Of a stretch of 64,000 nt of DNA, positions 1 to 64,000 are shown in pieces (positions within the stretch are counted from its first letter, which is position 1; each line of letters opens with the position of its first letter). Position numbers and translations under genes: made by a program. A model generated the notes under the pieces. The model worked only from the letters and a program-made list of their open reading frames with translations. It was not told where the DNA came from and did not search any database. Origin of the DNA: Podarcis liolepis (taxonomy: Eukaryota); NCBI GenBank assembly GCA_965112155.1, contig OZ218098.1; one strand, given 5' to 3'.

Positions 1-88
1 GGGGAAACATGGATAAGGCAGGAAAATTATTTCCAATTCATATTTTCCAAACTGAAATTCTTATATGCCTGAGACTGTTGTATAAACA

Positions 89-90
<2 letters not shown>

Positions 91-150
<60 letters not shown>
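91..150. repeat. (AT)n microsatellite
   Basis: About 30 perfect AT units. Confidence 0.98.
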
Positions 151-153
<3 letters not shown>

Positions 154-200
154 AATGTGACATTCAGAGAATAGTCTGTGAACTGCCCTATTGCCCACAG

Positions 201-3200
201 GAAACAATGACTGGCTGGGCTGCTGGGGCCATCACATGAAATCTCCGGGGTTCAGAGTTATCAGAGAACATCAGAAGGTATGAGATATGGTCATGACTAC
301 AAAAGGACATATTAAAGAATATAATACAGTGTGGGGAAAGGGCATGAGATGCATTTCACTCTGGCCTTTTCTGCCATTTTCTCCATCTGAGTGCTGCATG
401 TAGCTGATACTTTCCTGTTTTCTGCTGCAGTGTTCTCTTTCCTTTAGTCCCTTCATGTTCTCTTGGTGGCTGTGCCTCTGAAGGAGGCAGCCTAGGTTTG
501 CAAGACACTATATGGTAGAAACTTCAGTGCTGGCATGCTTCCTTCATGGGAACTACCTGTTGGGAGTACCAGCCCAGGGGCTTTTGGGGTGGGGGGTTGT
601 ATGGACAATCTAGGTTCTTGCAGCTATCCCTGAATTTGGAGGAGAAGGCACCCCCCTGTTGAACCTTTATCTTGCCTTTTTACCAGCTAGGATACAGCAG
701 GAAACCTCATTACTCCTTTCTTGTCTCTTCCTTTCCTTCCTGCAGTTGAATCATTTTCCTGGCTCATTCCAAATTGGTCGGAAGGACCGTCTGTGGAGAA
801 ATGTGTCCAAAATGCAGTTGCGCTTTGGGAAGAAGGAGTTCAACTTTCTGCCCCAGTCCTTCATCCTTCCTCAGGATATCAAGCTGCTCAGAAAGGCCTG
901 GGAAGATTGTGGGAGCCGACAGAAATGGATTGTGAAGCCGGTGAGGGAGGGCACAGATATGGTTCGAACTGTATAGAGATAGGGATGTGTCCTTTGTGTG
1001 CCTTCTGCCATGGCATAGCCATGCTTTCCCTTGCCTTGCCAGTTTCAGGTTTTCTTGGATGAATCTGATTTTTCTTGATGCATTTCATTAGGCTTTAGGA
1101 CTTGTGTTGGGACAGACTGCCTTTGGGATGAGCTCTGTTCTGTTTTTGTATTGTGTGGTTTTTATTCTGCTTCAGATTTTAGGTATTCTGTTTCATGATT
1201 TTAATCTCTGTAAACCACTCAGAGAACTTAAGTAATTAGATGGTACTGAAGTGCAGTTAACAATAATTAATGGTAATGTAAACTACACTCCCCCCCACAC
1301 ATCTTCCACTATAGCAACAATGCATATTCTCTTCTTATAGATGGACAGTTTCTACTTGTGTATTCTGGTTCCCTCTTGACTATATCCTAGCTTTAGCCCA
1401 ATAGTCCCTTTGGCTGTTGGTCTCCCTCTTGCTGCAAGTAGGACCTGCACCAGTCTGAAAACCCACCTGTCATCTTCTTCTTCATTCATTTCCTTGATAC
1501 TGGGAAGGACAGGTGTAATCTTCCCTGGTGCATTGTTTTAAAATATTCTGGGTTTTTATTCTTTGCAATCTTGTAAAGGTTGTGAATAAAAGTGCTTCAC
1601 ATTTGCATTTCCCCATGTCATTGAATCTGAGGTGTTTGTGCGTTGAATGTTGTAGGTGAAAAGAGGCACCCTTAAACATGTAAATGAGGAGAGAAGACTG
1701 GGAAACAGGCAGGGGGTGCTTCCTTCTGTTCATAGGAGCCTCAAACATTTCCTAAATAGAGAGAGAGGTGTGCCCCCCCCTTTCATGAGGACTAAAGTAT
1801 TTTCAAAACCCTAGATATTCTCTGACTCGACAGGTTCCACAGTCTGTACTGTACTGCATGACTACAGCCAGGCGCGTTTTTGAAACCTCTAGGGAATTAG
1901 CTTATCAGTCAGTGACAGCAAGGAACTCAAAGCTGCTATACACCAACTTGTGAATGTACAAAGCTTTTATTGACTTAAAAAGTCTTTGCTGACATGTTCA
2001 ATCTTTGAAAAAGCTGCCACAGTAATAGATTTTAACATACTGCTGAACTTTAAAATTACATTGAGATTTTTGTGATGCTGCTTCTTTGGAGGCTTGTCTT
2101 AAGACCGATAGTATTAAAACAAATTCCTTTCATGTACCCCACCTTCCCAGACTATAATCGGATGTTCCAGCTTTGAATTGTAGGATAGCAGCAAATGGAT
2201 GCAATGTGAACATCGCTCTCTGTCTTTCACTCACTTTAGCCAGCATCAGCTAGAGGCATCGGCATTCAGGTCATCCATAAGTGGAGCCAGCTGCCCAAGC
2301 GCAGGCCACTGCTGGTGCAAAGGTAAGCAAGTCCCCCTGCCCTGCCAGTCTTTCCCCACCCTGCAAACGAAAGATTGGCTTTAATATCTTAAGGTATCAA
2401 AGAACCAGCTTGTTTCTGATTATGCTTTCTGCCGTTGTAAAACTTTACATTGTTCTGTGGAGTTTGTTTCTTTTGCTTCTGTTTCCAGCTAAAGAGCAAT
2501 TGTGGAACTGCTACGATATTGACATGGGTTCAGAAATATGGCTAAAGTAGACCTTTTGCTGTGGCAAGGAGTAGCATTTGTTGAGAAAGCTGGCATTTCA
2601 TCAGCAGTCTCTCAAACCCCTTAGGGACAGAAACCATCTCCATCAAGCCTCTCCACTAGTGACAATATCCTGAAATTCTTGAGACTAAATCTCTGGGCTA
2701 CTCTATGATGTGGTTCCTGTATGCTCACCTGTCTTTCTGTTACAGGTACTTACATAAACCCTACCTCATAGGTGGAAGCAAGTTCGACTTGAGGATTTAT
2801 GTTTACGTCACATGCTATGATCCACTTCGGGTTTACTTGTTCAAAGATGGACTTGTTCGTTTTGCCAGCTGCAAGTAGGTTTCCTATGAATTGGTAACCT
2901 CAGAAAGAGGGTTGGGTTGACTGCTTGTCAGAAGACCAGCTGAGATTCATGAATAGCAGATTAAATATGTTTTCTGAAAACAGTAGACTATTGGTTGCAG
3001 GTGTCATTTGTATGGCAGCCTGTGCACATCCTTTTGGTTTAAGCAGTGACTATTGAGAACCAATTATTTGCTTGCACTGTGTAGCTGAGTCTGTGTGCTT
3101 TTAAAATAGCCAATTATTAAATTATTTATTTTATTTTATTTATTTCATAAAACTTACACACTGCTTGATTGTTTAAAAAACCTCAAAATGGTTTACAAAA

Positions 3201-6200
3201 AGATAAAACAAGAAAATCAAGAAAAAAATTACAGCTGTACTTTAAAACATACAAAAGTTAAAATAATAAGATAGATTATAATTACTTGAAATTCCTAAGC
3301 ATCTGGATGTTTAGTTAACTGACAAAGTTGTCGAATAACTCAAGTCAGAGCAACTCTTGATGATTAACAATTTGAATTGTTAAACCAGTCATATCTCTGT
3401 GGAGCACACACATTCATTCTCATTCTCATTCTCACACACATGTGCACACATACTAGACTGGAGCTTAGAGGAGATCCTTAAAGATTGGTGTGTGTGCCTC
3501 TCTCTTTTAGCTCCCACACTGCTAGCATTCCTCCCTCTTCTTGCCATTTCATTTTGATGAGTGATGTCTCCTTACTTAATGTAAACTTTTGTTCTTCCTT
3601 CACCTCAGATATTCCCCCTCTGTGAAGAGCCTCAACAACAAGTACATGCACTTGACTAATTACAGTATCAACAAGAAGAATATTGAATACAAAGCGAATA
3701 CAGATGAAACTGCATGTCAGGGTCACAAGTGGTGGGTATTGATGAGCAGGAAAGAGAATCCTTTTGTATGTGTTATGTTCTTGACTGGCTTATGTTGTCT
3801 TACCTCTTTAGTCCTGAGTAGCCCAGATGTGGCCCTACTGTTTCCATAGGAAAGAGACTTTATTTTCATTTATTAAACAGAATGTATAGACCACTTAATC
3901 AAAAAAGAAAGGTCTCATAATTGGTTTATATAAAATTACATTAAAAACATGGTTGGTTCTGGGTTCATGTTGCCTTTTTCCTTCAGAGATGGGGGGAGAG
4001 GAGTTAATAACACTATCTGGGGCAACCCTAATGCACTTGTATGCTCTGTTCTGTCTCCACAGGGCACTGAAGGCACTTTGGAGTTATTTGGCCCAGAAAG
4101 GAGTTGACAGTGAAGTCATCTGGGAGAAGATAAAAGACATTGTTGTCAAAACCATCATTGCGTAAGTCTCAGGATCTAGTTGTGTTCCCCCCAGCCCTTT
4201 GCTTTCAGGAGGACCTCTTTTTGACGGGTCATCTTATCCATTAGCTAGGGATGAGTACCGATGTTTGCAGATGTTTGGAGCAAGTGTTTATCTTTGCTTC
4301 TTTCTTTCTGATTTGTGCTTCTGGAATCAGATTCTCCTATTGTGTTGTTTCTCGAGGGTTGTTGATTGTTCCTTGGCCCCAAAAGTATCTTGTTTGGATC
4401 TTAATAACCTGAAGCAAGGAAGGGTCATGTGCTGTCTTCATCAGGCTCTCATCTGAGCCATGTGGGGAAGGTATTGCTGAAGCCCTGTTTTTGTGGCATG
4501 CTTGTACCATATGCCTGGCTAGAGTGATGCATAAGAGGCATAAGATGATGCATAAGATGCTAGTTTTGCTGCTCAGGAACAACCTAGCACATGTTTCATT
4601 TTCTAGATCAGAGCCCTACATAATCAATCTCGTGAAGATGTATGTGAGACGCCCTTACTGCTGCCATGAGCTGTTCGGGTTTGATATCATGCTGGATGAG
4701 AACCTTAAGCCATGGATTCTGGAAGTCAATATTTCCCCCAGGTAAGTTGTGCATGGTGCACCTTTCAGCTTGCGCTCTGACTTGGTGCATTTCACTACAA
4801 TTTCAAGAGCACCCTTTACCTCCAGTTTGTCCCACAGATGCATGCTAGGCCTATATGCACAGATGCATGCAGTCTGTTTTGCCAATGCCTTACTTCATGT
4901 GCTGATGGCTTCCATCTCTTAATGTGAGGGAGGCAACACTTACATTGAACTGGATCACACAGTGTGTCTCTGATTGGTAGGTATGTCTGTGTTTTGTGTA
5001 TGCATGTGGGTGTGGTGGGGGAGGGGATACTAAAAGAGAGAAAGGTTGTCTTGCCTTGGAGATCGAGTTCCTCCTTTCAGTCTTTTGGAAATCAAACTTA
5101 ACAGCTATCTAAAATGCCAAAAGCTAGGGCCAAAGACATGAAGATGGGCTTGTCCAATCAAGGTTTTGTTCTCTTTGCAGCCTTCATTCAAACTCTCCTC
5201 TGGATGTGAGCATCAAGGGTCAAATGGTCAGAGATGCCCTTAATTTGGCTGGTTTTCTGTTGCCAAGCACAGATGATGTGGCTTCACCCTCTGGAAGTGC
5301 CAGCAGCTCCACAACTAGGTTAGAGATCAAACTCAGAAAGAGAAGCTTTACTGGGCATTCCATCTTTTGCATTGTTGTTGTTCAGTAGGGGAGTGAGGAG
5401 GCCTGAGTTGGGAAGACTGAGACGAAAAGTTGTTGTGGCAATAGTATGGTGGCTATAGCACAGAAGCATAGCTGTAGCCTGTATGTAGGACTATGCATTT
5501 TATTCAGTCACGCTATTCGTACAGAAACTGAATTAAGCATCCAAAGAATCTCTGCTTTTGTTATTTTTAAAGCAAGTTTCTGGTCCATGTAATTGCAAAA
5601 TGGGCTTGAAAATACCCGGGCAATACCTCGTTCAACCTTGGAAGCTGAGCAATGGTGGTGATCTCAGACATATTGCCAGGAATACTAGGCTTCAGTAGCT
5701 GGAATTGTGTATTGCTCCTCAACTCAGCTCAGCCACAATAGCTGTCAGGGGTGGCAGCAAGCACCTGGAGGGCACCAGGTTAGGGAAAGCATGAAGCAGG
5801 CTGGTGAGGGATGGGGCCTGGGGAAGGGAGCATGGCCTGGGAAGAGTCCTGGGGCCCAGATGGAGGGGCTGGAGGGTTGCACACTGCCCCCATGCCTAAG
5901 GTTCCCCATCCTTGATCTATGACTCCATGGATCGTTTGAGGCTTTTTTGCTTTCTTTTGGCTTAACAGAGTATAGCTTGCCAATTGCTTATGGTTCTGGC
6001 TATAGGTGGCTGAATTGAGGGCACTGACTAACTCTCTCTGTACTAACTTTAATTATTGCTGTGCCCAGTTTGAATAGTGTCGCAAAGGAGAAGAGTAAGT
6101 CATCTCTGGAGCTGTTCACTTCTGAGAAAACGAAAAGAGCTTTTTATCTGACCTCAAAAGTGCCTGATCAGGTAGGCGAGAACATGCCTTCCCCAAACAC

Positions 6201-9200
6201 TCTGCCCTCATTCTGAGATCTCATGCATGTTTGGGCTGGAGTTCTCCACTCTTCTTTGAATCATGTCATTAACTGTTTAATTAAATGAAACCATAAGTAG
6301 TGTGCATAAAACAATATAAAATCATCAAACTAGTATACACAACTAAATTATGTTTCTCGCTAGGCTTGCGGAAATAAAAAAAAGTTTTTAGCAGGGGTGT
6401 AAAACAGTATAGTGAGGGTGCCTGCCTAATATTACTAGACAGGGAGTTGCAAAGCATAGAGGTAGCTACACTGAAATATTGACTCGTACTAGCAGATGAT
6501 CATTACAATCGCTTGGCTTGGGGAGTGCCTAAGAGTTCAACCAAGCACTTTTTCTGGCAGTAAATGTGTCAGATGCAGGTAAGATGCATCCACACACAAG
6601 GAGGAGGTGCTTGTTTATTCACAGAAGGACTGGTATTTGAAGGAGGTTGTATTTTGACATATAGGATATGATTTGGCTAAGTGTGGAAGTTATAAAGACC
6701 TGTATTTCAACTGTATTCACAGTTAAACCTTAAGCCCATCAAACACACAGCATAGCTTAAGAAAATGTTACAAACTATAGCTAAGATCCAATAGGCCATA
6801 GCCACTGGTTGCCATTGTTATAATGGGTGTGCCTTGAAGCAGTAAGATTTCCCATTTCTTACTTACACACATGCTTTTTGGTTTAGTTTGTTCAAGGGGT
6901 ACAAGAAGCATTTGGGAACCATAACCAAGAACCCTGCCTTTTCTTCTTCACCCACCCCCCAACAAATTCCTATTTGGATATCTCTCTTCTGTCTTTCCAC
7001 TGCTGTCACTGTGGGAGGGGAATATGTGTTGCGTGGCCACCATCCTAGAGTGGCAATCATAGTCGTTTTAGAGGACCGAAAGTGGCATGCATGTAGACTT
7101 GTGCAGTTACCTCCTGGAAAACCAAGGTGTTTCCTTGTCCATCTTGGCTGCAGGAGTTCTATTCCACCATCCTAGATGTTCTAACACCAGATGATGTACG
7201 TGTCCTAGTAGAGACAGAGGATGAATTCGCTCGACGTGGACAGTTTGAGCGAGTTTTCCCCTCGCGCTTCTCCATGCACTACCTACGTTTCTTTGAGCAG
7301 CCGCGATACTACAACATCCTTACTTCCCAGTGGGAGCTGAAATATTTCGTGAATAAGGTCAAAGGTAAAGCAATTCCCATCACCTCCTTCCTGCAAGTTC
7401 CCTTCTAGGATAAGCAGTTAATTGTTTGGACCAGCCCTTTATAAGTAGAATGCATACCTTGCTTTCCAACCCAGAGCTGTCTGTGCTCTTTCCCAAAGCA
7501 TTATTATCTGTCATCCTTACAGGCTGCCAGTGTGGTTTGAGTGTTGCTTCTTGCTGGGACATTTGTGTCATCTTCCCCACTCCCCACACCTTGCAGCCAC
7601 ATCTTTGGCTTTAGGCCAGAAGTCTCTCTTTATTCTTGCCCACCCCTTTGTCCTTTCATTGGTTTCTATTGGCTATCTTTAAGCCCACACCCTTACCCAG
7701 AGCCTTCCTGTTCATCAGTGTTACCTGCTTCTCTTGAGTGTATCCAGATAATTCCATAGAATAGACCAGGAAGAAGTTCACCATCTTCATTTTTTCCCCT
7801 TCTTAAAATTTTATTGTTACCGTCCACATTAACACCATACAGAAAAAGAAAATAAATTCCATCACCACCAAAGAAAAAAAGAGAATAAATACATCAACTA
7901 ATAACCTTCACATAAAATACATAAAATAAAAGTGGTCTTCTTCTATACGCCAGACTTCCCGTCTATTCAGTATTACAGATCCTGTATTAATTGTTCGCTG
8001 CCAATGCATAACTAGTTTTGTTGAATTTCAATATCCCTTAATCCATTCATTGGTTTTACCACATTTTACCGCTGCTACTGAAATTATTCAAACGCTGCGT
8101 ATGACCTTAAACTACTATTATTTTTCAAGTATATTTTAAAAACTTCCCATTTTGAGATAAGTACCTGTTTTGGTTTATTTTTTATCTTTTCTGACATGCT
8201 ATCTAATTCCACGTATTCAGCCATTTTTTGAATCCATTCTAATCTTGACGGGACTTTATTGCTTTTCCAATTTGCCTCATTGAGAAACCTTGCTGTGACC
8301 GTAGCATATAAGAAGATCTCTTAAGCCTTGTTAGGAATATCTGAGTCTGTGATTCCCAAAGGAAAGCTTCCCATTTACTATTAATATATATTTTAAACAT
8401 TTTTTCCAATTCTATGTGGATATCCTCCCAAAACACCTTGATTTCTTTACACTGCCACCACATATGGAATAAAATACCTGGTTTTTCTTTACACCTCCAG
8501 CAATTATTGGGGACATTTTTGAACATCTTGGACAATTTCCAGGGGGTTAAATACCACCGATGCTGCATTTAAAAAAAATTCTTGCTCAGAGAGTAGCAAG
8601 CTGTAAAATTCCAATTTATTTTCCACTTCTTCATTGATATTGAGTACCCAAAATCTTGTGACCACTTAATCATAGCCGCTGTCACCTCCTCCTCCTTGAC
8701 TTCCCAGTCAAGGAGGAGTCAGTATACTTTAGAAAGTGTTTTAATTCTGGAGTTCACCAAATCTGATTCAAATCTGGAAGTCTCAGTGGAGAAACCCTTT
8801 TGTCTATCAATTTTGAATGTCTCAAATAATTGGTGATATTGAAACCAATCAACAATGCACCCTCTTATTTCCCCGAAGCTTTTTAATTTCAATTGGTTAT
8901 TCTCCTCCTTTAGAAGTACTTTATACATTGGCCAGGGTCCCTGGGTATTTTTTCTCTTAACCGCCTTCGCCTCTATTGGCGAGATCCACCAGGGAAACTT
9001 TGGTTCGAGCAGGTTTTTATACTTCTCCCAAACCATCAATAGGAATTTCCTAATAATGTGGTTTGAAAAGTTCCTGTGAACTTTTGCTTTCCCATACGCT
9101 AAGTATGCATGCTATCCCCATCGATTATCATATCCCTCCAAGTCTAAGAGGTCTGGGTCCTGCAACGTACACCACTCCTTTAACCAGGTGAGGCAGGCCG

Positions 9201-12200
9201 CCTCATAATACAGTTTCAGGTCAGGTAGGTTTCAGGTCTTTTATGTCAATTAGAATTAAATGTTTGATTCTAGGTCTTTTGCCTGACCATAAAAATTTGG
9301 AAATACCATATCTCCGTATTTCTTTGGATCTCGAGCCAAATTTTCATACAGTTATCCTGAAACATATTTATATTTTTAGGGGTAATCCAAATACCTAAAT
9401 ATTTTACTTTATTGCATATCTTTAGGCCCAATGTTTTTTCTAACTCCTCCTTTGCCACATTTGATTCATTTTTCACCAACAATTTTGTTTTAATGGTATT
9501 CGATTTAAAGCCTGCCACTTCTCCAAAGTCTCTAATCAGTTCCAGCACTCTCAACAAACTTTTCAAATGAGCATCATACCATTGCAGCTTGATTTTTAAA
9601 CCTGTGTGTGTGTGTGTGTGTGTGCGCGCGCACGTGTGTGTTTGGGTTGCTCAGTATCAAGGCCCTACATTACTTGTACCCACTGCCTTCTTACAACCAG
9701 GGCAATTGCTTAGTAATAGCCCTCAATATTTCACATGTGAACTAGCATTCGTTCTGTGGTGTTCCTTTCTGCAGGGGTGGATCTGCTCAGAAACTGGTGT
9801 CACAAAGGCTTTCATAATGGAGTGGTGACAGAATCCACAGTGATGGTAAGGGTGGGCCCTCTTTGCCTTTCCTCATACCTTCAATTTGTTCTGCTTTTTC
9901 ATGAGGGTGCCAATCAGAACTACCGTATTTTTCGCCCTATAGGGCGCACTGGCCCATTGGACGGACCTCCTTTTTTGGGGGGGGGAATGAATAAAAAAAA
10001 TTATTTCCCCCCCCCCCCGCAGCCCCCAGAACAGGCTGCTGCCCGCAAGCCTTGCGAGCCCGGCGGCAACTCCCGCCAGACTCGCAAGGCTTGCGGATAG
10101 CTTCCTGAAGCCTGGAGAGCGAGAGGGGTCGGTGCGCACCGATCCCTCTCGCTCTCCAGGCTTCAGCAAAAGCCTGCATTCGCCCCATAGGACGCACACA
10201 CATTTCCCCTTCATTTTTGGAGGGGGAAAAGTGCATCATATAGGGCGAAACCTTGTTACTAATTAAGTGGCTCTATATTTGTGGCTGTGTTACTGGCCTG
10301 CAGCACCTTCTCTTTGCTTCACTAAGTTTGAGGTATGCTGGGAGATAAGAAAGGAACATTTAGTAGCCCCCTCACTAGCTGTTTAACTCTGCACTCTCTC
10401 AACTTCAGTGGTCAATTCCAAGATCCCACCTCTATATGAAGAATGAACTCCCTGTGAATGGCTTGAGCAAGATGGAATTAGGCAGAACCAGGTGAGATTG
10501 CGAGAACCAGCCACTGTTATATCTCAATAAATTTCCAGTTGGGGTTTGTCCATGATTTTTCATTCATTCCTTTATAGTGCAATTCTTTGCAAGTCTGCTC
10601 TGAAGTAATCCCCACTGCGTTCAATGGGACTTATTCCCAGGTGGTTGTGTGTAGGATTGTAGCCATGGTTAATGCATTTTAATGCATTTTTGGCTGTTAA
10701 CCTTCTCATGAATAGATGGAGAGAAAGGAAACTCTTCTTTGTTATTTATATGCCACCTTTACATTTCTTACTTCCCTCTCCTGATATATTACCCTTTTAA
10801 CAAACGTGGTCTTAACTGCTTATGTGCTACTTTCTGCCCCTGTTAGGATGTGCCAGAGGATTAAATTAGAAGCATCTGCTTCTGGGTTTAAACTAACTGT
10901 GGTTAATCATTATATCCAGTAAGGGCAAACTATAGATAGTTTCAACTGGGCTTTTTCAGTGTGGTGCCCACTGAGGCACTCTGCAGTGGCTGTGAGACTT
11001 TTCTGCCATTCTGACTTGCAACTCCTGCTTTAAAAGAAATCATGGAGGCTGGATACAGTGCCAATCTTAATTTTCCCTGAGTAGCCCTGAGCCCATGTAT
11101 GGTCAGGCAGCTTCGATCATGTAGCTACAAGCTAGGATTTCGTGTTAAGTTCAAACCAGGCCGTTGTCTTAGCCTTTCTTATTTTTACTTCGGTAAATAT
11201 CTGACATAAATAATTATTTGTAGCATTTTTATACTAACCTGTAACACTAAGTATTCTGGGCAGTGTACATTAAAAAACACACACATGTAAAATGTAAAAA
11301 CAACATGAACACAAAATCACAAACAAAGCTAAAACTTCAAAATAAAACCAGCAGCGGAGGAACCAGTAGTACCCAATGTCTAAAAAACAACAACCACATG
11401 TTTTGACCGTGTTTTTAAGTAGGAAAGCCTAGCTGAATAAAAGGCCTTGACCTATGGCCACTGAAAAGTTGGCACCTGCCTCACCTAACCTCACTTGGCA
11501 GGGGTGGACTTTTAAAGATGATTTTCAGGTTGGGCTGGGTATATATGGGAGGAGATAGTCCTTCGGATAACCTAGCCCCAGGTTATTTAGGGCAGCAATA
11601 GAGAACCTGCAGCCTTCCAGTTGTTGTTGGCCTTTGTCTCATTCCAGCCAGCATGGCCCATGGTCAGAGATGATTGGAGTTCTAGTCCCAGAACATCTGG
11701 AGGGTCACAGATTCTCCATCTCTGTTTTAGGGCTTGAAAAGTTAATACTTGCACTTTGAATTGTCCCCTGGAATAGATTAGAAGCCACTGTAGATAGCAA
11801 AGCACAGGCATGATAGAATTTTTCAGCCACTCCCTGTTAACAATGTTGCTGCCTTGTTTTGGAGCAGCTGAAGTTTCTAGACTGTTTTCAAGGCAGGCCG
11901 AGGTACAGCACATTGTGGTAATCAGGCCTAGGCAGTGGTGAGCCATAAGCCCTAAATCCTTCTTTCCCATCAAATACAGGGATGACACAGTAGTAGTAAT
12001 AGTAGTAGTAGTAGACTGCTGTTTCCTTCAGACGGGTGAAAATGATATGCTATGAAAGTGGTTCTCTCTGTCTGTGCTCCATTCTGTGCTGCAAGACAGA
12101 TCTGCCTCTCTCTCAAGTTCTGTCTTCTTCCCAACAGCAAAATCCTTGTCCAGCGAGATGGGGAGGAGCCAGTCCGAAGCTCTGAGCCAAACCCTTGCAC

Positions 12201-12291
12201 TCAAAGCTTACCTCAGATTAAATACACAGCTGGAAGTCTCAAGAAACCCACAATCCCTCGGACCCTCAGCAACTCAAGCCTAGTGAAGTGA
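201..12291 (+). CDS. TTLL4: Tubulin monoglutamylase TTLL4, 3' part (5' exons lie upstream of the window)
   Basis: 13 GT-AG exons with consistent phase: 201-277, 746-940, 2240-2322, 2746-2874, 3609-3731, 4063-4161, 4607-4741, 5181-5318, 6069-6171, 7154-7364, 9775-9845, 10409-10491, 12138-12291 (TGA). Translation has TTL-domain motifs [89 protein letters not shown] and the TTLL4-type [16 protein letters not shown]...RYYNIL. Confidence 0.96.
7795..9566 (-). mobile_element. 5'-truncated, degenerate L1-clade LINE (ORF2 RT end, C-terminal CCHC knuckle, 3' UTR), antisense in a TTLL4 intron
   Basis: Minus-strand ORF pieces 9270-9566 ([17 protein letters not shown]), 8719-9039 and 8239-8568 ([18 protein letters not shown]), broken by frameshifts; minus-strand AATAAA near 7810. 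Confidence 0.88.
9923..10250. mobile_element. Tc1/mariner (Tc2-like) MITE
   Basis: Begins ta|ccgtatttttcgccctata; ends tatagggcgaaa (truncated right TIR); CpG-rich palindromic interior. Confidence 0.75.
11200..11960 (-). mobile_element. Old L2-type LINE fragment interrupted by a hAT MITE
   Basis: Minus ORF 11587-11988 contains [12 protein letters not shown] (compare [11 protein letters not shown] of the L2 copies); aaggccttg and cactttgaattgt blocks are shared with that family. Confidence 0.55.
11593..11724. mobile_element. Palindromic ~130-bp hAT-type MITE
   Basis: CAG...CTG termini, internal inverted symmetry, flanked by atttaggg / ttttaggg (7/8 match to an 8-bp TSD). Confidence 0.7.
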
Positions 12292-13691
12292 CAGGGGACT
12301 GAGTGAGTGGCCAACTTCCCCTTCCTTATGGTCTCAGGAGGGGGCGTACATGACCTACCTCAACGGAAGCTAGGAGAGCCAGCATGGAAGGATGGGAGGA
12401 CCTTTCGTCCGGCACGCCCACGTAGAACTATTTTTTTTGGAAAGGGAATTGAGTCGAAGAGGAGATGTTTAACTTGGTTAAAAGGGACAAATGCTCTGTT
12501 TATAGTTTTTTTTTTATGACAAAGGAAGTTGCTAAACACAGAAGCTTCGAAAACCTATTTAACTTTTAGTGTGAGTTCCTTATAGTTTATTGACCTTGCC
12601 ATGATCGTCACCACTTGATCCTTAAGTGCCTCTTGCTGTTAAGTGCTGACATGCTAGGTTTCGCCAGACACTGACAACCTCAATGACCATTTGTGAAATG
12701 AGCTGCTACCATGAGGCAATTGCATGTTTGCAATTGACATAATAACCCATGTATTCACAACATGACACAAATTCCTAATTAGCTGATCAGTTGGGAAAAC
12801 AAACTTTAGAATGGCTTAACACCAGTAAATCAGGCAGATTTTTTCATAAACTCTCTGGTGCATGGCCATAAGAGAAAGAGGCTTAAACAGTGAGGGAGGT
12901 GGTGGGGAGTCCTTGAATATTCTTATTCTCTAGGTACACACCCATGTTTACTTAGTTCCTGGGTACAGATTTCCTGATGGACTTTAGTTATGGAAGGTAT
13001 TTTCTACTTACTTTTTATTCTGGAGAAGCAGATTTTGCAGTGTGCTGGTCCAAAGCACAACTGTGTAGCTTAAGCACTGGTGGTGGGTTCTAGCTTTGTG
13101 CTGGGACTCAGAAAAAGGTGTGCTAAGGTGGCTGCTTCTTGTTCCTCTCTGGTTTAGGGTCAGGTGGTTATCTGTGTTAATCCTCCTAGCATTCATATAC
13201 ACCCTAGAACACTCTCCAGTTCTTTACCCCTAAAGAAGACTATAATTTAGCCCAAGTGGTGCTTGGCTGTATAATTCTTGCTTTAAGTACTGCAGCCTCA
13301 GTCAGTGTTATTTCTCATCAGTCAGTGCCTTCTCCCTGCTGCTGGAGAATTCTGCCTTTTCTCCACTTGTTATACTTTACTCCTAATCTGAATCTGGTAC
13401 TGGATCCCAGCTTTGGGTACACTTTTCAGTTGTGTGCGTATGTCCGGAATATGTTGGTAAACTTGCACTTACAGCCAGCAAGGGCCATTTGCTGTCCTGA
13501 TCCCCGGGCACTGATAGATGCATCTCTTGCTCTACTTGACTCCTGATACCTACACACTTAGGAGCATTTCCTGCCTGTACTCAGACACCACGTGCAGGAA
13601 GCTGCTAATTTCTGAGCCTTGAGGGTGAACTCAGCAACTTTGGCTGCAAGAAATATTTCTGTTTAATGAAGGATAGGAGTCCTTTTGTCTC

Positions 13692-13696
<5 letters not shown>

Positions 13697-13727
<31 letters not shown>
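13697..13727. repeat. (AC)n microsatellite
   Basis: About 15 AC units. Confidence 0.95.
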
Positions 13728-13729
<2 letters not shown>

Positions 13730-15476
13730 CAGATGCTATGGACAGCATGAGGCATGCATCACTCTGTGCAGTCTTCTATTTTTTCCATGTAGCAGTAATG
13801 ATATTCCAAATGCCTGTAAGTATTTCTCACTATGGTGGTGAGATGTGCTTAGGTGACTACTTGTGATATAAATGGCCAGAAAAAGGAAGGCATCATTCCT
13901 ACAGTGCATCTCTCCAAATAGATTGCTTCTCCATTGGTCAGGGCAGTATTTATGAATCACACAGTCCTGGAAATCTCCTGGATACAACTGGATACAGCAG
14001 CTGTAATCTAGAATATAGATGCAGTGTGCATTTATTGTTAAAGTGGTTCAAGTCATTGCAGAGGGGTGTGAGATTCCCCGGAGCACATAACACCAAAGCA
14101 ACAGGGCACCTCTTTCTTATTACATCTGTCATATGCTTATCCTAAGTAACCTCAGTGACTAAGCTCTTAAGAGCAGAAAAGCTGGGAAACATAGAGTTGG
14201 AAGCCAAGCCAGGCACACTGGATGTAGCTGTGCTTTCTCCTGGGGCCTTAGCAGTAGAAGCAGCAGCTCTCCTTGCATCATGCCAGGGAATGAGTTGCTA
14301 GAAATCATTTCAGAGTCTGCCTTGCAGACAGCGACTTACTTCATTTCTGTCTTACTTCACTGGCTGTATTAACACAGGTATCTATCTTGGTGAGACCTTT
14401 ATGGCATGATCCCCTGAATTAAAGCTTCTTTTCCCCTTGGCTTGTTATTTCCATCCCCTTCAGATTCATCATAACTTTTCTCCAGCTTGGCTCTTCTCTT
14501 AGCCAGCTTGGCTGTCGCTGAGGTTGGGAAGATAGAAGTGGAGACGGCTTGCTTCTTCCAAGTTCATATTCTATATGTTCCTGGCTACTAGCTTCATCAG
14601 TTGACAGTTATCAACCTTCCCTGCAAAGCTTTGTAAACAGAGGGGAAGGGTGTGTTGCACTAATCTCTATTGCGAGACAGCCTTTTCTCCAAAAAGCCAA
14701 CAGAAGACAGTCTAATTCTTTAGGAGATTTGAGTGTTTAATTTTTGTTTTAATTTCTTATGCCCTTTTTATAAGCCAAGCCAGGCAGGTGCTGAAACAAG
14801 GGTAGAGGGAGAGTTGGCTTCCTACTGCAAACATCCTCAATATATGTTCAGTTTTAACTTGGTTAAAACTTCTCTCCCTGTTAGCCTGGTACACAAAAAT
14901 GAAGGCTTGCATTTTGAATCCTCTTTTAGGAACCAACCTATGTGTCCTAGCCTTGCAACAGGTTTTATTTAACTGTCCCCTACTGAAAACTGAGTGTCAT
15001 GTCCCTTCTTTGGGCTCTGTAGGAGGTTGGTGCCTAATGTGTCCCTCTCAAATCTCATAGCGACAATCTTCTGTGAACTAGCCTGACTCCTAGGATTGTA
15101 TTGAATGACCTAAAAGAGCTAGCTGTGTAGAAGTGTGAAAGTGGAGAGGCCTCTTCGAGTGTCCTAAAGAATTCTCCCAGCTGGCCGTCTCCCTGAGTCG
15201 CCTTATACTCTTGCCACCACCACCCGCCCTTCCTGACTTGAGTAATTACGAGCAAACAGGTGTTCAGCACTCCTCCAATGTGGTCTACACAGCTATCTCT
15301 GCTTCCTGGTATTAACAGGCATTGCTGGTTCTCTCCTTCCCCCATGCCCCATCAGTATTTGAACCTTAGGTGGGTACTACTCTGCACAAAATGTCATGGA
15401 TCGCTCAATGTAAATTGGTGGAACTCAAGAGATCTAGGGAAAAGGCATTGCATTTCTGGCCAAATTATCACCCTTC

Positions 15477-15648
15477 AGCTCAGTGGTAGAGCATATGCAT
15501 ATGCTTTGCATGCACAAAATCCCAGGTTCCCAAAAAAGGTGGAAAAGACTCATGGCTGAAACCTTGGAGAACCTCTGCCAAGTCACCATAAACGGTGCTG
15601 AGGTAGATGGACCAATGGTCTGACTCAGTATAAGGTAACTTCCTATGT
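15477..15648 (+). mobile_element. tRNA-derived SINE
   Basis: A-box-like agctcagtggtagagca, B-box-like ggttc, shared tail agatggaccaatggtctgactcagtataagg. Relatives at about 19225-19312, 28670-28852 and 51741-51910. Confidence 0.7.
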
Positions 15649-16181
15649 AGTGCTTTGTAATGAATTTATTTCCTTGTCCTGGTGGTTTTCTTTTCCCCCT
15701 AAAGCAAACTACTGCAGTAAACAGAAGCCTCATTGGGTGGTTTTATCTTGCTAAGGTGGATCCTCCAAGCAGTGTGCTATAGAGCTTGATACCGAGAGGA
15801 ACAAAAAGATGTGCTATGACTTGTGAGGAGCCACCCTATGCAGAAGGGCATAGAATTCTGCATAAGTGTTTCAGGAATGGAAGAAGATTGCTCTGGGATA
15901 GAGAAGAAGCCATCCCAGCACCTTCCACATTTCGGGATTTGAAGCTTGAGTAGCTGCTGTCTCAGCTTGCTTAACACAACTATCTTCTTCAGATGGATTT
16001 ATTCTTCTCAGAGTGAAATGTCAGTGGTTAATTTATTGCTGCACGGAGGGCACTAGTGGTTGTTTGGGTCTTCTGAAGTGTGCATCGGAAAGATCCAGAG
16101 GAGGATATACATTTTCAAAAGGATGCCATGAGTCCAATTTAACTCACACTGCTAAATTAAAGATATTTTTTTAAAAAACAA

Positions 16182-16187
16182 AATAAA
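16182..16187 (+). terminator. Candidate TTLL4 polyadenylation signal (AATAAA)
   Basis: AATAAA followed by GT-rich sequence, about 3.9 kb after the TTLL4 stop; not verified by transcript data. Confidence 0.35.
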
Positions 16188-19100
16188 GGATTCAAGTGCA
16201 AGTATGTGGTCATGACTGTTGTGATATAACTTGGGTGGCAGTAAAGGTAATTTTGAGTGCTTTAGGGATTTTTGAGTCTAGGTGAGCCCTGCTCCTCTAA
16301 GCTGCCACTAAGCACGTTTGCTTATCTAAGAAATACTGTACAAGCAAATTTTCTCCAGGTTGATATTTAGACCCTGGAAAGTCATGTGAGTTTCTGCTGT
16401 CAACACTAAATTCTTGAGAGAGGAAGAAGAGAACAAACATCAACCTCTGTAGAGTGATTGCCTCACTTTACCTAAATTTCTTATACAAGGGCCAATTATA
16501 GTGAATCTAATAAACTGACTGAGGTTAAAAAAAAGCGGGAAGAAAGTGTGGAGCAAATACACTGCTAGATAAACTTCCTAGAATCTGGCCCATTTTGCTA
16601 TGGCTTAACACAAATGAGCAAATGGGCATGTTCTTGGAGAGAAGATTGTGGCCTTTTTCCTGGTCCTGGTGCCGCTGCGCTGATTTGAGCTAACCTACAG
16701 TTTGGCTTAGTGATGCATCCAAACCACAGCTTGTGGTTTATATTGCTCCAAACAGACCATGAGTTCTTGGCAATGTTTGTTCTGTGGCTTACCACTCATG
16801 GTTTGTCTGGAGTGAGAGGAACAACAAGCCCAGACTCAGAAGTAATACTAAGCCAAACTGTGGCTTAACTCACAGCAGCTTGGCTGCAGTAGCTTCTCTG
16901 GAGGAGGACTACTCCATAGTTTGACTTAGCATGGTGTGAAAACTGGGTCTGTCATAAATCATAGCTTTTCTGCTCTGCAAGCAAAGAAAACTGGTTTGGT
17001 TTTTTTGCTCAGCATAGGAGGTAGGAATAGCATATGTGTGCTATTCCAGGCAGATATGCAGTTGTAATATATCTGATTTGCTTAAGCTGCCATAATGTCA
17101 TGTGGGCAAATCTAATTAATCTTTTATTGCCTAGCAAAAAACAACCACCTTACAGTCTTTCAGAGATATCCAAAGAGAATCTATAATTCACACAAAACTA
17201 TCCTGTCAATTAGATTCCTAATCTCTGGGATTTGTGGCCACACTTCCTTTAAAAACAGCTACTTTAAAAGTTACAAACTCAGCAGTATTGCTAAGCAAAT
17301 ACGTAGATAAGTTTAAACAAGCCAACCAGCCACTTTAGCCAGGTATGTAGCCAGCAGTGCATCTCCTGGAAATATATACAAGGGGCAGTAGTTCATAAAA
17401 CACAGTTACACTGATGGATGTGTCCACTGGTTGAAAGCAGAGCTCCAAAAGCTGCTTCAGTGTTGAAGGTTTTTAAATCCAAGAGAGTTTACTGGCATAT
17501 CTGGATAAATATGTGAGATTTTGGAAGAAGAATGTGAGGGTTGAGAAATCTGACAGCTCTCCAGAGTTTCTTGCTGCTTAATATGTCCAGCTAAGTTTCA
17601 AAATTGCCCTGGCTTTCAATAAACCTTGATTTCATATGAGCACTTTAGCAAAGCCACCATTATTCAGGATATTGTGGAAGTGCAGCAATCCATAACTATC
17701 TTCCTATGGTCACCATACCTCTTAGGCAGAGTTTGTGTAGAAACAGCATATGCATTCCAGTCTTAAATATCATAGCTATACTCTTATGGTTTGCTTTCTG
17801 TTTTGCCGCCACCCTATAAAACAAGGAGAAATTGCTCTGGTTTCAAAGAGTAGAGCAGCATTAATCAAGTCCTCCAGCTCCTTTATATCTTGAAATAGGA
17901 GTAATTGCTTTTGAGGTGGGCACCTTGAGGCAAGCAAGTTGGTTTAGAGGCCTAGAACATCTCTAGCAATACATGTCAACTCAAAATTGAGTATTCTTCA
18001 AGACCGGCCACTCTCAGGTAAGTGAGTATAAACTAAAGGTCTGTAAGTAATTTTTGCTGTTCGATGGCCACTAACCGATATACAAACTTTCCTAAGGACT
18101 ACAGTGGATGTGTGCTTCAAGGGGGAACATCCACAGTTGTCTTCAGCATCCAAAGGGTCCTTGGTGAAATGTGAAATCTGTTTTGGCAGCCAACAAAGTC
18201 TTCTCCAGCATGCAAATCTCCTGCTGCCGCCAAGCCTGTATTTTGGGTGTGTATGCTGATCTATGATCAGATCTCCCCAATGCTTCTTTTTTTTTTTAAA
18301 GTTACATTTTATAATGAGGAAAAGGCTGCTCAACACCCTGCCTGGTGTTATTTTTCCACAAAGCGCAAATTTACCCCTTTTAATCTGGGTATTGCATTTT
18401 GTTGCATCTTTTCTTGGTCACAGTAAAGGTATTACCCTACTGTTAGTTTTAATTTTTTGCTAGAGCACACACAGCTGCTATTCAGCTGCAAAGGAAAAGC
18501 AGGCACCTCCACACTACTTTGCTTGCTCTGCGAAGGGTAAGGTTTTTAACTTTTATGTTTATATATTCACTTTTGGAGCAAACGTTCCCCCTGCTAGGTT
18601 GAGAAAATCATCTTGATAGGAACGGGTTATCTATCCCCTGAAGTGTTGGGAGTTTTGACCAACCAGAGACACTGCCACAGCTGGCTTTCTGCTGGCAGTG
18701 GGCACCTGTAACCATTTCCTTTCTTGCCAAGAGCCAATAAGGCCTGTGTCGCTGAGTTCAGGCTACAAGTAGTGGAGATAAACTGAGAGGGGAGGGGACA
18801 GCAACCATTCTCTTTTTAGGAGCCTGACTCATTCTCCAGGAATTCTCCACAGTGGGGAGGAGAGGCCAATCCCAACTGGGTTATGTTTAGTATGTGTAGA
18901 TGGGGAGGTGAAGACAGCAAGCACTTGCATCAAGATCAAGGCTCTGAGGCAGGACCAGAACTGCATGTAAAGATAAAAGGGGTGCCTGGTCATAGCTAGC
19001 CACAAGCAACAGGGAAGAACAACCTGCTTCAGGTATTGCCAGAAGGGGGAACTGGCACTGGCCAAGACCAAGTTCTCCTTATTTTACTGTTTGTTTTTAA

Positions 19101-19359
19101 AAATGTATATTATCCGGCTTTTCTTCCATGAATCCAAAGGGGCAAACTGCAAACAAAAGTAGACAAAATGATTGGGAGCAACAAGAACTGCCAAATTCAA
19201 AACAAAACACCAGTAGTTTTACAGAGGGTTGGGAAATCCTGGAAAGCCACTGTCAAATACTGAGCTACATGAACCAATGGGCTGACTTGGTGTAAGGCAG
19301 CTTCCTATGTTCTTATCAGAGTGCAGGAGGGGAAACCTGGGCCGTGAGTTTGAGCCCCA

Positions 19360-19435
19360 CGTTGGGCAAAAGATGCCTGCATTGCAGGGGGTTGGACTGG
19401 ATGACCCTCAAGCGCCCTTCCAACTCTACGATTCA
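19360..19435 (+). mobile_element. CR1-type LINE 3' terminal fragment
   Basis: gggttggactggatgaccctc...cccttccaactctacgattc resembles the canonical CR1 3' end. Confidence 0.65.
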
Positions 19436-21269
19436 AGTCAGAAATTGTTCTCCCACTCAAGTAAGTTTAATTTGTTTTAAAGGGGGACTAGATAAATTCA
19501 TGGAGGATAGATATGTGTATTGTACTAATGCTTCTGGAAGCCAATTGCTAGGGGCCACACAGGAGGAAAGTGCTATTGGCACTCCTCTAGTGCTTGTACC
19601 TTTCCTAGAGAGGCTTGAGGCTGGCTACTGTAAACAACAACAACACAGGATGCTTGACTAGATGGACTCTTGGCCTAATCCAGCCAGGCTCTAGTTATGT
19701 TACTATGAACATCTATCTTCATTCTGCTCTATAAACTAATAAGCTGTTTCATGCTACCTTTATTGGGCAACCAAGCTGTATGCTAGTCCACATACAAGTT
19801 GTAAGGACTTTTAATTGCGGAGATTGTGTATGGTCCATTTTAGTGCTTCCAATCCTGTAGCTAATCCCAGGGAAGGTCAATTTGCAGCCCATGGGTCACA
19901 TCTGGCTTCTAGCCAAACAGTCTTATCTCTACTGGTCTTGCTAAATTTTAATCAAGGTATGATAAACATTGTGCGCACAGAAAAAATGTGTTTTAAATGA
20001 ATGTGATGACATCACATTTCACTGTTCTCTCCCTTCCTTTCCCAGGCTTCCTATGTTATGTCTTGCTTTACGTGCTGTGGGGGTAGCCAATGTGGTGCCT
20101 TCCACATGTTCTGGACTTACAACCTCCATCATTCCGGACTACTGGCACTATTTACTGGTGGCTGTCCCTTGGAGCAGATAATGCTGACCTTATTATGGTA
20201 GAGCCGGACAGCATGTGAAGTGGTAGGATGGTGCAGTCAAGATACACACACACATCCCAGACCTGCAGTATAGAAAACAGAGTTACTCCCAATTCAAAAT
20301 GGACAATACTGATCAATGAAACTCAGCCTGTGCTGTTGCCAGTGTGCAGGTGTCAGATCTGTATATATATTTTACATTATTGGCTTCCTGTGTTTATCTG
20401 AGGACAGCCCTGAGCAAAAGAATATCCCATTTTATTTAGGAAGCTTCCTCACTCACTGACAATTTATTACAGCATCCATCTAGTATTGGCGGAACTATAA
20501 TCTGCAGTCCTGTGCTTTTAACAACTGAAAGGCAATAATGGAACAAGTCAACACATGGTCTAGAATTATCTTGTAATGGAGTTATCTTGTAACTCTAGAC
20601 TAGCATTTTCTACGATTCCAACTGAAGTTGTAATTGTGTGCACACTTTCACATTTTCTCCTGCCATTTCAGGTAACATACCTATCAAGCACTACTGAATC
20701 ACAGGCTGCTTTGCTCCACAGAGATTCATGAGGGTTGCAAAGCAACTACAGTACACTGCTTCAGATAAATGAGTTGGCTAGCTGAACATCCAGGAACAAG
20801 TGGCCTATTTTAAAAGTGTTATCATGGCCCAAACCCTTTTGGAAATACACGAGCTCCTTTTCTCCAGATGCTTTTGTAAAGACAAACTTTACTAGCATTT
20901 TTAAAAAGAACACTAGGAATATTATGTTGCTGCTGGAACACAGGAAGGGGATGAGTTTGTGGGTAAAAGGATATGAGGGACTGGTGGGGAAAAGGCTGGA
21001 GGATTCATCCATTAAAATTACAATTTTTATCTTATATCCTGGATACCACAATAGGTTTTTTTGGTTTTTTTTTTAATGCAACAGATGGAAGTTGCATTGC
21101 TTTCCAATCAGCACTCCTTGCGGGTGGGAGTGACTTCGCCAGTTGAATGTCTGCCTACCTCTCAGCTTTTAAAGGCATAGAGGCCTTCTGAAAGAAAGAA
21201 GCCCGCTGCAAGCGGGAACAGTCTTTGCCGTGAGGAGCCAGATTATAGTGTCCCCATTGCACCAGGGAC

Positions 21270-22300
21270 TGTACCTCTAGAACAGCTCCTCTTGGCCTCG
21301 GCCGATCACCCCATTGCTTCTTCCTCCCAGGAGGGGCTGCCCCCCCCCATAGCCTCCACCATCTCTTCTCCTCGCCCCACCTCCCACCCCGCGAGACCGT
21401 GTCCCACCGCGCACAGGCTTCTGTGCCCCGACTTCCTCCCTTCGCACATTCCGTGATTTATTTACAGCCGGAGCCGAGTCGCGCTCTCTCCCCCCACCCC
21501 CCGCCCTCCAGGGCAAACAGGAGGCTTCGCCCGCAGCTTCCCGAGCGAGAGGCCGCGGAGCCCGCTTTCCTCGCCGCATCCCTCGCCCCAGCACCCCTCG
21601 GCGCCTGGGAGAGCCCCGCTCTCGGCATGCCCTGCTCCTCCTCCACGGTCTCGGGAGGCGGCCGCGCGCTGCCCTGAGTCCCCCGGGAGGCGGCGGGAAG
21701 GCCCTTCTTCGCACAGCGCGGCAGGCGGTGGCCCCTCCTGGCGCCGCGCGCACCCGGGTGTTGCTGCCAGGCCCGCCGCCTTCCTGACACGGACTGGCTC
21801 CCCGGCCAGGCGCCCGAAAATAGCAGCTGCCTCGGCATGGAGCGGGCGGCGGCGGCACTGGCCTCGGAGCAGGTAAGCCCGGCGGAGAGACCTCCCCGAG
21901 AAAGGGCTTCGCGGCGGGTGTCTTTCTGCTGGCCAGGCCGGCCCGGGGAGCACGGACGGAGGGCACTTCCTGGCGCAACAACGCCGCGACCACTTCCTGC
22001 TTTCGGTTGCCGGGGGAGTGGGGCTAGCGGGGCTTACCTGAGCCCCGGAACCTGCTCCCCCAGCTCATTGGACACCCTTGAGTGTCAAGAACGGAGCTTT
22101 CGAGCACGTGCAGAGCGCTGCCTGCCCATCTGCGTTTTCTCTCCCACACCTTCGGGTGCGATTCCTAGGCGTGCTTGGCCCGTAACAATTTCGCGTTTAG
22201 AAACTGAACTCGGTGCTCCGACTCGTCTGCTGCCGATTTAAATAAATCTTATGCATTAATGCGATCCGCGCAAGTGTTCGGGTGAACAAAAACAAAAGCT
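21270..22300. promoter_or_regulatory. CpG island / putative PRKAG3 promoter
   Basis: Very GC- and CpG-rich stretch in a CpG-depleted background, containing the first coding exon (ATG 21837, donor CAG|GTAAGC). GC boxes present; E-box CAGCTG at 21824-21829. Confidence 0.75.
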
Positions 22301-25300
22301 CTGAAGACAAAGGGAGAAAAGCACGCGCGTTTTGTTTTTAGAGAATGCAAGCACGTGTCGTCATAACTGGCTCCCTCTATATCAGAAAACATGCATTTCG
22401 TGTGGCGTTGCTATTTGTTTAAAAATCTGCTGAACTGAGGACACCTTTTTAATCAACGCATTTAATTGATCAATCCATCAAGCAAATAGTGCAGCCATAA
22501 ACGAGGTGAGAGAAAGTTGGCAGCTGAATCCCATTCCTATACGGCTCTTTTGCTGTCTTGCAAGTGCCTTTTTTTAATATTATTAAAACTTTCCTCCAAA
22601 ACCAGGTCTTTGGTCCTTAATTTATCTGCGGCCTTTTAGAAGTGGATGGAATGTTCTTAATGTATTTCTCTTCCCCCTTGGTTTTAATGTATCTGTGTGG
22701 GGTTTATTGTCTAGTTTGTTGATTTAGCTGTAAGTTGCTTTGGGTTGCCCTGGGCAAGATAAAGCAACTGGCACATTAAATAAATAAATAAATTAATTAA
22801 ATTACTGGTTATATTTGTCAGCTGGCATGTTTCTGCTTTCTGTCAGTTGCGGTAGGAAAATTGTGGGCAACCAAATCTCTGCCTGGAGTTTGTTCCATGT
22901 CTCAGCATGTGTCTGTATCTGATTGCACTCTGCTCTTGTGCATGTTTCCTCCTGTGTCTGAGTACGCATGCATTGTGGTTGAGTATGTTGTCTGTCATGC
23001 ACAGTCTCTGACCGGGTGCAGCCTGAATCAGCTTTATTGGATCATCTGTGTCTACCCCTTCCACATTAACAATAGACCCTTTACTGCAGTGTCCTTACAG
23101 ATGCTAGCTTTGGGTACTAACTGGAGAAGCCATAGGTATGATTGTTGGGGATTGTTAGAGCTAGAGGTCTCCTCTCCCACCATGTCACTGTTTCTTAATT
23201 CCCTTGTGGTATTAGCTGGTTAAGCCATCCTCTTTCCCATGATGTAAAAAGAAGGACATACGGTTATCCTAACCAAGATTTAAACATCTGCTTTCCCACA
23301 ACATGCTTAACATTCCCTGCAAACAACTCTGTCTGCAACTTGAAAAGCTGTAGCAATAGGAAGGAAATAAACAGCAGCCATGTGTGGATGAAGGAAATGG
23401 CCCCTGCCTGCAGAAAATATGTGAAGCACTAAGTTTTTTGATCCCTCCAGCATTCGGTTTGAACTAGATTTGTAGCACTTTGGGGATTGAGGGCCTAGGG
23501 TGGAGTCTGAGGTTCCCCGTCCACTGCAGAATTGTAGCTCTCACTCTTCAGATCCTAAAAGCTGAACTATTTTCACATTGAATGTGGACCACAGAGGCCA
23601 CTTTTTAACTCTCTCCATTTTTCCTTAACTCCCAGGCAGCACCACTGAGCAATGGCCTCCAGCCTCAGGAAGCAGGTGGGTAGTGCACTGGTTTTGCCTG
23701 CCGGTGGTGGAGTGACCGCTTTCAAGTACAGACTTCACTGCCTGCCAGCCAGACTGACTCATGACATGTGTTGCAGGGAACAGTTTTGGGTGTTAATTGC
23801 CTGCGTTGAGTGTCTTCTAAACTTGCTAATCCATAACAGCATGATTGTGTGTACTAACTTTGGGACATTATACATCACTTTTTGAGCCATGCTGCGAGCC
23901 ATCCGAACCACTGCCTCCCCTATCATTCTAGTCTTGGAAAATCTCAGTTGTACCCAGATTTCACTTTTTGCTTTCCTGTTTGAGAATGGCTCCAGTTCTG
24001 CTAGTACCTGTGAAACCCATCCTAATGTCATCTTACAAAATTGAATTATGTGAGGCCTGATTTCAAAATCTGGGCTTATACTTAGATTCCTTGGATAAGC
24101 CCAGTATTGTCCATCCTCCATTTTCTATCTGTCAGATGGGAATAATGGTGACCTACCTCACAGGGTTGTTGTGAGGGCACTCAATAAAGATAATGAAGCT
24201 ATTCAACTGCCACAGAAATGTGTGAATAAATACAGTATACAACCCCCTCCTGACCGGTTATGCTTTTTCAGAGCAAGTAGTTAGCCCCTTTTACACTTTC
24301 CCCTCTACTGTAAAATTTGCAGAAGAGAGTTTGGGCTCTGACTGAAATCAACGAATGCTTCCACCTTAGGCTGAAGTGTGTGGGTTGCTGCCTGTCAAGG
24401 GATGTAAACAATCAACTAACTGGATGTGCTCTGTGGGGCAGGGTGGGGTAGGGTTGGTCAGTGACTGCTGCAGCTTTTGGCTGGTTCTCTGTGCAAGTCA
24501 CGGGTTGTTCAGCTCAGCATGCGTGTTCCTGCAGTTTATGTGAGAACATACCATTTCTTTAGGCTTAGTGAGAAGGCGGGAAGGTTGTGTCAGTCAAAAG
24601 GGCCAAGATTACTTAAATGTTTCACCTACCAAGAAGTTTTTGGTGTCTGGATTTGCAATGCCTCCCCTTACCCACTAGGCCCCAACCTGTCTCTGGATGT
24701 TAAGGAATCAGCGTTGGAAGCCAAGGTTGTAGGGCAAGAGGCCAAGGACCTGGCTGCAGATGGCAAAGGTACAGAGTTGAGCATGATGAATGTGATGTCA
24801 GATGGCAGGACCATGGACGGGGATCCCAGAGCTGTTGGGCTGGATGCCAAGACTGCAAATCGGGATGGCAAAGTAACAGCTGGGGATGCCGTTGCTACAG
24901 AATCGGATATTAAGGCTGCAGATTCAGAGGCCAGAGAACTGGATACAGCTGGCAACTACGGTGGACCACAGGCCACAGTGACAGATAGGAGACAAACAGG
25001 TCCAGGGGGCAAGGAGGACGTGATGCCAAGAGGCAGGTGCAAGAGCTGGAACGCCAGTGCCCCCACCCTGAATGCTAAAGATGCCGGTCAGCAAAGCAAA
25101 GGCACAATTGTGGATGGCAAAGCAACATCAGAAGTCACCAAGCCAGAAGAGAGCAACAAAGATGATGACGGTGACATCATTTCTCTCGACTGTGAAATTC
25201 TTGGGTTTGGTCCTGATACTGATTTGCTGGGACCAGATGCTGAGACTTACATGCATTTCATGCGGCGCCACCACTGTTATGATGCCATTCCCACCAGCTC

Positions 25301-28300
25301 CAAACTGGTAGTGTTTGACACAACCTTGCAGGTAAGGGGGGAAGTGGGAGCTGTTGTGGGTCAAGGAAGGGGATAGAAAACTGGTCATTTTAATAATGGG
25401 ATAATGGAAGCTCACTTCTTTACTAATTGGGGTGGGGAACCTGTGGCAATCCAGATACTGTTGGGACTGAATTGAGTTGGAGTCCGGATCCCTGTTACAA
25501 ATCCTGAAAAGTTCAGCAAAGACAGGACAGTAGTCCAATAGGCTCAAGTCAACAGCTCTGCTCCCTCTCAATGTTCCTAGTAAAATTGTTATCAGCACTC
25601 AAGAAAAGCTAGTTCTCAAAATAGAATACAGGGTGGAATGGTGCAGATGGGAGTGTGCAAAAGGCTTGAATGTGAGTGGCTCAGATAACTGAGGGTTGGG
25701 AATAATTGGAAGCAGCATAGTTCCAACCTGATGGTATCCCTTTCCTTTCCTTATGTAAGTGAATGCTTGCTTTTCACTTCTATGGGAAAAGTAAACAATT
25801 ATACTTGAGGAAGGCTTCTGGTTTTTTCAAATTTACAATGTTTCTGAACTGTTAATCATACGATTCCAGATTGGTATACAGAAGGATGAATAACGCTGTT
25901 CACACAAGAAAAAACATAAAGGGGCAGAATTTATTTAACTAGTCCTGTTAGTGGAAGCCAACATGAGGACTTATACTAGTGCAACATGTCCTCCCACATG
26001 TTATCTGAAATTGGCTCAGGGGAAGCTGAAAAGCTGATGGACCAGTTGCCATAGAGTCACATTGAATTCCTCCCAAGGAGTAGGGAAGGCAGAATAAAAT
26101 ATCTTGCATGCCAGCGCAGACAGGAGTAACTTCAGACAGCACTTGCACCCCTGACATTGTGACCCCCTGACAGGGATTCTACACTGAAGGTTGTGGGGGG
26201 TTTCCCTACCCTTTTAGTACATGTCTGCTCTCCCCCCCCCCATATAACTACACTACACTCAGCAGTTTTAAACTTCCTAATCTGTCAGGTACTTGACTTT
26301 CTGCTATGGCAGGCAGTTTGTGTGTGGTGGGGAGCTGTGGAAATTAATAGAGCCCAAAGCTATCAATGGTTACTAGCTGCAATGACTGTGTTCTCCCTCC
26401 ATTTTAGGAGGCAGTAGGCCTCTGAATACTAGCTATTTTGGAATACAAGTGGAGAGAGTGCTGTTGGTCTTGAATATGCATCTGAATGGCTACTGTGAGA
26501 ACAGGATTCTGGACTAGGGGGGCCTTTGGACTCTTCTTACGACACTGGCAGAGCTGGATATAGGAACTCAAATCTGCCTGCAAGGATTATTTAAACAAAT
26601 AGATGCTCACTTTCAGGATGAAGCAATTCTACCTGTTTCATCAGGTTATTCCTGCTGCTGCAAGTTTACCTTCCCTCATATTTGTTGTAGTTCATCACAT
26701 TCCTAGAGCTGTGATTTAGGAGGAGGTAGAATCGTGGGAAGAGAGCAAACTAGGAAGAAAGTCCAAGCCGCATCATTTGGTAAAAAATAGGCCTAAGGTT
26801 GTTGCCCCCTAAAATTGAACCACAATGTTTAATAATATCTAGTCTAGCAGAAGAATATAAATGCTACATAGATTGGAGTCCAAGGGGGTGCAGTGTGGGC
26901 GATTACTTCTGGATTTTTCCCAGCCCAGCCTTCTTGGCTGGATGCAGCTGTTTCCTCACCCTGTAGATCTGGCCTGACCAATGTGGTGCCTTCCAGATGT
27001 TGTACTACAATTCCCATCAGCCTCAGACCAATGGTAAGGATGATGGGGGCTGAAGCCCAGCAAGACCTGAAGGGCACCACACTGACTACTCACTGCAGAT
27101 AGACAGGAATATTGAACAGCAACTGCCAGTCTGGCCCACCTATTCTTTTTTCCTCCTGTCCCCAGATAAAGAAAGCCTTCTTAGCCATGGTGGCCAATGG
27201 GGTGCGAGCAGCCCCTCTCTGGGACAACAAGCAGCAGTGTTTTGTGGGTAAGTGATGCTGCGTTCAGGAGGGCAACACAGGACAGCAGGTTTTGGGCAAA
27301 AGGAAGTGTGAACTGGGATTTCATAGGACTACTGCTGGCCATTCAACTGTACTAGGGATGGTCAAGAAGGCAAGGTTGGGTGTGTGCAGGAATTCTGCAG
27401 GTGCCTCTTATTAAGGAAAGGCTCAACCACCTGCTGTCCTGAGAACTGGGGCCTGCACAAGGTAGCCCTTCATGCCTGTTGCTTCAGCTCCTCCAGACCT
27501 ACACCTGTGTGTATCCACTCTCTTCCTTTTCCTCTTTCCCCCTCTCTCTCTTACTGCAGGTATGTTGACTATCACTGACTTCATTAACATCCTACATCGC
27601 TACTACCGATCACCTCTGGTGAGTTTTCCAGGACTGCTCAATTGCCTTTGCAAGATCGGGAGCAAACCAGCTTCCAGCATTTCCCTCCCAATATGTACAA
27701 GGATGGAGGGGGGTGGACAGGGGCAGAAGGGTGACAGCAAAGCAAGAGGACCTGTGACTTCAAAGTACAAGTGTGGGCTGCTTGGAACTCTCACTATCTT
27801 ATCCTTTTGTGGGTGACACCACCCTGCTCACGAGTATCATTTTGTGCTGTTTTTAGGTTCAGATATATGAGATCGAGGAACACAAAATTGAAACGTGGAG
27901 AGGTGAGGAGCTCACCACTAGGGGGAGTAGTGTATGCATGGATGCTATTGAACATCTTTAAAATTGATTGTCAGTAGTGGAAGGTGAATTGCACTCTGCG
28001 TGTGTTCACGTGTTTATGTCTGTCTCCCTGCTTCTGGCCTTGATTTAAACAGTTCCTCTCTTAACTTGGTATCCCTTCCTACTTGATAGTCTTGCCTCTA
28101 GACAACGCACGGCCAGCATTTAGTCCAACAACATCTAAAGGACAACAGCTCCCATAATTCCCTCCCATTGGCCATGCTGGCTAGGGCTGATGGGTGTTGG
28201 GGTCCATTGGCCACCCCAGCCCCTAGGCAAAGGGTTTAGGTTACAGTACTCTAGGGATCAGAAACCAGTGACTTCTGGTTTTGATGGACTCCATCAGTCC

Positions 28301-31300
28301 TTGCCAGGATGACCAATAACAATCTGGAGGGTCACAGGTTCACCCTCCTTGCACTACAGGCTATTTTGCTGCATTCTGATGAAATTCCATGTACTGTAGC
28401 CCATTGCTGTGAGCTCATTGGATCCTGTCCCATTTCTGTCCCTGATGTTTCTACTTACTCTCTCCCTTTGAGCTTGATGCACACAACCACCCAGAAGAGG
28501 GATAGCTAATGTGGTACCTTCCAGATGTTGATCCAACTCTTTTCATCCTTAGCCAGCATGGCCCAATGGTCAAGGATGATGGCAAGTGAAATCCAACATG
28601 TGGAGGGCACCATGTGGGCTGCCCCTGACTCACAGGGAAGGTGCAAGGCTTAGGGAGGATCCTCCATCTACTCACTGCTTGCATGTTCAGTGGTGGAGCA
28701 CATGCTCTGCTTGCAAATGATCTGAGATTCAATCCCTGGCATCTCCTGTTTGGGTAGGGAAATGTCCCCTAGCTAAAACCCTGGAGGGTGGCTGCCAATC
28801 AAGACGCAGGCAGTGCTAGGCTAAATGGACCATTGGTCTGATTCAGTACAACAGCTATAGTACCCTTTCTCTCTTCATAGTGGGGAAACCCATCCAGATG
28901 GGCAGGGTATAAATAATAAAAAGTATTATACATTGAATCACTGTCCCAATTTCTTAGATGCTTTCAATGCACATAACATGGGAAGAAAGTTGATGTTATG
29001 GTAAATCATCTTCAACTTGGCAGCAATTAACCATATGGTATAGTGACCTCAAGCTGTTATATGCCAAAATCTAAGAAACTCATCATTCTTCTAAATAGAT
29101 TGGAAACCCAACTGACTTCTTTTGCCAGATCCCCCCCCCCCCGAAGTAGCTTCATCCTTAACCTGTAGTAGTTCTCCCATCTTACCTAGGGCAACGGTTC
29201 CATATACTATTCAGGTGCTTTCCTTTCTCCCCAGAGGTGTATTTGCAAGGTTTCTTCAAACCCTTGGTGTGCATCTCCCCAAATGATAGGTAAGTCATTT
29301 CTGATGCTTGCTTACTCCTCCCACAGATCCCTCCTCTTTGGCAGGAAAGGTGGGAAAGAATTTTAATGAATACATAATGATAGTGTGGCTAGCTTTGATG
29401 GAAAGAGTCTTGTACTTTTAACAACTGCATGGCAGTTGGTATAAAAGAGTGAAGTTTTACTCATCAGTTCCTTGCCAGAAAACATTTCACTTGTTGATTT
29501 CTGCCTGTCGAACAGCTGAATGCACCGAGCCTTTGACCATAATAAGGGTGGGGGAACCCTCACTGTCTCACAACGCCTACTCCATTTAGAGCAGCTGTGC
29601 TGCGTGATGCCCAGAGTGGAAGTGGTAAATGGGTACAGTCCCTGGGTACAGGGAGCCAATCTCCAGGCATGTCATATTGCCCTTTTGTTTCTCCCTTTCC
29701 TAGCCTATTTGATGCTGTTTATTCCTTGATTAAGCACAAGATCCATCGGCTGCCTGTTATCGAGCCCATCTCAGGGAACGTCCTACACATTCTGACCCAC
29801 AAACGTATCCTCAAGTTCCTGCATATCTTCGTGAGTGTCTGGTGGTCCCAAATTCCTCTTGGCATAGATGATGGCAAGGCAGATTATTTTTGGTCTCAGT
29901 GGGGCCTATGTTGGCCCAGTCCCCGATGCTCTCTTTTATCATTTATTTATTGGTACAGAGCCAACAGGGTACGTGGTGCCTTGCAGAGCTGCATAGGGAA
30001 AAACAGACTGGCCATTTTCCTCAAGATGCTCACGATCTAAAATAGACAATTGGGAAAACAGTAGAAGTTGGGAGAGAAGGGCGGAAGATGAACATGAGCT
30101 AATGCAGCTAGGTGTATTTGCAGCTTGATTACAGCTGGAATGGAGGAGTAAGAGGTTAGGCTCCACTAGGGATGTAAAAAGGTATCATTTTCTTTTTTTG
30201 TCCCATATTCATTGTCTGCAGCTCTATTTCTATTCTGCTGCAGTTCAGCTTCTGCAAAAAAATGTTATCCAGTTCACTGTTCACTGTGGCCAAATTTAAT
30301 AATGCAATTAATTACATTATTGTGTGAATGCACATCATTCATTTCCATTGTGGGGCAGGGGGAGCATCACCAATAATGCACTGAAAAAAATAACCTCCTC
30401 TTCTCTCACTACAGGGAGCCATGCTTCCAAAGCCACGATTCCTGCAGAAAACCATCCTGGAACTGGGCATCGGCACTTTCCGTGACGTTGCCATGGTCCT
30501 GGAGTCAGCCCCTGTCTACACAGCCTTGGAGATTTTTGTGGACCGCAGGGTCTCAGCATTGCCTGTTGTTAATGAAAAAGGTACTTGCTGCTGGGAGCTC
30601 CTCTGCTCTGCTCACCGCTATGTTTGCCGTTTCAGCTGAGCTTTACCTCTCTCTCATATGTTATCAGCTTTCTAATTCAACCTCTACTTTTTTCTTGGGC
30701 CCTGAAATTCCACAAACCCTATGTGACATTTATCAAACAATCCGAGCCATCGCGTGATGTAGCTTTTGCCAAGCTGCACCATTTTGGGGTTCCATATTTG
30801 AATCCCACCCACCCTGCTTGAGCCAATGAACCATAGTGCTATATGTAACATCTCAGAGTAGTGTTAAATCACCATCACCCAGATTTTGTCACTTTTGTAA
30901 ATTCCACCCACTGTCATAAAATCAGGAACCCTCTTTTTATGTATTAACTCATAAACTTCAAGATGTGATAAAAGCCTGGAAAAGTGCTGTTCACATATAT
31001 GACAATATGAATGAATAATGCTCTGGGTCTAGCTCTATTCAAGACTTTATTGTGAGTGGATTTTTTCTTTTATTGGGTATTTCTTAATTATTTTTCTGAT
31101 TAATATATATGGAATACTTGCTTAGTTGGAACGTATTTAATATAGCAATACTTTTTAAAAATGGATGATAGCTACATTATGAGGTGGGTGAATGGGAAGG
31201 TTTTCTCTACTGAGTCCCTTATAATGCTTCCCTCACTTTCTCTTTACAGGGAGGGTAGTTGGCCTCTACTCTCGCTTTGATGTGATTGTAAGTACAGCAC

Positions 31301-33340
31301 AATCATATTTTTGCAGGTGTGAAGTTGGTTGGCGGGAGAATGGATTTTTTTAATAGCCAAAGCTAAGAAAATGGAATGTTTCCCTGTCTTGCCTCTAGGG
31401 GATGCAGTATCTGTTTAAAATTTTAAGATGGGAAGATCACCTGGTAGTTTGTGCGTGTGTATGTGTGTGTGTGGTTTGGTATCCCTCACAAATGTTTCCT
31501 GAACTCCATCTATCTAAAGGGATTGAGGTGGTGATACAAATTTTCACTACTATTTTTCAGCTCTAGACAGAGAAGTCAGCAGCAGTTTCCCTCTTAAACA
31601 TAGGGTGAAAAGCAAAGGAGAACATTGTCTCCAGTGCTGTGATTCTAAATTGATGGCGGATTAGGGTCCATTTATCAAAGGGGCTGTCACAATGTGCATT
31701 AAGCCAGTGTGTAGCAACTGAGCCTTGTTTCAGCAAGAGTTATCTGGATATTAAAGCCAGAGTTCTCCCACCTTTGCAAAGTGGGATTGGGGTGGCTTTA
31801 ATCTCTGCTAATGCCAAGCCCCTGCCTGGATGATCTGTCATGGTGGCTTCAAACCATTTCCTTGTCTCTGCTTAGCACTTGGCTGCCCAGAAGTCCTACA
31901 ACAACCTGGATATTACTGTGGGGGAAGCACTGAAGCAGCGTTCAGTCTGCCTGGAAGGGGTGCTCACCTGCCATCCTTACGAAACGATGGAAGACATTAT
32001 TGATCGCATCGCCAAGGAGCAGGTATGCCAGAGTGGAGCAGGAAGAATGTGCAGCTTTAGGTAACAGTTACTCTGTGGCAAGACCTTGACCTCTCCAGGT
32101 CCATAAAATCTGACTTCAGGAGTTAAATGCTCAGCCTAAACCTCTTCTTTCTCTACTTTCTGCCTACTCAAGTCATGCCCAGTGACACTTTCTAATCCAG
32201 TCAGCCTCTAATCCTGTCGCCTGATTGACTTTGATCTATTGACATAGGTGTTCCAGCAGTAACCATCTCTGGCTTGTTCTTCCCCATGACACTCATGGAA
32301 GAGACAAGTCCACACTAGTGGCTTACAGGCCCTAGGAAAAGGATGGGAAATATTGTGGAATACTGTATTCCAACCGTTTAAGCAAAAAACAAAAACACCC
32401 AAAATAATTCTCATGAGACATCTCCCGGGGAGAAGCTATTCCCAATGAATCACTTAAAAAGGGGGTCCACCGGGAAAGCAGAGAGCCCGCATAGAAGAGG
32501 TAGATTGCTCAGGTTGGTGGTCCCCAAGGTAAGTGAAACCATCTTCAGATGCTGATGAGAACTGGACACCTAAAGGCTGCTTCACATGTTTGCTGCCATA
32601 CAGCAGGAAGCCATGGCAAGTCCCGGCTCCCTGCTGCACATACAGGTCTCATGCATATGGCAGGAAACATCTATCTGTTGTGTGTAATGATTTACTGAAC
32701 CAATGGGGAACCTGTGGCCCTTCACAAAGCGTTGGGACCCCTATTCCCATCAGCCCCAGCCAGCATGGTCAATGGCCAGGGATGAAGGGAAATGTAGTTC
32801 AGCAAAAACACCTAGAGAGTCACAGATTCCCCATTCTAGAAGCAAACAGGTGTTTTCATATGCAAACACACATACCTTAAAAAATTATAATGTGGGAAGC
32901 AGACCTAGACTTATTTTCTGTACAGCACAGTTGCTCCTCTGCAACTAAAGACTAATAGGTGGCGCAACAGCACTCAGCTTTAACTTTCCTGCCTGCCACT
33001 CTTAATTGTAACTTTTCCCAGAATGCCCTGTCCCTCGGCTATCGTGCTGTACTAGGATGGTGATGATGTTAATAATAATAGCATTATGCCACCAAAGGGA
33101 AACGTTTCTGAGGTTTGCCTCAGGTGGGAGGGCTAACTCTTGCCCTGTGGGTGTCAAGCACTCATCTCGGCTCATCCCGGTACTCTTCTTTTCATGATGG
33201 TGTGTGGCTCACTCATCTGGCAGGTCCATCGTCTGGTTCTGGTGGATGAGAAGAAAACCCCGCGGGGGATCGTGTCCCTCTCTGACATTCTCCAAGCCCT
33301 GGTTCTCACGCCTGCAGGTATCGATGCCCTAAACTCTTAA
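21837..33340 (+). CDS. PRKAG3: 5'-AMP-activated protein kinase subunit gamma-3 (4 CBS domains), about 521 aa
   Basis: 12 coding exons: 21837-21872, 23636-23675, 24679-25331, 27166-27247, 27560-27618, 27857-27902, 29235-29289, 29704-29830, 30415-30580, 31250-31287, 31876-32022, 33224-33340 (TAA); total 1566 nt, in frame. Motifs [51 protein letters not shown]; the C-terminus AGIDALNS and linkage to TTLL4/CYP27A1 indicate gamma-3. The first two exons are less certain than the CBS exons. Confidence 0.94.
24095..24195 (+). mobile_element. MIR/CORE-SINE-like remnant
   Basis: atctgtcagatgggaataatggtgacctacctcacagggttgttgtgagg matches the CORE-SINE motif. Confidence 0.55.
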
Positions 33341-33574
33341 GCCGCCTGACGCTCCATCCTTCCTCCATTTGTACCCTCCATTTCCTCCGCTTCTCTCCAG
33401 CTCAGGTAGGCCCCATGCCTTGGCCTCTCTAGCCTCTGCCCTGCTGCTCGTTTTTGCCTTGCTGCTGGGTCTCTCTTGTCCGTCCGGCCAAGCCAGGTCT
33501 GTATTTCTGTCTGTCTAGAACCAAACACCCAGCCTGGATGGGAGGCCAATGCTATGGATCGTAAACACAGCATA

Positions 33575-33875
33575 GCTTTGTAGGAGGAACCTCTTCATGA
33601 GAGGTCCGCAGGGTGGCAATACAAGAATGGGCCTTTTCTGCAGTGACTCCCTGAGAAGGCTCACCTGGCACCTTCATTGCATATATCTAGGCACCAGGTG
33701 AAAATGTTTCTGTTTAACCAGGCCTTTTGCTGATTAACATTCTGTCCTTTTTAATGTGTTTGTGGGAGCGGGGTTATGGGTTTGTTTTTATTATGTATTT
33801 TCCATTTGTTTTTATGTTGTGAACTGCCCTGTGATCTTCAAATGAAGGGTGGTATACAAATTTAATACATTATTA

Positions 33876-33915
<40 letters not shown>
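33575..33915 (+). mobile_element. Degenerate L2-type LINE 3' end with (TTA)n tail just downstream of the PRKAG3 stop
   Basis: gggccttttctgcagtg...caggtgaaaatgtttctgtttaaccaggcctttt matches the AFS...KTxLFxxAF-coding tail of L2-type elements; followed by gtgaactgccctgtgatc...gggtggtatacaaat and (TTA)n. Confidence 0.6.
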
Positions 33916-36900
33916 GGGGGGCTGCTCAGACACACACAGGCAGGGTTCCAGCGTCTGGCAAGAGAGAGGCCTCCTGATACATAAAAGCTGCGCTTAAACC
34001 TTTAAAATCAGCAGTTTCTCATTCCACCTCTAATCCATTCGGATTTTCTCCTTACTCTTTTTCACATCCCTTGGTGCTGGCACGGCACACCAATTGTTGG
34101 AAGTATTTTGTTGCATGGGAAGAGCTGGTTAAAGAACTGGGCGGCATCAGAGGAATCCTCTGCATCCAGAAAACTAAGCAGCTGTGTAGTGGGAAAGCTG
34201 GTGTATGTCTCACATATATATAAATTTCTTTTGGCAAGAGTGTTAGTAGATGTGCTGCATGTTAGATTCATTTCCAATTGCAATGATAAAACCCTGCTTT
34301 TCCACAGCATTTCCCCTAGCACAGATTTTATCACAGGGAAATGGTGTTTTTTCAGTAACAACCAGTTCACTGGGTAACATGAGCTGGGGGTTATGTTACT
34401 TCCCATGCCCTATAGTCACCCCAGCTGATTTCTTTACCTGTTGTGGTTGCTAAAGGCACAGAGGCAGTTACAGCTTGGGGGCAGGTAGAGTGTCAGGTCA
34501 GCTGGCAAGCCTAGCCTTTAAAGGTTGAAGTGGAAAAAGATGATGTTCAGTAGATAAAGCACACACAACCAGAGTTCCCCACCCCCAAATTCCCCCCTTT
34601 ATCTGAAAGCTCACCTGTATTTTTCATAATCTCTCATTTCTTCTCCCCATCTCCCTTCACATTGAACTTGTATCCTGCTTTCCCCTGCCAGAAACAGCCT
34701 GCTTCTTTAATCCCTTCTCTTTGTTCTCTTTATGTTCACTTCTTCTCTTACTTCCATTCTTTTTATTCCCAGTTAATTTTATTTAAATTAATATTTAATC
34801 TCTCCAATTTAAAGGGCTCAGCAATCTCCCTTGCAACAAGGCTACCCTTACCATTGTGGGGAGTGGGGACAGTATAGTAGTTTACTATTGCTGGGTCCAG
34901 CTTCTGCTACTTTTATTACATTATCTACAAGTTTTTGGGGGTGTCGTCAGCTTTCTCTCACTCATCCACCTGCATAGGAGCATCTCAGTGATGGATGAGC
35001 ACAGCAGCTAGAAAAAGGAGCTAAGGAACTTTCTCCTCCCATCTTGACCTAAGCTATAAAGGGTGGGTGGGTGGGGTAGATCAGCCTCTTACCTTCCCTC
35101 GCTGGTGCACAACCTAGACTACCCATTAGTTGTTATAGCAACCACATTATTATTTCCTCTTGCGTTTACCACTCAATTCCCCCAAAAAGCACACAATTCT
35201 GGCTGATGTGGCTCCCAGGAGAGGCTCTGGCCACAGGTACACAGGCTGCCACCACCTATGGCTTTTTGTTGCCTTGTTCCACTGGGCTTGAGTCTGATTG
35301 ATCTCCCTTGTTCTTGTCTGATGCCATGGGCTCCCTGGTTCACTGTGCTGCCACCTTCCCGCAACTAGCTGTGTGTACTGCTGCATCTGTGCTCCTACAT
35401 GTTTGTACGCAAGCTGGGGTGGATCTGTCCGTGGTCTGTGTAGGGTAGCATCTCTTTGGTCAGCGCCTGGAGCCACCATGCCACAGAGCGGGTGGCTTAC
35501 CTGTGCAGTCCTCATGATGTTGTTGGACTCCCCAAGTCAGATCAGCCCTCAGCCAGCATGGGGAACAGTATGGGATGATGGGAGGTGTAGTAGGACATCT
35601 AGGAGGGCCACACATTTCCTGGGCCTGATATAAGGAAATGCAAGTTGCCTCAAGTATAATTCACTGCAGAATAAATCAGAGCTGCTTAGCCAAAATCCTA
35701 AGCCATTTTTTTGCTTGAAAGGCAGCTAAGAAACTGCAAATAAGTTCGATCTGCACCTAACCTCTGGCTGAGTTACTTTTAGGATTGCCACTCAACCAAC
35801 TGGTTTTGAGTCCTGATTATCTAGTTTATGATAGAGCACAAGAAATTTAATAAGCTTGGGCATGTAACACCAGTGGCTAAAACACTAAAGCTCAGAGCAG
35901 CTTCCCTCGGGTTCTCAGGCAGTCTTCCCCTGTATATGGCTTTCAGGCCCAAACTTGCTCAGCTTGAGCAATGCAACTGCTTTTAAGCAGAACACCCCTC
36001 TCTGATAATTGCAACCATAAGGGCTGGGCTGGAGAAGAGAGACCACCAGCTAACCTGATAAAAAGCAGCATGAAAAGAGGAGGTGCATTTCAGGCACCAA
36101 CTAGCCTCTGATCATCAAAAGCCTCTAACTGTAAGCAAGAGGTTTTGAACTTTTAGAAACTTTACTGATCACCCCATTTGGGAAGATTTCTTTTTAGTGA
36201 GGAGGCCTCTGCATCCAATGAGGCTTCTGCACGTTCTCTAGGCCAGGAGTTTGTTATAGGAGGCACAGCCTGGCCTGTGTCTATGACTGCAGTGATGCTT
36301 CCCAGCAGGCCAGCTTGGGGGACAGGACTTATCCTCTGGGATATGTAGTTCATGGAAGGAAACAGCTGCTTCCCAACCGAATCACGCCCATCAGACAACA
36401 AAGAGGGAGAAGCATAGGGCAGGATCCTTCTCCCACTATGGTATTAACTTTCTTCATTCCTTTCTACAGGCATCGACCGGTATTCAATCTGATGCCATTA
36501 AAGGCCACACTTGCTGCCCAGCACTTTGGGTTACCTCCAGGGCATCTATGACACATGAGGGTAAGGTGGGGCTTTCCAGCCCATGAAAGAGAGAGAGATT
36601 TCTTCCTAACAGGCAACATTGGTGCTTTGGCTGCGCGTTCATCCTCCCTCCTCCCTTCCATGATGCAGAAAGAGGTGAGAGAAGCGATAAGAAAGGAGGA
36701 TCTGAACTGCAGAACTGTAAATAGATTTTTCAACCGCTGAAATCTGCTAGAGTGTTATAGAAGCAGCCATGCTACAGATGGAGAGACAGCTGGCCCTGGT
36801 TGAACACTTGCACCTGTTGCTTGTCTCCTTTTTCTATCCCCTGCTGACTGTAGGACATGTTATCATGCACAAAAAGCCATCCTGTTTCAAGGCCTCTAGC

Positions 36901-37398
36901 AGATGCTTTTGACTGAACTGAGGTGACTGCTACTGCTCCAGACATACGGACACTCAAGAAGGCCCATGACACTCACAAGAGGAAGGTAGACTACGATCGC
37001 AGTGGTTTGGCTCCATGACTTCAACAGGGATTAAGGATTTCCGCATTATACCCTGCTGCTTTGGAGAAAAGGCAGCTTGTTTCCAACACAGGACTAAACA
37101 CTTAGCAGGCTATTGCATTATTTTTATTGTTGTGATTTTTCATTGTACCTGAACCAGCAACAAGGTGTGAGGCTGACGTGACCTAAGCTGAGGAAAAATA
37201 ATTTAAGAGGGAATGGGGAGTTCTGAAATTCATGGAAATGCTTTCAAATGTATTTTATACTATTACAGAACACTATGGGGTCACTTTCTGTCAACTTTAG
37301 AAAAAACCTAGCTCAGTCCACCATTTTCCTATAGCTGACAACAAGCAACTTCCAATCTTTCCTCTTCAGCCTACAGTAAAAACCAAGGCTTTTGACTA

Positions 37399-37624
37399 CA
37401 GTGGTACCTCTGGTTACGTACTTAATTCGTTCCAAAGGTCCATTCTTAACCTGAAACTGTTCTTAACCTGAAGCACCACTTTAGCTAATGGGGGCTCCTG
37501 CTGCTGCCATGCCACCGGAGCCCGATTTCTGTTCTCATCCTGAAGCAAAGTTCTTAACCCGAGGTACTATTTCTGGGTTAGTGGAGTCTATAACCTGAAG
37601 CGTCTGTAACCCGAGGTACCACTG
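37399..37624. mobile_element. Tc1/mariner (pogo/Tigger-like) MITE
   Basis: TA-flanked; TIRs cagtggtacctc...gaggtaccactg; 226 bp; non-coding. Confidence 0.9.
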
Positions 37625-39804
37625 TATTGAGTTCCCCTAACAGCAACAGAAGGATTTGCTAGGAGGTAGGTAGCATTTTCCCAGCAGACTTAGTGGGGAG
37701 GGTCTCACTACAGGAAAGCATGCAGTTTCTCTTCTTGTTGTTGTGTTCATCTTCTTTGAAATAAACTTTCATATCAAGACACAGACTATATGCAAACAAG
37801 CATGACTACCTTTGTTTGTATGTATGCATAAGGTACTTGGATATTCCAGGGAAGTGTAAAGTTCCTGGGGATAGTTACACCTTTTCTTTCAACACCCATC
37901 TCGTATCCCACTCTGAGACAGGTAAAGCTATTTTATCCACTGGAGGCCACATGTTCAGTGGCCACTTGGTGATGCTATTACGTTTCACAGGAGGAGCAAT
38001 GCATCTCCAGGATAGTGGGCAGCCAATAGGGGGCTCTGCAGATGTTTTGGATTAAAACTGTCATCAGCTCCACCCAGCATGGCCGGTGATTGTAATTGTG
38101 GTCCAAAACATCTGAAGGGCACCAGATTTGCTGCTTGCTGCTCCAGGAAGAAAAAAAGAAACTAGCAAGGACACATTTAAAGGTAGGAGAAAGGAAGAGG
38201 GTGGACTTCTTTGAATGATAAATAGCAAGACTGTCACATGCTGATATTATAGTTTTTATTATGATAGATTGATAACAGAGTGTCTTTATTATTAGGCTAT
38301 TAGGATCTTCTTGTTCAAGTCTTTTCAAATATATTTATGAAAGAAAAATCAACAATGGAATTTTAATGGGGACCCGGAAATTCAAAACACCCTTTGAGAA
38401 CATCCTCATCCACACCAAATTCCCTGCTGTTGGCCATGCCTTTAAGGCACTCAGCACTGGAGGGACCTCACTGAGCATTTAGAACCACAGTTCCCAGCCA
38501 TTGAAGGTTGACTCACACATTGGAAAAGAAGTTCATGCTACAGCTCCTTCCACTCAGCATACTGGGATTCAGTTAGGAGTTCACAAAGGGGAAATAATTT
38601 GTTAAGAGCCATGGAATCTTTCAGGTGGCAAGAACCCAAAATTCCCTCAGCAAAATACATAAGTTTAGAGCACTGCTGAAACGAGCAGAGAAAGAGAAGG
38701 GATTGGGCAGGAGTGAGTCTCAAGAGAGAGAAGGGAAGCGATAGACTGTGTGAGAGACAAAACTGAAACAAAACCAAGTCATTGCTCTGGACAGTCTTTC
38801 ATCTCCCATCCTTCTTTGATACTATTTACTCCAGAAGGATATGTGGACATTTTAGCATCAGGAGACTCTTACAACGTTTTCATAACTGATTGATACAGGG
38901 TAATGCAAAAGTACAGAGCTAAGAAGTCTTGCTTCCTTAAGTTCAGCATCAAGTAAGTTCCATCGGTGATTAAGGCACACCCGTTAACAGTAAATGGCCT
39001 CACTCAGGGCTGACATGTGGCCAAGCTGGGTCAGAGGTACTACTTCTAGGATGATTCTGGGCAGAAGGGATTGATTGGGTGGTGCGCCAGCACAGCTGAC
39101 ACCCCCACAAACCCCAAATGAAGTAGGCACAGGAGTTGCAGAAACTGTGAAGGGGGGGGGGGAATAGTAATACCAACCTCATGTGCTAGTAAATACCACC
39201 ACTTCCTGTTTAGCCATTCCAGTTTTTGAGGAAGCTGCCCTCTGTAAACATGTAAGTGCTCTAACGAGGACGAGGGACAGCATCAAGAGCAAAAATCAGT
39301 GATTGAGGTGATGAGGATTCTAGTGCTCGAGAAACCTCCCACTGTGCCATGTTTGGTTTTTGATCAGAATGATACCACTAATGAACTGCTCCAGGAAATG
39401 ACTTTCCCCATCCACCACATGACAACAACTCTGCCATTCAAGTATAACCAGTAATGGACATGGGGGGAAAGGCACACAAGGTATGCACACAAGGTAAGCT
39501 GAACCCAGTTTTCACTGCCCCGGAGTCCATCATAACAGAGGAAACAGATGGCTCAAGAACATGCCTGGAGTTTTCAGCAAACCAGAAGTCCACAAAGCAA
39601 GACCCAACAGTATGAAAGGGGAGGGGCAAGATCTCCTCTGTTCCTGATCATGGAGGTTGGAGAAACGATTGTCAGCCACCATTAAGAGATAAGGCACATA
39701 GCATCTCCCTATGAAATGTGAGGACACAGGCCTGGAATCTGGAGGTGGCAAGGAAGAGGGTTGCTGGGAGGAAGCCAACGCAACGCTGGTGCATCAGAGT
39801 TGCT

Positions 39805-42800
39805 TCATGATACTGGAAGTGGGAAGAATTTGCCCGTCTTCTTGGTGCGGGAGTCATTCCTGGCAGAAGACAAAACAGGAGAGGGAGACCCCAGAGTGGA
39901 CATCTATGGCAGCCCCTCTGGCCAGGTGAAAGGAAGGTCAGAGAACCTGCACAACATGTAGGAGCCTCCACACCTCAGGGGCATGGACACATGGACAGCT
40001 GTGGCAACAAGAGTTTGATAACCCTTCCCAAACAAACCCAGTCCTTATCCAAGGATGGTAGCAGCACTCAATAGCAGCAGGGTTGGGGAATCTTCTTCAG
40101 CCAGAAGAAAGCCTTCCCTCACAGGCAACCTTCCTGGTGTGGCAAACTAGTGGTGAGCAGGGCCGGAAGCAAAAGTGGTCAGAGCAGCCGGTGTGACTTA
40201 TCATTGACTATCTTTGGACTATGTTCCAGCCATACGAAAACCAGAGGTTCTCTCTCACACACCCAAACAGACACTCGCTACTTCTCCATCCAGGCAAGCA
40301 AGAGCACCATCATAGTTTAACAGCACATTCCAGTTAGGCAAAAGCAGGGAGTGGAGCAGGATCTGTGAGGGGAAAGTCCTGGGAGACCCGACAAGGAGGC
40401 CTTGATGGCTGCATTCAGCTCACAGGTCCCCCTCCCCTGCAACCCCACAAAATGCACCCCAGGCAGCTGTGCCAGCTCACTTACGAGGGTGGGAAGGTGG
40501 TCCCAATGCAGTCCCATAGCTTATTAGGGAGACAGCCACCTCCTGGGCTCATCTGGATGGTGCTGATTTCAGGGGGAGTCGGAGGAAAGAAGACCTGGTC
40601 TGTGGGTGGAAGGTTAGAGGGAAGTATTAGGTCCAGCACCCCACCACCACCACCAACCTGTCCTTCGGAGGATCACCAAAACTGAGTAAGGATGGGGCTC
40701 TTATATTTCTTCCTCCCCAAGCCACCCACACTTCAGTTCACCTTGCTCATTCATGACGCTGGGCTTTTGCACCAAAGGCACCAGGTTTTCCTGCTCTTCT
40801 CCCACAAAATGTCTCCAGAACGAAAGAGGCAGTGCTAAGAGATTGGCAACCACCTGCGGGGGAATGGAATCATGTTAGCTTTATCCGGCGCCTAATCGTG
40901 GAAATTCTTCCCCATCTGCCCCACCCGGCCTTCATTAGCTGGTTCTTGCTTATGTTCCACAGAGGTGTCTATCTGCCCATTGTTTTCACATGGATTCAGT
41001 TGTCATCATAAATTTATTGACAATGTGGTAGAGATGAGAGCTTGCAAAAACACAAGCTTGGAGGAACAGTGAAAGCTGACACTCTCACAAGCCAATATTT
41101 GAAACAAAGCATTCAGAATAATTCTCTGAACTCTACGACTTGAGATGCAAAAGCATTGATTAAGCAGCAGTCAGTTATGCTCCATTTGTTACCTTGACTA
41201 TTGAATTTCTCACTGCAGCTTTTATGCTCTTATGAAATTTTATGGAATAAGAAAGCCATGGCACATAGCAAGGGCTCACTTGCCGAATTTTGCAGTGGGC
41301 TAAAATTAGCATTTCTGGGAATCTCAGCTCCCCCCCTCCCACCTTTTAATATAAAAAAGCAAGTTTCTAGCCCATAAGACAAAAATATAATATTAAAAAT
41401 CTGTTTAAAATGCTTGGCAAAGTCTCAGAAGCAAGCAGGATTTCCCACAGTCAGGACTTTGTTCCTGCCTTTGTCACAATTAGCAGAAGCATTCCTCCTC
41501 CAAGCTCAGGGTACCTCCCCACATTCCACTGAGTTCACAAGAGCTACCCTGGTGCAACAAAAATAATCAATCCTCAGTTCTACACTGCATCAGGATTTTG
41601 CTTGATGTACAGTCTGAGCATTGTGCAGTCTTTCCTGCAGTCCCACAGGGGGTCAGAAAAAAATTAAATACTGCACGCAAGTAACAAATACAGGTTGCAT
41701 CTGTTACCAGGCATTGACGTGGTGTGTCTTCCATGATGATGCGTGGGGAAGGGCTAGGATTACTGTGCCCAACTAGAGTCGGTCCAAAGATACGTGCTAG
41801 GTTGTGCCGGTCCATTCGACACTCAGCGCTCTGCATGACCCTAAGGACAGAGAGATGGATCCATGGAGTCAAAGGCCAAAGCAGAATCCTTCTAACCCAA
41901 AGGTACAAAGCCCAGCTATATCCATAACATGGATGGTGGGCATCACAACAGGGTCAGAAACCATGGTTCATGCAGGCCACACAATGGGTGAAGCAACCAA
42001 GCCCACAAGACAAGACAAATTGCAGGGGACAGGATTAGACAAAACCCCTCCTTAGCAGAAAATGTATTCCTGACACCCCTTGATGCAACAGATATCCATT
42101 ATTATGTTTGTTTCTTTTAAGTGAGAAGTGCATTATCTGATGTAGCAAATAAGTGTCCCAAAACAGGTTTCTGAACAGTTACTGTGGATCCAATCAATGA
42201 ACAGAAAAGAGTGCTGTTCAAACCTATTGTGCAAGACAGGAAAATACCCATAGTAGCAAGTGGTGCAGCCAGCACTTTCAACAAGGATTGATGATGGAAC
42301 AATTGTCAGATACTTATCTGCTTGCCCTTGTACAGAGTAAGAAAATCAAGAAAAGGAAGACCTTTATGGAATGAAATGCAAAGGCCTCTGCCTTTACAAA
42401 TGGGGAAGCAAATTCACAACACTCCTAACATGCAGAAACAGTATTATGTTGTTTCAAAGGAAAATACATGGCTTGAACATGCAGTGTCACCTTTTGCCAA
42501 GGCAGAAATCTCCACCAAGTTGAGGGAAAGTTTTGCACATTTTAGAATTCCAGGTATCCCCCTTCAAGCCTAAAATCTGCCCTCACCAGCTTACCTATGG
42601 AGATGCAGCACCAGAAAAGCCAGAGTGTCCCTATTGGCCAGAGGCAACTTCATCACAACATGGCAGAGTGCAGTCTGGCGAGCAGCTTCATCTGGAATTT
42701 CTGGGTGGGAAGAAAATAGTGCTATGAGGTTGGGGGTGGTGGTTTCATTACTACCACTCCAGAAAAGGCACTTTCCACCTACTGCCTTGTCCAAACTCAC

Positions 42801-45800
42801 CTGAAGCACGCAGGAAGGCAGGGTGCAGGGCAAAGGTCACTAGAGGTTCCTTCAGGCTCCTCAGAAAGTCCTTGAGAACCCCACAGATCACATTGACATC
42901 AGCCACCTGGTCCAGTGAGGGAAGCGCTCCTCGGGCACAAAGCAGCTTGCGCTTCCATTCTCGAATGAGGTGCTCTGAACCTGGCACTCTGTATAGCCCA
43001 GCCTGCAGATCACGAGGAGCAAAAGACAAGAGGAACAGATGCACACACAAAAGCTTGTAACGGCCACTAAGGTACAGTCCCAGCCGGCACTTCAGGCCTG
43101 GAATCATTACTACTAGTCAGAAGCATCCGCCGGCACCATTTTGTGGCCTTGCCTCTTTCTGCTTTTTAAAGATGTCACGGCCATTTTGTGTAATGCTGCA
43201 CCCTCATGGATACTTTAGGACGTGAAATGTGAAAGACAGGGCCTTGGATTGGGCCTGTAAGTATATAATTAACTCCTGTGGCTGGATAAAAACAGGCACT
43301 GGGTATGCAAACCCATCTCCCACCACCAGTAAGGAGGGTAGGCGAAGCAAAGAGTTCCAGGCCTAGGGAGAGGGTCAGAACAGGCAACACCAGCACAGGA
43401 TATCCAATGAGAAAGCTCAGAGCATGCAGAATGCAAAGAACGAGGGGACAGATAAGGAGAACAGCAGCAGAGATCAGAAGTAAGATTATGAAGAGCCTAA
43501 AGAGGCTGAGAGGAATTTGGGGGAGAAAAAGTAGCCAGTGAACAGAAATAGACAAATATTAAAAATGCATTAGAAAACCAAACAACCAGCCAAGATGAAA
43601 AAGGAAAAGAAGATCAGAAGTCAGGAGAAGCAAGTGAACTAAATGCAACACCTCTATCCCAACAGCTAGCATAGGGGAAGTAGGGCAAAAAGAAAAATAT
43701 CACAGAAGTTGTGCAGTGACAGAATTAGATGTGACAGAATTAGATGTGGAAATCCAGGTTGATGGCAGTTAAGAGTAAACCATCAGCAGCTCAACCAGCC
43801 TTTCAGAGCCCCACTGCTGCCCCCCCCCATAAATGCACTTACCTCCTTCAGGCCACGCCTTTCCACTTGATTCACACACTGGATGACTAGTGGGGGCACC
43901 AGAGGTGGGGTGGAGGGTGCAAAATCTGCCAGAATGCCCTGAGAAGACATGGGGAACCTTAGAAGAGGCAACTGGTAGTCGGGGGGGGGGGTATACTGTC
44001 TGACAGTGGAGGAAGAACACAGGCATTGTGGCTAGTAGCCATTGATCACGGCTAGTAGCCATCAATGTGGATTGGGGGGAAACAGCTCAGCCATACCTGC
44101 CGCACATGTCGCCCCAGCCACCCAAATTGCTCTTGCCCCCAGCAAAGCCGGCAGCACTGAAATAAAAGCCCCACGAGCTCCCATCCCAGGGAAGCGTCCT
44201 CACCTCTCTCGCTCTGGGGGAGGCAGTCGGCCTGCACACGGACGGGCTGCATTCTTTGCACTCAGGATGCACTACAAGCTGGCAGGGCCGACATTTCAGG
44301 GCCATCTTCCCAAAGCGCAGGCGGGATTTGCAAACCGCACACGACTCCAGGCTGATCATCTTGTAGCCAGGGAAGAGAGAAGAGCATTAGATGAGCACAG
44401 CAGAGATCAAGAGGGAAAAGACCACAGGCTTCCCATAGCTTGCCCCTTTGTACAATATCCCTCTAGCTTGAATTTGTCCAATGGAGCTCTTGGATTTATT
44501 TATTGCATTTATACACTGCCTTTCTGCCAAAGCGGCTGACAGTTTTAAAACATCAAATAAATGATACAAAAGGTATAGTTGGCCCAGGGGTAGGTGGGGA
44601 GGGGAGAGTCCAATTGGCACAGGCTCTGGTGCTGCCCCTGCCTGCCCCCACCCCAATCTCTTCTTCATGGAGCCTTTTTTGTAGGTATATTCCACACCAT
44701 GTTACTGGCATGATCCTTAGTTCCTTAGTGGTGGGTTTGTACTGGAGCACCCACAGATTGTTCCACTTTATCAGCTATCCTGAGATGCTTTCAAAATGTT
44801 ACTGCATGATTGCCACCAGGGCGAGCACTCTTGGGCAAGACAGAAGCAGAACTCTTGTAGTATGCAGTGTTACAAGATTTTAACAGGAAGTTATGAGACT
44901 TGCACAAAATTGGAAACAAATGCAGACAGTTGGCTTAGGAGAACCCAGTCAACCTATCATTAAGAGCACTTGAAAGCATCCCAGCAGATAAGCACTCCAG
45001 CTGAGGGCGTTGCTGAGAGGCAGCCCTGTTCTTCTTTTCTCACCGTCTTGGAAGTAAAGTGGTGCTCTTGGAGGGGTGGTGTGCGAGAAGGAGAAAAGGG
45101 GTCCTGAACACCCCTCAAGTCAGTCCTAATCTTCGTGCCAATGGTGTCACTCTCAGCCTGGCTATTACTTCTGCCTGACCCCTCACTGCTGCCCCAGAAG
45201 GAAGTGGCGTCTGTGGAGAGAAGACCACACATCAGAGACACATTTAAAGGCATGGACACTTTCGTCCAGCGTTCAAGCTGGCACCTCCCAGAAGTCATTG
45301 TTGGATCTTAGCACTGGTCTACCTACTTCCATCTGCAGGCTCCCATTTGGAGTATGACGCCCTGGGGGTGCAGAAGCCCACAATCAAGAACTCAGTGTGA
45401 CTGCTCTGTGTGGACGGAGTTGGCCAGGAACCTGGGCTAAGGTGGGGCAGACAACTTGCTCAATCCCCTCCAGTGGTCCTGGGCTTGGGAGCATGGTGGC
45501 GGTCAACTGTCCAGAGGGCAGACAGGTGGGAGAATGGACTCAAAAGTTTGCAAACCAGACCCCATCTTTAAAGGAGGGGGAGACAAGCCAAATATCTCCC
45601 TGCTCCTCATAAAGCCATTCTTGCTATTCTAGCTCCTATGAATCCAAACCTACACATCTGAGATCACGATTAAACCATTTGGACACACTCAGGGTCTGCC
45701 TGCCAGTCTCTTGCACATAACATGGCTCGTGGTTTTGTAGTTCTACCCCTCCTCCTCCTCCTCCTCCTCTAAACCAGCACCGCCTCCAAATCTGTTTGGA

Positions 45801-47194
45801 CTGCACACCCTTTCTTCAAAGGAAAGGCATAAGTACCCTGAGCATGTATTGAGTAGATTCCCCATCCCCACTTACAACTAAGGAAAACGGGATGGCGATG
45901 AGGAGCCCAGGCAGAACAGGATCTTTTGTCCCTTCACTGTCCCCAACTCCCTTTACAGCATTCTGGGAACAGCCTATTTTCCATTTTGGAAACAGAAAAG
46001 CTTATTGCAGCATATTCTCTAGTTCTACTGCTAAACCTTTTGTCAACACTCATTACCTAACCATGTCTGCCCACCTTCAGAACAAGCCAGGCCACACCCA
46101 AAAAAGGAGGGAAGAGGCACCTGAGCGTGTGGACAGGCAACGGCTCTGCTGGGATCGGCGACGGGGCACCACAGCAATAGGAGGCAAAACGTGGGCAGTG
46201 GCTCCGGATCTCAGAGTCGCCACAGACATCTTATTGGCCTGGCAAGATTGGAAGGGAGGGGCAGAGAATGATGAATGGCAGTCTTGATCAAACCCCTTTA
46301 AATGAAGGATACAGGATTATTCTCTCTCACACACACATCCACACGTTCAAGGGAATCTTAACCCTAAGAGCTTGCAGAACATAAGGGAAACTCCGTTTTA
46401 CTTGAAGCTTCATTGCCCTGTTTGATCATGCCACGTATAACACATACCCTGCTGTGCAATCTACCACATTGCAATATCTTTTTATCAGAGCCATTTATTA
46501 TCAGAGCTGATTTTGCAATGGTGTCAAAGGTTGCAGGCTGGGTCTTCCCTCGCACAGAGATACGCACAAGGGCATCGCCAGGTACTTACACTCGGAGGCG
46601 GAGGTGCCACAGATGTTTGTGCAGATTTGGTTGTTGCCACTGGCTGAATCAGGGGCACGAGGGAGGAGCACTGGAGGAGAGAAACAGGTGTGAGAGCAAC
46701 AGGAAGACAGATCCACATAATTCCGGGTGAGGGAAGCTCAGCACAAATTGCTTGCCATTTTCCACCCTACAGACTATCAACAAGACAGAGCAAAGTAAAT
46801 GGCGGGATACAGACAAAGACGTTTTCAAATATTTGAATGTGTAATTAGAATCACATAAGGGTAAGGAAGATTTATCTCCTCCTGTCCAGTTGTGGTCTCT
46901 GATGAAACAGATGTTTGAGGCAGGCACACAGAACTAATATAGAACGGGTGCTTCAGTTCTGGAATATGTGGCAGCTGAAGGACAGGATGCTTCCCAGCCC
47001 CACCTTCACTTACCCCTTTGTCTCTGCCTTTGAGGGATTTTATCACTTCCAAATCCTAGAAGAAAACAGAAAAGGAAAGCCTGAGAAAGGATGTAGACAC
47101 ATTTGTAGCTCATGGGCTACTTAAAATGAAGGCCCACCCTGAGCTTGAGCACATCTTGCTACTTCTTCCCATCTCAAGTTTTGAACTGTGTGTA

Positions 47195-47225
<31 letters not shown>

Positions 47226-50020
47226 GCATCATTTTAAAAGCTTCTGCAGATAGCCACCTGTATAAGATTGTATCTACATCCCAGAAGCCTCTTCAGCATT
47301 CACAGTATGCACACGTGTTTCAATGGCTATAAGAATCTGTCTACTTGCATTCATCAACAACACACATGTATCTTACTAAGGTTCCATATTCTTGTTTTCT
47401 GCAAGAAGCTACCCTAAACCCTGGTATTCTGGCTATAGTCAAGTAGAATGCTGGTGTGCTTTTAGTTTGTTGCTGGTTTTATTTTTTATTTTTTTAAAGT
47501 TGTTTTTACTTTATTCTTTATGTAAAGTATTTTGAGTGTTGCTTTTTTACCATCCAGTAGTATACAAATTTTATTAAATAAATAAAATAAGTACAGAGTT
47601 GCCTGCAATCTGCATTAGGAGGTGTGCCTGCCTCCATCATAATTAACTTTCCAGAGGAATTTGTAAACATCCCTGTTTATCCAGGCATTTGGGGGATGAG
47701 GAATAGTTCCTGGCAACCCCACAACCATTGGATGGAAGAATGTTTTGAACTGTAATTGCTTTTAGAATGTTTTGAACTGAAGTTGTGTTCATATGTTTTT
47801 AACCGTTTTAGAATGTTTTTGCTTAATTTTAAAGTTGTGTATCTGTTTGTTGACCTGGGGAGGAAGAGCGAGGTATTAATGCAATAATAAATACGCAAAT
47901 AAATTACAACTAAATTACATCTGTCATGGTATGTGGTCTCCAAATAATCTGTGCTCTCATTAGAACAAGGTGCCCATTTCTCACCCCAAAACAACAAATA
48001 AATGTTTGAACCTATGAAGGGTGTTGACAACTTGCTTTACACAAGTACGCACCAGTTAGGTCAAAGGCTGGTTTAGTCCTGCTCCTCTTCACATAGTTTA
48101 GTCTTTTTAAAAATGGCAAAGCTATTTTGCTTTCCCTTGTTGTTGCTAGAATAGTTGCAAGACTACTCTGGAAATCTGGGGAGAAGGGGGAGGGTATGAT
48201 GGTGCTGCAATCCACGCACTTCGCAATAGGTGCTCCCCACAGCTGGCTTTCCCTAGTTCAAACCAAATTCTACTAAAATGTTGCATAACTGGTTCTCTCC
48301 CCGTAGAACAGAATTTTTTACTGTTTTGGGCATACAAGTGCCACAAGGGTGCTTTCAAACTGTTGCTCTTAATATGTCACATGCATCTTCTCCCTTTGGT
48401 GACCAAGCATAATTCCCCCTGAAAGAGTACCGGGTATAACATGCCCCCTATTCTGGGGGACTCAAAATTAAGAAAATGGGGGGAGATTGCCAAGAGTTGT
48501 TAAGCTCTTTTTTTCAGGGAACTGCCCAGAATTGCACATACACTCACAATCTCATGCATTGCCGGGGCTACCCAATTGCCGCTGCGGCAGCCAATTGCCA
48601 AAAAAACTCGCCACAACCACCAATCAGCCGCCCTATTGTCACTGAGAAACTCCGACTCGTGGCAGCAGTCAATCGCACGTACCCCCTCAGCACTACCCAT
48701 GTATAAGATGAGCCAAGATTTTTAACATGATTTTTTAAGTAAAAAAACCCCTTGTCTAATACACGAAAAAATATGGTACTTTGTTTCAAACCAACCCCTT
48801 TCCACGTATATTGCCTCTGTTCATATTGATGTGTATCTCTGAAAACATACACCAACATGCAGGGCCTGTTGCAGTAGTACGTGTGGCACTATCAATTTCA
48901 AGTGTGAAGTCTTGGCTTCTGCTCCTGTAGAGCGCAGAGATCTCAGACAACGTAACCATAAGAGTCTGACTGTGCCCTGGAGCTTTCAGTTCTGACCTGG
49001 CAAGCCTGGGAGGAAGGGATGCTTACTTACCACTTCGTCATCCGAGTGATCAAAGCTGATGTCAGATATGATTGAGGTGCCAAGTCCTTCCACTGCAGAC
49101 GGCCTACTGAGAAGAGTAACACAGGGGCTGTATCACAAATGACAGCCTCATATCATGCCTGTCTCTCCCACTCTTGCTATATAGCTCAGTTCTTCTAATC
49201 CAGTATCTTCTCCAAACACCCATCATTTTTTAAAAAAATCTTTAATGTGGGGATACCATTGTGGGAAAGCTACATTTTCTTTTCATTCAGTCCCTTTCTT
49301 TGCAAGGACCCCATGATGAAGGTGAGACAGGGGTGGCCAAAGAAACATTACTGCTATTTAATCAAGTTTATTGTTCACTGCTATTTAATCAAGTTTATTG
49401 TAGGTTTATCATTATAGCCCAAAGCCATGACAAGTTGTTATCACACTTGCTGTGTTGTTCTGGCATTGTGGGTTTGCATATGAACTAGTCGCCTATCATG
49501 ATTGTTATTTTCGGTATGCATGTCAAGGGGCCCCTTCAGACCTGTAGAATTGGCACTTGGTTTTTTTTATAATACAGTGGTACCTCGGGTTACATACGCT
49601 TCAGGTTACACACTCCGCTAACCCAGACATAGTACCTCAGGTTAATAACTTTGCTTCAGGATGAGAACAGAAATCGTGCTCCGGCGGCGTGGCAGCAGTG
49701 GGAGGCCCCATTAGCTAAAGTGGTGCTTCAGGTTAAGAACAGTTTCAGGTTAAGTACGGACCTCTGGAATGAATTAAGTATGTAACCACTGTACTTCTCA
49801 ATCATAGGAGCCAACTCCTTGGGGCCAAAGGGTCTTTGCACCCCCAATAAAATAGCTCATGGGCATTGCCATGCAAATGGTGTGTATGCACTGTGTCATA
49901 TGATGAATCATGCAGGGTGGGGCCTACTTGGGCCCCCCAATATTTTATTCAAGTTGGCACCCCTGTTCTCAATGTGGATATTCACACCAGTATTTAATTT
50001 GAAAGCCTTTTGCCCCAAAT

Positions 50021-50109
<89 letters not shown>

Positions 50110-51669
50110 GTGAGAAGATGGAATGATTGTGCTTATGGTAACAACTAACTGCACATCTGAATCACCAGAAACTTTCTGCAAATAGTAATAATTTGACTCT
50201 ACCCATTATTGGAACCAGTAAAGCTAAACAGCAGGAATTAGTCAACTAAGCTGAGAGATAAAACTGACCTGCTGTGTATTTGGGCTGTATGATGTATATA
50301 CAACTGTTTGATTGCATTTCATTTATTGTATGCTTTGTGGAATGTGTGAAAGCAGAGATTTACATATGTCCATTTTTAAAAACAAAAATATCCAGACAGG
50401 GATTGATTTGCTTGCCTGAGAGAAGCTGCAATATCATCTGTCTTAAGTACTCCCTTGCCACTCACCACTTGCCAGGCAGCAGGGTGCTGTGGCTGAAACG
50501 TGGCCTTTCTAAAGCCGCCAGGGCTGAGCGCTGGTCCTCATTGAAAGGACTGATTTGTGAATCAGCCATCAGGTAGTCATAGATAAGCTGCAGCTTGCGC
50601 TCCTGAGAGGGATGAAAAGGGGTGAGGGGTGAGTAGAACAATGGAGACCCTGTTGGAATGAAGAATGTAGCAGTCTTCAAGTGCAGCCGCTTTGCAGCTG
50701 TAACCATGTTCAGACTGGTACATCCCTCCTTAGGGTGGGGAGCACCTAGTTCTCCCAAGCCAACCTAATGCAAGTGAACTGTTTTTGCCTGGGATGCATG
50801 TCCAGGACTGCAACTGACTATGCACTAAATACATCCAAGTTCTGTGCTCCCAAAGTCCAAAATTCTGCAGTCTTAATTTCAAGAGAACAGGGAATTTCCA
50901 CTTGCTTGCTGCATAGCTAAGTGTCTAAGCTACTGAGTCACATCAGCTCCTGGCAGCTTTTATGAGACCTGAAACAGCACAGCTGTAGTTGTTATGGTGC
51001 AGCAGTCTCTTGTCCATCTATTGTGCCACACACTAGCTTCTATTCGGGTTGTGCTTAAAACTTCCTTCTTGCTCCAGCCATATCTCTTTAGTTCCCAAGT
51101 TCTGTGGCAGCAGCTCCCCACTCCAGGTTTAGATATTATTCTTCCCAGCATGCATCACTCTGACACAACACAAACCATTCACCTACTAGGCTTTATCACC
51201 CTAAGAACATAATAAGACAAGCATCATCATTTGGTTGGAATCTTATTTGCTCTTGTTTTCTGCTGTTGCTTTTCTGCATATGAATTTTACTTTTCACTGT
51301 TACCCACCCTGGAAGTGCTTTTTGGCAATGAAGAGTGGGGTACAGGTGCTTAAAGTTAAATAGTCTTGTTGATCAGACCAAAGGTCCTGTATCCTGTTTC
51401 TCAGAGGGTGCCTCTGGAAAGCCTAGGCCTCTGGATGTGTTAACCCCCTCTTGCTATTGTTCCCCCACCAACTGGTATTCAGAAGCCTGCTACCTCAGAT
51501 CCTGGAAGCAGTACAGAGCAACCATGACAGGCAGCAACTGATAGCCTTATACATCATGAATTTATCTTTAAAAGCCATATAAACTGGTAAGCTGTAATCA
51601 TTCAACTTGTTTTTATTATTGCTTGTAAGCCGCTCTGAACCCGGCCTTGGCTGGGGAGGGCGGGGTATA

Positions 51670-51705
<36 letters not shown>

Positions 51706-54228
51706 TACACCTTAATTAGGAGCTTGTGAAAAACTACGTAGGGAAGTGCTATAGCTCAGCGGTAAAGCATCTGCTTTGTATGCACAAATCCTTGGCATCT
51801 CCAGGTAGGGCTGTCATTGCCTCCTGGCCCCTGGAAAGTTGATGCTTCCAGTCAAATACTAAGCTAGATGGACCAAAACCCTGAACTCAGTACAAGACTG
51901 CATCCTTATGGTCTGCCCTGAATCAGATTCATTTAATGGCCTCAGATTCTAACATGAGAAGGGGAGAAAAACTCCCCCCCCATCTACTTTTCTCCACCAT
52001 GCCCCTCCAAGAACCTGCTTTTCCAGCTCAGCTTCTGCCCGATGCCTTTTCTTCATCTCCACCTCCACTTGGTTGCGGGCGTGTTTCAACTTCACTTCCA
52101 GGACCGAACATTCATACTCCGACTGGCGCAGCTTCTCCCTTGCTCCCTGCAAGTCGCAATCCAGGCGGCAGCATCGCTGGCGCATCCCCTCGAGACATTT
52201 GGCAATCTGGAGGCAGTCTAGAGAGGGCAGAAACAAGCATTGTGACGTCCACAAAGGTTCTCCATGAGGCAACAGCAATGAAAAGAGAACTAACTGTGTG
52301 GAGTGGACTCTTTCTAAGTAAATGAGTCTATTATTATTTTTTTCAAATTTTTTTTTTACTTTCCCAAATTTATAAAAAGAAATAACATTGCAAAACACAG
52401 AACAAAAGAAAACACATTACAATACAAAAGAAAAACATAAAAACAATTATTTCTTCCAAGATCCAATTTACCTTACATTGTTAGCTGACTTCCTTGAATC
52501 CCCCCAACTGAATTTCATTGTATCACCTTGTAACAGTTCTCCAAAGTCATATTTCTATTAAAATTAACGCCTTCCATTTACTATCCTCTTCTCTTTTATT
52601 AGTATTCTAATCCTTAATGTTTTACAACACATTCTTATAATAAATAACAACAACAACAATAATAATAATAATTTATTTATACCCCGCCCATCTGGCTGGG
52701 CTTCCCCAGCCACTCTGGGTGGCTTCCAAAAAAATATTAAAATACTATAATACATCAAACATCAAAAGCTTCCCTGAACAGGGCTGCCTTCAGATGTCTT
52801 CTAAAAGTCTGGTAGTTGTTGTTCTCTTTGACATCTGGTGGGAGGGCGTTCCACAGGGAGGGCGGCACTACCGAGAAGGCCCTCTGCCTGGTTCCCTGTA
52901 ACTTGGCTTCTCGCAGTGAAGGAACCGCCAGAAGGCCCTCGGTGCTGGACCTCAGTGTCCAGGTAGAACAATGGGGGTGGAGACGCTCCTTCAGATATAC
53001 TGGACCGAGGCCGTTTAGGGCTTTAAAGGTCAGCACCAACACTTTGAATTGTGCTCGGAAACGTACTGGGAGCCGTACGTACTTATTCTAGTCCTAAGCC
53101 TATTTGTTACTTCCAAGTGACTTCTAATTATCTTATATTACAATATTTAGCTAGATATTCTTTAAATTTCTTCCAATCTTCTTGTGTCTCCTCTTCTTTC
53201 TGGTCCCGGATTCTTCCAGTCAGGTTGGCCAGCTCCAAAAAGTCCAACATCTTCATATGCCATGTTAGTGGTGGGCAAGGTCAGAGGCATAAGAAGATAG
53301 AGGAACAGGTGTGGTCACCAGCCTTTGTACGGGAGAAGTCAGAGGCAAATAAGGGACATGGTCAGAGTTCAAGGGCATATGCCAGGCAGGCAAAAGCACT
53401 TGAGTGTGGTGATAGTTAGTTCAGCCCAGGAATAATCCTGAGGGCAAGACAGAGGGACCTGGAGGGCTGCATTTTGCCTCTGGGCCTGAGATTGTCCACC
53501 CCCTCTAGCAGGATATAAAGAAAGACAACCCTGGAACCTGTTTCCATGCATGGCTAAGTGCCAGGATGGACACACAAACTATTTTTGTAACACAAAACCG
53601 ACAACACCAAGAAATGCTCACAAAAAAAAAAAAAAAGAAATGCTCACAAACACAAAACAAAGCCAGGCGACAAATCAAAGGAAGTGGGAGCTGTTGTCAT
53701 GGCAATGTGAGCCCAAGAATGAGCAGCAGGGGGGTGCTTTTATTCAGTTCAGTAACAACATAATTACAAGCAATCTAAATATATCAGCAAGCTTAGTACT
53801 GTAATGCCATTAACATCCAAATAATGAACAGCTACATACTTGTCAGCCAAGCCCAGTCTCTCTGCATTGACTGGGCAGAACAACAAAAGGGTGTTCTGTT
53901 AACACTTACTTCTTAACTGGGCAATGGGTGAGAATGCAGTTTGAAAGTTTTCTGCACTTCAGATAAAATTTGTATTTTACAATGGAACATAATCTCCAAA
54001 ATCACTGAAGATTCATGGAAGCGGGGGGGGGGGGTCAGGCTGCAGCCCCCAAGGCACTGTGTGCATTGCTTAATGCACATCAAGCACCATTAGCAATATG
54101 TTCAGATTTGTCAAAGGCAAAGGAAGGAGAACCTTGGCCAACCCACCTAGTTCGATGCTGCTGTTGAACTCTATGAGGCTCAAGAGCTGGTCCATGTGGC
54201 GCATCAGCTGCGGGTACAGGCGATTCAT
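39805..54228 (-). CDS. Rac GTPase-activating protein 1-like (RACGAP1/MgcRacGAP/CYK4 paralogue): coiled coil + C1 + RhoGAP, about 612 aa
   Basis: 15 minus-strand coding exons: 54228-54147, 52217-52015, 50602-50466, 49106-49031, 46670-46590, 46238-46121, 45210-45044, 44359-44204, 43938-43843, 43002-42801, 42700-42595, 41840-41708, 40853-40742, 40599-40485, 39859-39805 (TGA); total 1839 nt, no internal stop. Motifs LEVKLKHARNQVEVEMKKR, SDISFD, C1 domain HHFTSKT..CAVC..CRPC..HPEC..C, GLYRVPG, LKDFLRSLKEPL, NRDTLAFL, NLARIFGPTLVGH, EQENL, C-terminal KTGKFFPLPVS. The low-complexity exon 46670-46590 is the least certain. Confidence 0.9.
48430..48776. mobile_element. Tc1/mariner (Tc2-like) MITE
   Basis: Right end atacacgaaaaaatatgg|ta resembles the CCGTATTTTTCG-type TIR; left end ta|ccgggtataa is partly deleted. 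Confidence 0.6.
49349..49400. repeat. 27-bp tandem duplication
   Basis: actgctatttaatcaagtttattg occurs twice, separated by ttc. Confidence 0.9.
49575..49791. mobile_element. Tigger-like MITE, same family as 37399-37624, opposite orientation
   Basis: TA-flanked; left TIR cagtggtacctc; interior is the reverse complement of the 37.4 kb copy (gcttcaggatgagaacagaaatcg, ccccattagctaaagtggtgcttcaggttaagaacagtttcagg); right TIR has a short deletion. Confidence 0.88.
49803..49965. mobile_element. hAT-type MITE
   Basis: Perfect 8-bp TSD ttctcaat (49795-49802 and 49966-49973); imperfect TIRs cataggagccaact / agttggcacccctg. Confidence 0.85.
50024..50109. repeat. Compound (GT)n(GA)n(GAAA)n microsatellite
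   Basis: Directly visible. Confidence 0.95.
51669..51705. repeat. (AAT)n tail of a short retroposon remnant
   Basis: Follows tgtaagccgctctga...gggcggggtataaat. Confidence 0.85.
51741..51910 (+). mobile_element. tRNA-derived SINE (same family as 15477-15648)
   Basis: gctatagctcagcggtaaagcatctgctttg...ggcatctccaggtagggctg...gctagatggacc. Confidence 0.65.
52325..53257 (-). mobile_element. L1-clade LINE 3' fragment, interrupted by an L2-type insertion
   Basis: Minus strand 53257-53129 translates MKMLDFLELANLTGRIRDQKEEETQEDWKKFKEYLAKYCNIR*, resembling the ORF2 end of the 7.8-9.6 kb L1; T-rich 3' UTR and A-rich tail continue at 52640-52325. Confidence 0.7.
52640..53077 (-). mobile_element. L2/CR1-superfamily LINE 3' end (young copy)
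   Basis: ORF 52755-53042 [20 protein letters not shown]...AFSVVPPSLWNALP...FRRHLKAALFREAF* is a typical L2-type ORF2 C-terminus; short 3' UTR and a (TTA/TTG)n tail. Confidence 0.85.
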
Positions 54229-54539
54229 CCTGCTAAAGATACAAGGGTCGAGAGGGAAGCAAAGGCACTCTGGGATTCAAAGACCAGTTAAGGGAGTGAA
54301 GAACAGGCAACGCCCAAGTATGTGTACGCCCCAGCCCCGTAGGGGCCCAACACCTTTAGTGTATGCGAAACACTAACAAAGAAATAGCTTCTCCTGAGCA
54401 TGTACAGAGAGAGTCTTTGCTATGTCACTTCCACCCAACCCCTGCACTTTTAGAGCAGCTTCCAGAAATGAGGCCTGATATGCCTTGAAGAGGAGGCCTA
54501 GGAACCACTTTACATTTTCTTTTTCTAAGAAAACATCCT

Positions 54540-55480
54540 CAGCAAAGGCGCGGGGGCGGGGCGGGGAAGGAGAACGTCTTATATCCCACTTACATGTTAC
54601 TAGGGTATAGAGACTCCAGTCAGGCGAATATGGAAACGCATTGACTGCTCACCGAACAAATTACGAGCATCAATGAATCAGCACCTGAGGTAACAAGCCA
54701 TATTACTGCAGCCACCCACACAAAGCATCCTCCGCCATCTAAGAACCGCTGGGTGAGCCGCGGCGTGTTTTAAGCAACCCGCCTACTTAGAAAGCGCCAC
54801 CTATCGCCGGGATTAAAGCCGGGAGCCAATTCGGCCTCTTTTTAAGGAGGGACGGGGATCTCGGCAACAGACCCCCCTCCGCTCTCAGCCTTTATTTTCT
54901 GCTCAGCTACCAGCGGCCCCTCCAAAGTTGTTGCGCCTTCTCAGCCCCCTCTGGCTGCGGGTGGCTAGGCCTCGTCCTTAGCAAAGATGTGGGTACACTG
55001 GCTCTTTAACAGGTGAGGGGGTTCCCCCCCCCGCCCAGACCTGATTGGCAAAGCATCCCAAGCCCATCGCTCCAAAGGCAGTCGCGTAGGAGAGTTTCTC
55101 TAGGTGGAGATTTCTGTGCCATTTTAAGAAGAGGGAGCGCGTCTCCAGGGGGCTGAAAGAGCACGTGCGGAACCCCATCTCCTCCGGTACCTCCCCCCCC
55201 CCCCGGCTTGGAACAGTTGGGCCACGAAGCTTCCGCGACCTTCCTGAAGTCGGGGGAGGCTCCATTCCGGAGCAGGTGGGCGCCACCTTTTCGCCTATAC
55301 CTTTAAGCCCAAGATGCTCGCATTACCAACGGCGTTCCTCCTCGCGAGGGGCCGCTGTCCATCCATCTGCACTTTCGGCATCTGCTCCCTGCAGGCAATA
55401 CCCGTCCGCCCCCAACCACGTGCACATTCCCCGGCCACTCAAGACATCACGCCGTGCTTCTGAGGAAGGGGCCTGCAGCC
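54540..55480. promoter_or_regulatory. CpG island / putative promoter of the RACGAP1-like gene
   Basis: CpG-rich stretch about 0.3-1.2 kb upstream (minus-strand sense) of the ATG-bearing exon, which starts with a splice acceptor, so a non-coding first exon is required. GC box near 54552; CCAAT boxes near 54825 (gccaat) and 55043 (gattggc); candidate minus-strand donors at 54588-54593 and 54647-54652. Confidence 0.7.
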
Positions 55481-56356
55481 CCTGAAACTTTGGCTTTACT
55501 TCTTTTAAGGTGGTGCTAGTCTCCTTGATATCATTTTCCCATCTCCAGCGTACCTGGGCATTTTGTTCAGGGGTGTGATTGGGTCAGGGGTCCTGGAATC
55601 ACTACCCACTCCGATTCTGCAGGGGGGGGCCTGCCACTTTCTGGGATTTCTGGTTTGTTGGACTTCCTTCGACGTTCAGAGGCGCAGCACCTTCAGCACA
55701 TCCTTCCCTGTCCTTCCTTTAGCATTCCTATCCAGCGATAACTGGGTCCCTCTGGTACTCTCTCCATTCCACTAGGCTTCCATCATGCCCACTATAGCTA
55801 TGCTTGCCTTGAAACCCCAGCACTCCAGTTTGCCCATCTTGGCTCTTGAGTATTCTAGCAAGGTAAGTCGCTGCCTCTTAACCTAACCTCACATGGTTGT
55901 GAGGATTAAATAAGGATGGGGAGAAGTAGGTACATCATATATTGAGCTCCTTGGAGAAAAAGGTAGGAGATAATGATGATGGTGGTGATGACGACGACGA
56001 TATAAACATGGTTTCTCTCTCCCAAAGGTCTCAGCCACCTGCACTTTCATTACCTAGTTCTATTCCACCCCTATTTGGGCAATACCAAACAGTTTCACTC
56101 CCATCCTTTAAGGATGATTTATTCTGGACCGGATGCCGCTCAGCACCTGCCAGCTTTCCTCCAGCCACCTTTTCAGCTGAAGAGCTATCCTAATAAGGGT
56201 AGGCCAAGTCCAAAGGAGGAAAGTGCTGAGAGTGGCAAACACTGGGTTGGGGGAGCAGGGTGCTTCATCCAGACTAGCAGTGCTCAGCTAGCAATGCCAC
56301 ACTCTCGAAAGCAGAAAGTGAGAGGCCTGGCAGCCATCTGGGTCTGAGAACATTGT

Positions 56357-56466
56357 CATGGGTGCAGCTGCCTGCCCCCCTAAATCAATAGAAATACTTA
56401 ACTGAGGTTCTGCCCCCCTAACATGAAGCCTGCCCGCCCCCAACATGAATCCTGGCTATGCCCATG
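56357..56466. mobile_element. hAT-type MITE
   Basis: Perfect 8-bp TSD aacattgt (56349-56356 and 56467-56474); termini catggg...cccatg; internal tgcccccc repeats. Confidence 0.8.
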
Positions 56467-57448
56467 AACATTGTGTACAGGGTTTAAACCCAGATCCCAC
56501 TTACAATAATAGGGGCCATTCCAGGATTATGTGAAATACTTAACTATTACATTTTGATATGGTAGGAATTCATTTGAACATTAAGTGGGATTAAGTTTAA
56601 AAAACAAATAAGAAATGTATTGTGGCACATGGGTGGAAAACCTTTTTCAGACCAAAGACTGTTGAGTGCGTGCACAAACACACCAGGAACAATAACTCCA
56701 TCAAAAAAAGAAGATTGCATGTTGTAGGGTAGAAGCAAGGATTTTAATAGCCACCACCAAGCTGTGACAATTTCATTCTTAAACACCTGAGTATTGGGAA
56801 CCCAGGGAAGAGTAAAGTCGATGCAATCAGTCAGCCAGTTCTGAGGGACACTGGCTAACAGTAACTACTCCTACCCCACCCTCCACTCCTCAGATCCACT
56901 GCAAGAATCAATCAGGCACAGAATGCGGTGCAAAGCTTTGCAAGGATTCACAGGAGAAGATTGCAGAGCAATCTGATACCAGTAAATGGTATCAGAGGTG
57001 ATTTGGGTACAGGGAGATCCACCAGATGATCAGCCAAGGCACAAACAAGGTTGATGTTAAGTGCTTAGTCTTCACAGTCTATCCAGACGAAGTTTCAGGA
57101 GTGGTGATCAAGGTTTGCTTAAAGCATGGGCAACCCAGTGTTTTGGTTTGTGGGCTACATTCAGAGTTGGCCAACCCTTCGTGGGCCACGTTCTAGCAGC
57201 CATCAGAGCCAAAATGGCCACCAAACACAGACTCACTCCACATGTATACAAACTCAGTACACAGCACACACTCTCACTTGCATACACACAGAAGAGAAAC
57301 GAGACCTCCGGGGCTTGGTGGAGAGCTTTGAACCTCTCCTCTTCAGCCCAGCATTGCAACGGGGAGGAAGGTGGGGCAGATGGACCACTGCAAATAGTCT
57401 TGGAGGGCTTGATCCAGTCTGTGGGCTTGTGACCCCCCCCCCACTGCC

Positions 57449-60400
57449 TTAAAGCTTTGTCCGTCTGTCAAGAAGCTCCAGGTCAATGGGTCTGTCAGGA
57501 ACAAGCACAATCCGAGAGAGGGGCTTCACCTCTGTACACCGTGGACCTGGTCTGATTAAGAATATCCGGATAAGCTGGAAAGAGAAAAGCTTGACTTATT
57601 TGGGGGCAAAGCTTCATTCCCACCCACCATACACAAGTAATCAAATATGCCTACAGCTGTGATGACCTCTTGGGCCACAGAATTGCCCTGTTTCTGGTTT
57701 GTTTATTATACTGTATTCATTTTCTGCCCTTCTTCCCAAAGGACACCCCCTCTGGCCCCACAGAAGTAACTCACCCTGGCAAGAGCCAAATGCATCTCGA
57801 GCTCAGCAATGCGGCGCCCCAGACAGGCACGCACCCCATAGCCAAAGGGGATGGAGCTGAAGGGGTGGGGAGGCAAGTCCCTCTGATCTCGCAGCCAGCG
57901 ACGTGGCAGGAAGCGCTCTGGTTCCGGGAAGCTGGACTCATCATGCGAGAGAGCGTAATGGGCCAAAACAAAGAGGGTCTGGAGGGGCCAGTGGGAAGCA
58001 CAGAGAGTTAGCAAATGACAAAGACTTTGCTCTCCGACAGCCGATTCCCCTTAGCAACATAAGGGCTGGTGGCAAAGTAATATTCTTGCCATGCAGTTTA
58101 CCATTTCCCATCAGGGCAGCTTAACCAATGCTAACCCATTCTGACATATGTACATACAGCCTTCACCTAGTTCAAGCCTTGCATTCCCCCACTGTTGTTT
58201 TTCCCCATCATGAACTGCCTATATGTCAAGATTCAGTGACAGCCCCATCCCTTTTATTCCATATCCACTTCTGGCCACTAACAAATGCCTCGAGTTGCAA
58301 CATCAGGAATACATTACTACTCACATCCCTTGGAAATTTGTATCCTCCAACAACAACATCGTCTTCTGCGATGATTCGGGCATTGGCGGGGACCACAGGG
58401 TAAAGCCTATAAGGACATTAGTGGAGGGAGGGCTGTCACTGTGCATCAGAACAAAGGAAGGCTCTTCAGATGCTACAGAAGCATAAATGGGAAATGGGTG
58501 GAACCGCTCTGGGCAAGATGAAGCCCTGGGAGCCACAAAGTCCAGGCCTGTGATCTTGCTCCTTGGAACAATGAGAAAGGCCCCTTACCTAAGAGTCTCC
58601 TTGATCACTGCCTTAAGCAGTGGCATCCTGGTGAGGTCCTTGGCCTCAGGGATCTGATCTTCGGGTACCACACTGATCAACTCCTGGTATAAGGCTTCCT
58701 GGACCTCCATGTCTCTGGCCAGGTGATACATGGCCCATGAAAGGGTATTTGATGTCTGAAAGGGCAAAGCAAAGCGGTGAAGATGCTACATCCAGGCAGC
58801 AAAGGCAGGAGAAAATCTTGGAATGATATATGTGACCATCCCAAAGAATCAGACAGTGACTAGCCTGTGGCAGTCAAATCTCTTCCAAAAGCTTATCATG
58901 AAGGAACACAGCAGTTTGCTATATTTTTACATTTCCCATATTTTTTTAAAAAAATGTGTATTGAGGGATGCAGGGCAAGGAGACATCATGGTCCTCCACC
59001 CCCCACCCAAGAGCCACCTAACACCAACTGCTCTGTGGGTTGGCTCCTGATGGTTTGTTTTATTTATGTAGTGTGATATTGCTTGTAAGCTGCATTTTTG
59101 GTCATTACATTTTGGGGTGGGCACTCAAGTAAGGAAGGCTAAGAAGTCAATGTCCTACCGTGTCTACGCCAGCCAGGAGTAGCTCAGCTATGCTGCCATA
59201 TATCTCTTCATGGCTAATCCGCCCACTGGACAGTAGGTAAGTTAGGTAGCCTGAGACAACCTCACCCTTCTCCAGAGACTTCTCAACCTCCAGCATCTTC
59301 TGATCGATCAGCTTTTTCCCTGGAGTAATTAAATAGCATCTGTTACCATGGGAACACATGTCTGGCCTGATCATTCCTGCATCCTCCACACAGGCTGGGT
59401 ATCTACCACTCACCTTTGGCCTACTGTTACCATGGGGACACAATCCTGGGACTGTTCCTGACAGCATTTACCACGTGGGCCGGATATCTACCACTCACCT
59501 TTGACTTCTTGGCCTACTGGCACAGGCACTTGAGGAAGCTTAGATTACGAATCTTCCCACTCTCAAGAGAGAAAGTGAGGGATGATTGACCGGTAATTCC
59601 AGAGTTGTCCCCACTCTTGACATACCAAAGGCAAAGATTGTGTCCCAGCCCTGCAGATAGCGGTTCCAGAAAGGCAGCACATCCCGGGTCCACTTGGGCA
59701 GGATAGTAACAAAGATGGAGTTCTTCAGCATGTACCCAATTGCATGGATAAAGTTCTGTGTTTCAGCAGGGATCTGCTTTTCCAAACAGCCAATGCGGGT
59801 CTCAAATAGGATGTAGGAGATGCCTGGAAGCAGAAAGCACAGGTGGGAAGACTTGAGGAAACGGCCCTGATATCCCATCACAGAACTATAATCACATTAG
59901 AAAGAATATCTCCAAAGGGTTTGCTTGTACTTGGAACAATATATTAATTGTGGACTGTCAGACCGAAAGTATTGGAATGAGCTTGGCTGCTGGGAGAGGA
60001 GGGTATATGATGGCTGCCACGTTTAGCTGGGCAATTGTTTTTTTTGCCTATCTCTCCAGGGATGGCAGTGTCTATCCAGCTACAAGTTGTGTACTTTTAA
60101 AAGACTGGACTTTTCAGGATAAGCTGTTACATATTAACACCAAAAACATGGATCCCCATTGTGGCAGACACAAAAACTTCTAACTATCCCTTCCTTTGCC
60201 ATTTTTCATCTGACTATACTCCCCACAGAGTTGGTCTGCTTTCTGGAGTGGGGAACTTGTGGCTCTCCAGATGTTGCTGAACTACAACTCCCATCATTCC
60301 TGATCGTTGGCCATGCTGGCTGGGGCTGATAGGAGTTGGAGTCCAACACCTTCTGAAGGGCCATAGATTTCCCCAGTGCTAGATCAAACAAGGTATACAC

Positions 60401-63253
60401 TTCCTGATTATTATTTTTTAAAGAAAAACATTTTGAATTGTTCAGTATTTTAGGAAAAAGTTGTTCTCTCCTGATTACCCCCTCTTACTCTTAAATGCAG
60501 AGGGGGAAAGTATTGCTTTAAAAGAGAGAGAGGGAATGTTTCTATGAAAAAATAACATCTGGGGTTATTAAACAGAAAATGGAAAACCTTAAGCTGAATC
60601 CTGTAATCAGTTGCTGGTGCTTAGCCCCACTCAAGTCAACTAGTCAATGAATAACAACAACAACAACAACAATTTTATTATTTATACCCTATCTGGCTGG
60701 TTTCCCCAGCCACTCTGGGCGGCTTACAGCACATAAACAATTGTAAAACATTAGACATTAAAAATTTCTCACTATAGGGTTGCCTTCCAATGTCTTCTAA
60801 AAGTCAGATCATTGTTTATTTCTTTGACATCTGATGGGAGGGCATTCCACAGGGCAGGCGCCACTACCTAGAAGGTGCTCTACCTGGTTCCCTGTAACCT
60901 CACTTCTTGCAGTGAGGGAACTGCTGGAAGGCCCTCGAAGCTGGACCTCAGTGTCCAGGCTGAACGATGGGGTGAAGATGCTCCTTCGGGTATACTGAAT
61001 GGAGGCCTTTGAGGGCTTTAAAGGTCAGCACCAACACTTTGAATTGTGCCCGGAAACGTACTGGGAGCCAATGTAGGTCTTTCAGGACCGGTGTTATATG
61101 GTCTTGGCGGCCACTCCCAGTCACCAGTCTAGCTCCCAGTCACCAGTCTAGCTGCCGCAATGAAATGAAACAATGCATGTAATGTCAGGTTCAGTGGGGC
61201 CCATAATCAAAAGATTTCCTTCACATGCATGGGGTCACACCTAGACCTACCTGACACCTGAACAGCTCCTCTTCCACCTACCCATCAGCTGTACGATGAG
61301 AATAACAGAATAATCACTGAAAGGAAATAGTTTACAGCATCATAACTGTCCACACACCTTCCAAGGCAAAGCGGTACAATACACTGGCCATATCTTGCAC
61401 CACCATCCCTGAGGGACTCCTTTTTCTCTCATTCTCCAGAAACACCATCAGGTCTGACACCACCTCATTGATAGCACCCGCATACAAAACAGCCTCTGTA
61501 GGTTTGAGCATCCTCTTGTTCAGCACCTGCCGCAGGCGGTGCCACCGCTCTCCATCCCTGAGGAGAGAGACAGTTGGATCCATGTAAGAAAGAAGAAGAA
61601 GAAGAAGAGTTTGGATTTGATATCCCGCTTTATCACTACCCTAAGGAGTCTCAAAGCGGCTAACAATCTCCCACAACCCACAACAAATATCCCTTGGAAT
61701 ATTTCTCAGTTTGCCAGTATTGGCTCATGGTTTTGCTCTGGAATCACTCCTCATTGACAGGAAACTTGTGACCCTCCAAATGTTGTGGGGCTCCCATCAG
61801 CTCCAGTCAGTATAGTCAATGGCTAGGGATAATGGGAGTTGCAGTCCAACCCTCTCTGAAGGGCTACAGGTTCCCCATCCTGCCACAGGGCATGTTTAGG
61901 CAGCCCTGACTGCAGGGAATAGGAGGGTTTTGGAAACCCTTTCATCACTTAAGAAATCCTTTAGCCTACAATGGGTAGCCTGTTTGTTTGGCTGACAGAG
62001 AGAGGCAGAGAACAGCAGACAGCTGCAAAGTCTTTTTAAAAACCCAACTTCAAACAATTTTATATACCGTATGGGTTCTGTAAGTTTGCAATGAAAGTCA
62101 ACTGTGGAAGGTCTTGATTGGTTGGTACCCATTAAGCCACTAATACTTTCCTTTTCCAATCTCAGAAGTAGTTTTGCAACATAAGACAAATGTTTGTTTG
62201 GCTTTATTTATTAAAATACGAAAGTGGTAGAAGCAAAGAACCCCATGCAAGTGCAACCTACAAGATGCTGCGGTGTGGAGAGTTCCTGTTCAGGGTTGCA
62301 GCAAGCCAGCCATGCCTTTTTCTAGGATAATCCTTTCCATTCCCCCTCCTACTCCAGTTTTCTTTCCCCAACAGTCAGTTGGCATTCCATGTCCACTCTG
62401 CGTCCTCATTCTCACTGAGCTCTTTTGGGGTGCTCCCCTAAAGAATCTTCATTATACTTTGGCAAACCTTGTGATTTCCCCTAAGTCTGCTGGCACCTCC
62501 TCCTCCTATTTGTGTGGTACCATCTTGGCTGCAACGGGGTTGGCATTTGGAGAATTGACTTTGCTATTAATACGGATGCTTCCAAAGGAAGGCATTTTCT
62601 TGCAACATCATATCTGATTTTCCTTTGTGCACAACTGACGCATGAGTCTTCACACATTCCCTGCTTCTCATTCATGATATTCATTGCTATGCCACACCTT
62701 GCCATCCACACCAGTGCGAGGAGTTCGAGATAAGGTATCTGGAATGTGCTTTTCTGTTCCATTCCAGATGTAAGTGTGCCCTGAAAGCACTGTGCCTTTC
62801 CCATAATTGCCGGAACAAATTATACAAAGTATCCAAGCATGCAAATTCATTGAATCAAATTGCAGAATTTAGCTGCTTTTTTCCACTCTTAAAAAAAATT
62901 AAAAGTCTACATTATACACAGCCTTGGAAATATCAAACCATCATAGAAAAATAAAATGCATGCTATGCAAAGACTATGCCTCCCCTTGCTTTTGTAAATA
63001 CTGCCCTTGATATGCCCACACAGTAGCTACAGGATATGGGATGGAACGCTTCACACACTCACTCAGTGAAGGGGCCATAGGCCAAGTGCCGTACGTCCCG
63101 GTGCTCCTTCCAGAGGGCCATGTCACTTCGGATGGGATACTTCCCCTCCTGACGCAACAGCTGCTCGAGGACTTCAGGACTGCCAATATTAATGTTAACA
63201 TAAGGGCCAAACCGAGATTGCCAAATGGGGCCATATTTCTTCCTGGAAATGAC
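57449..63253 (-). CDS. CYP27A1: Sterol 26/27-hydroxylase, mitochondrial cytochrome P450 27A1 (exons 2-9; exon 1 lies beyond the window)
   Basis: Exons 63253-63063, 61557-61358, 59823-59626, 59319-59159, 58755-58589, 58406-58325, 57978-57775, 57574-57449 (TAA); 1329 nt in frame. I-helix [14 protein letters not shown]-helix KETLR, PERF, heme motif [11 protein letters not shown]; RQEGKYPIR and [10 protein letters not shown] are CYP27-type. Confidence 0.93.
60243..60381. mobile_element. Palindromic ~130-bp hAT-type MITE (well-preserved copy)
   Basis: ggggaacttgtggctctccagatgttg...caacaccttctgaagggccatagatttcccc hairpin. Related copies at about 20086-20150, 26968-27098, 28100-28350, 28498-28628, 32700-32838, 35510-35630, 38020-38135 and 61757-61882. 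Confidence 0.75.
60652..61160 (-). mobile_element. L2/CR1-superfamily LINE 3' end, same family as 52640-53077, in CYP27A1 intron 3
   Basis: Shares long blocks with the 52.6-53.1 kb copy (agggctttaaaggtcagcaccaacactttgaattgtgc, ctggacctcagtgtccagg, ccccagccactctggg); (TTG)n tail. Confidence 0.85.
61587..61675 (-). mobile_element. SINE 3' remnant with (TTC)n tail
   Basis: (GAA)n followed by gagtttggatttgatatcccgctttatcactacc...gagtctcaaagcggct, a retroposon tail I associate with lacertid genomes (from memory). Confidence 0.55.
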
Positions 63254-63584
63254 CTGGAAGAGACACACACAGTCAGTGGGATTAGCCCTGACACCAGCCC
63301 ATTCCGAATAATCATAAATGTTTGCATGACTGCCCTTATTGCTGAGGGCAATAATTAAGTCCACATGCTGGTTAGTAAAATGCCATATACACCTAGAAGC
63401 ATCACACCACTTCATTCTCAGCAAGGACATGCTGCCATTTTTATTTGTTTTGCTTAGTTTAGAGCTTGCATTCCTCAGTTCAGCTCTGGGGTCCCTTTGG
63501 GGTCTTCCCCAAGTTCCTTCCTCCTGCAGTGCCCAGCTGTGATAACACTTCCCATAGTTCCATCTCGCCCCTGGATTTTGGATA

Positions 63585-63854
63585 CAGTGGTACCTCGCAA
63601 GACGAATGCCTCGCAAGACGAAAAACGCGCAAGACGAAAGAGTTTTCTGTTTTTTGAGTCGTTCCACAAGACGAATTTCCCTATGGGCTTGCTTCGCAAG
63701 ACGAAACGTCTTGCGAGTTCTTGCGAGTTTGTTTCCTTTTTCTTAAAGCAGCTAATAGCTGCTAAGCCGCTAATAGCCGTGCTTCGCAAGACAAAAAACT
63801 GCAAAATGAAGAGACTCGCGGAACGGATTAATTTCGTCTTGCGAGGCACCACTG
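63585..63854. mobile_element. Tigger-like MITE (different subfamily) in CYP27A1 intron 1
   Basis: TA-flanked; TIRs cagtggtacctcgcaagacgaa...ttcgtcttgcgaggcaccactg; repeated internal cgcaagacga motifs; CpG-rich, suggesting a young insertion. Confidence 0.9.
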
Positions 63855-64000
63855 TACTATGATTATATAACAGATAGATTACATTAAAAGATGCAGGAAT
63901 AAAATTTAGAATTGGAACCCCATGGAAGGAAGGAGGTCTCAAGGTTTGAAATAACCTTTTTCTAAATGTGTGAAAATGTTATGTTTATGGTTATTTATTT

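Follow-up and report, generated by a model that had tools for sequence, protein, structure and literature searches.

Gene Organization at the Locus

The window, a stretch of 64,000 nucleotides from Podarcis liolepis (contig OZ218098.1), carries on its minus strand a RACGAP1-type gene, hereafter RACGAP1-like, which occupies the interval 39805–54228 already delimited by the initial annotation. It is flanked by a plus-strand CBS-domain gene (approximately 24.4–33 kb), read as PRKAG3, and by a minus-strand P450 gene (57.7–63.7 kb), read as CYP27A1; a TTL-family gene is also found nearby. Both neighbors agree with those initially proposed, and their names rest on sequence reading and synteny, the ESM Atlas having given family-level leads only (CBS/AMPK-gamma and P450, scores <0.9).

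When the exons are joined by coordinates, 16 coding exons yield an open frame of 626 aa with no internal stops, from the ATG at 54228 to the TGA at 39807–39805, and an acceptor AG and a donor GT are present at each of the 15 coding-region introns. The intact spliced frame of the initial annotation is upheld, and its figures of 15 exons and approximately 612 aa are replaced by these. Coding exon 1 (54147–54228; same exon usage in P0515) is followed by exon 2 (52015–52217), encoding the coiled-coil core (VKLKHARNQVEVEMKKRHRAE), exon 3 (50466–50602), where the coiled coil ends, exon 4 (49031–49106), bearing the SDISFD motif, exon 5 (47014–47055), and the linker exons 6 (46590–46670), 7 (46121–46238) and 8 (45044–45210), the last of which also contributes the first His of the C1 domain; exons 2 and 4 are placed by alignment as well as by the gene model. 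The C1 domain is encoded in exon 9 (44204–44359; Pfam C1_1, E 5e-07), whereas RhoGAP begins in exon 10 (43843–43938), continues through exon 11 (42801–43002; Pfam RhoGAP, E 3.3e-13), with the arginine finger R391, and exon 12 (42595–42700), and ends in exon 13 (41708–41840), the Pfam RhoGAP match extending over exons 11–13. Exons 14 (40742–40853) and 15 (40485–40599; reading through its donor leads to an immediate TAA stop) precede exon 16 (39805–39859), which contains the TGA and encodes the tail GKFFPLPVS. The 3′ UTR covers at least 39700–39804, as contigs extend beyond 39700. This 626-aa model was used for alignment and trees, and database searches were carried out with single exons or database orthologues.

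The CpG island claimed for the gene is present at its 5′ end (54600–55600), with a GC content of 0.55–0.61 and a CpG observed/expected ratio of 0.57–0.74, vs. approximately 0.1 in the flanks. Inside it lies a predicted alternative upstream first coding exon on the same strand (54685–54728), which translates in frame as MLCVGGCSNMACYL plus 2 nt, with a GT donor at 54684–83, and joins at 54232. This sequence agrees with the N-terminus of the annotated Podarcis muralis isoform X1 (P0524).

Transcription and Identity of the Gene

Spliced contigs from two runs, belonging to two studies on closely related lizards, link exons 8 to 16 precisely at the predicted borders, e.g., 44359/45044, and their loose ends at 45213 continue into the end of exon 7. 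All eight introns tested, out of the 15, were confirmed in this way, by contigs from related lizard species; two raw RNA runs yielded no reads, which bears on transcription in neither direction. Spliced transcripts, whose absence the initial annotation would have counted against its proposal, thus exist. As the initial annotation had already held, the gene is not a processed retrocopy, which is shown here by the 15 coding-region introns, eight of them confirmed in spliced contigs.

The encoded protein is 97.9% identical to the Podarcis muralis “rac GTPase-activating protein 1-like.” Jointly with the explanation as a whole, we consider it probable that the P. liolepis gene is a working protein-coding gene and the lacertid orthologue of this RefSeq entry. 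The automated RACGAP1-like label foreseen in the initial annotation is indeed found in RefSeq for hundreds of species, where the gene is named “RACGAP1-like” or, wrongly, “RACGAP1”; dozens of squamates, birds and turtles have an intact orthologue. The gene is therefore already auto-annotated, but seemingly never studied: our literature search found no paper describing the RACGAP1-like paralogue, in line with the earlier statement that no functional description was known.

A separate canonical RACGAP1 is annotated on another chromosome in Podarcis muralis, P. raffonei, P. lilfordi, Lacerta and Zootoca; in P. raffonei, the two genes stand on different chromosomes (records of 139.1 vs. 127.3 Mb). 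The same pair is annotated in Anolis sagrei, Python, turtles, ratites, passerines, caecilians, one frog, coelacanth and lungfish. A duplicate that arose recently in sauropsids or squamates, or a RACGAP1 orthologue merely relocated, is suggested by the plain RefSeq name “rac GTPase-activating protein 1” borne by the “like” gene in chicken, Pogona, Anolis carolinensis and several birds; this reading is refuted by the separate presence of canonical RACGAP1 in Podarcis species and many other sauropsids, and by the tree, where the canonical clade (support 100/100) excludes RACGAP1-like, which groups with fish and amphibian copies. In this sense, the lizard gene is not the orthologue of human RACGAP1, as it falls outside the canonical clade and is not the sole such gene in Podarcis.

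Protein Architecture and Regulatory Residues

The order of modules is an N-terminal coiled coil, the acidic SDISFD motif, the C1 domain and, immediately after it, the RhoGAP domain. The eight Zn ligands of C1 (H296, C309, C312, C325, C328, H333, C336 and C344) and the arginine finger R391, within GLYRVPG and aligned to human R385, are all invariant among 58 aligned family members. The architecture described in the initial annotation is hence borne out by Pfam and by this alignment, and both RhoGAP and C1_1 are detected by Pfam in the two paralogues (P0515, P0489), revealing a shared domain architecture. The coiled-coil core KLKHARNQV...RAE is kept when the protein is aligned with its canonical, lamprey and amphioxus counterparts; conservation of this core and of the SDIS(F/Y)D(x)T(D/E)D motif spans amphioxus and both clades of paralogues. 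A C-terminal CLP motif is common to the “like” clade from ray to lizard.

The SDISFD region of human RACGAP1 is the docking region for PLK1/ECT2, and S149, S157, S164 and S170 are its PLK1-phosphorylated serines, which dock ECT2. At these positions the lizard RACGAP1-like has Leu at S149 (Ser in 12/23 “like” sequences), a conserved Ser at S157, Glu at S164 and an alignment gap at S170. In squamate “like” proteins, Leu stands at the Ser149 position, and the basic cluster that follows SDISFD is degraded. Furthermore, Pro occupies the position of human Ser387, and Asp/Glu that of Ser164, in RACGAP1-like; Pro at Ser387 and Glu at Ser164 are common to the lizard protein, lampreys and invertebrates. 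Ser387 has been reported as an Aurora B site and Ser164 as a PLK1 site.

Evolutionary Rate and Constraint

RACGAP1-like evolves 4–5 times faster than canonical RACGAP1 in the tree, and its amino-acid/intron divergence ratio of approximately 0.5 (a rough value, against muralis-like contigs) suggests relaxed constraint. Between Podarcis species there is as yet no domain bias in the differences (p 0.78). These three observations would suit a gene still transcribed but decaying towards a pseudogene, a scenario that we regard as very improbable: against it stand the intact frame over 16 exons, the intact orthologue in dozens of squamates, birds and turtles, the invariant catalytic and Zn-binding residues, and the sparing of the domains in every deeper comparison. 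Versus Lacerta, substitutions amount to 4.0% in domains and 11.1% in linkers (p 0.001), and versus Python to 22.6 and 43.3% (p 7.5e-8). Constraint, raised as a question by the initial annotation, is thus visible as substitutions avoiding the domains.

Phylogeny and Age of the Duplication

RACGAP1 is regarded as a single-copy, essential cytokinesis gene, since mammals, flies and worms have just one. Trees were built as a quick PMSF version and as a complete LG+F+G4 run with ultrafast bootstrap, with amphioxus and echinoderms as outgroup. The vertebrate RACGAP1 radiation as a whole has a support of 99/100 and includes RACGAP1-like, whose closest relatives are RACGAP1 proteins. The “like” genes sampled come from ray, teleosts, coelacanth, lungfish, amphibians, turtles, birds and squamates; all are placed outside the canonical clade, mostly within a single clade whose branching follows the species tree and which is supported by an SH-aLRT of 99 under PMSF and by 67/74 under LG+F+G4. 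Both gnathostome clades include cartilaginous fish, ray-finned fish and lobe-finned lineages. Invertebrate deuterostomes, in a non-exhaustive search, showed one cluster for amphioxus, composed of isoforms of one gene, and single clusters for echinoderms, placed outside the vertebrate clade.

As the “like” genes, from ray to squamates, stand outside the canonical clade, the duplication would predate jawed vertebrates; on the evidence of these sequences, we hold it highly probable, for the evolutionary part of the explanation taken jointly, that RACGAP1-like is an ancient RACGAP1 paralogue, older than the divergence of jawed vertebrates. The possibility of a recent, lineage-specific duplication considered in the initial annotation is not what the tree recovers. 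That annotation was right in that the gene is kept in this reptile, but retention is not particular to it, extending to nearly every group of jawed vertebrates other than mammals: cartilaginous fish, some teleosts, coelacanth, lungfish, amphibians, turtles, birds and squamates. Mammals are absent among the best 120 matches of the Python “like” protein, and appear to have lost the gene.

The monophyly of the “like” clade is only moderately supported under LG+F+G4, and its branches are long, so that the placement of the fish members may reflect attraction among fast-evolving sequences.

Synteny and Origin

Synteny beyond the window was taken from two chicken papers and from the human map. On that map, RACGAP1 lies at 12q13 with PRKAG1, WNT1/WNT10B, DHH and ASIC1, a block mirrored by that of 2q35, with PRKAG3, WNT6/WNT10A, IHH and ASIC4. 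Most likely, the duplication would correspond to the 2R whole-genome duplications, RACGAP1-like being the sister paralogue of RACGAP1 (MgcRacGAP/CYK-4); the PRKAG3/CYP27A1 block (human 2q35-type) would have retained it, and the PRKAG1 block (human 12q13-type) would have retained canonical RACGAP1.

A small-scale (segmental) event, likewise older than jawed vertebrates, could be proposed instead, since the tree alone does not separate both types of duplication, and lampreys have a second, very divergent RACGAP1 copy of unsettled placement; we judge it improbable, given the mirroring of the two human blocks and, in addition, the history of the neighboring gene and the location of the chicken copies. 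PRKAG3 is itself the 2R ohnologue of PRKAG1 (PMC4995730). Chicken “RACGAP1” was placed in 2016 on chromosome 7, with CYP27A1, ZFAND2B, NHEJ1 and STK16 (PMC4835825), whereas a later annotation, of 2023 (PMC10286233), has it on chromosome 33; these records fit an ohnologue pair and show confusion in naming. The whole-genome-duplication partner proposed initially is consistent with the tree, with the PRKAG3–PRKAG1 pair and with the two chicken chromosomes. Moreover, because the “like” gene is named plain RACGAP1 in chicken and several other birds and lizards, and the chicken gene shifts from chromosome 7 to 33, expression, QTL and knock-out work in such species may concern the wrong gene.

Functional Considerations

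Every module of the centralspindlin GAP is kept, and on these grounds RACGAP1-like is likely to form dimers, bind membranes and inactivate Rho-family GTPases, and it may associate with a kinesin-6 at some stage or in some cell type. A centralspindlin-like function is a tentative proposal drawn from sequence, to which we give slightly less than even credence. Regulation should differ from that of the canonical protein, because of Pro at Ser387 and Asp/Glu at Ser164, and the degraded basic cluster and the Ser149 to Leu change in squamates make it less likely that an ECT2 or nuclear-import function has been kept unaltered.

These last two features also enter a different account, possible but rather doubtful in our opinion, where the same ancient paralogue has left the centralspindlin role to become a cell-type-specific Rac/Cdc42/Rho GAP outside cytokinesis, with the coiled coil serving for self-association only. 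Its fast evolution, its poorly conserved linker and tail (linker identity of 18–26% to canonical RACGAP1), and the canonical gene, kept everywhere and able to cover the essential cytokinesis role, would fit such a departure; that both this core of the coiled coil and the motif SDIS(F/Y)D(x)T(D/E)D have been conserved, from amphioxus to both clades, is hard to explain without the ancestral partners. Under the centralspindlin-like reading, a further and speculative extension, unlikely as it stands, is that ancestral vertebrates had two centralspindlin-type GAP subunits, RACGAP1-like retaining the ancestral regulatory state (Pro387, acidic 164) and serving specialised divisions in non-mammals, and mammals having refolded that role into RACGAP1. 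Candidate programmes may be the cytokinesis of germ-line cysts, nucleated red cells or early embryos.

Most non-mammalian jawed vertebrates thus carry a second, faster-evolving RACGAP1 paralogue, kept since before the jawed-vertebrate split. It represents a natural experiment, with all the catalytic and structural modules but without two phospho-switch serines, both of them fixed in the canonical protein; as these serines are missing from an otherwise intact set of modules, the paralogue offers a ready test of the switch roles.

Comparison With Known Systems

The closest known system is RACGAP1 itself (MgcRacGAP; C. elegans CYK-4; Drosophila Tumbleweed), the GAP subunit of centralspindlin, with which RACGAP1-like shares the module order, the eight Zn ligands and the arginine finger, and whose human GAP domain is its best solved-structure match (3w6r/2ovj, E 1e-63). 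On the other hand, it differs in its distinct locus and clade and in its rate of evolution; identity to the canonical protein of Podarcis muralis is 44% in the coiled coil, 54% in C1 and 48% in GAP, the linker and tail being poorly conserved. With respect to human RACGAP1, it has Pro, Glu and Leu instead of Ser387, Ser164 and Ser149, a degraded basic cluster and a different C-terminal tail. Chimaerins (CHN1/CHN2) also have a C1 domain followed by RhoGAP, and come next among the solved-structure matches (3cxl, 1xa6; E about 1e-27 to 1e-28), far below the RACGAP1 scores; unlike RACGAP1-like, they possess an SH2 domain and lack the N-terminal coiled coil and the SDISFD motif. Finally, PRKAG1/PRKAG3 and other 12q13/2q35 ohnologues are likewise pairs from the base of vertebrates located in paired chromosome blocks (PMC4995730). 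The RACGAP1 pair departs from PRKAG1/PRKAG3 in that its 2q35-side partner is apparently missing in mammals, so that the pair is invisible from the human or mouse genomes.

Gene Structure and Encoded Protein

On the minus strand of the window, reading of the sequence, with exon ends set by coordinate, gives a RACGAP1-type gene running from 54228 to 39805. It comprises 16 coding exons, with an AG acceptor and a GT donor at every border, which join into 1881 nt of coding sequence (626 codons) with no internal stops; the 15 exons and approximately 612 aa of the initial annotation were thus right in gist and slightly off in their counts. That annotation also holds for the domains and the CpG island: the eight zinc ligands of the C1 domain (H296, C309, C312, C325, C328, H333, C336, and C344) and the arginine finger of the RhoGAP domain (R391, within GLYRVPG) are all present, these nine positions being invariant in a 58-sequence alignment, and the gene has its own CpG island at its 5' end (~54600-55600; GC 0.55-0.61, CpG o/e 0.57-0.74 vs. 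~0.1 nearby). When the exons were scanned singly, Pfam assigned C1_1 to exon 9 and RhoGAP to exons 11, 12, and 13. The island contains an alternative first exon, in frame (MLCVGGCSNMACYL), in agreement with the longer annotated Podarcis isoforms.

Exon 15 ends in the donor TC|GTAAGT (40481-40485), and read-through meets a stop at once (TCG TAA); retention of intron 15 would give a 609-aa protein devoid of the conserved GKFFPLP tail. Intron 3 holds a compound microsatellite (50010-50130), which on the gene strand is (CTTT)n followed by (CT)n and (CA)n.

Transcripts

One 5.6 kb stretch (39700-45300) was compared with the assembled contigs of two sequencing runs from related lizards, X1 (organism A) and X5 (organism B, separate study). 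The contigs skip eight intervals whose ends coincide with introns 8 to 15 of the gene model, all of them CT..AC on the plus strand and hence GT..AG on the minus strand; in line with the intact gene initially annotated, spliced transcripts are thus found in close relatives. Two raw RNA runs compared with this stretch yielded no reads, a result without weight for or against expression. The similarity of these contigs to the window is 95-99% or more, and at 45078 they have a 9-nt insertion matching three additional residues in the P. muralis and P. raffonei proteins; their source is therefore Podarcis of close kinship, not necessarily the species of the window itself. These three codons, found in the transcripts of both organisms and in the proteins of both named species, are missing from exon 8 of the window, an in-frame indel in a low-complexity linker. 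One X5 contig continues without splicing through intron 14 and into intron 13 (40484-41363), and represents intron retention or pre-mRNA.

Identity, Distribution and Naming

A search of 1.8 billion cluster representatives with exon 11 returned two grades of match, at 72-82% and 50-62% identity, the former annotated as "rac GTPase-activating protein 1-like" in snakes and birds. The full model of the window is 96.5% identical to RACGAP1-like of P. raffonei and 97.9% identical to isoform X5 of P. muralis RACGAP1-like, with the same exon usage, which marks the genome as that of a Podarcis-type lacertid. With the python orthologue as query, the gene was found in squamates, turtles, many bird orders, and caecilians, and no mammal appeared among the 120 best matches. 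The gene is already in databases under an automatic name, as had been anticipated, and RefSeq naming is inconsistent: in Gallus, Lonchura, Calypte, Columba, Cuculus, Zonotrichia, Opisthocomus, Pipra, Eudromia, Pogona, and Anolis carolinensis, the paralogue is called simply "rac GTPase-activating protein 1." No paper describing it was found in the literature searched, itself of limited coverage. The top representative match to exon 11, P0001 (1352 aa), aligns to this 67-aa RhoGAP exon in ten separate stretches, and may represent a protein with tandem repeats or an assembly error.

Genomic Neighborhood

Upstream of the gene lies a cytochrome P450 gene with a heme-binding motif (57.7-63.7 kb, minus strand), and downstream, tail to tail with it, a CBS-domain gene with AMPK-gamma-like exons (~24.4-33 kb, plus strand); a tubulin-tyrosine-ligase-family gene occupies 0.6-7.4 kb (plus strand). 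From their own sequences and synteny we read these neighbors as CYP27A1, PRKAG3, and TTLL4, respectively, with searches confirming the families only. The location initially proposed, between PRKAG3 and CYP27A1, therefore stands as to flanking families, the specific names depending on this reading. The order in the window is TTL-family (+), CBS/PRKAG3-like (+), RACGAP1-like (-), and P450/CYP27A1-like (-); against the human order (TTLL4, CYP27A1, PRKAG3), the block of CYP27A1 and PRKAG3 seems to be flipped with respect to TTLL4.

Between the TTL-family and CBS genes, GC content is high at 21200-22300 (0.53 in the 2-kb bin), where both strands hold long GC-rich ORFs; this stretch probably serves the CBS gene as a promoter CpG island or a 5' exon. 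Three minus-strand ORFs (52755-53042, 60948-61124, and 11587-11988) share the translated motif …LTFKAL.GL…Y.KE.L.P… and seem to belong to a single interspersed repeat, with copies in intron 1 of RACGAP1-like, in a P450 intron, and upstream.

Origin of the Paralogue

A translocated RACGAP1 orthologue is refuted by the separate presence of canonical RACGAP1 in Podarcis. Lamprey and Anolis canonical queries retrieved RACGAP1 proper in many species that also have the "like" gene; a cluster look-up names it in P. muralis, P. raffonei, P. lilfordi, Lacerta agilis, and Zootoca vivipara, and in P. raffonei it sits on a 127.3 Mb chromosome record, with the "like" gene on one of 139.1 Mb.

The tree comprised 58 proteins: besides the window model, there were 22 "like" proteins, 27 canonical ones, 4 from cyclostomes, and 4 from invertebrate deuterostomes. 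With 1000 ultrafast bootstraps under LG+F+G4, support was 100/100 for the canonical clade, 99/100 for vertebrates, and 67/74 for the "like" clade; a quick search under a site-heterogeneous model gave SH-aLRT values of 100 and 99 for the canonical and "like" clades. Both include cartilaginous fish, ray-finned fish, coelacanth, lungfish, amphibians, and sauropsids, with mammals in the canonical clade only; since the same jawed-vertebrate lineages recur in both, the duplication predates jawed vertebrates, as befits the ancient pair initially proposed. The "like" clade broadly mirrors the species tree, and all the way from ray to lizard its members have a CLP motif at the C-terminus. The divergence noted at the outset is borne out by "like" branches 4-5 times longer than canonical ones (e.g., Podarcis to python, 0.55 vs. 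0.118). Cyclostome placement is weak. Lampreys, too, carry a pair of RACGAP1-type proteins (P0033 of Lampetra planeri, 624 aa, vs. P0310), in which the second copy is very divergent (end branch 1.12) and weakly grouped with other cyclostome sequences.

Concerning the mode of duplication, human RACGAP1 lies at 12q13 with PRKAG1, WNT1/WNT10B, DHH, and ASIC1, a block mirrored at 2q35 by PRKAG3, WNT6/WNT10A, IHH, and ASIC4. CYP27A1, ZFAND2B, FAM134A, NHEJ1, STK16, GLB1L, TUBA4A, SPEG, and OBSL1 all belong to the 2q35 block as well. In chicken, "RACGAP1" is listed together with these genes on chromosome 7 in a 2016 study (PMC4835825), and the location of RACGAP1 given in a 2023 study is chromosome 33 (PMC10286233); PRKAG1 and PRKAG3 are ohnologues of the early vertebrate (2R) duplications (PMC4995730). 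Chicken XP_015145596.1 groups in the "like" clade. Together, the PRKAG pair, the two chicken chromosomes, this grouping, and the human blocks favor whole-genome duplication, as first suggested, over a segmental event.

Constraint and Possible Function

The analysis shows an intact, constrained RACGAP1-like gene that is spliced and, in close relatives, transcribed; it encodes a coiled coil, a C1 domain, and an arginine-finger RhoGAP. Compared with the python orthologue, the coiled coil is 73% identical, C1 72%, and the GAP domain 81%, and the linker only 51%. Amino-acid differences in the three domains and the linkers were compared by Fisher test, amounting to 4.0 and 11.1% against Lacerta agilis (p 0.001), 4.3 and 10.7% against Zootoca (p 0.003), and 22.6 and 43.3% against Python (p 7.5e-8); at the sequence level, this deficit in the domains reads as a signature of purifying selection.

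The protein would dimerise, its C1 domain would bind membrane lipids, and its RhoGAP domain would switch off a GTPase of the Rho family. In some setting of cell division the protein may partner a kinesin-6 and ECT2, with its phosphorylation controlled differently. In the chief rival reading, the paralogue has left centralspindlin and is now a tissue-specific GAP.

Positions 387, 164, 157, and 149 are phosphorylation sites in human RACGAP1. Ser157 is kept in 23/23 "like" sequences, and position 149 is Ser in 12 of the 23 and Leu in squamates. In the 58-sequence alignment, the paralogue has Pro at 387 and Glu or Asp at 164, where all 27 canonical sequences have Ser. At these regulatory positions, the paralogue has retained the state of lampreys and invertebrates.
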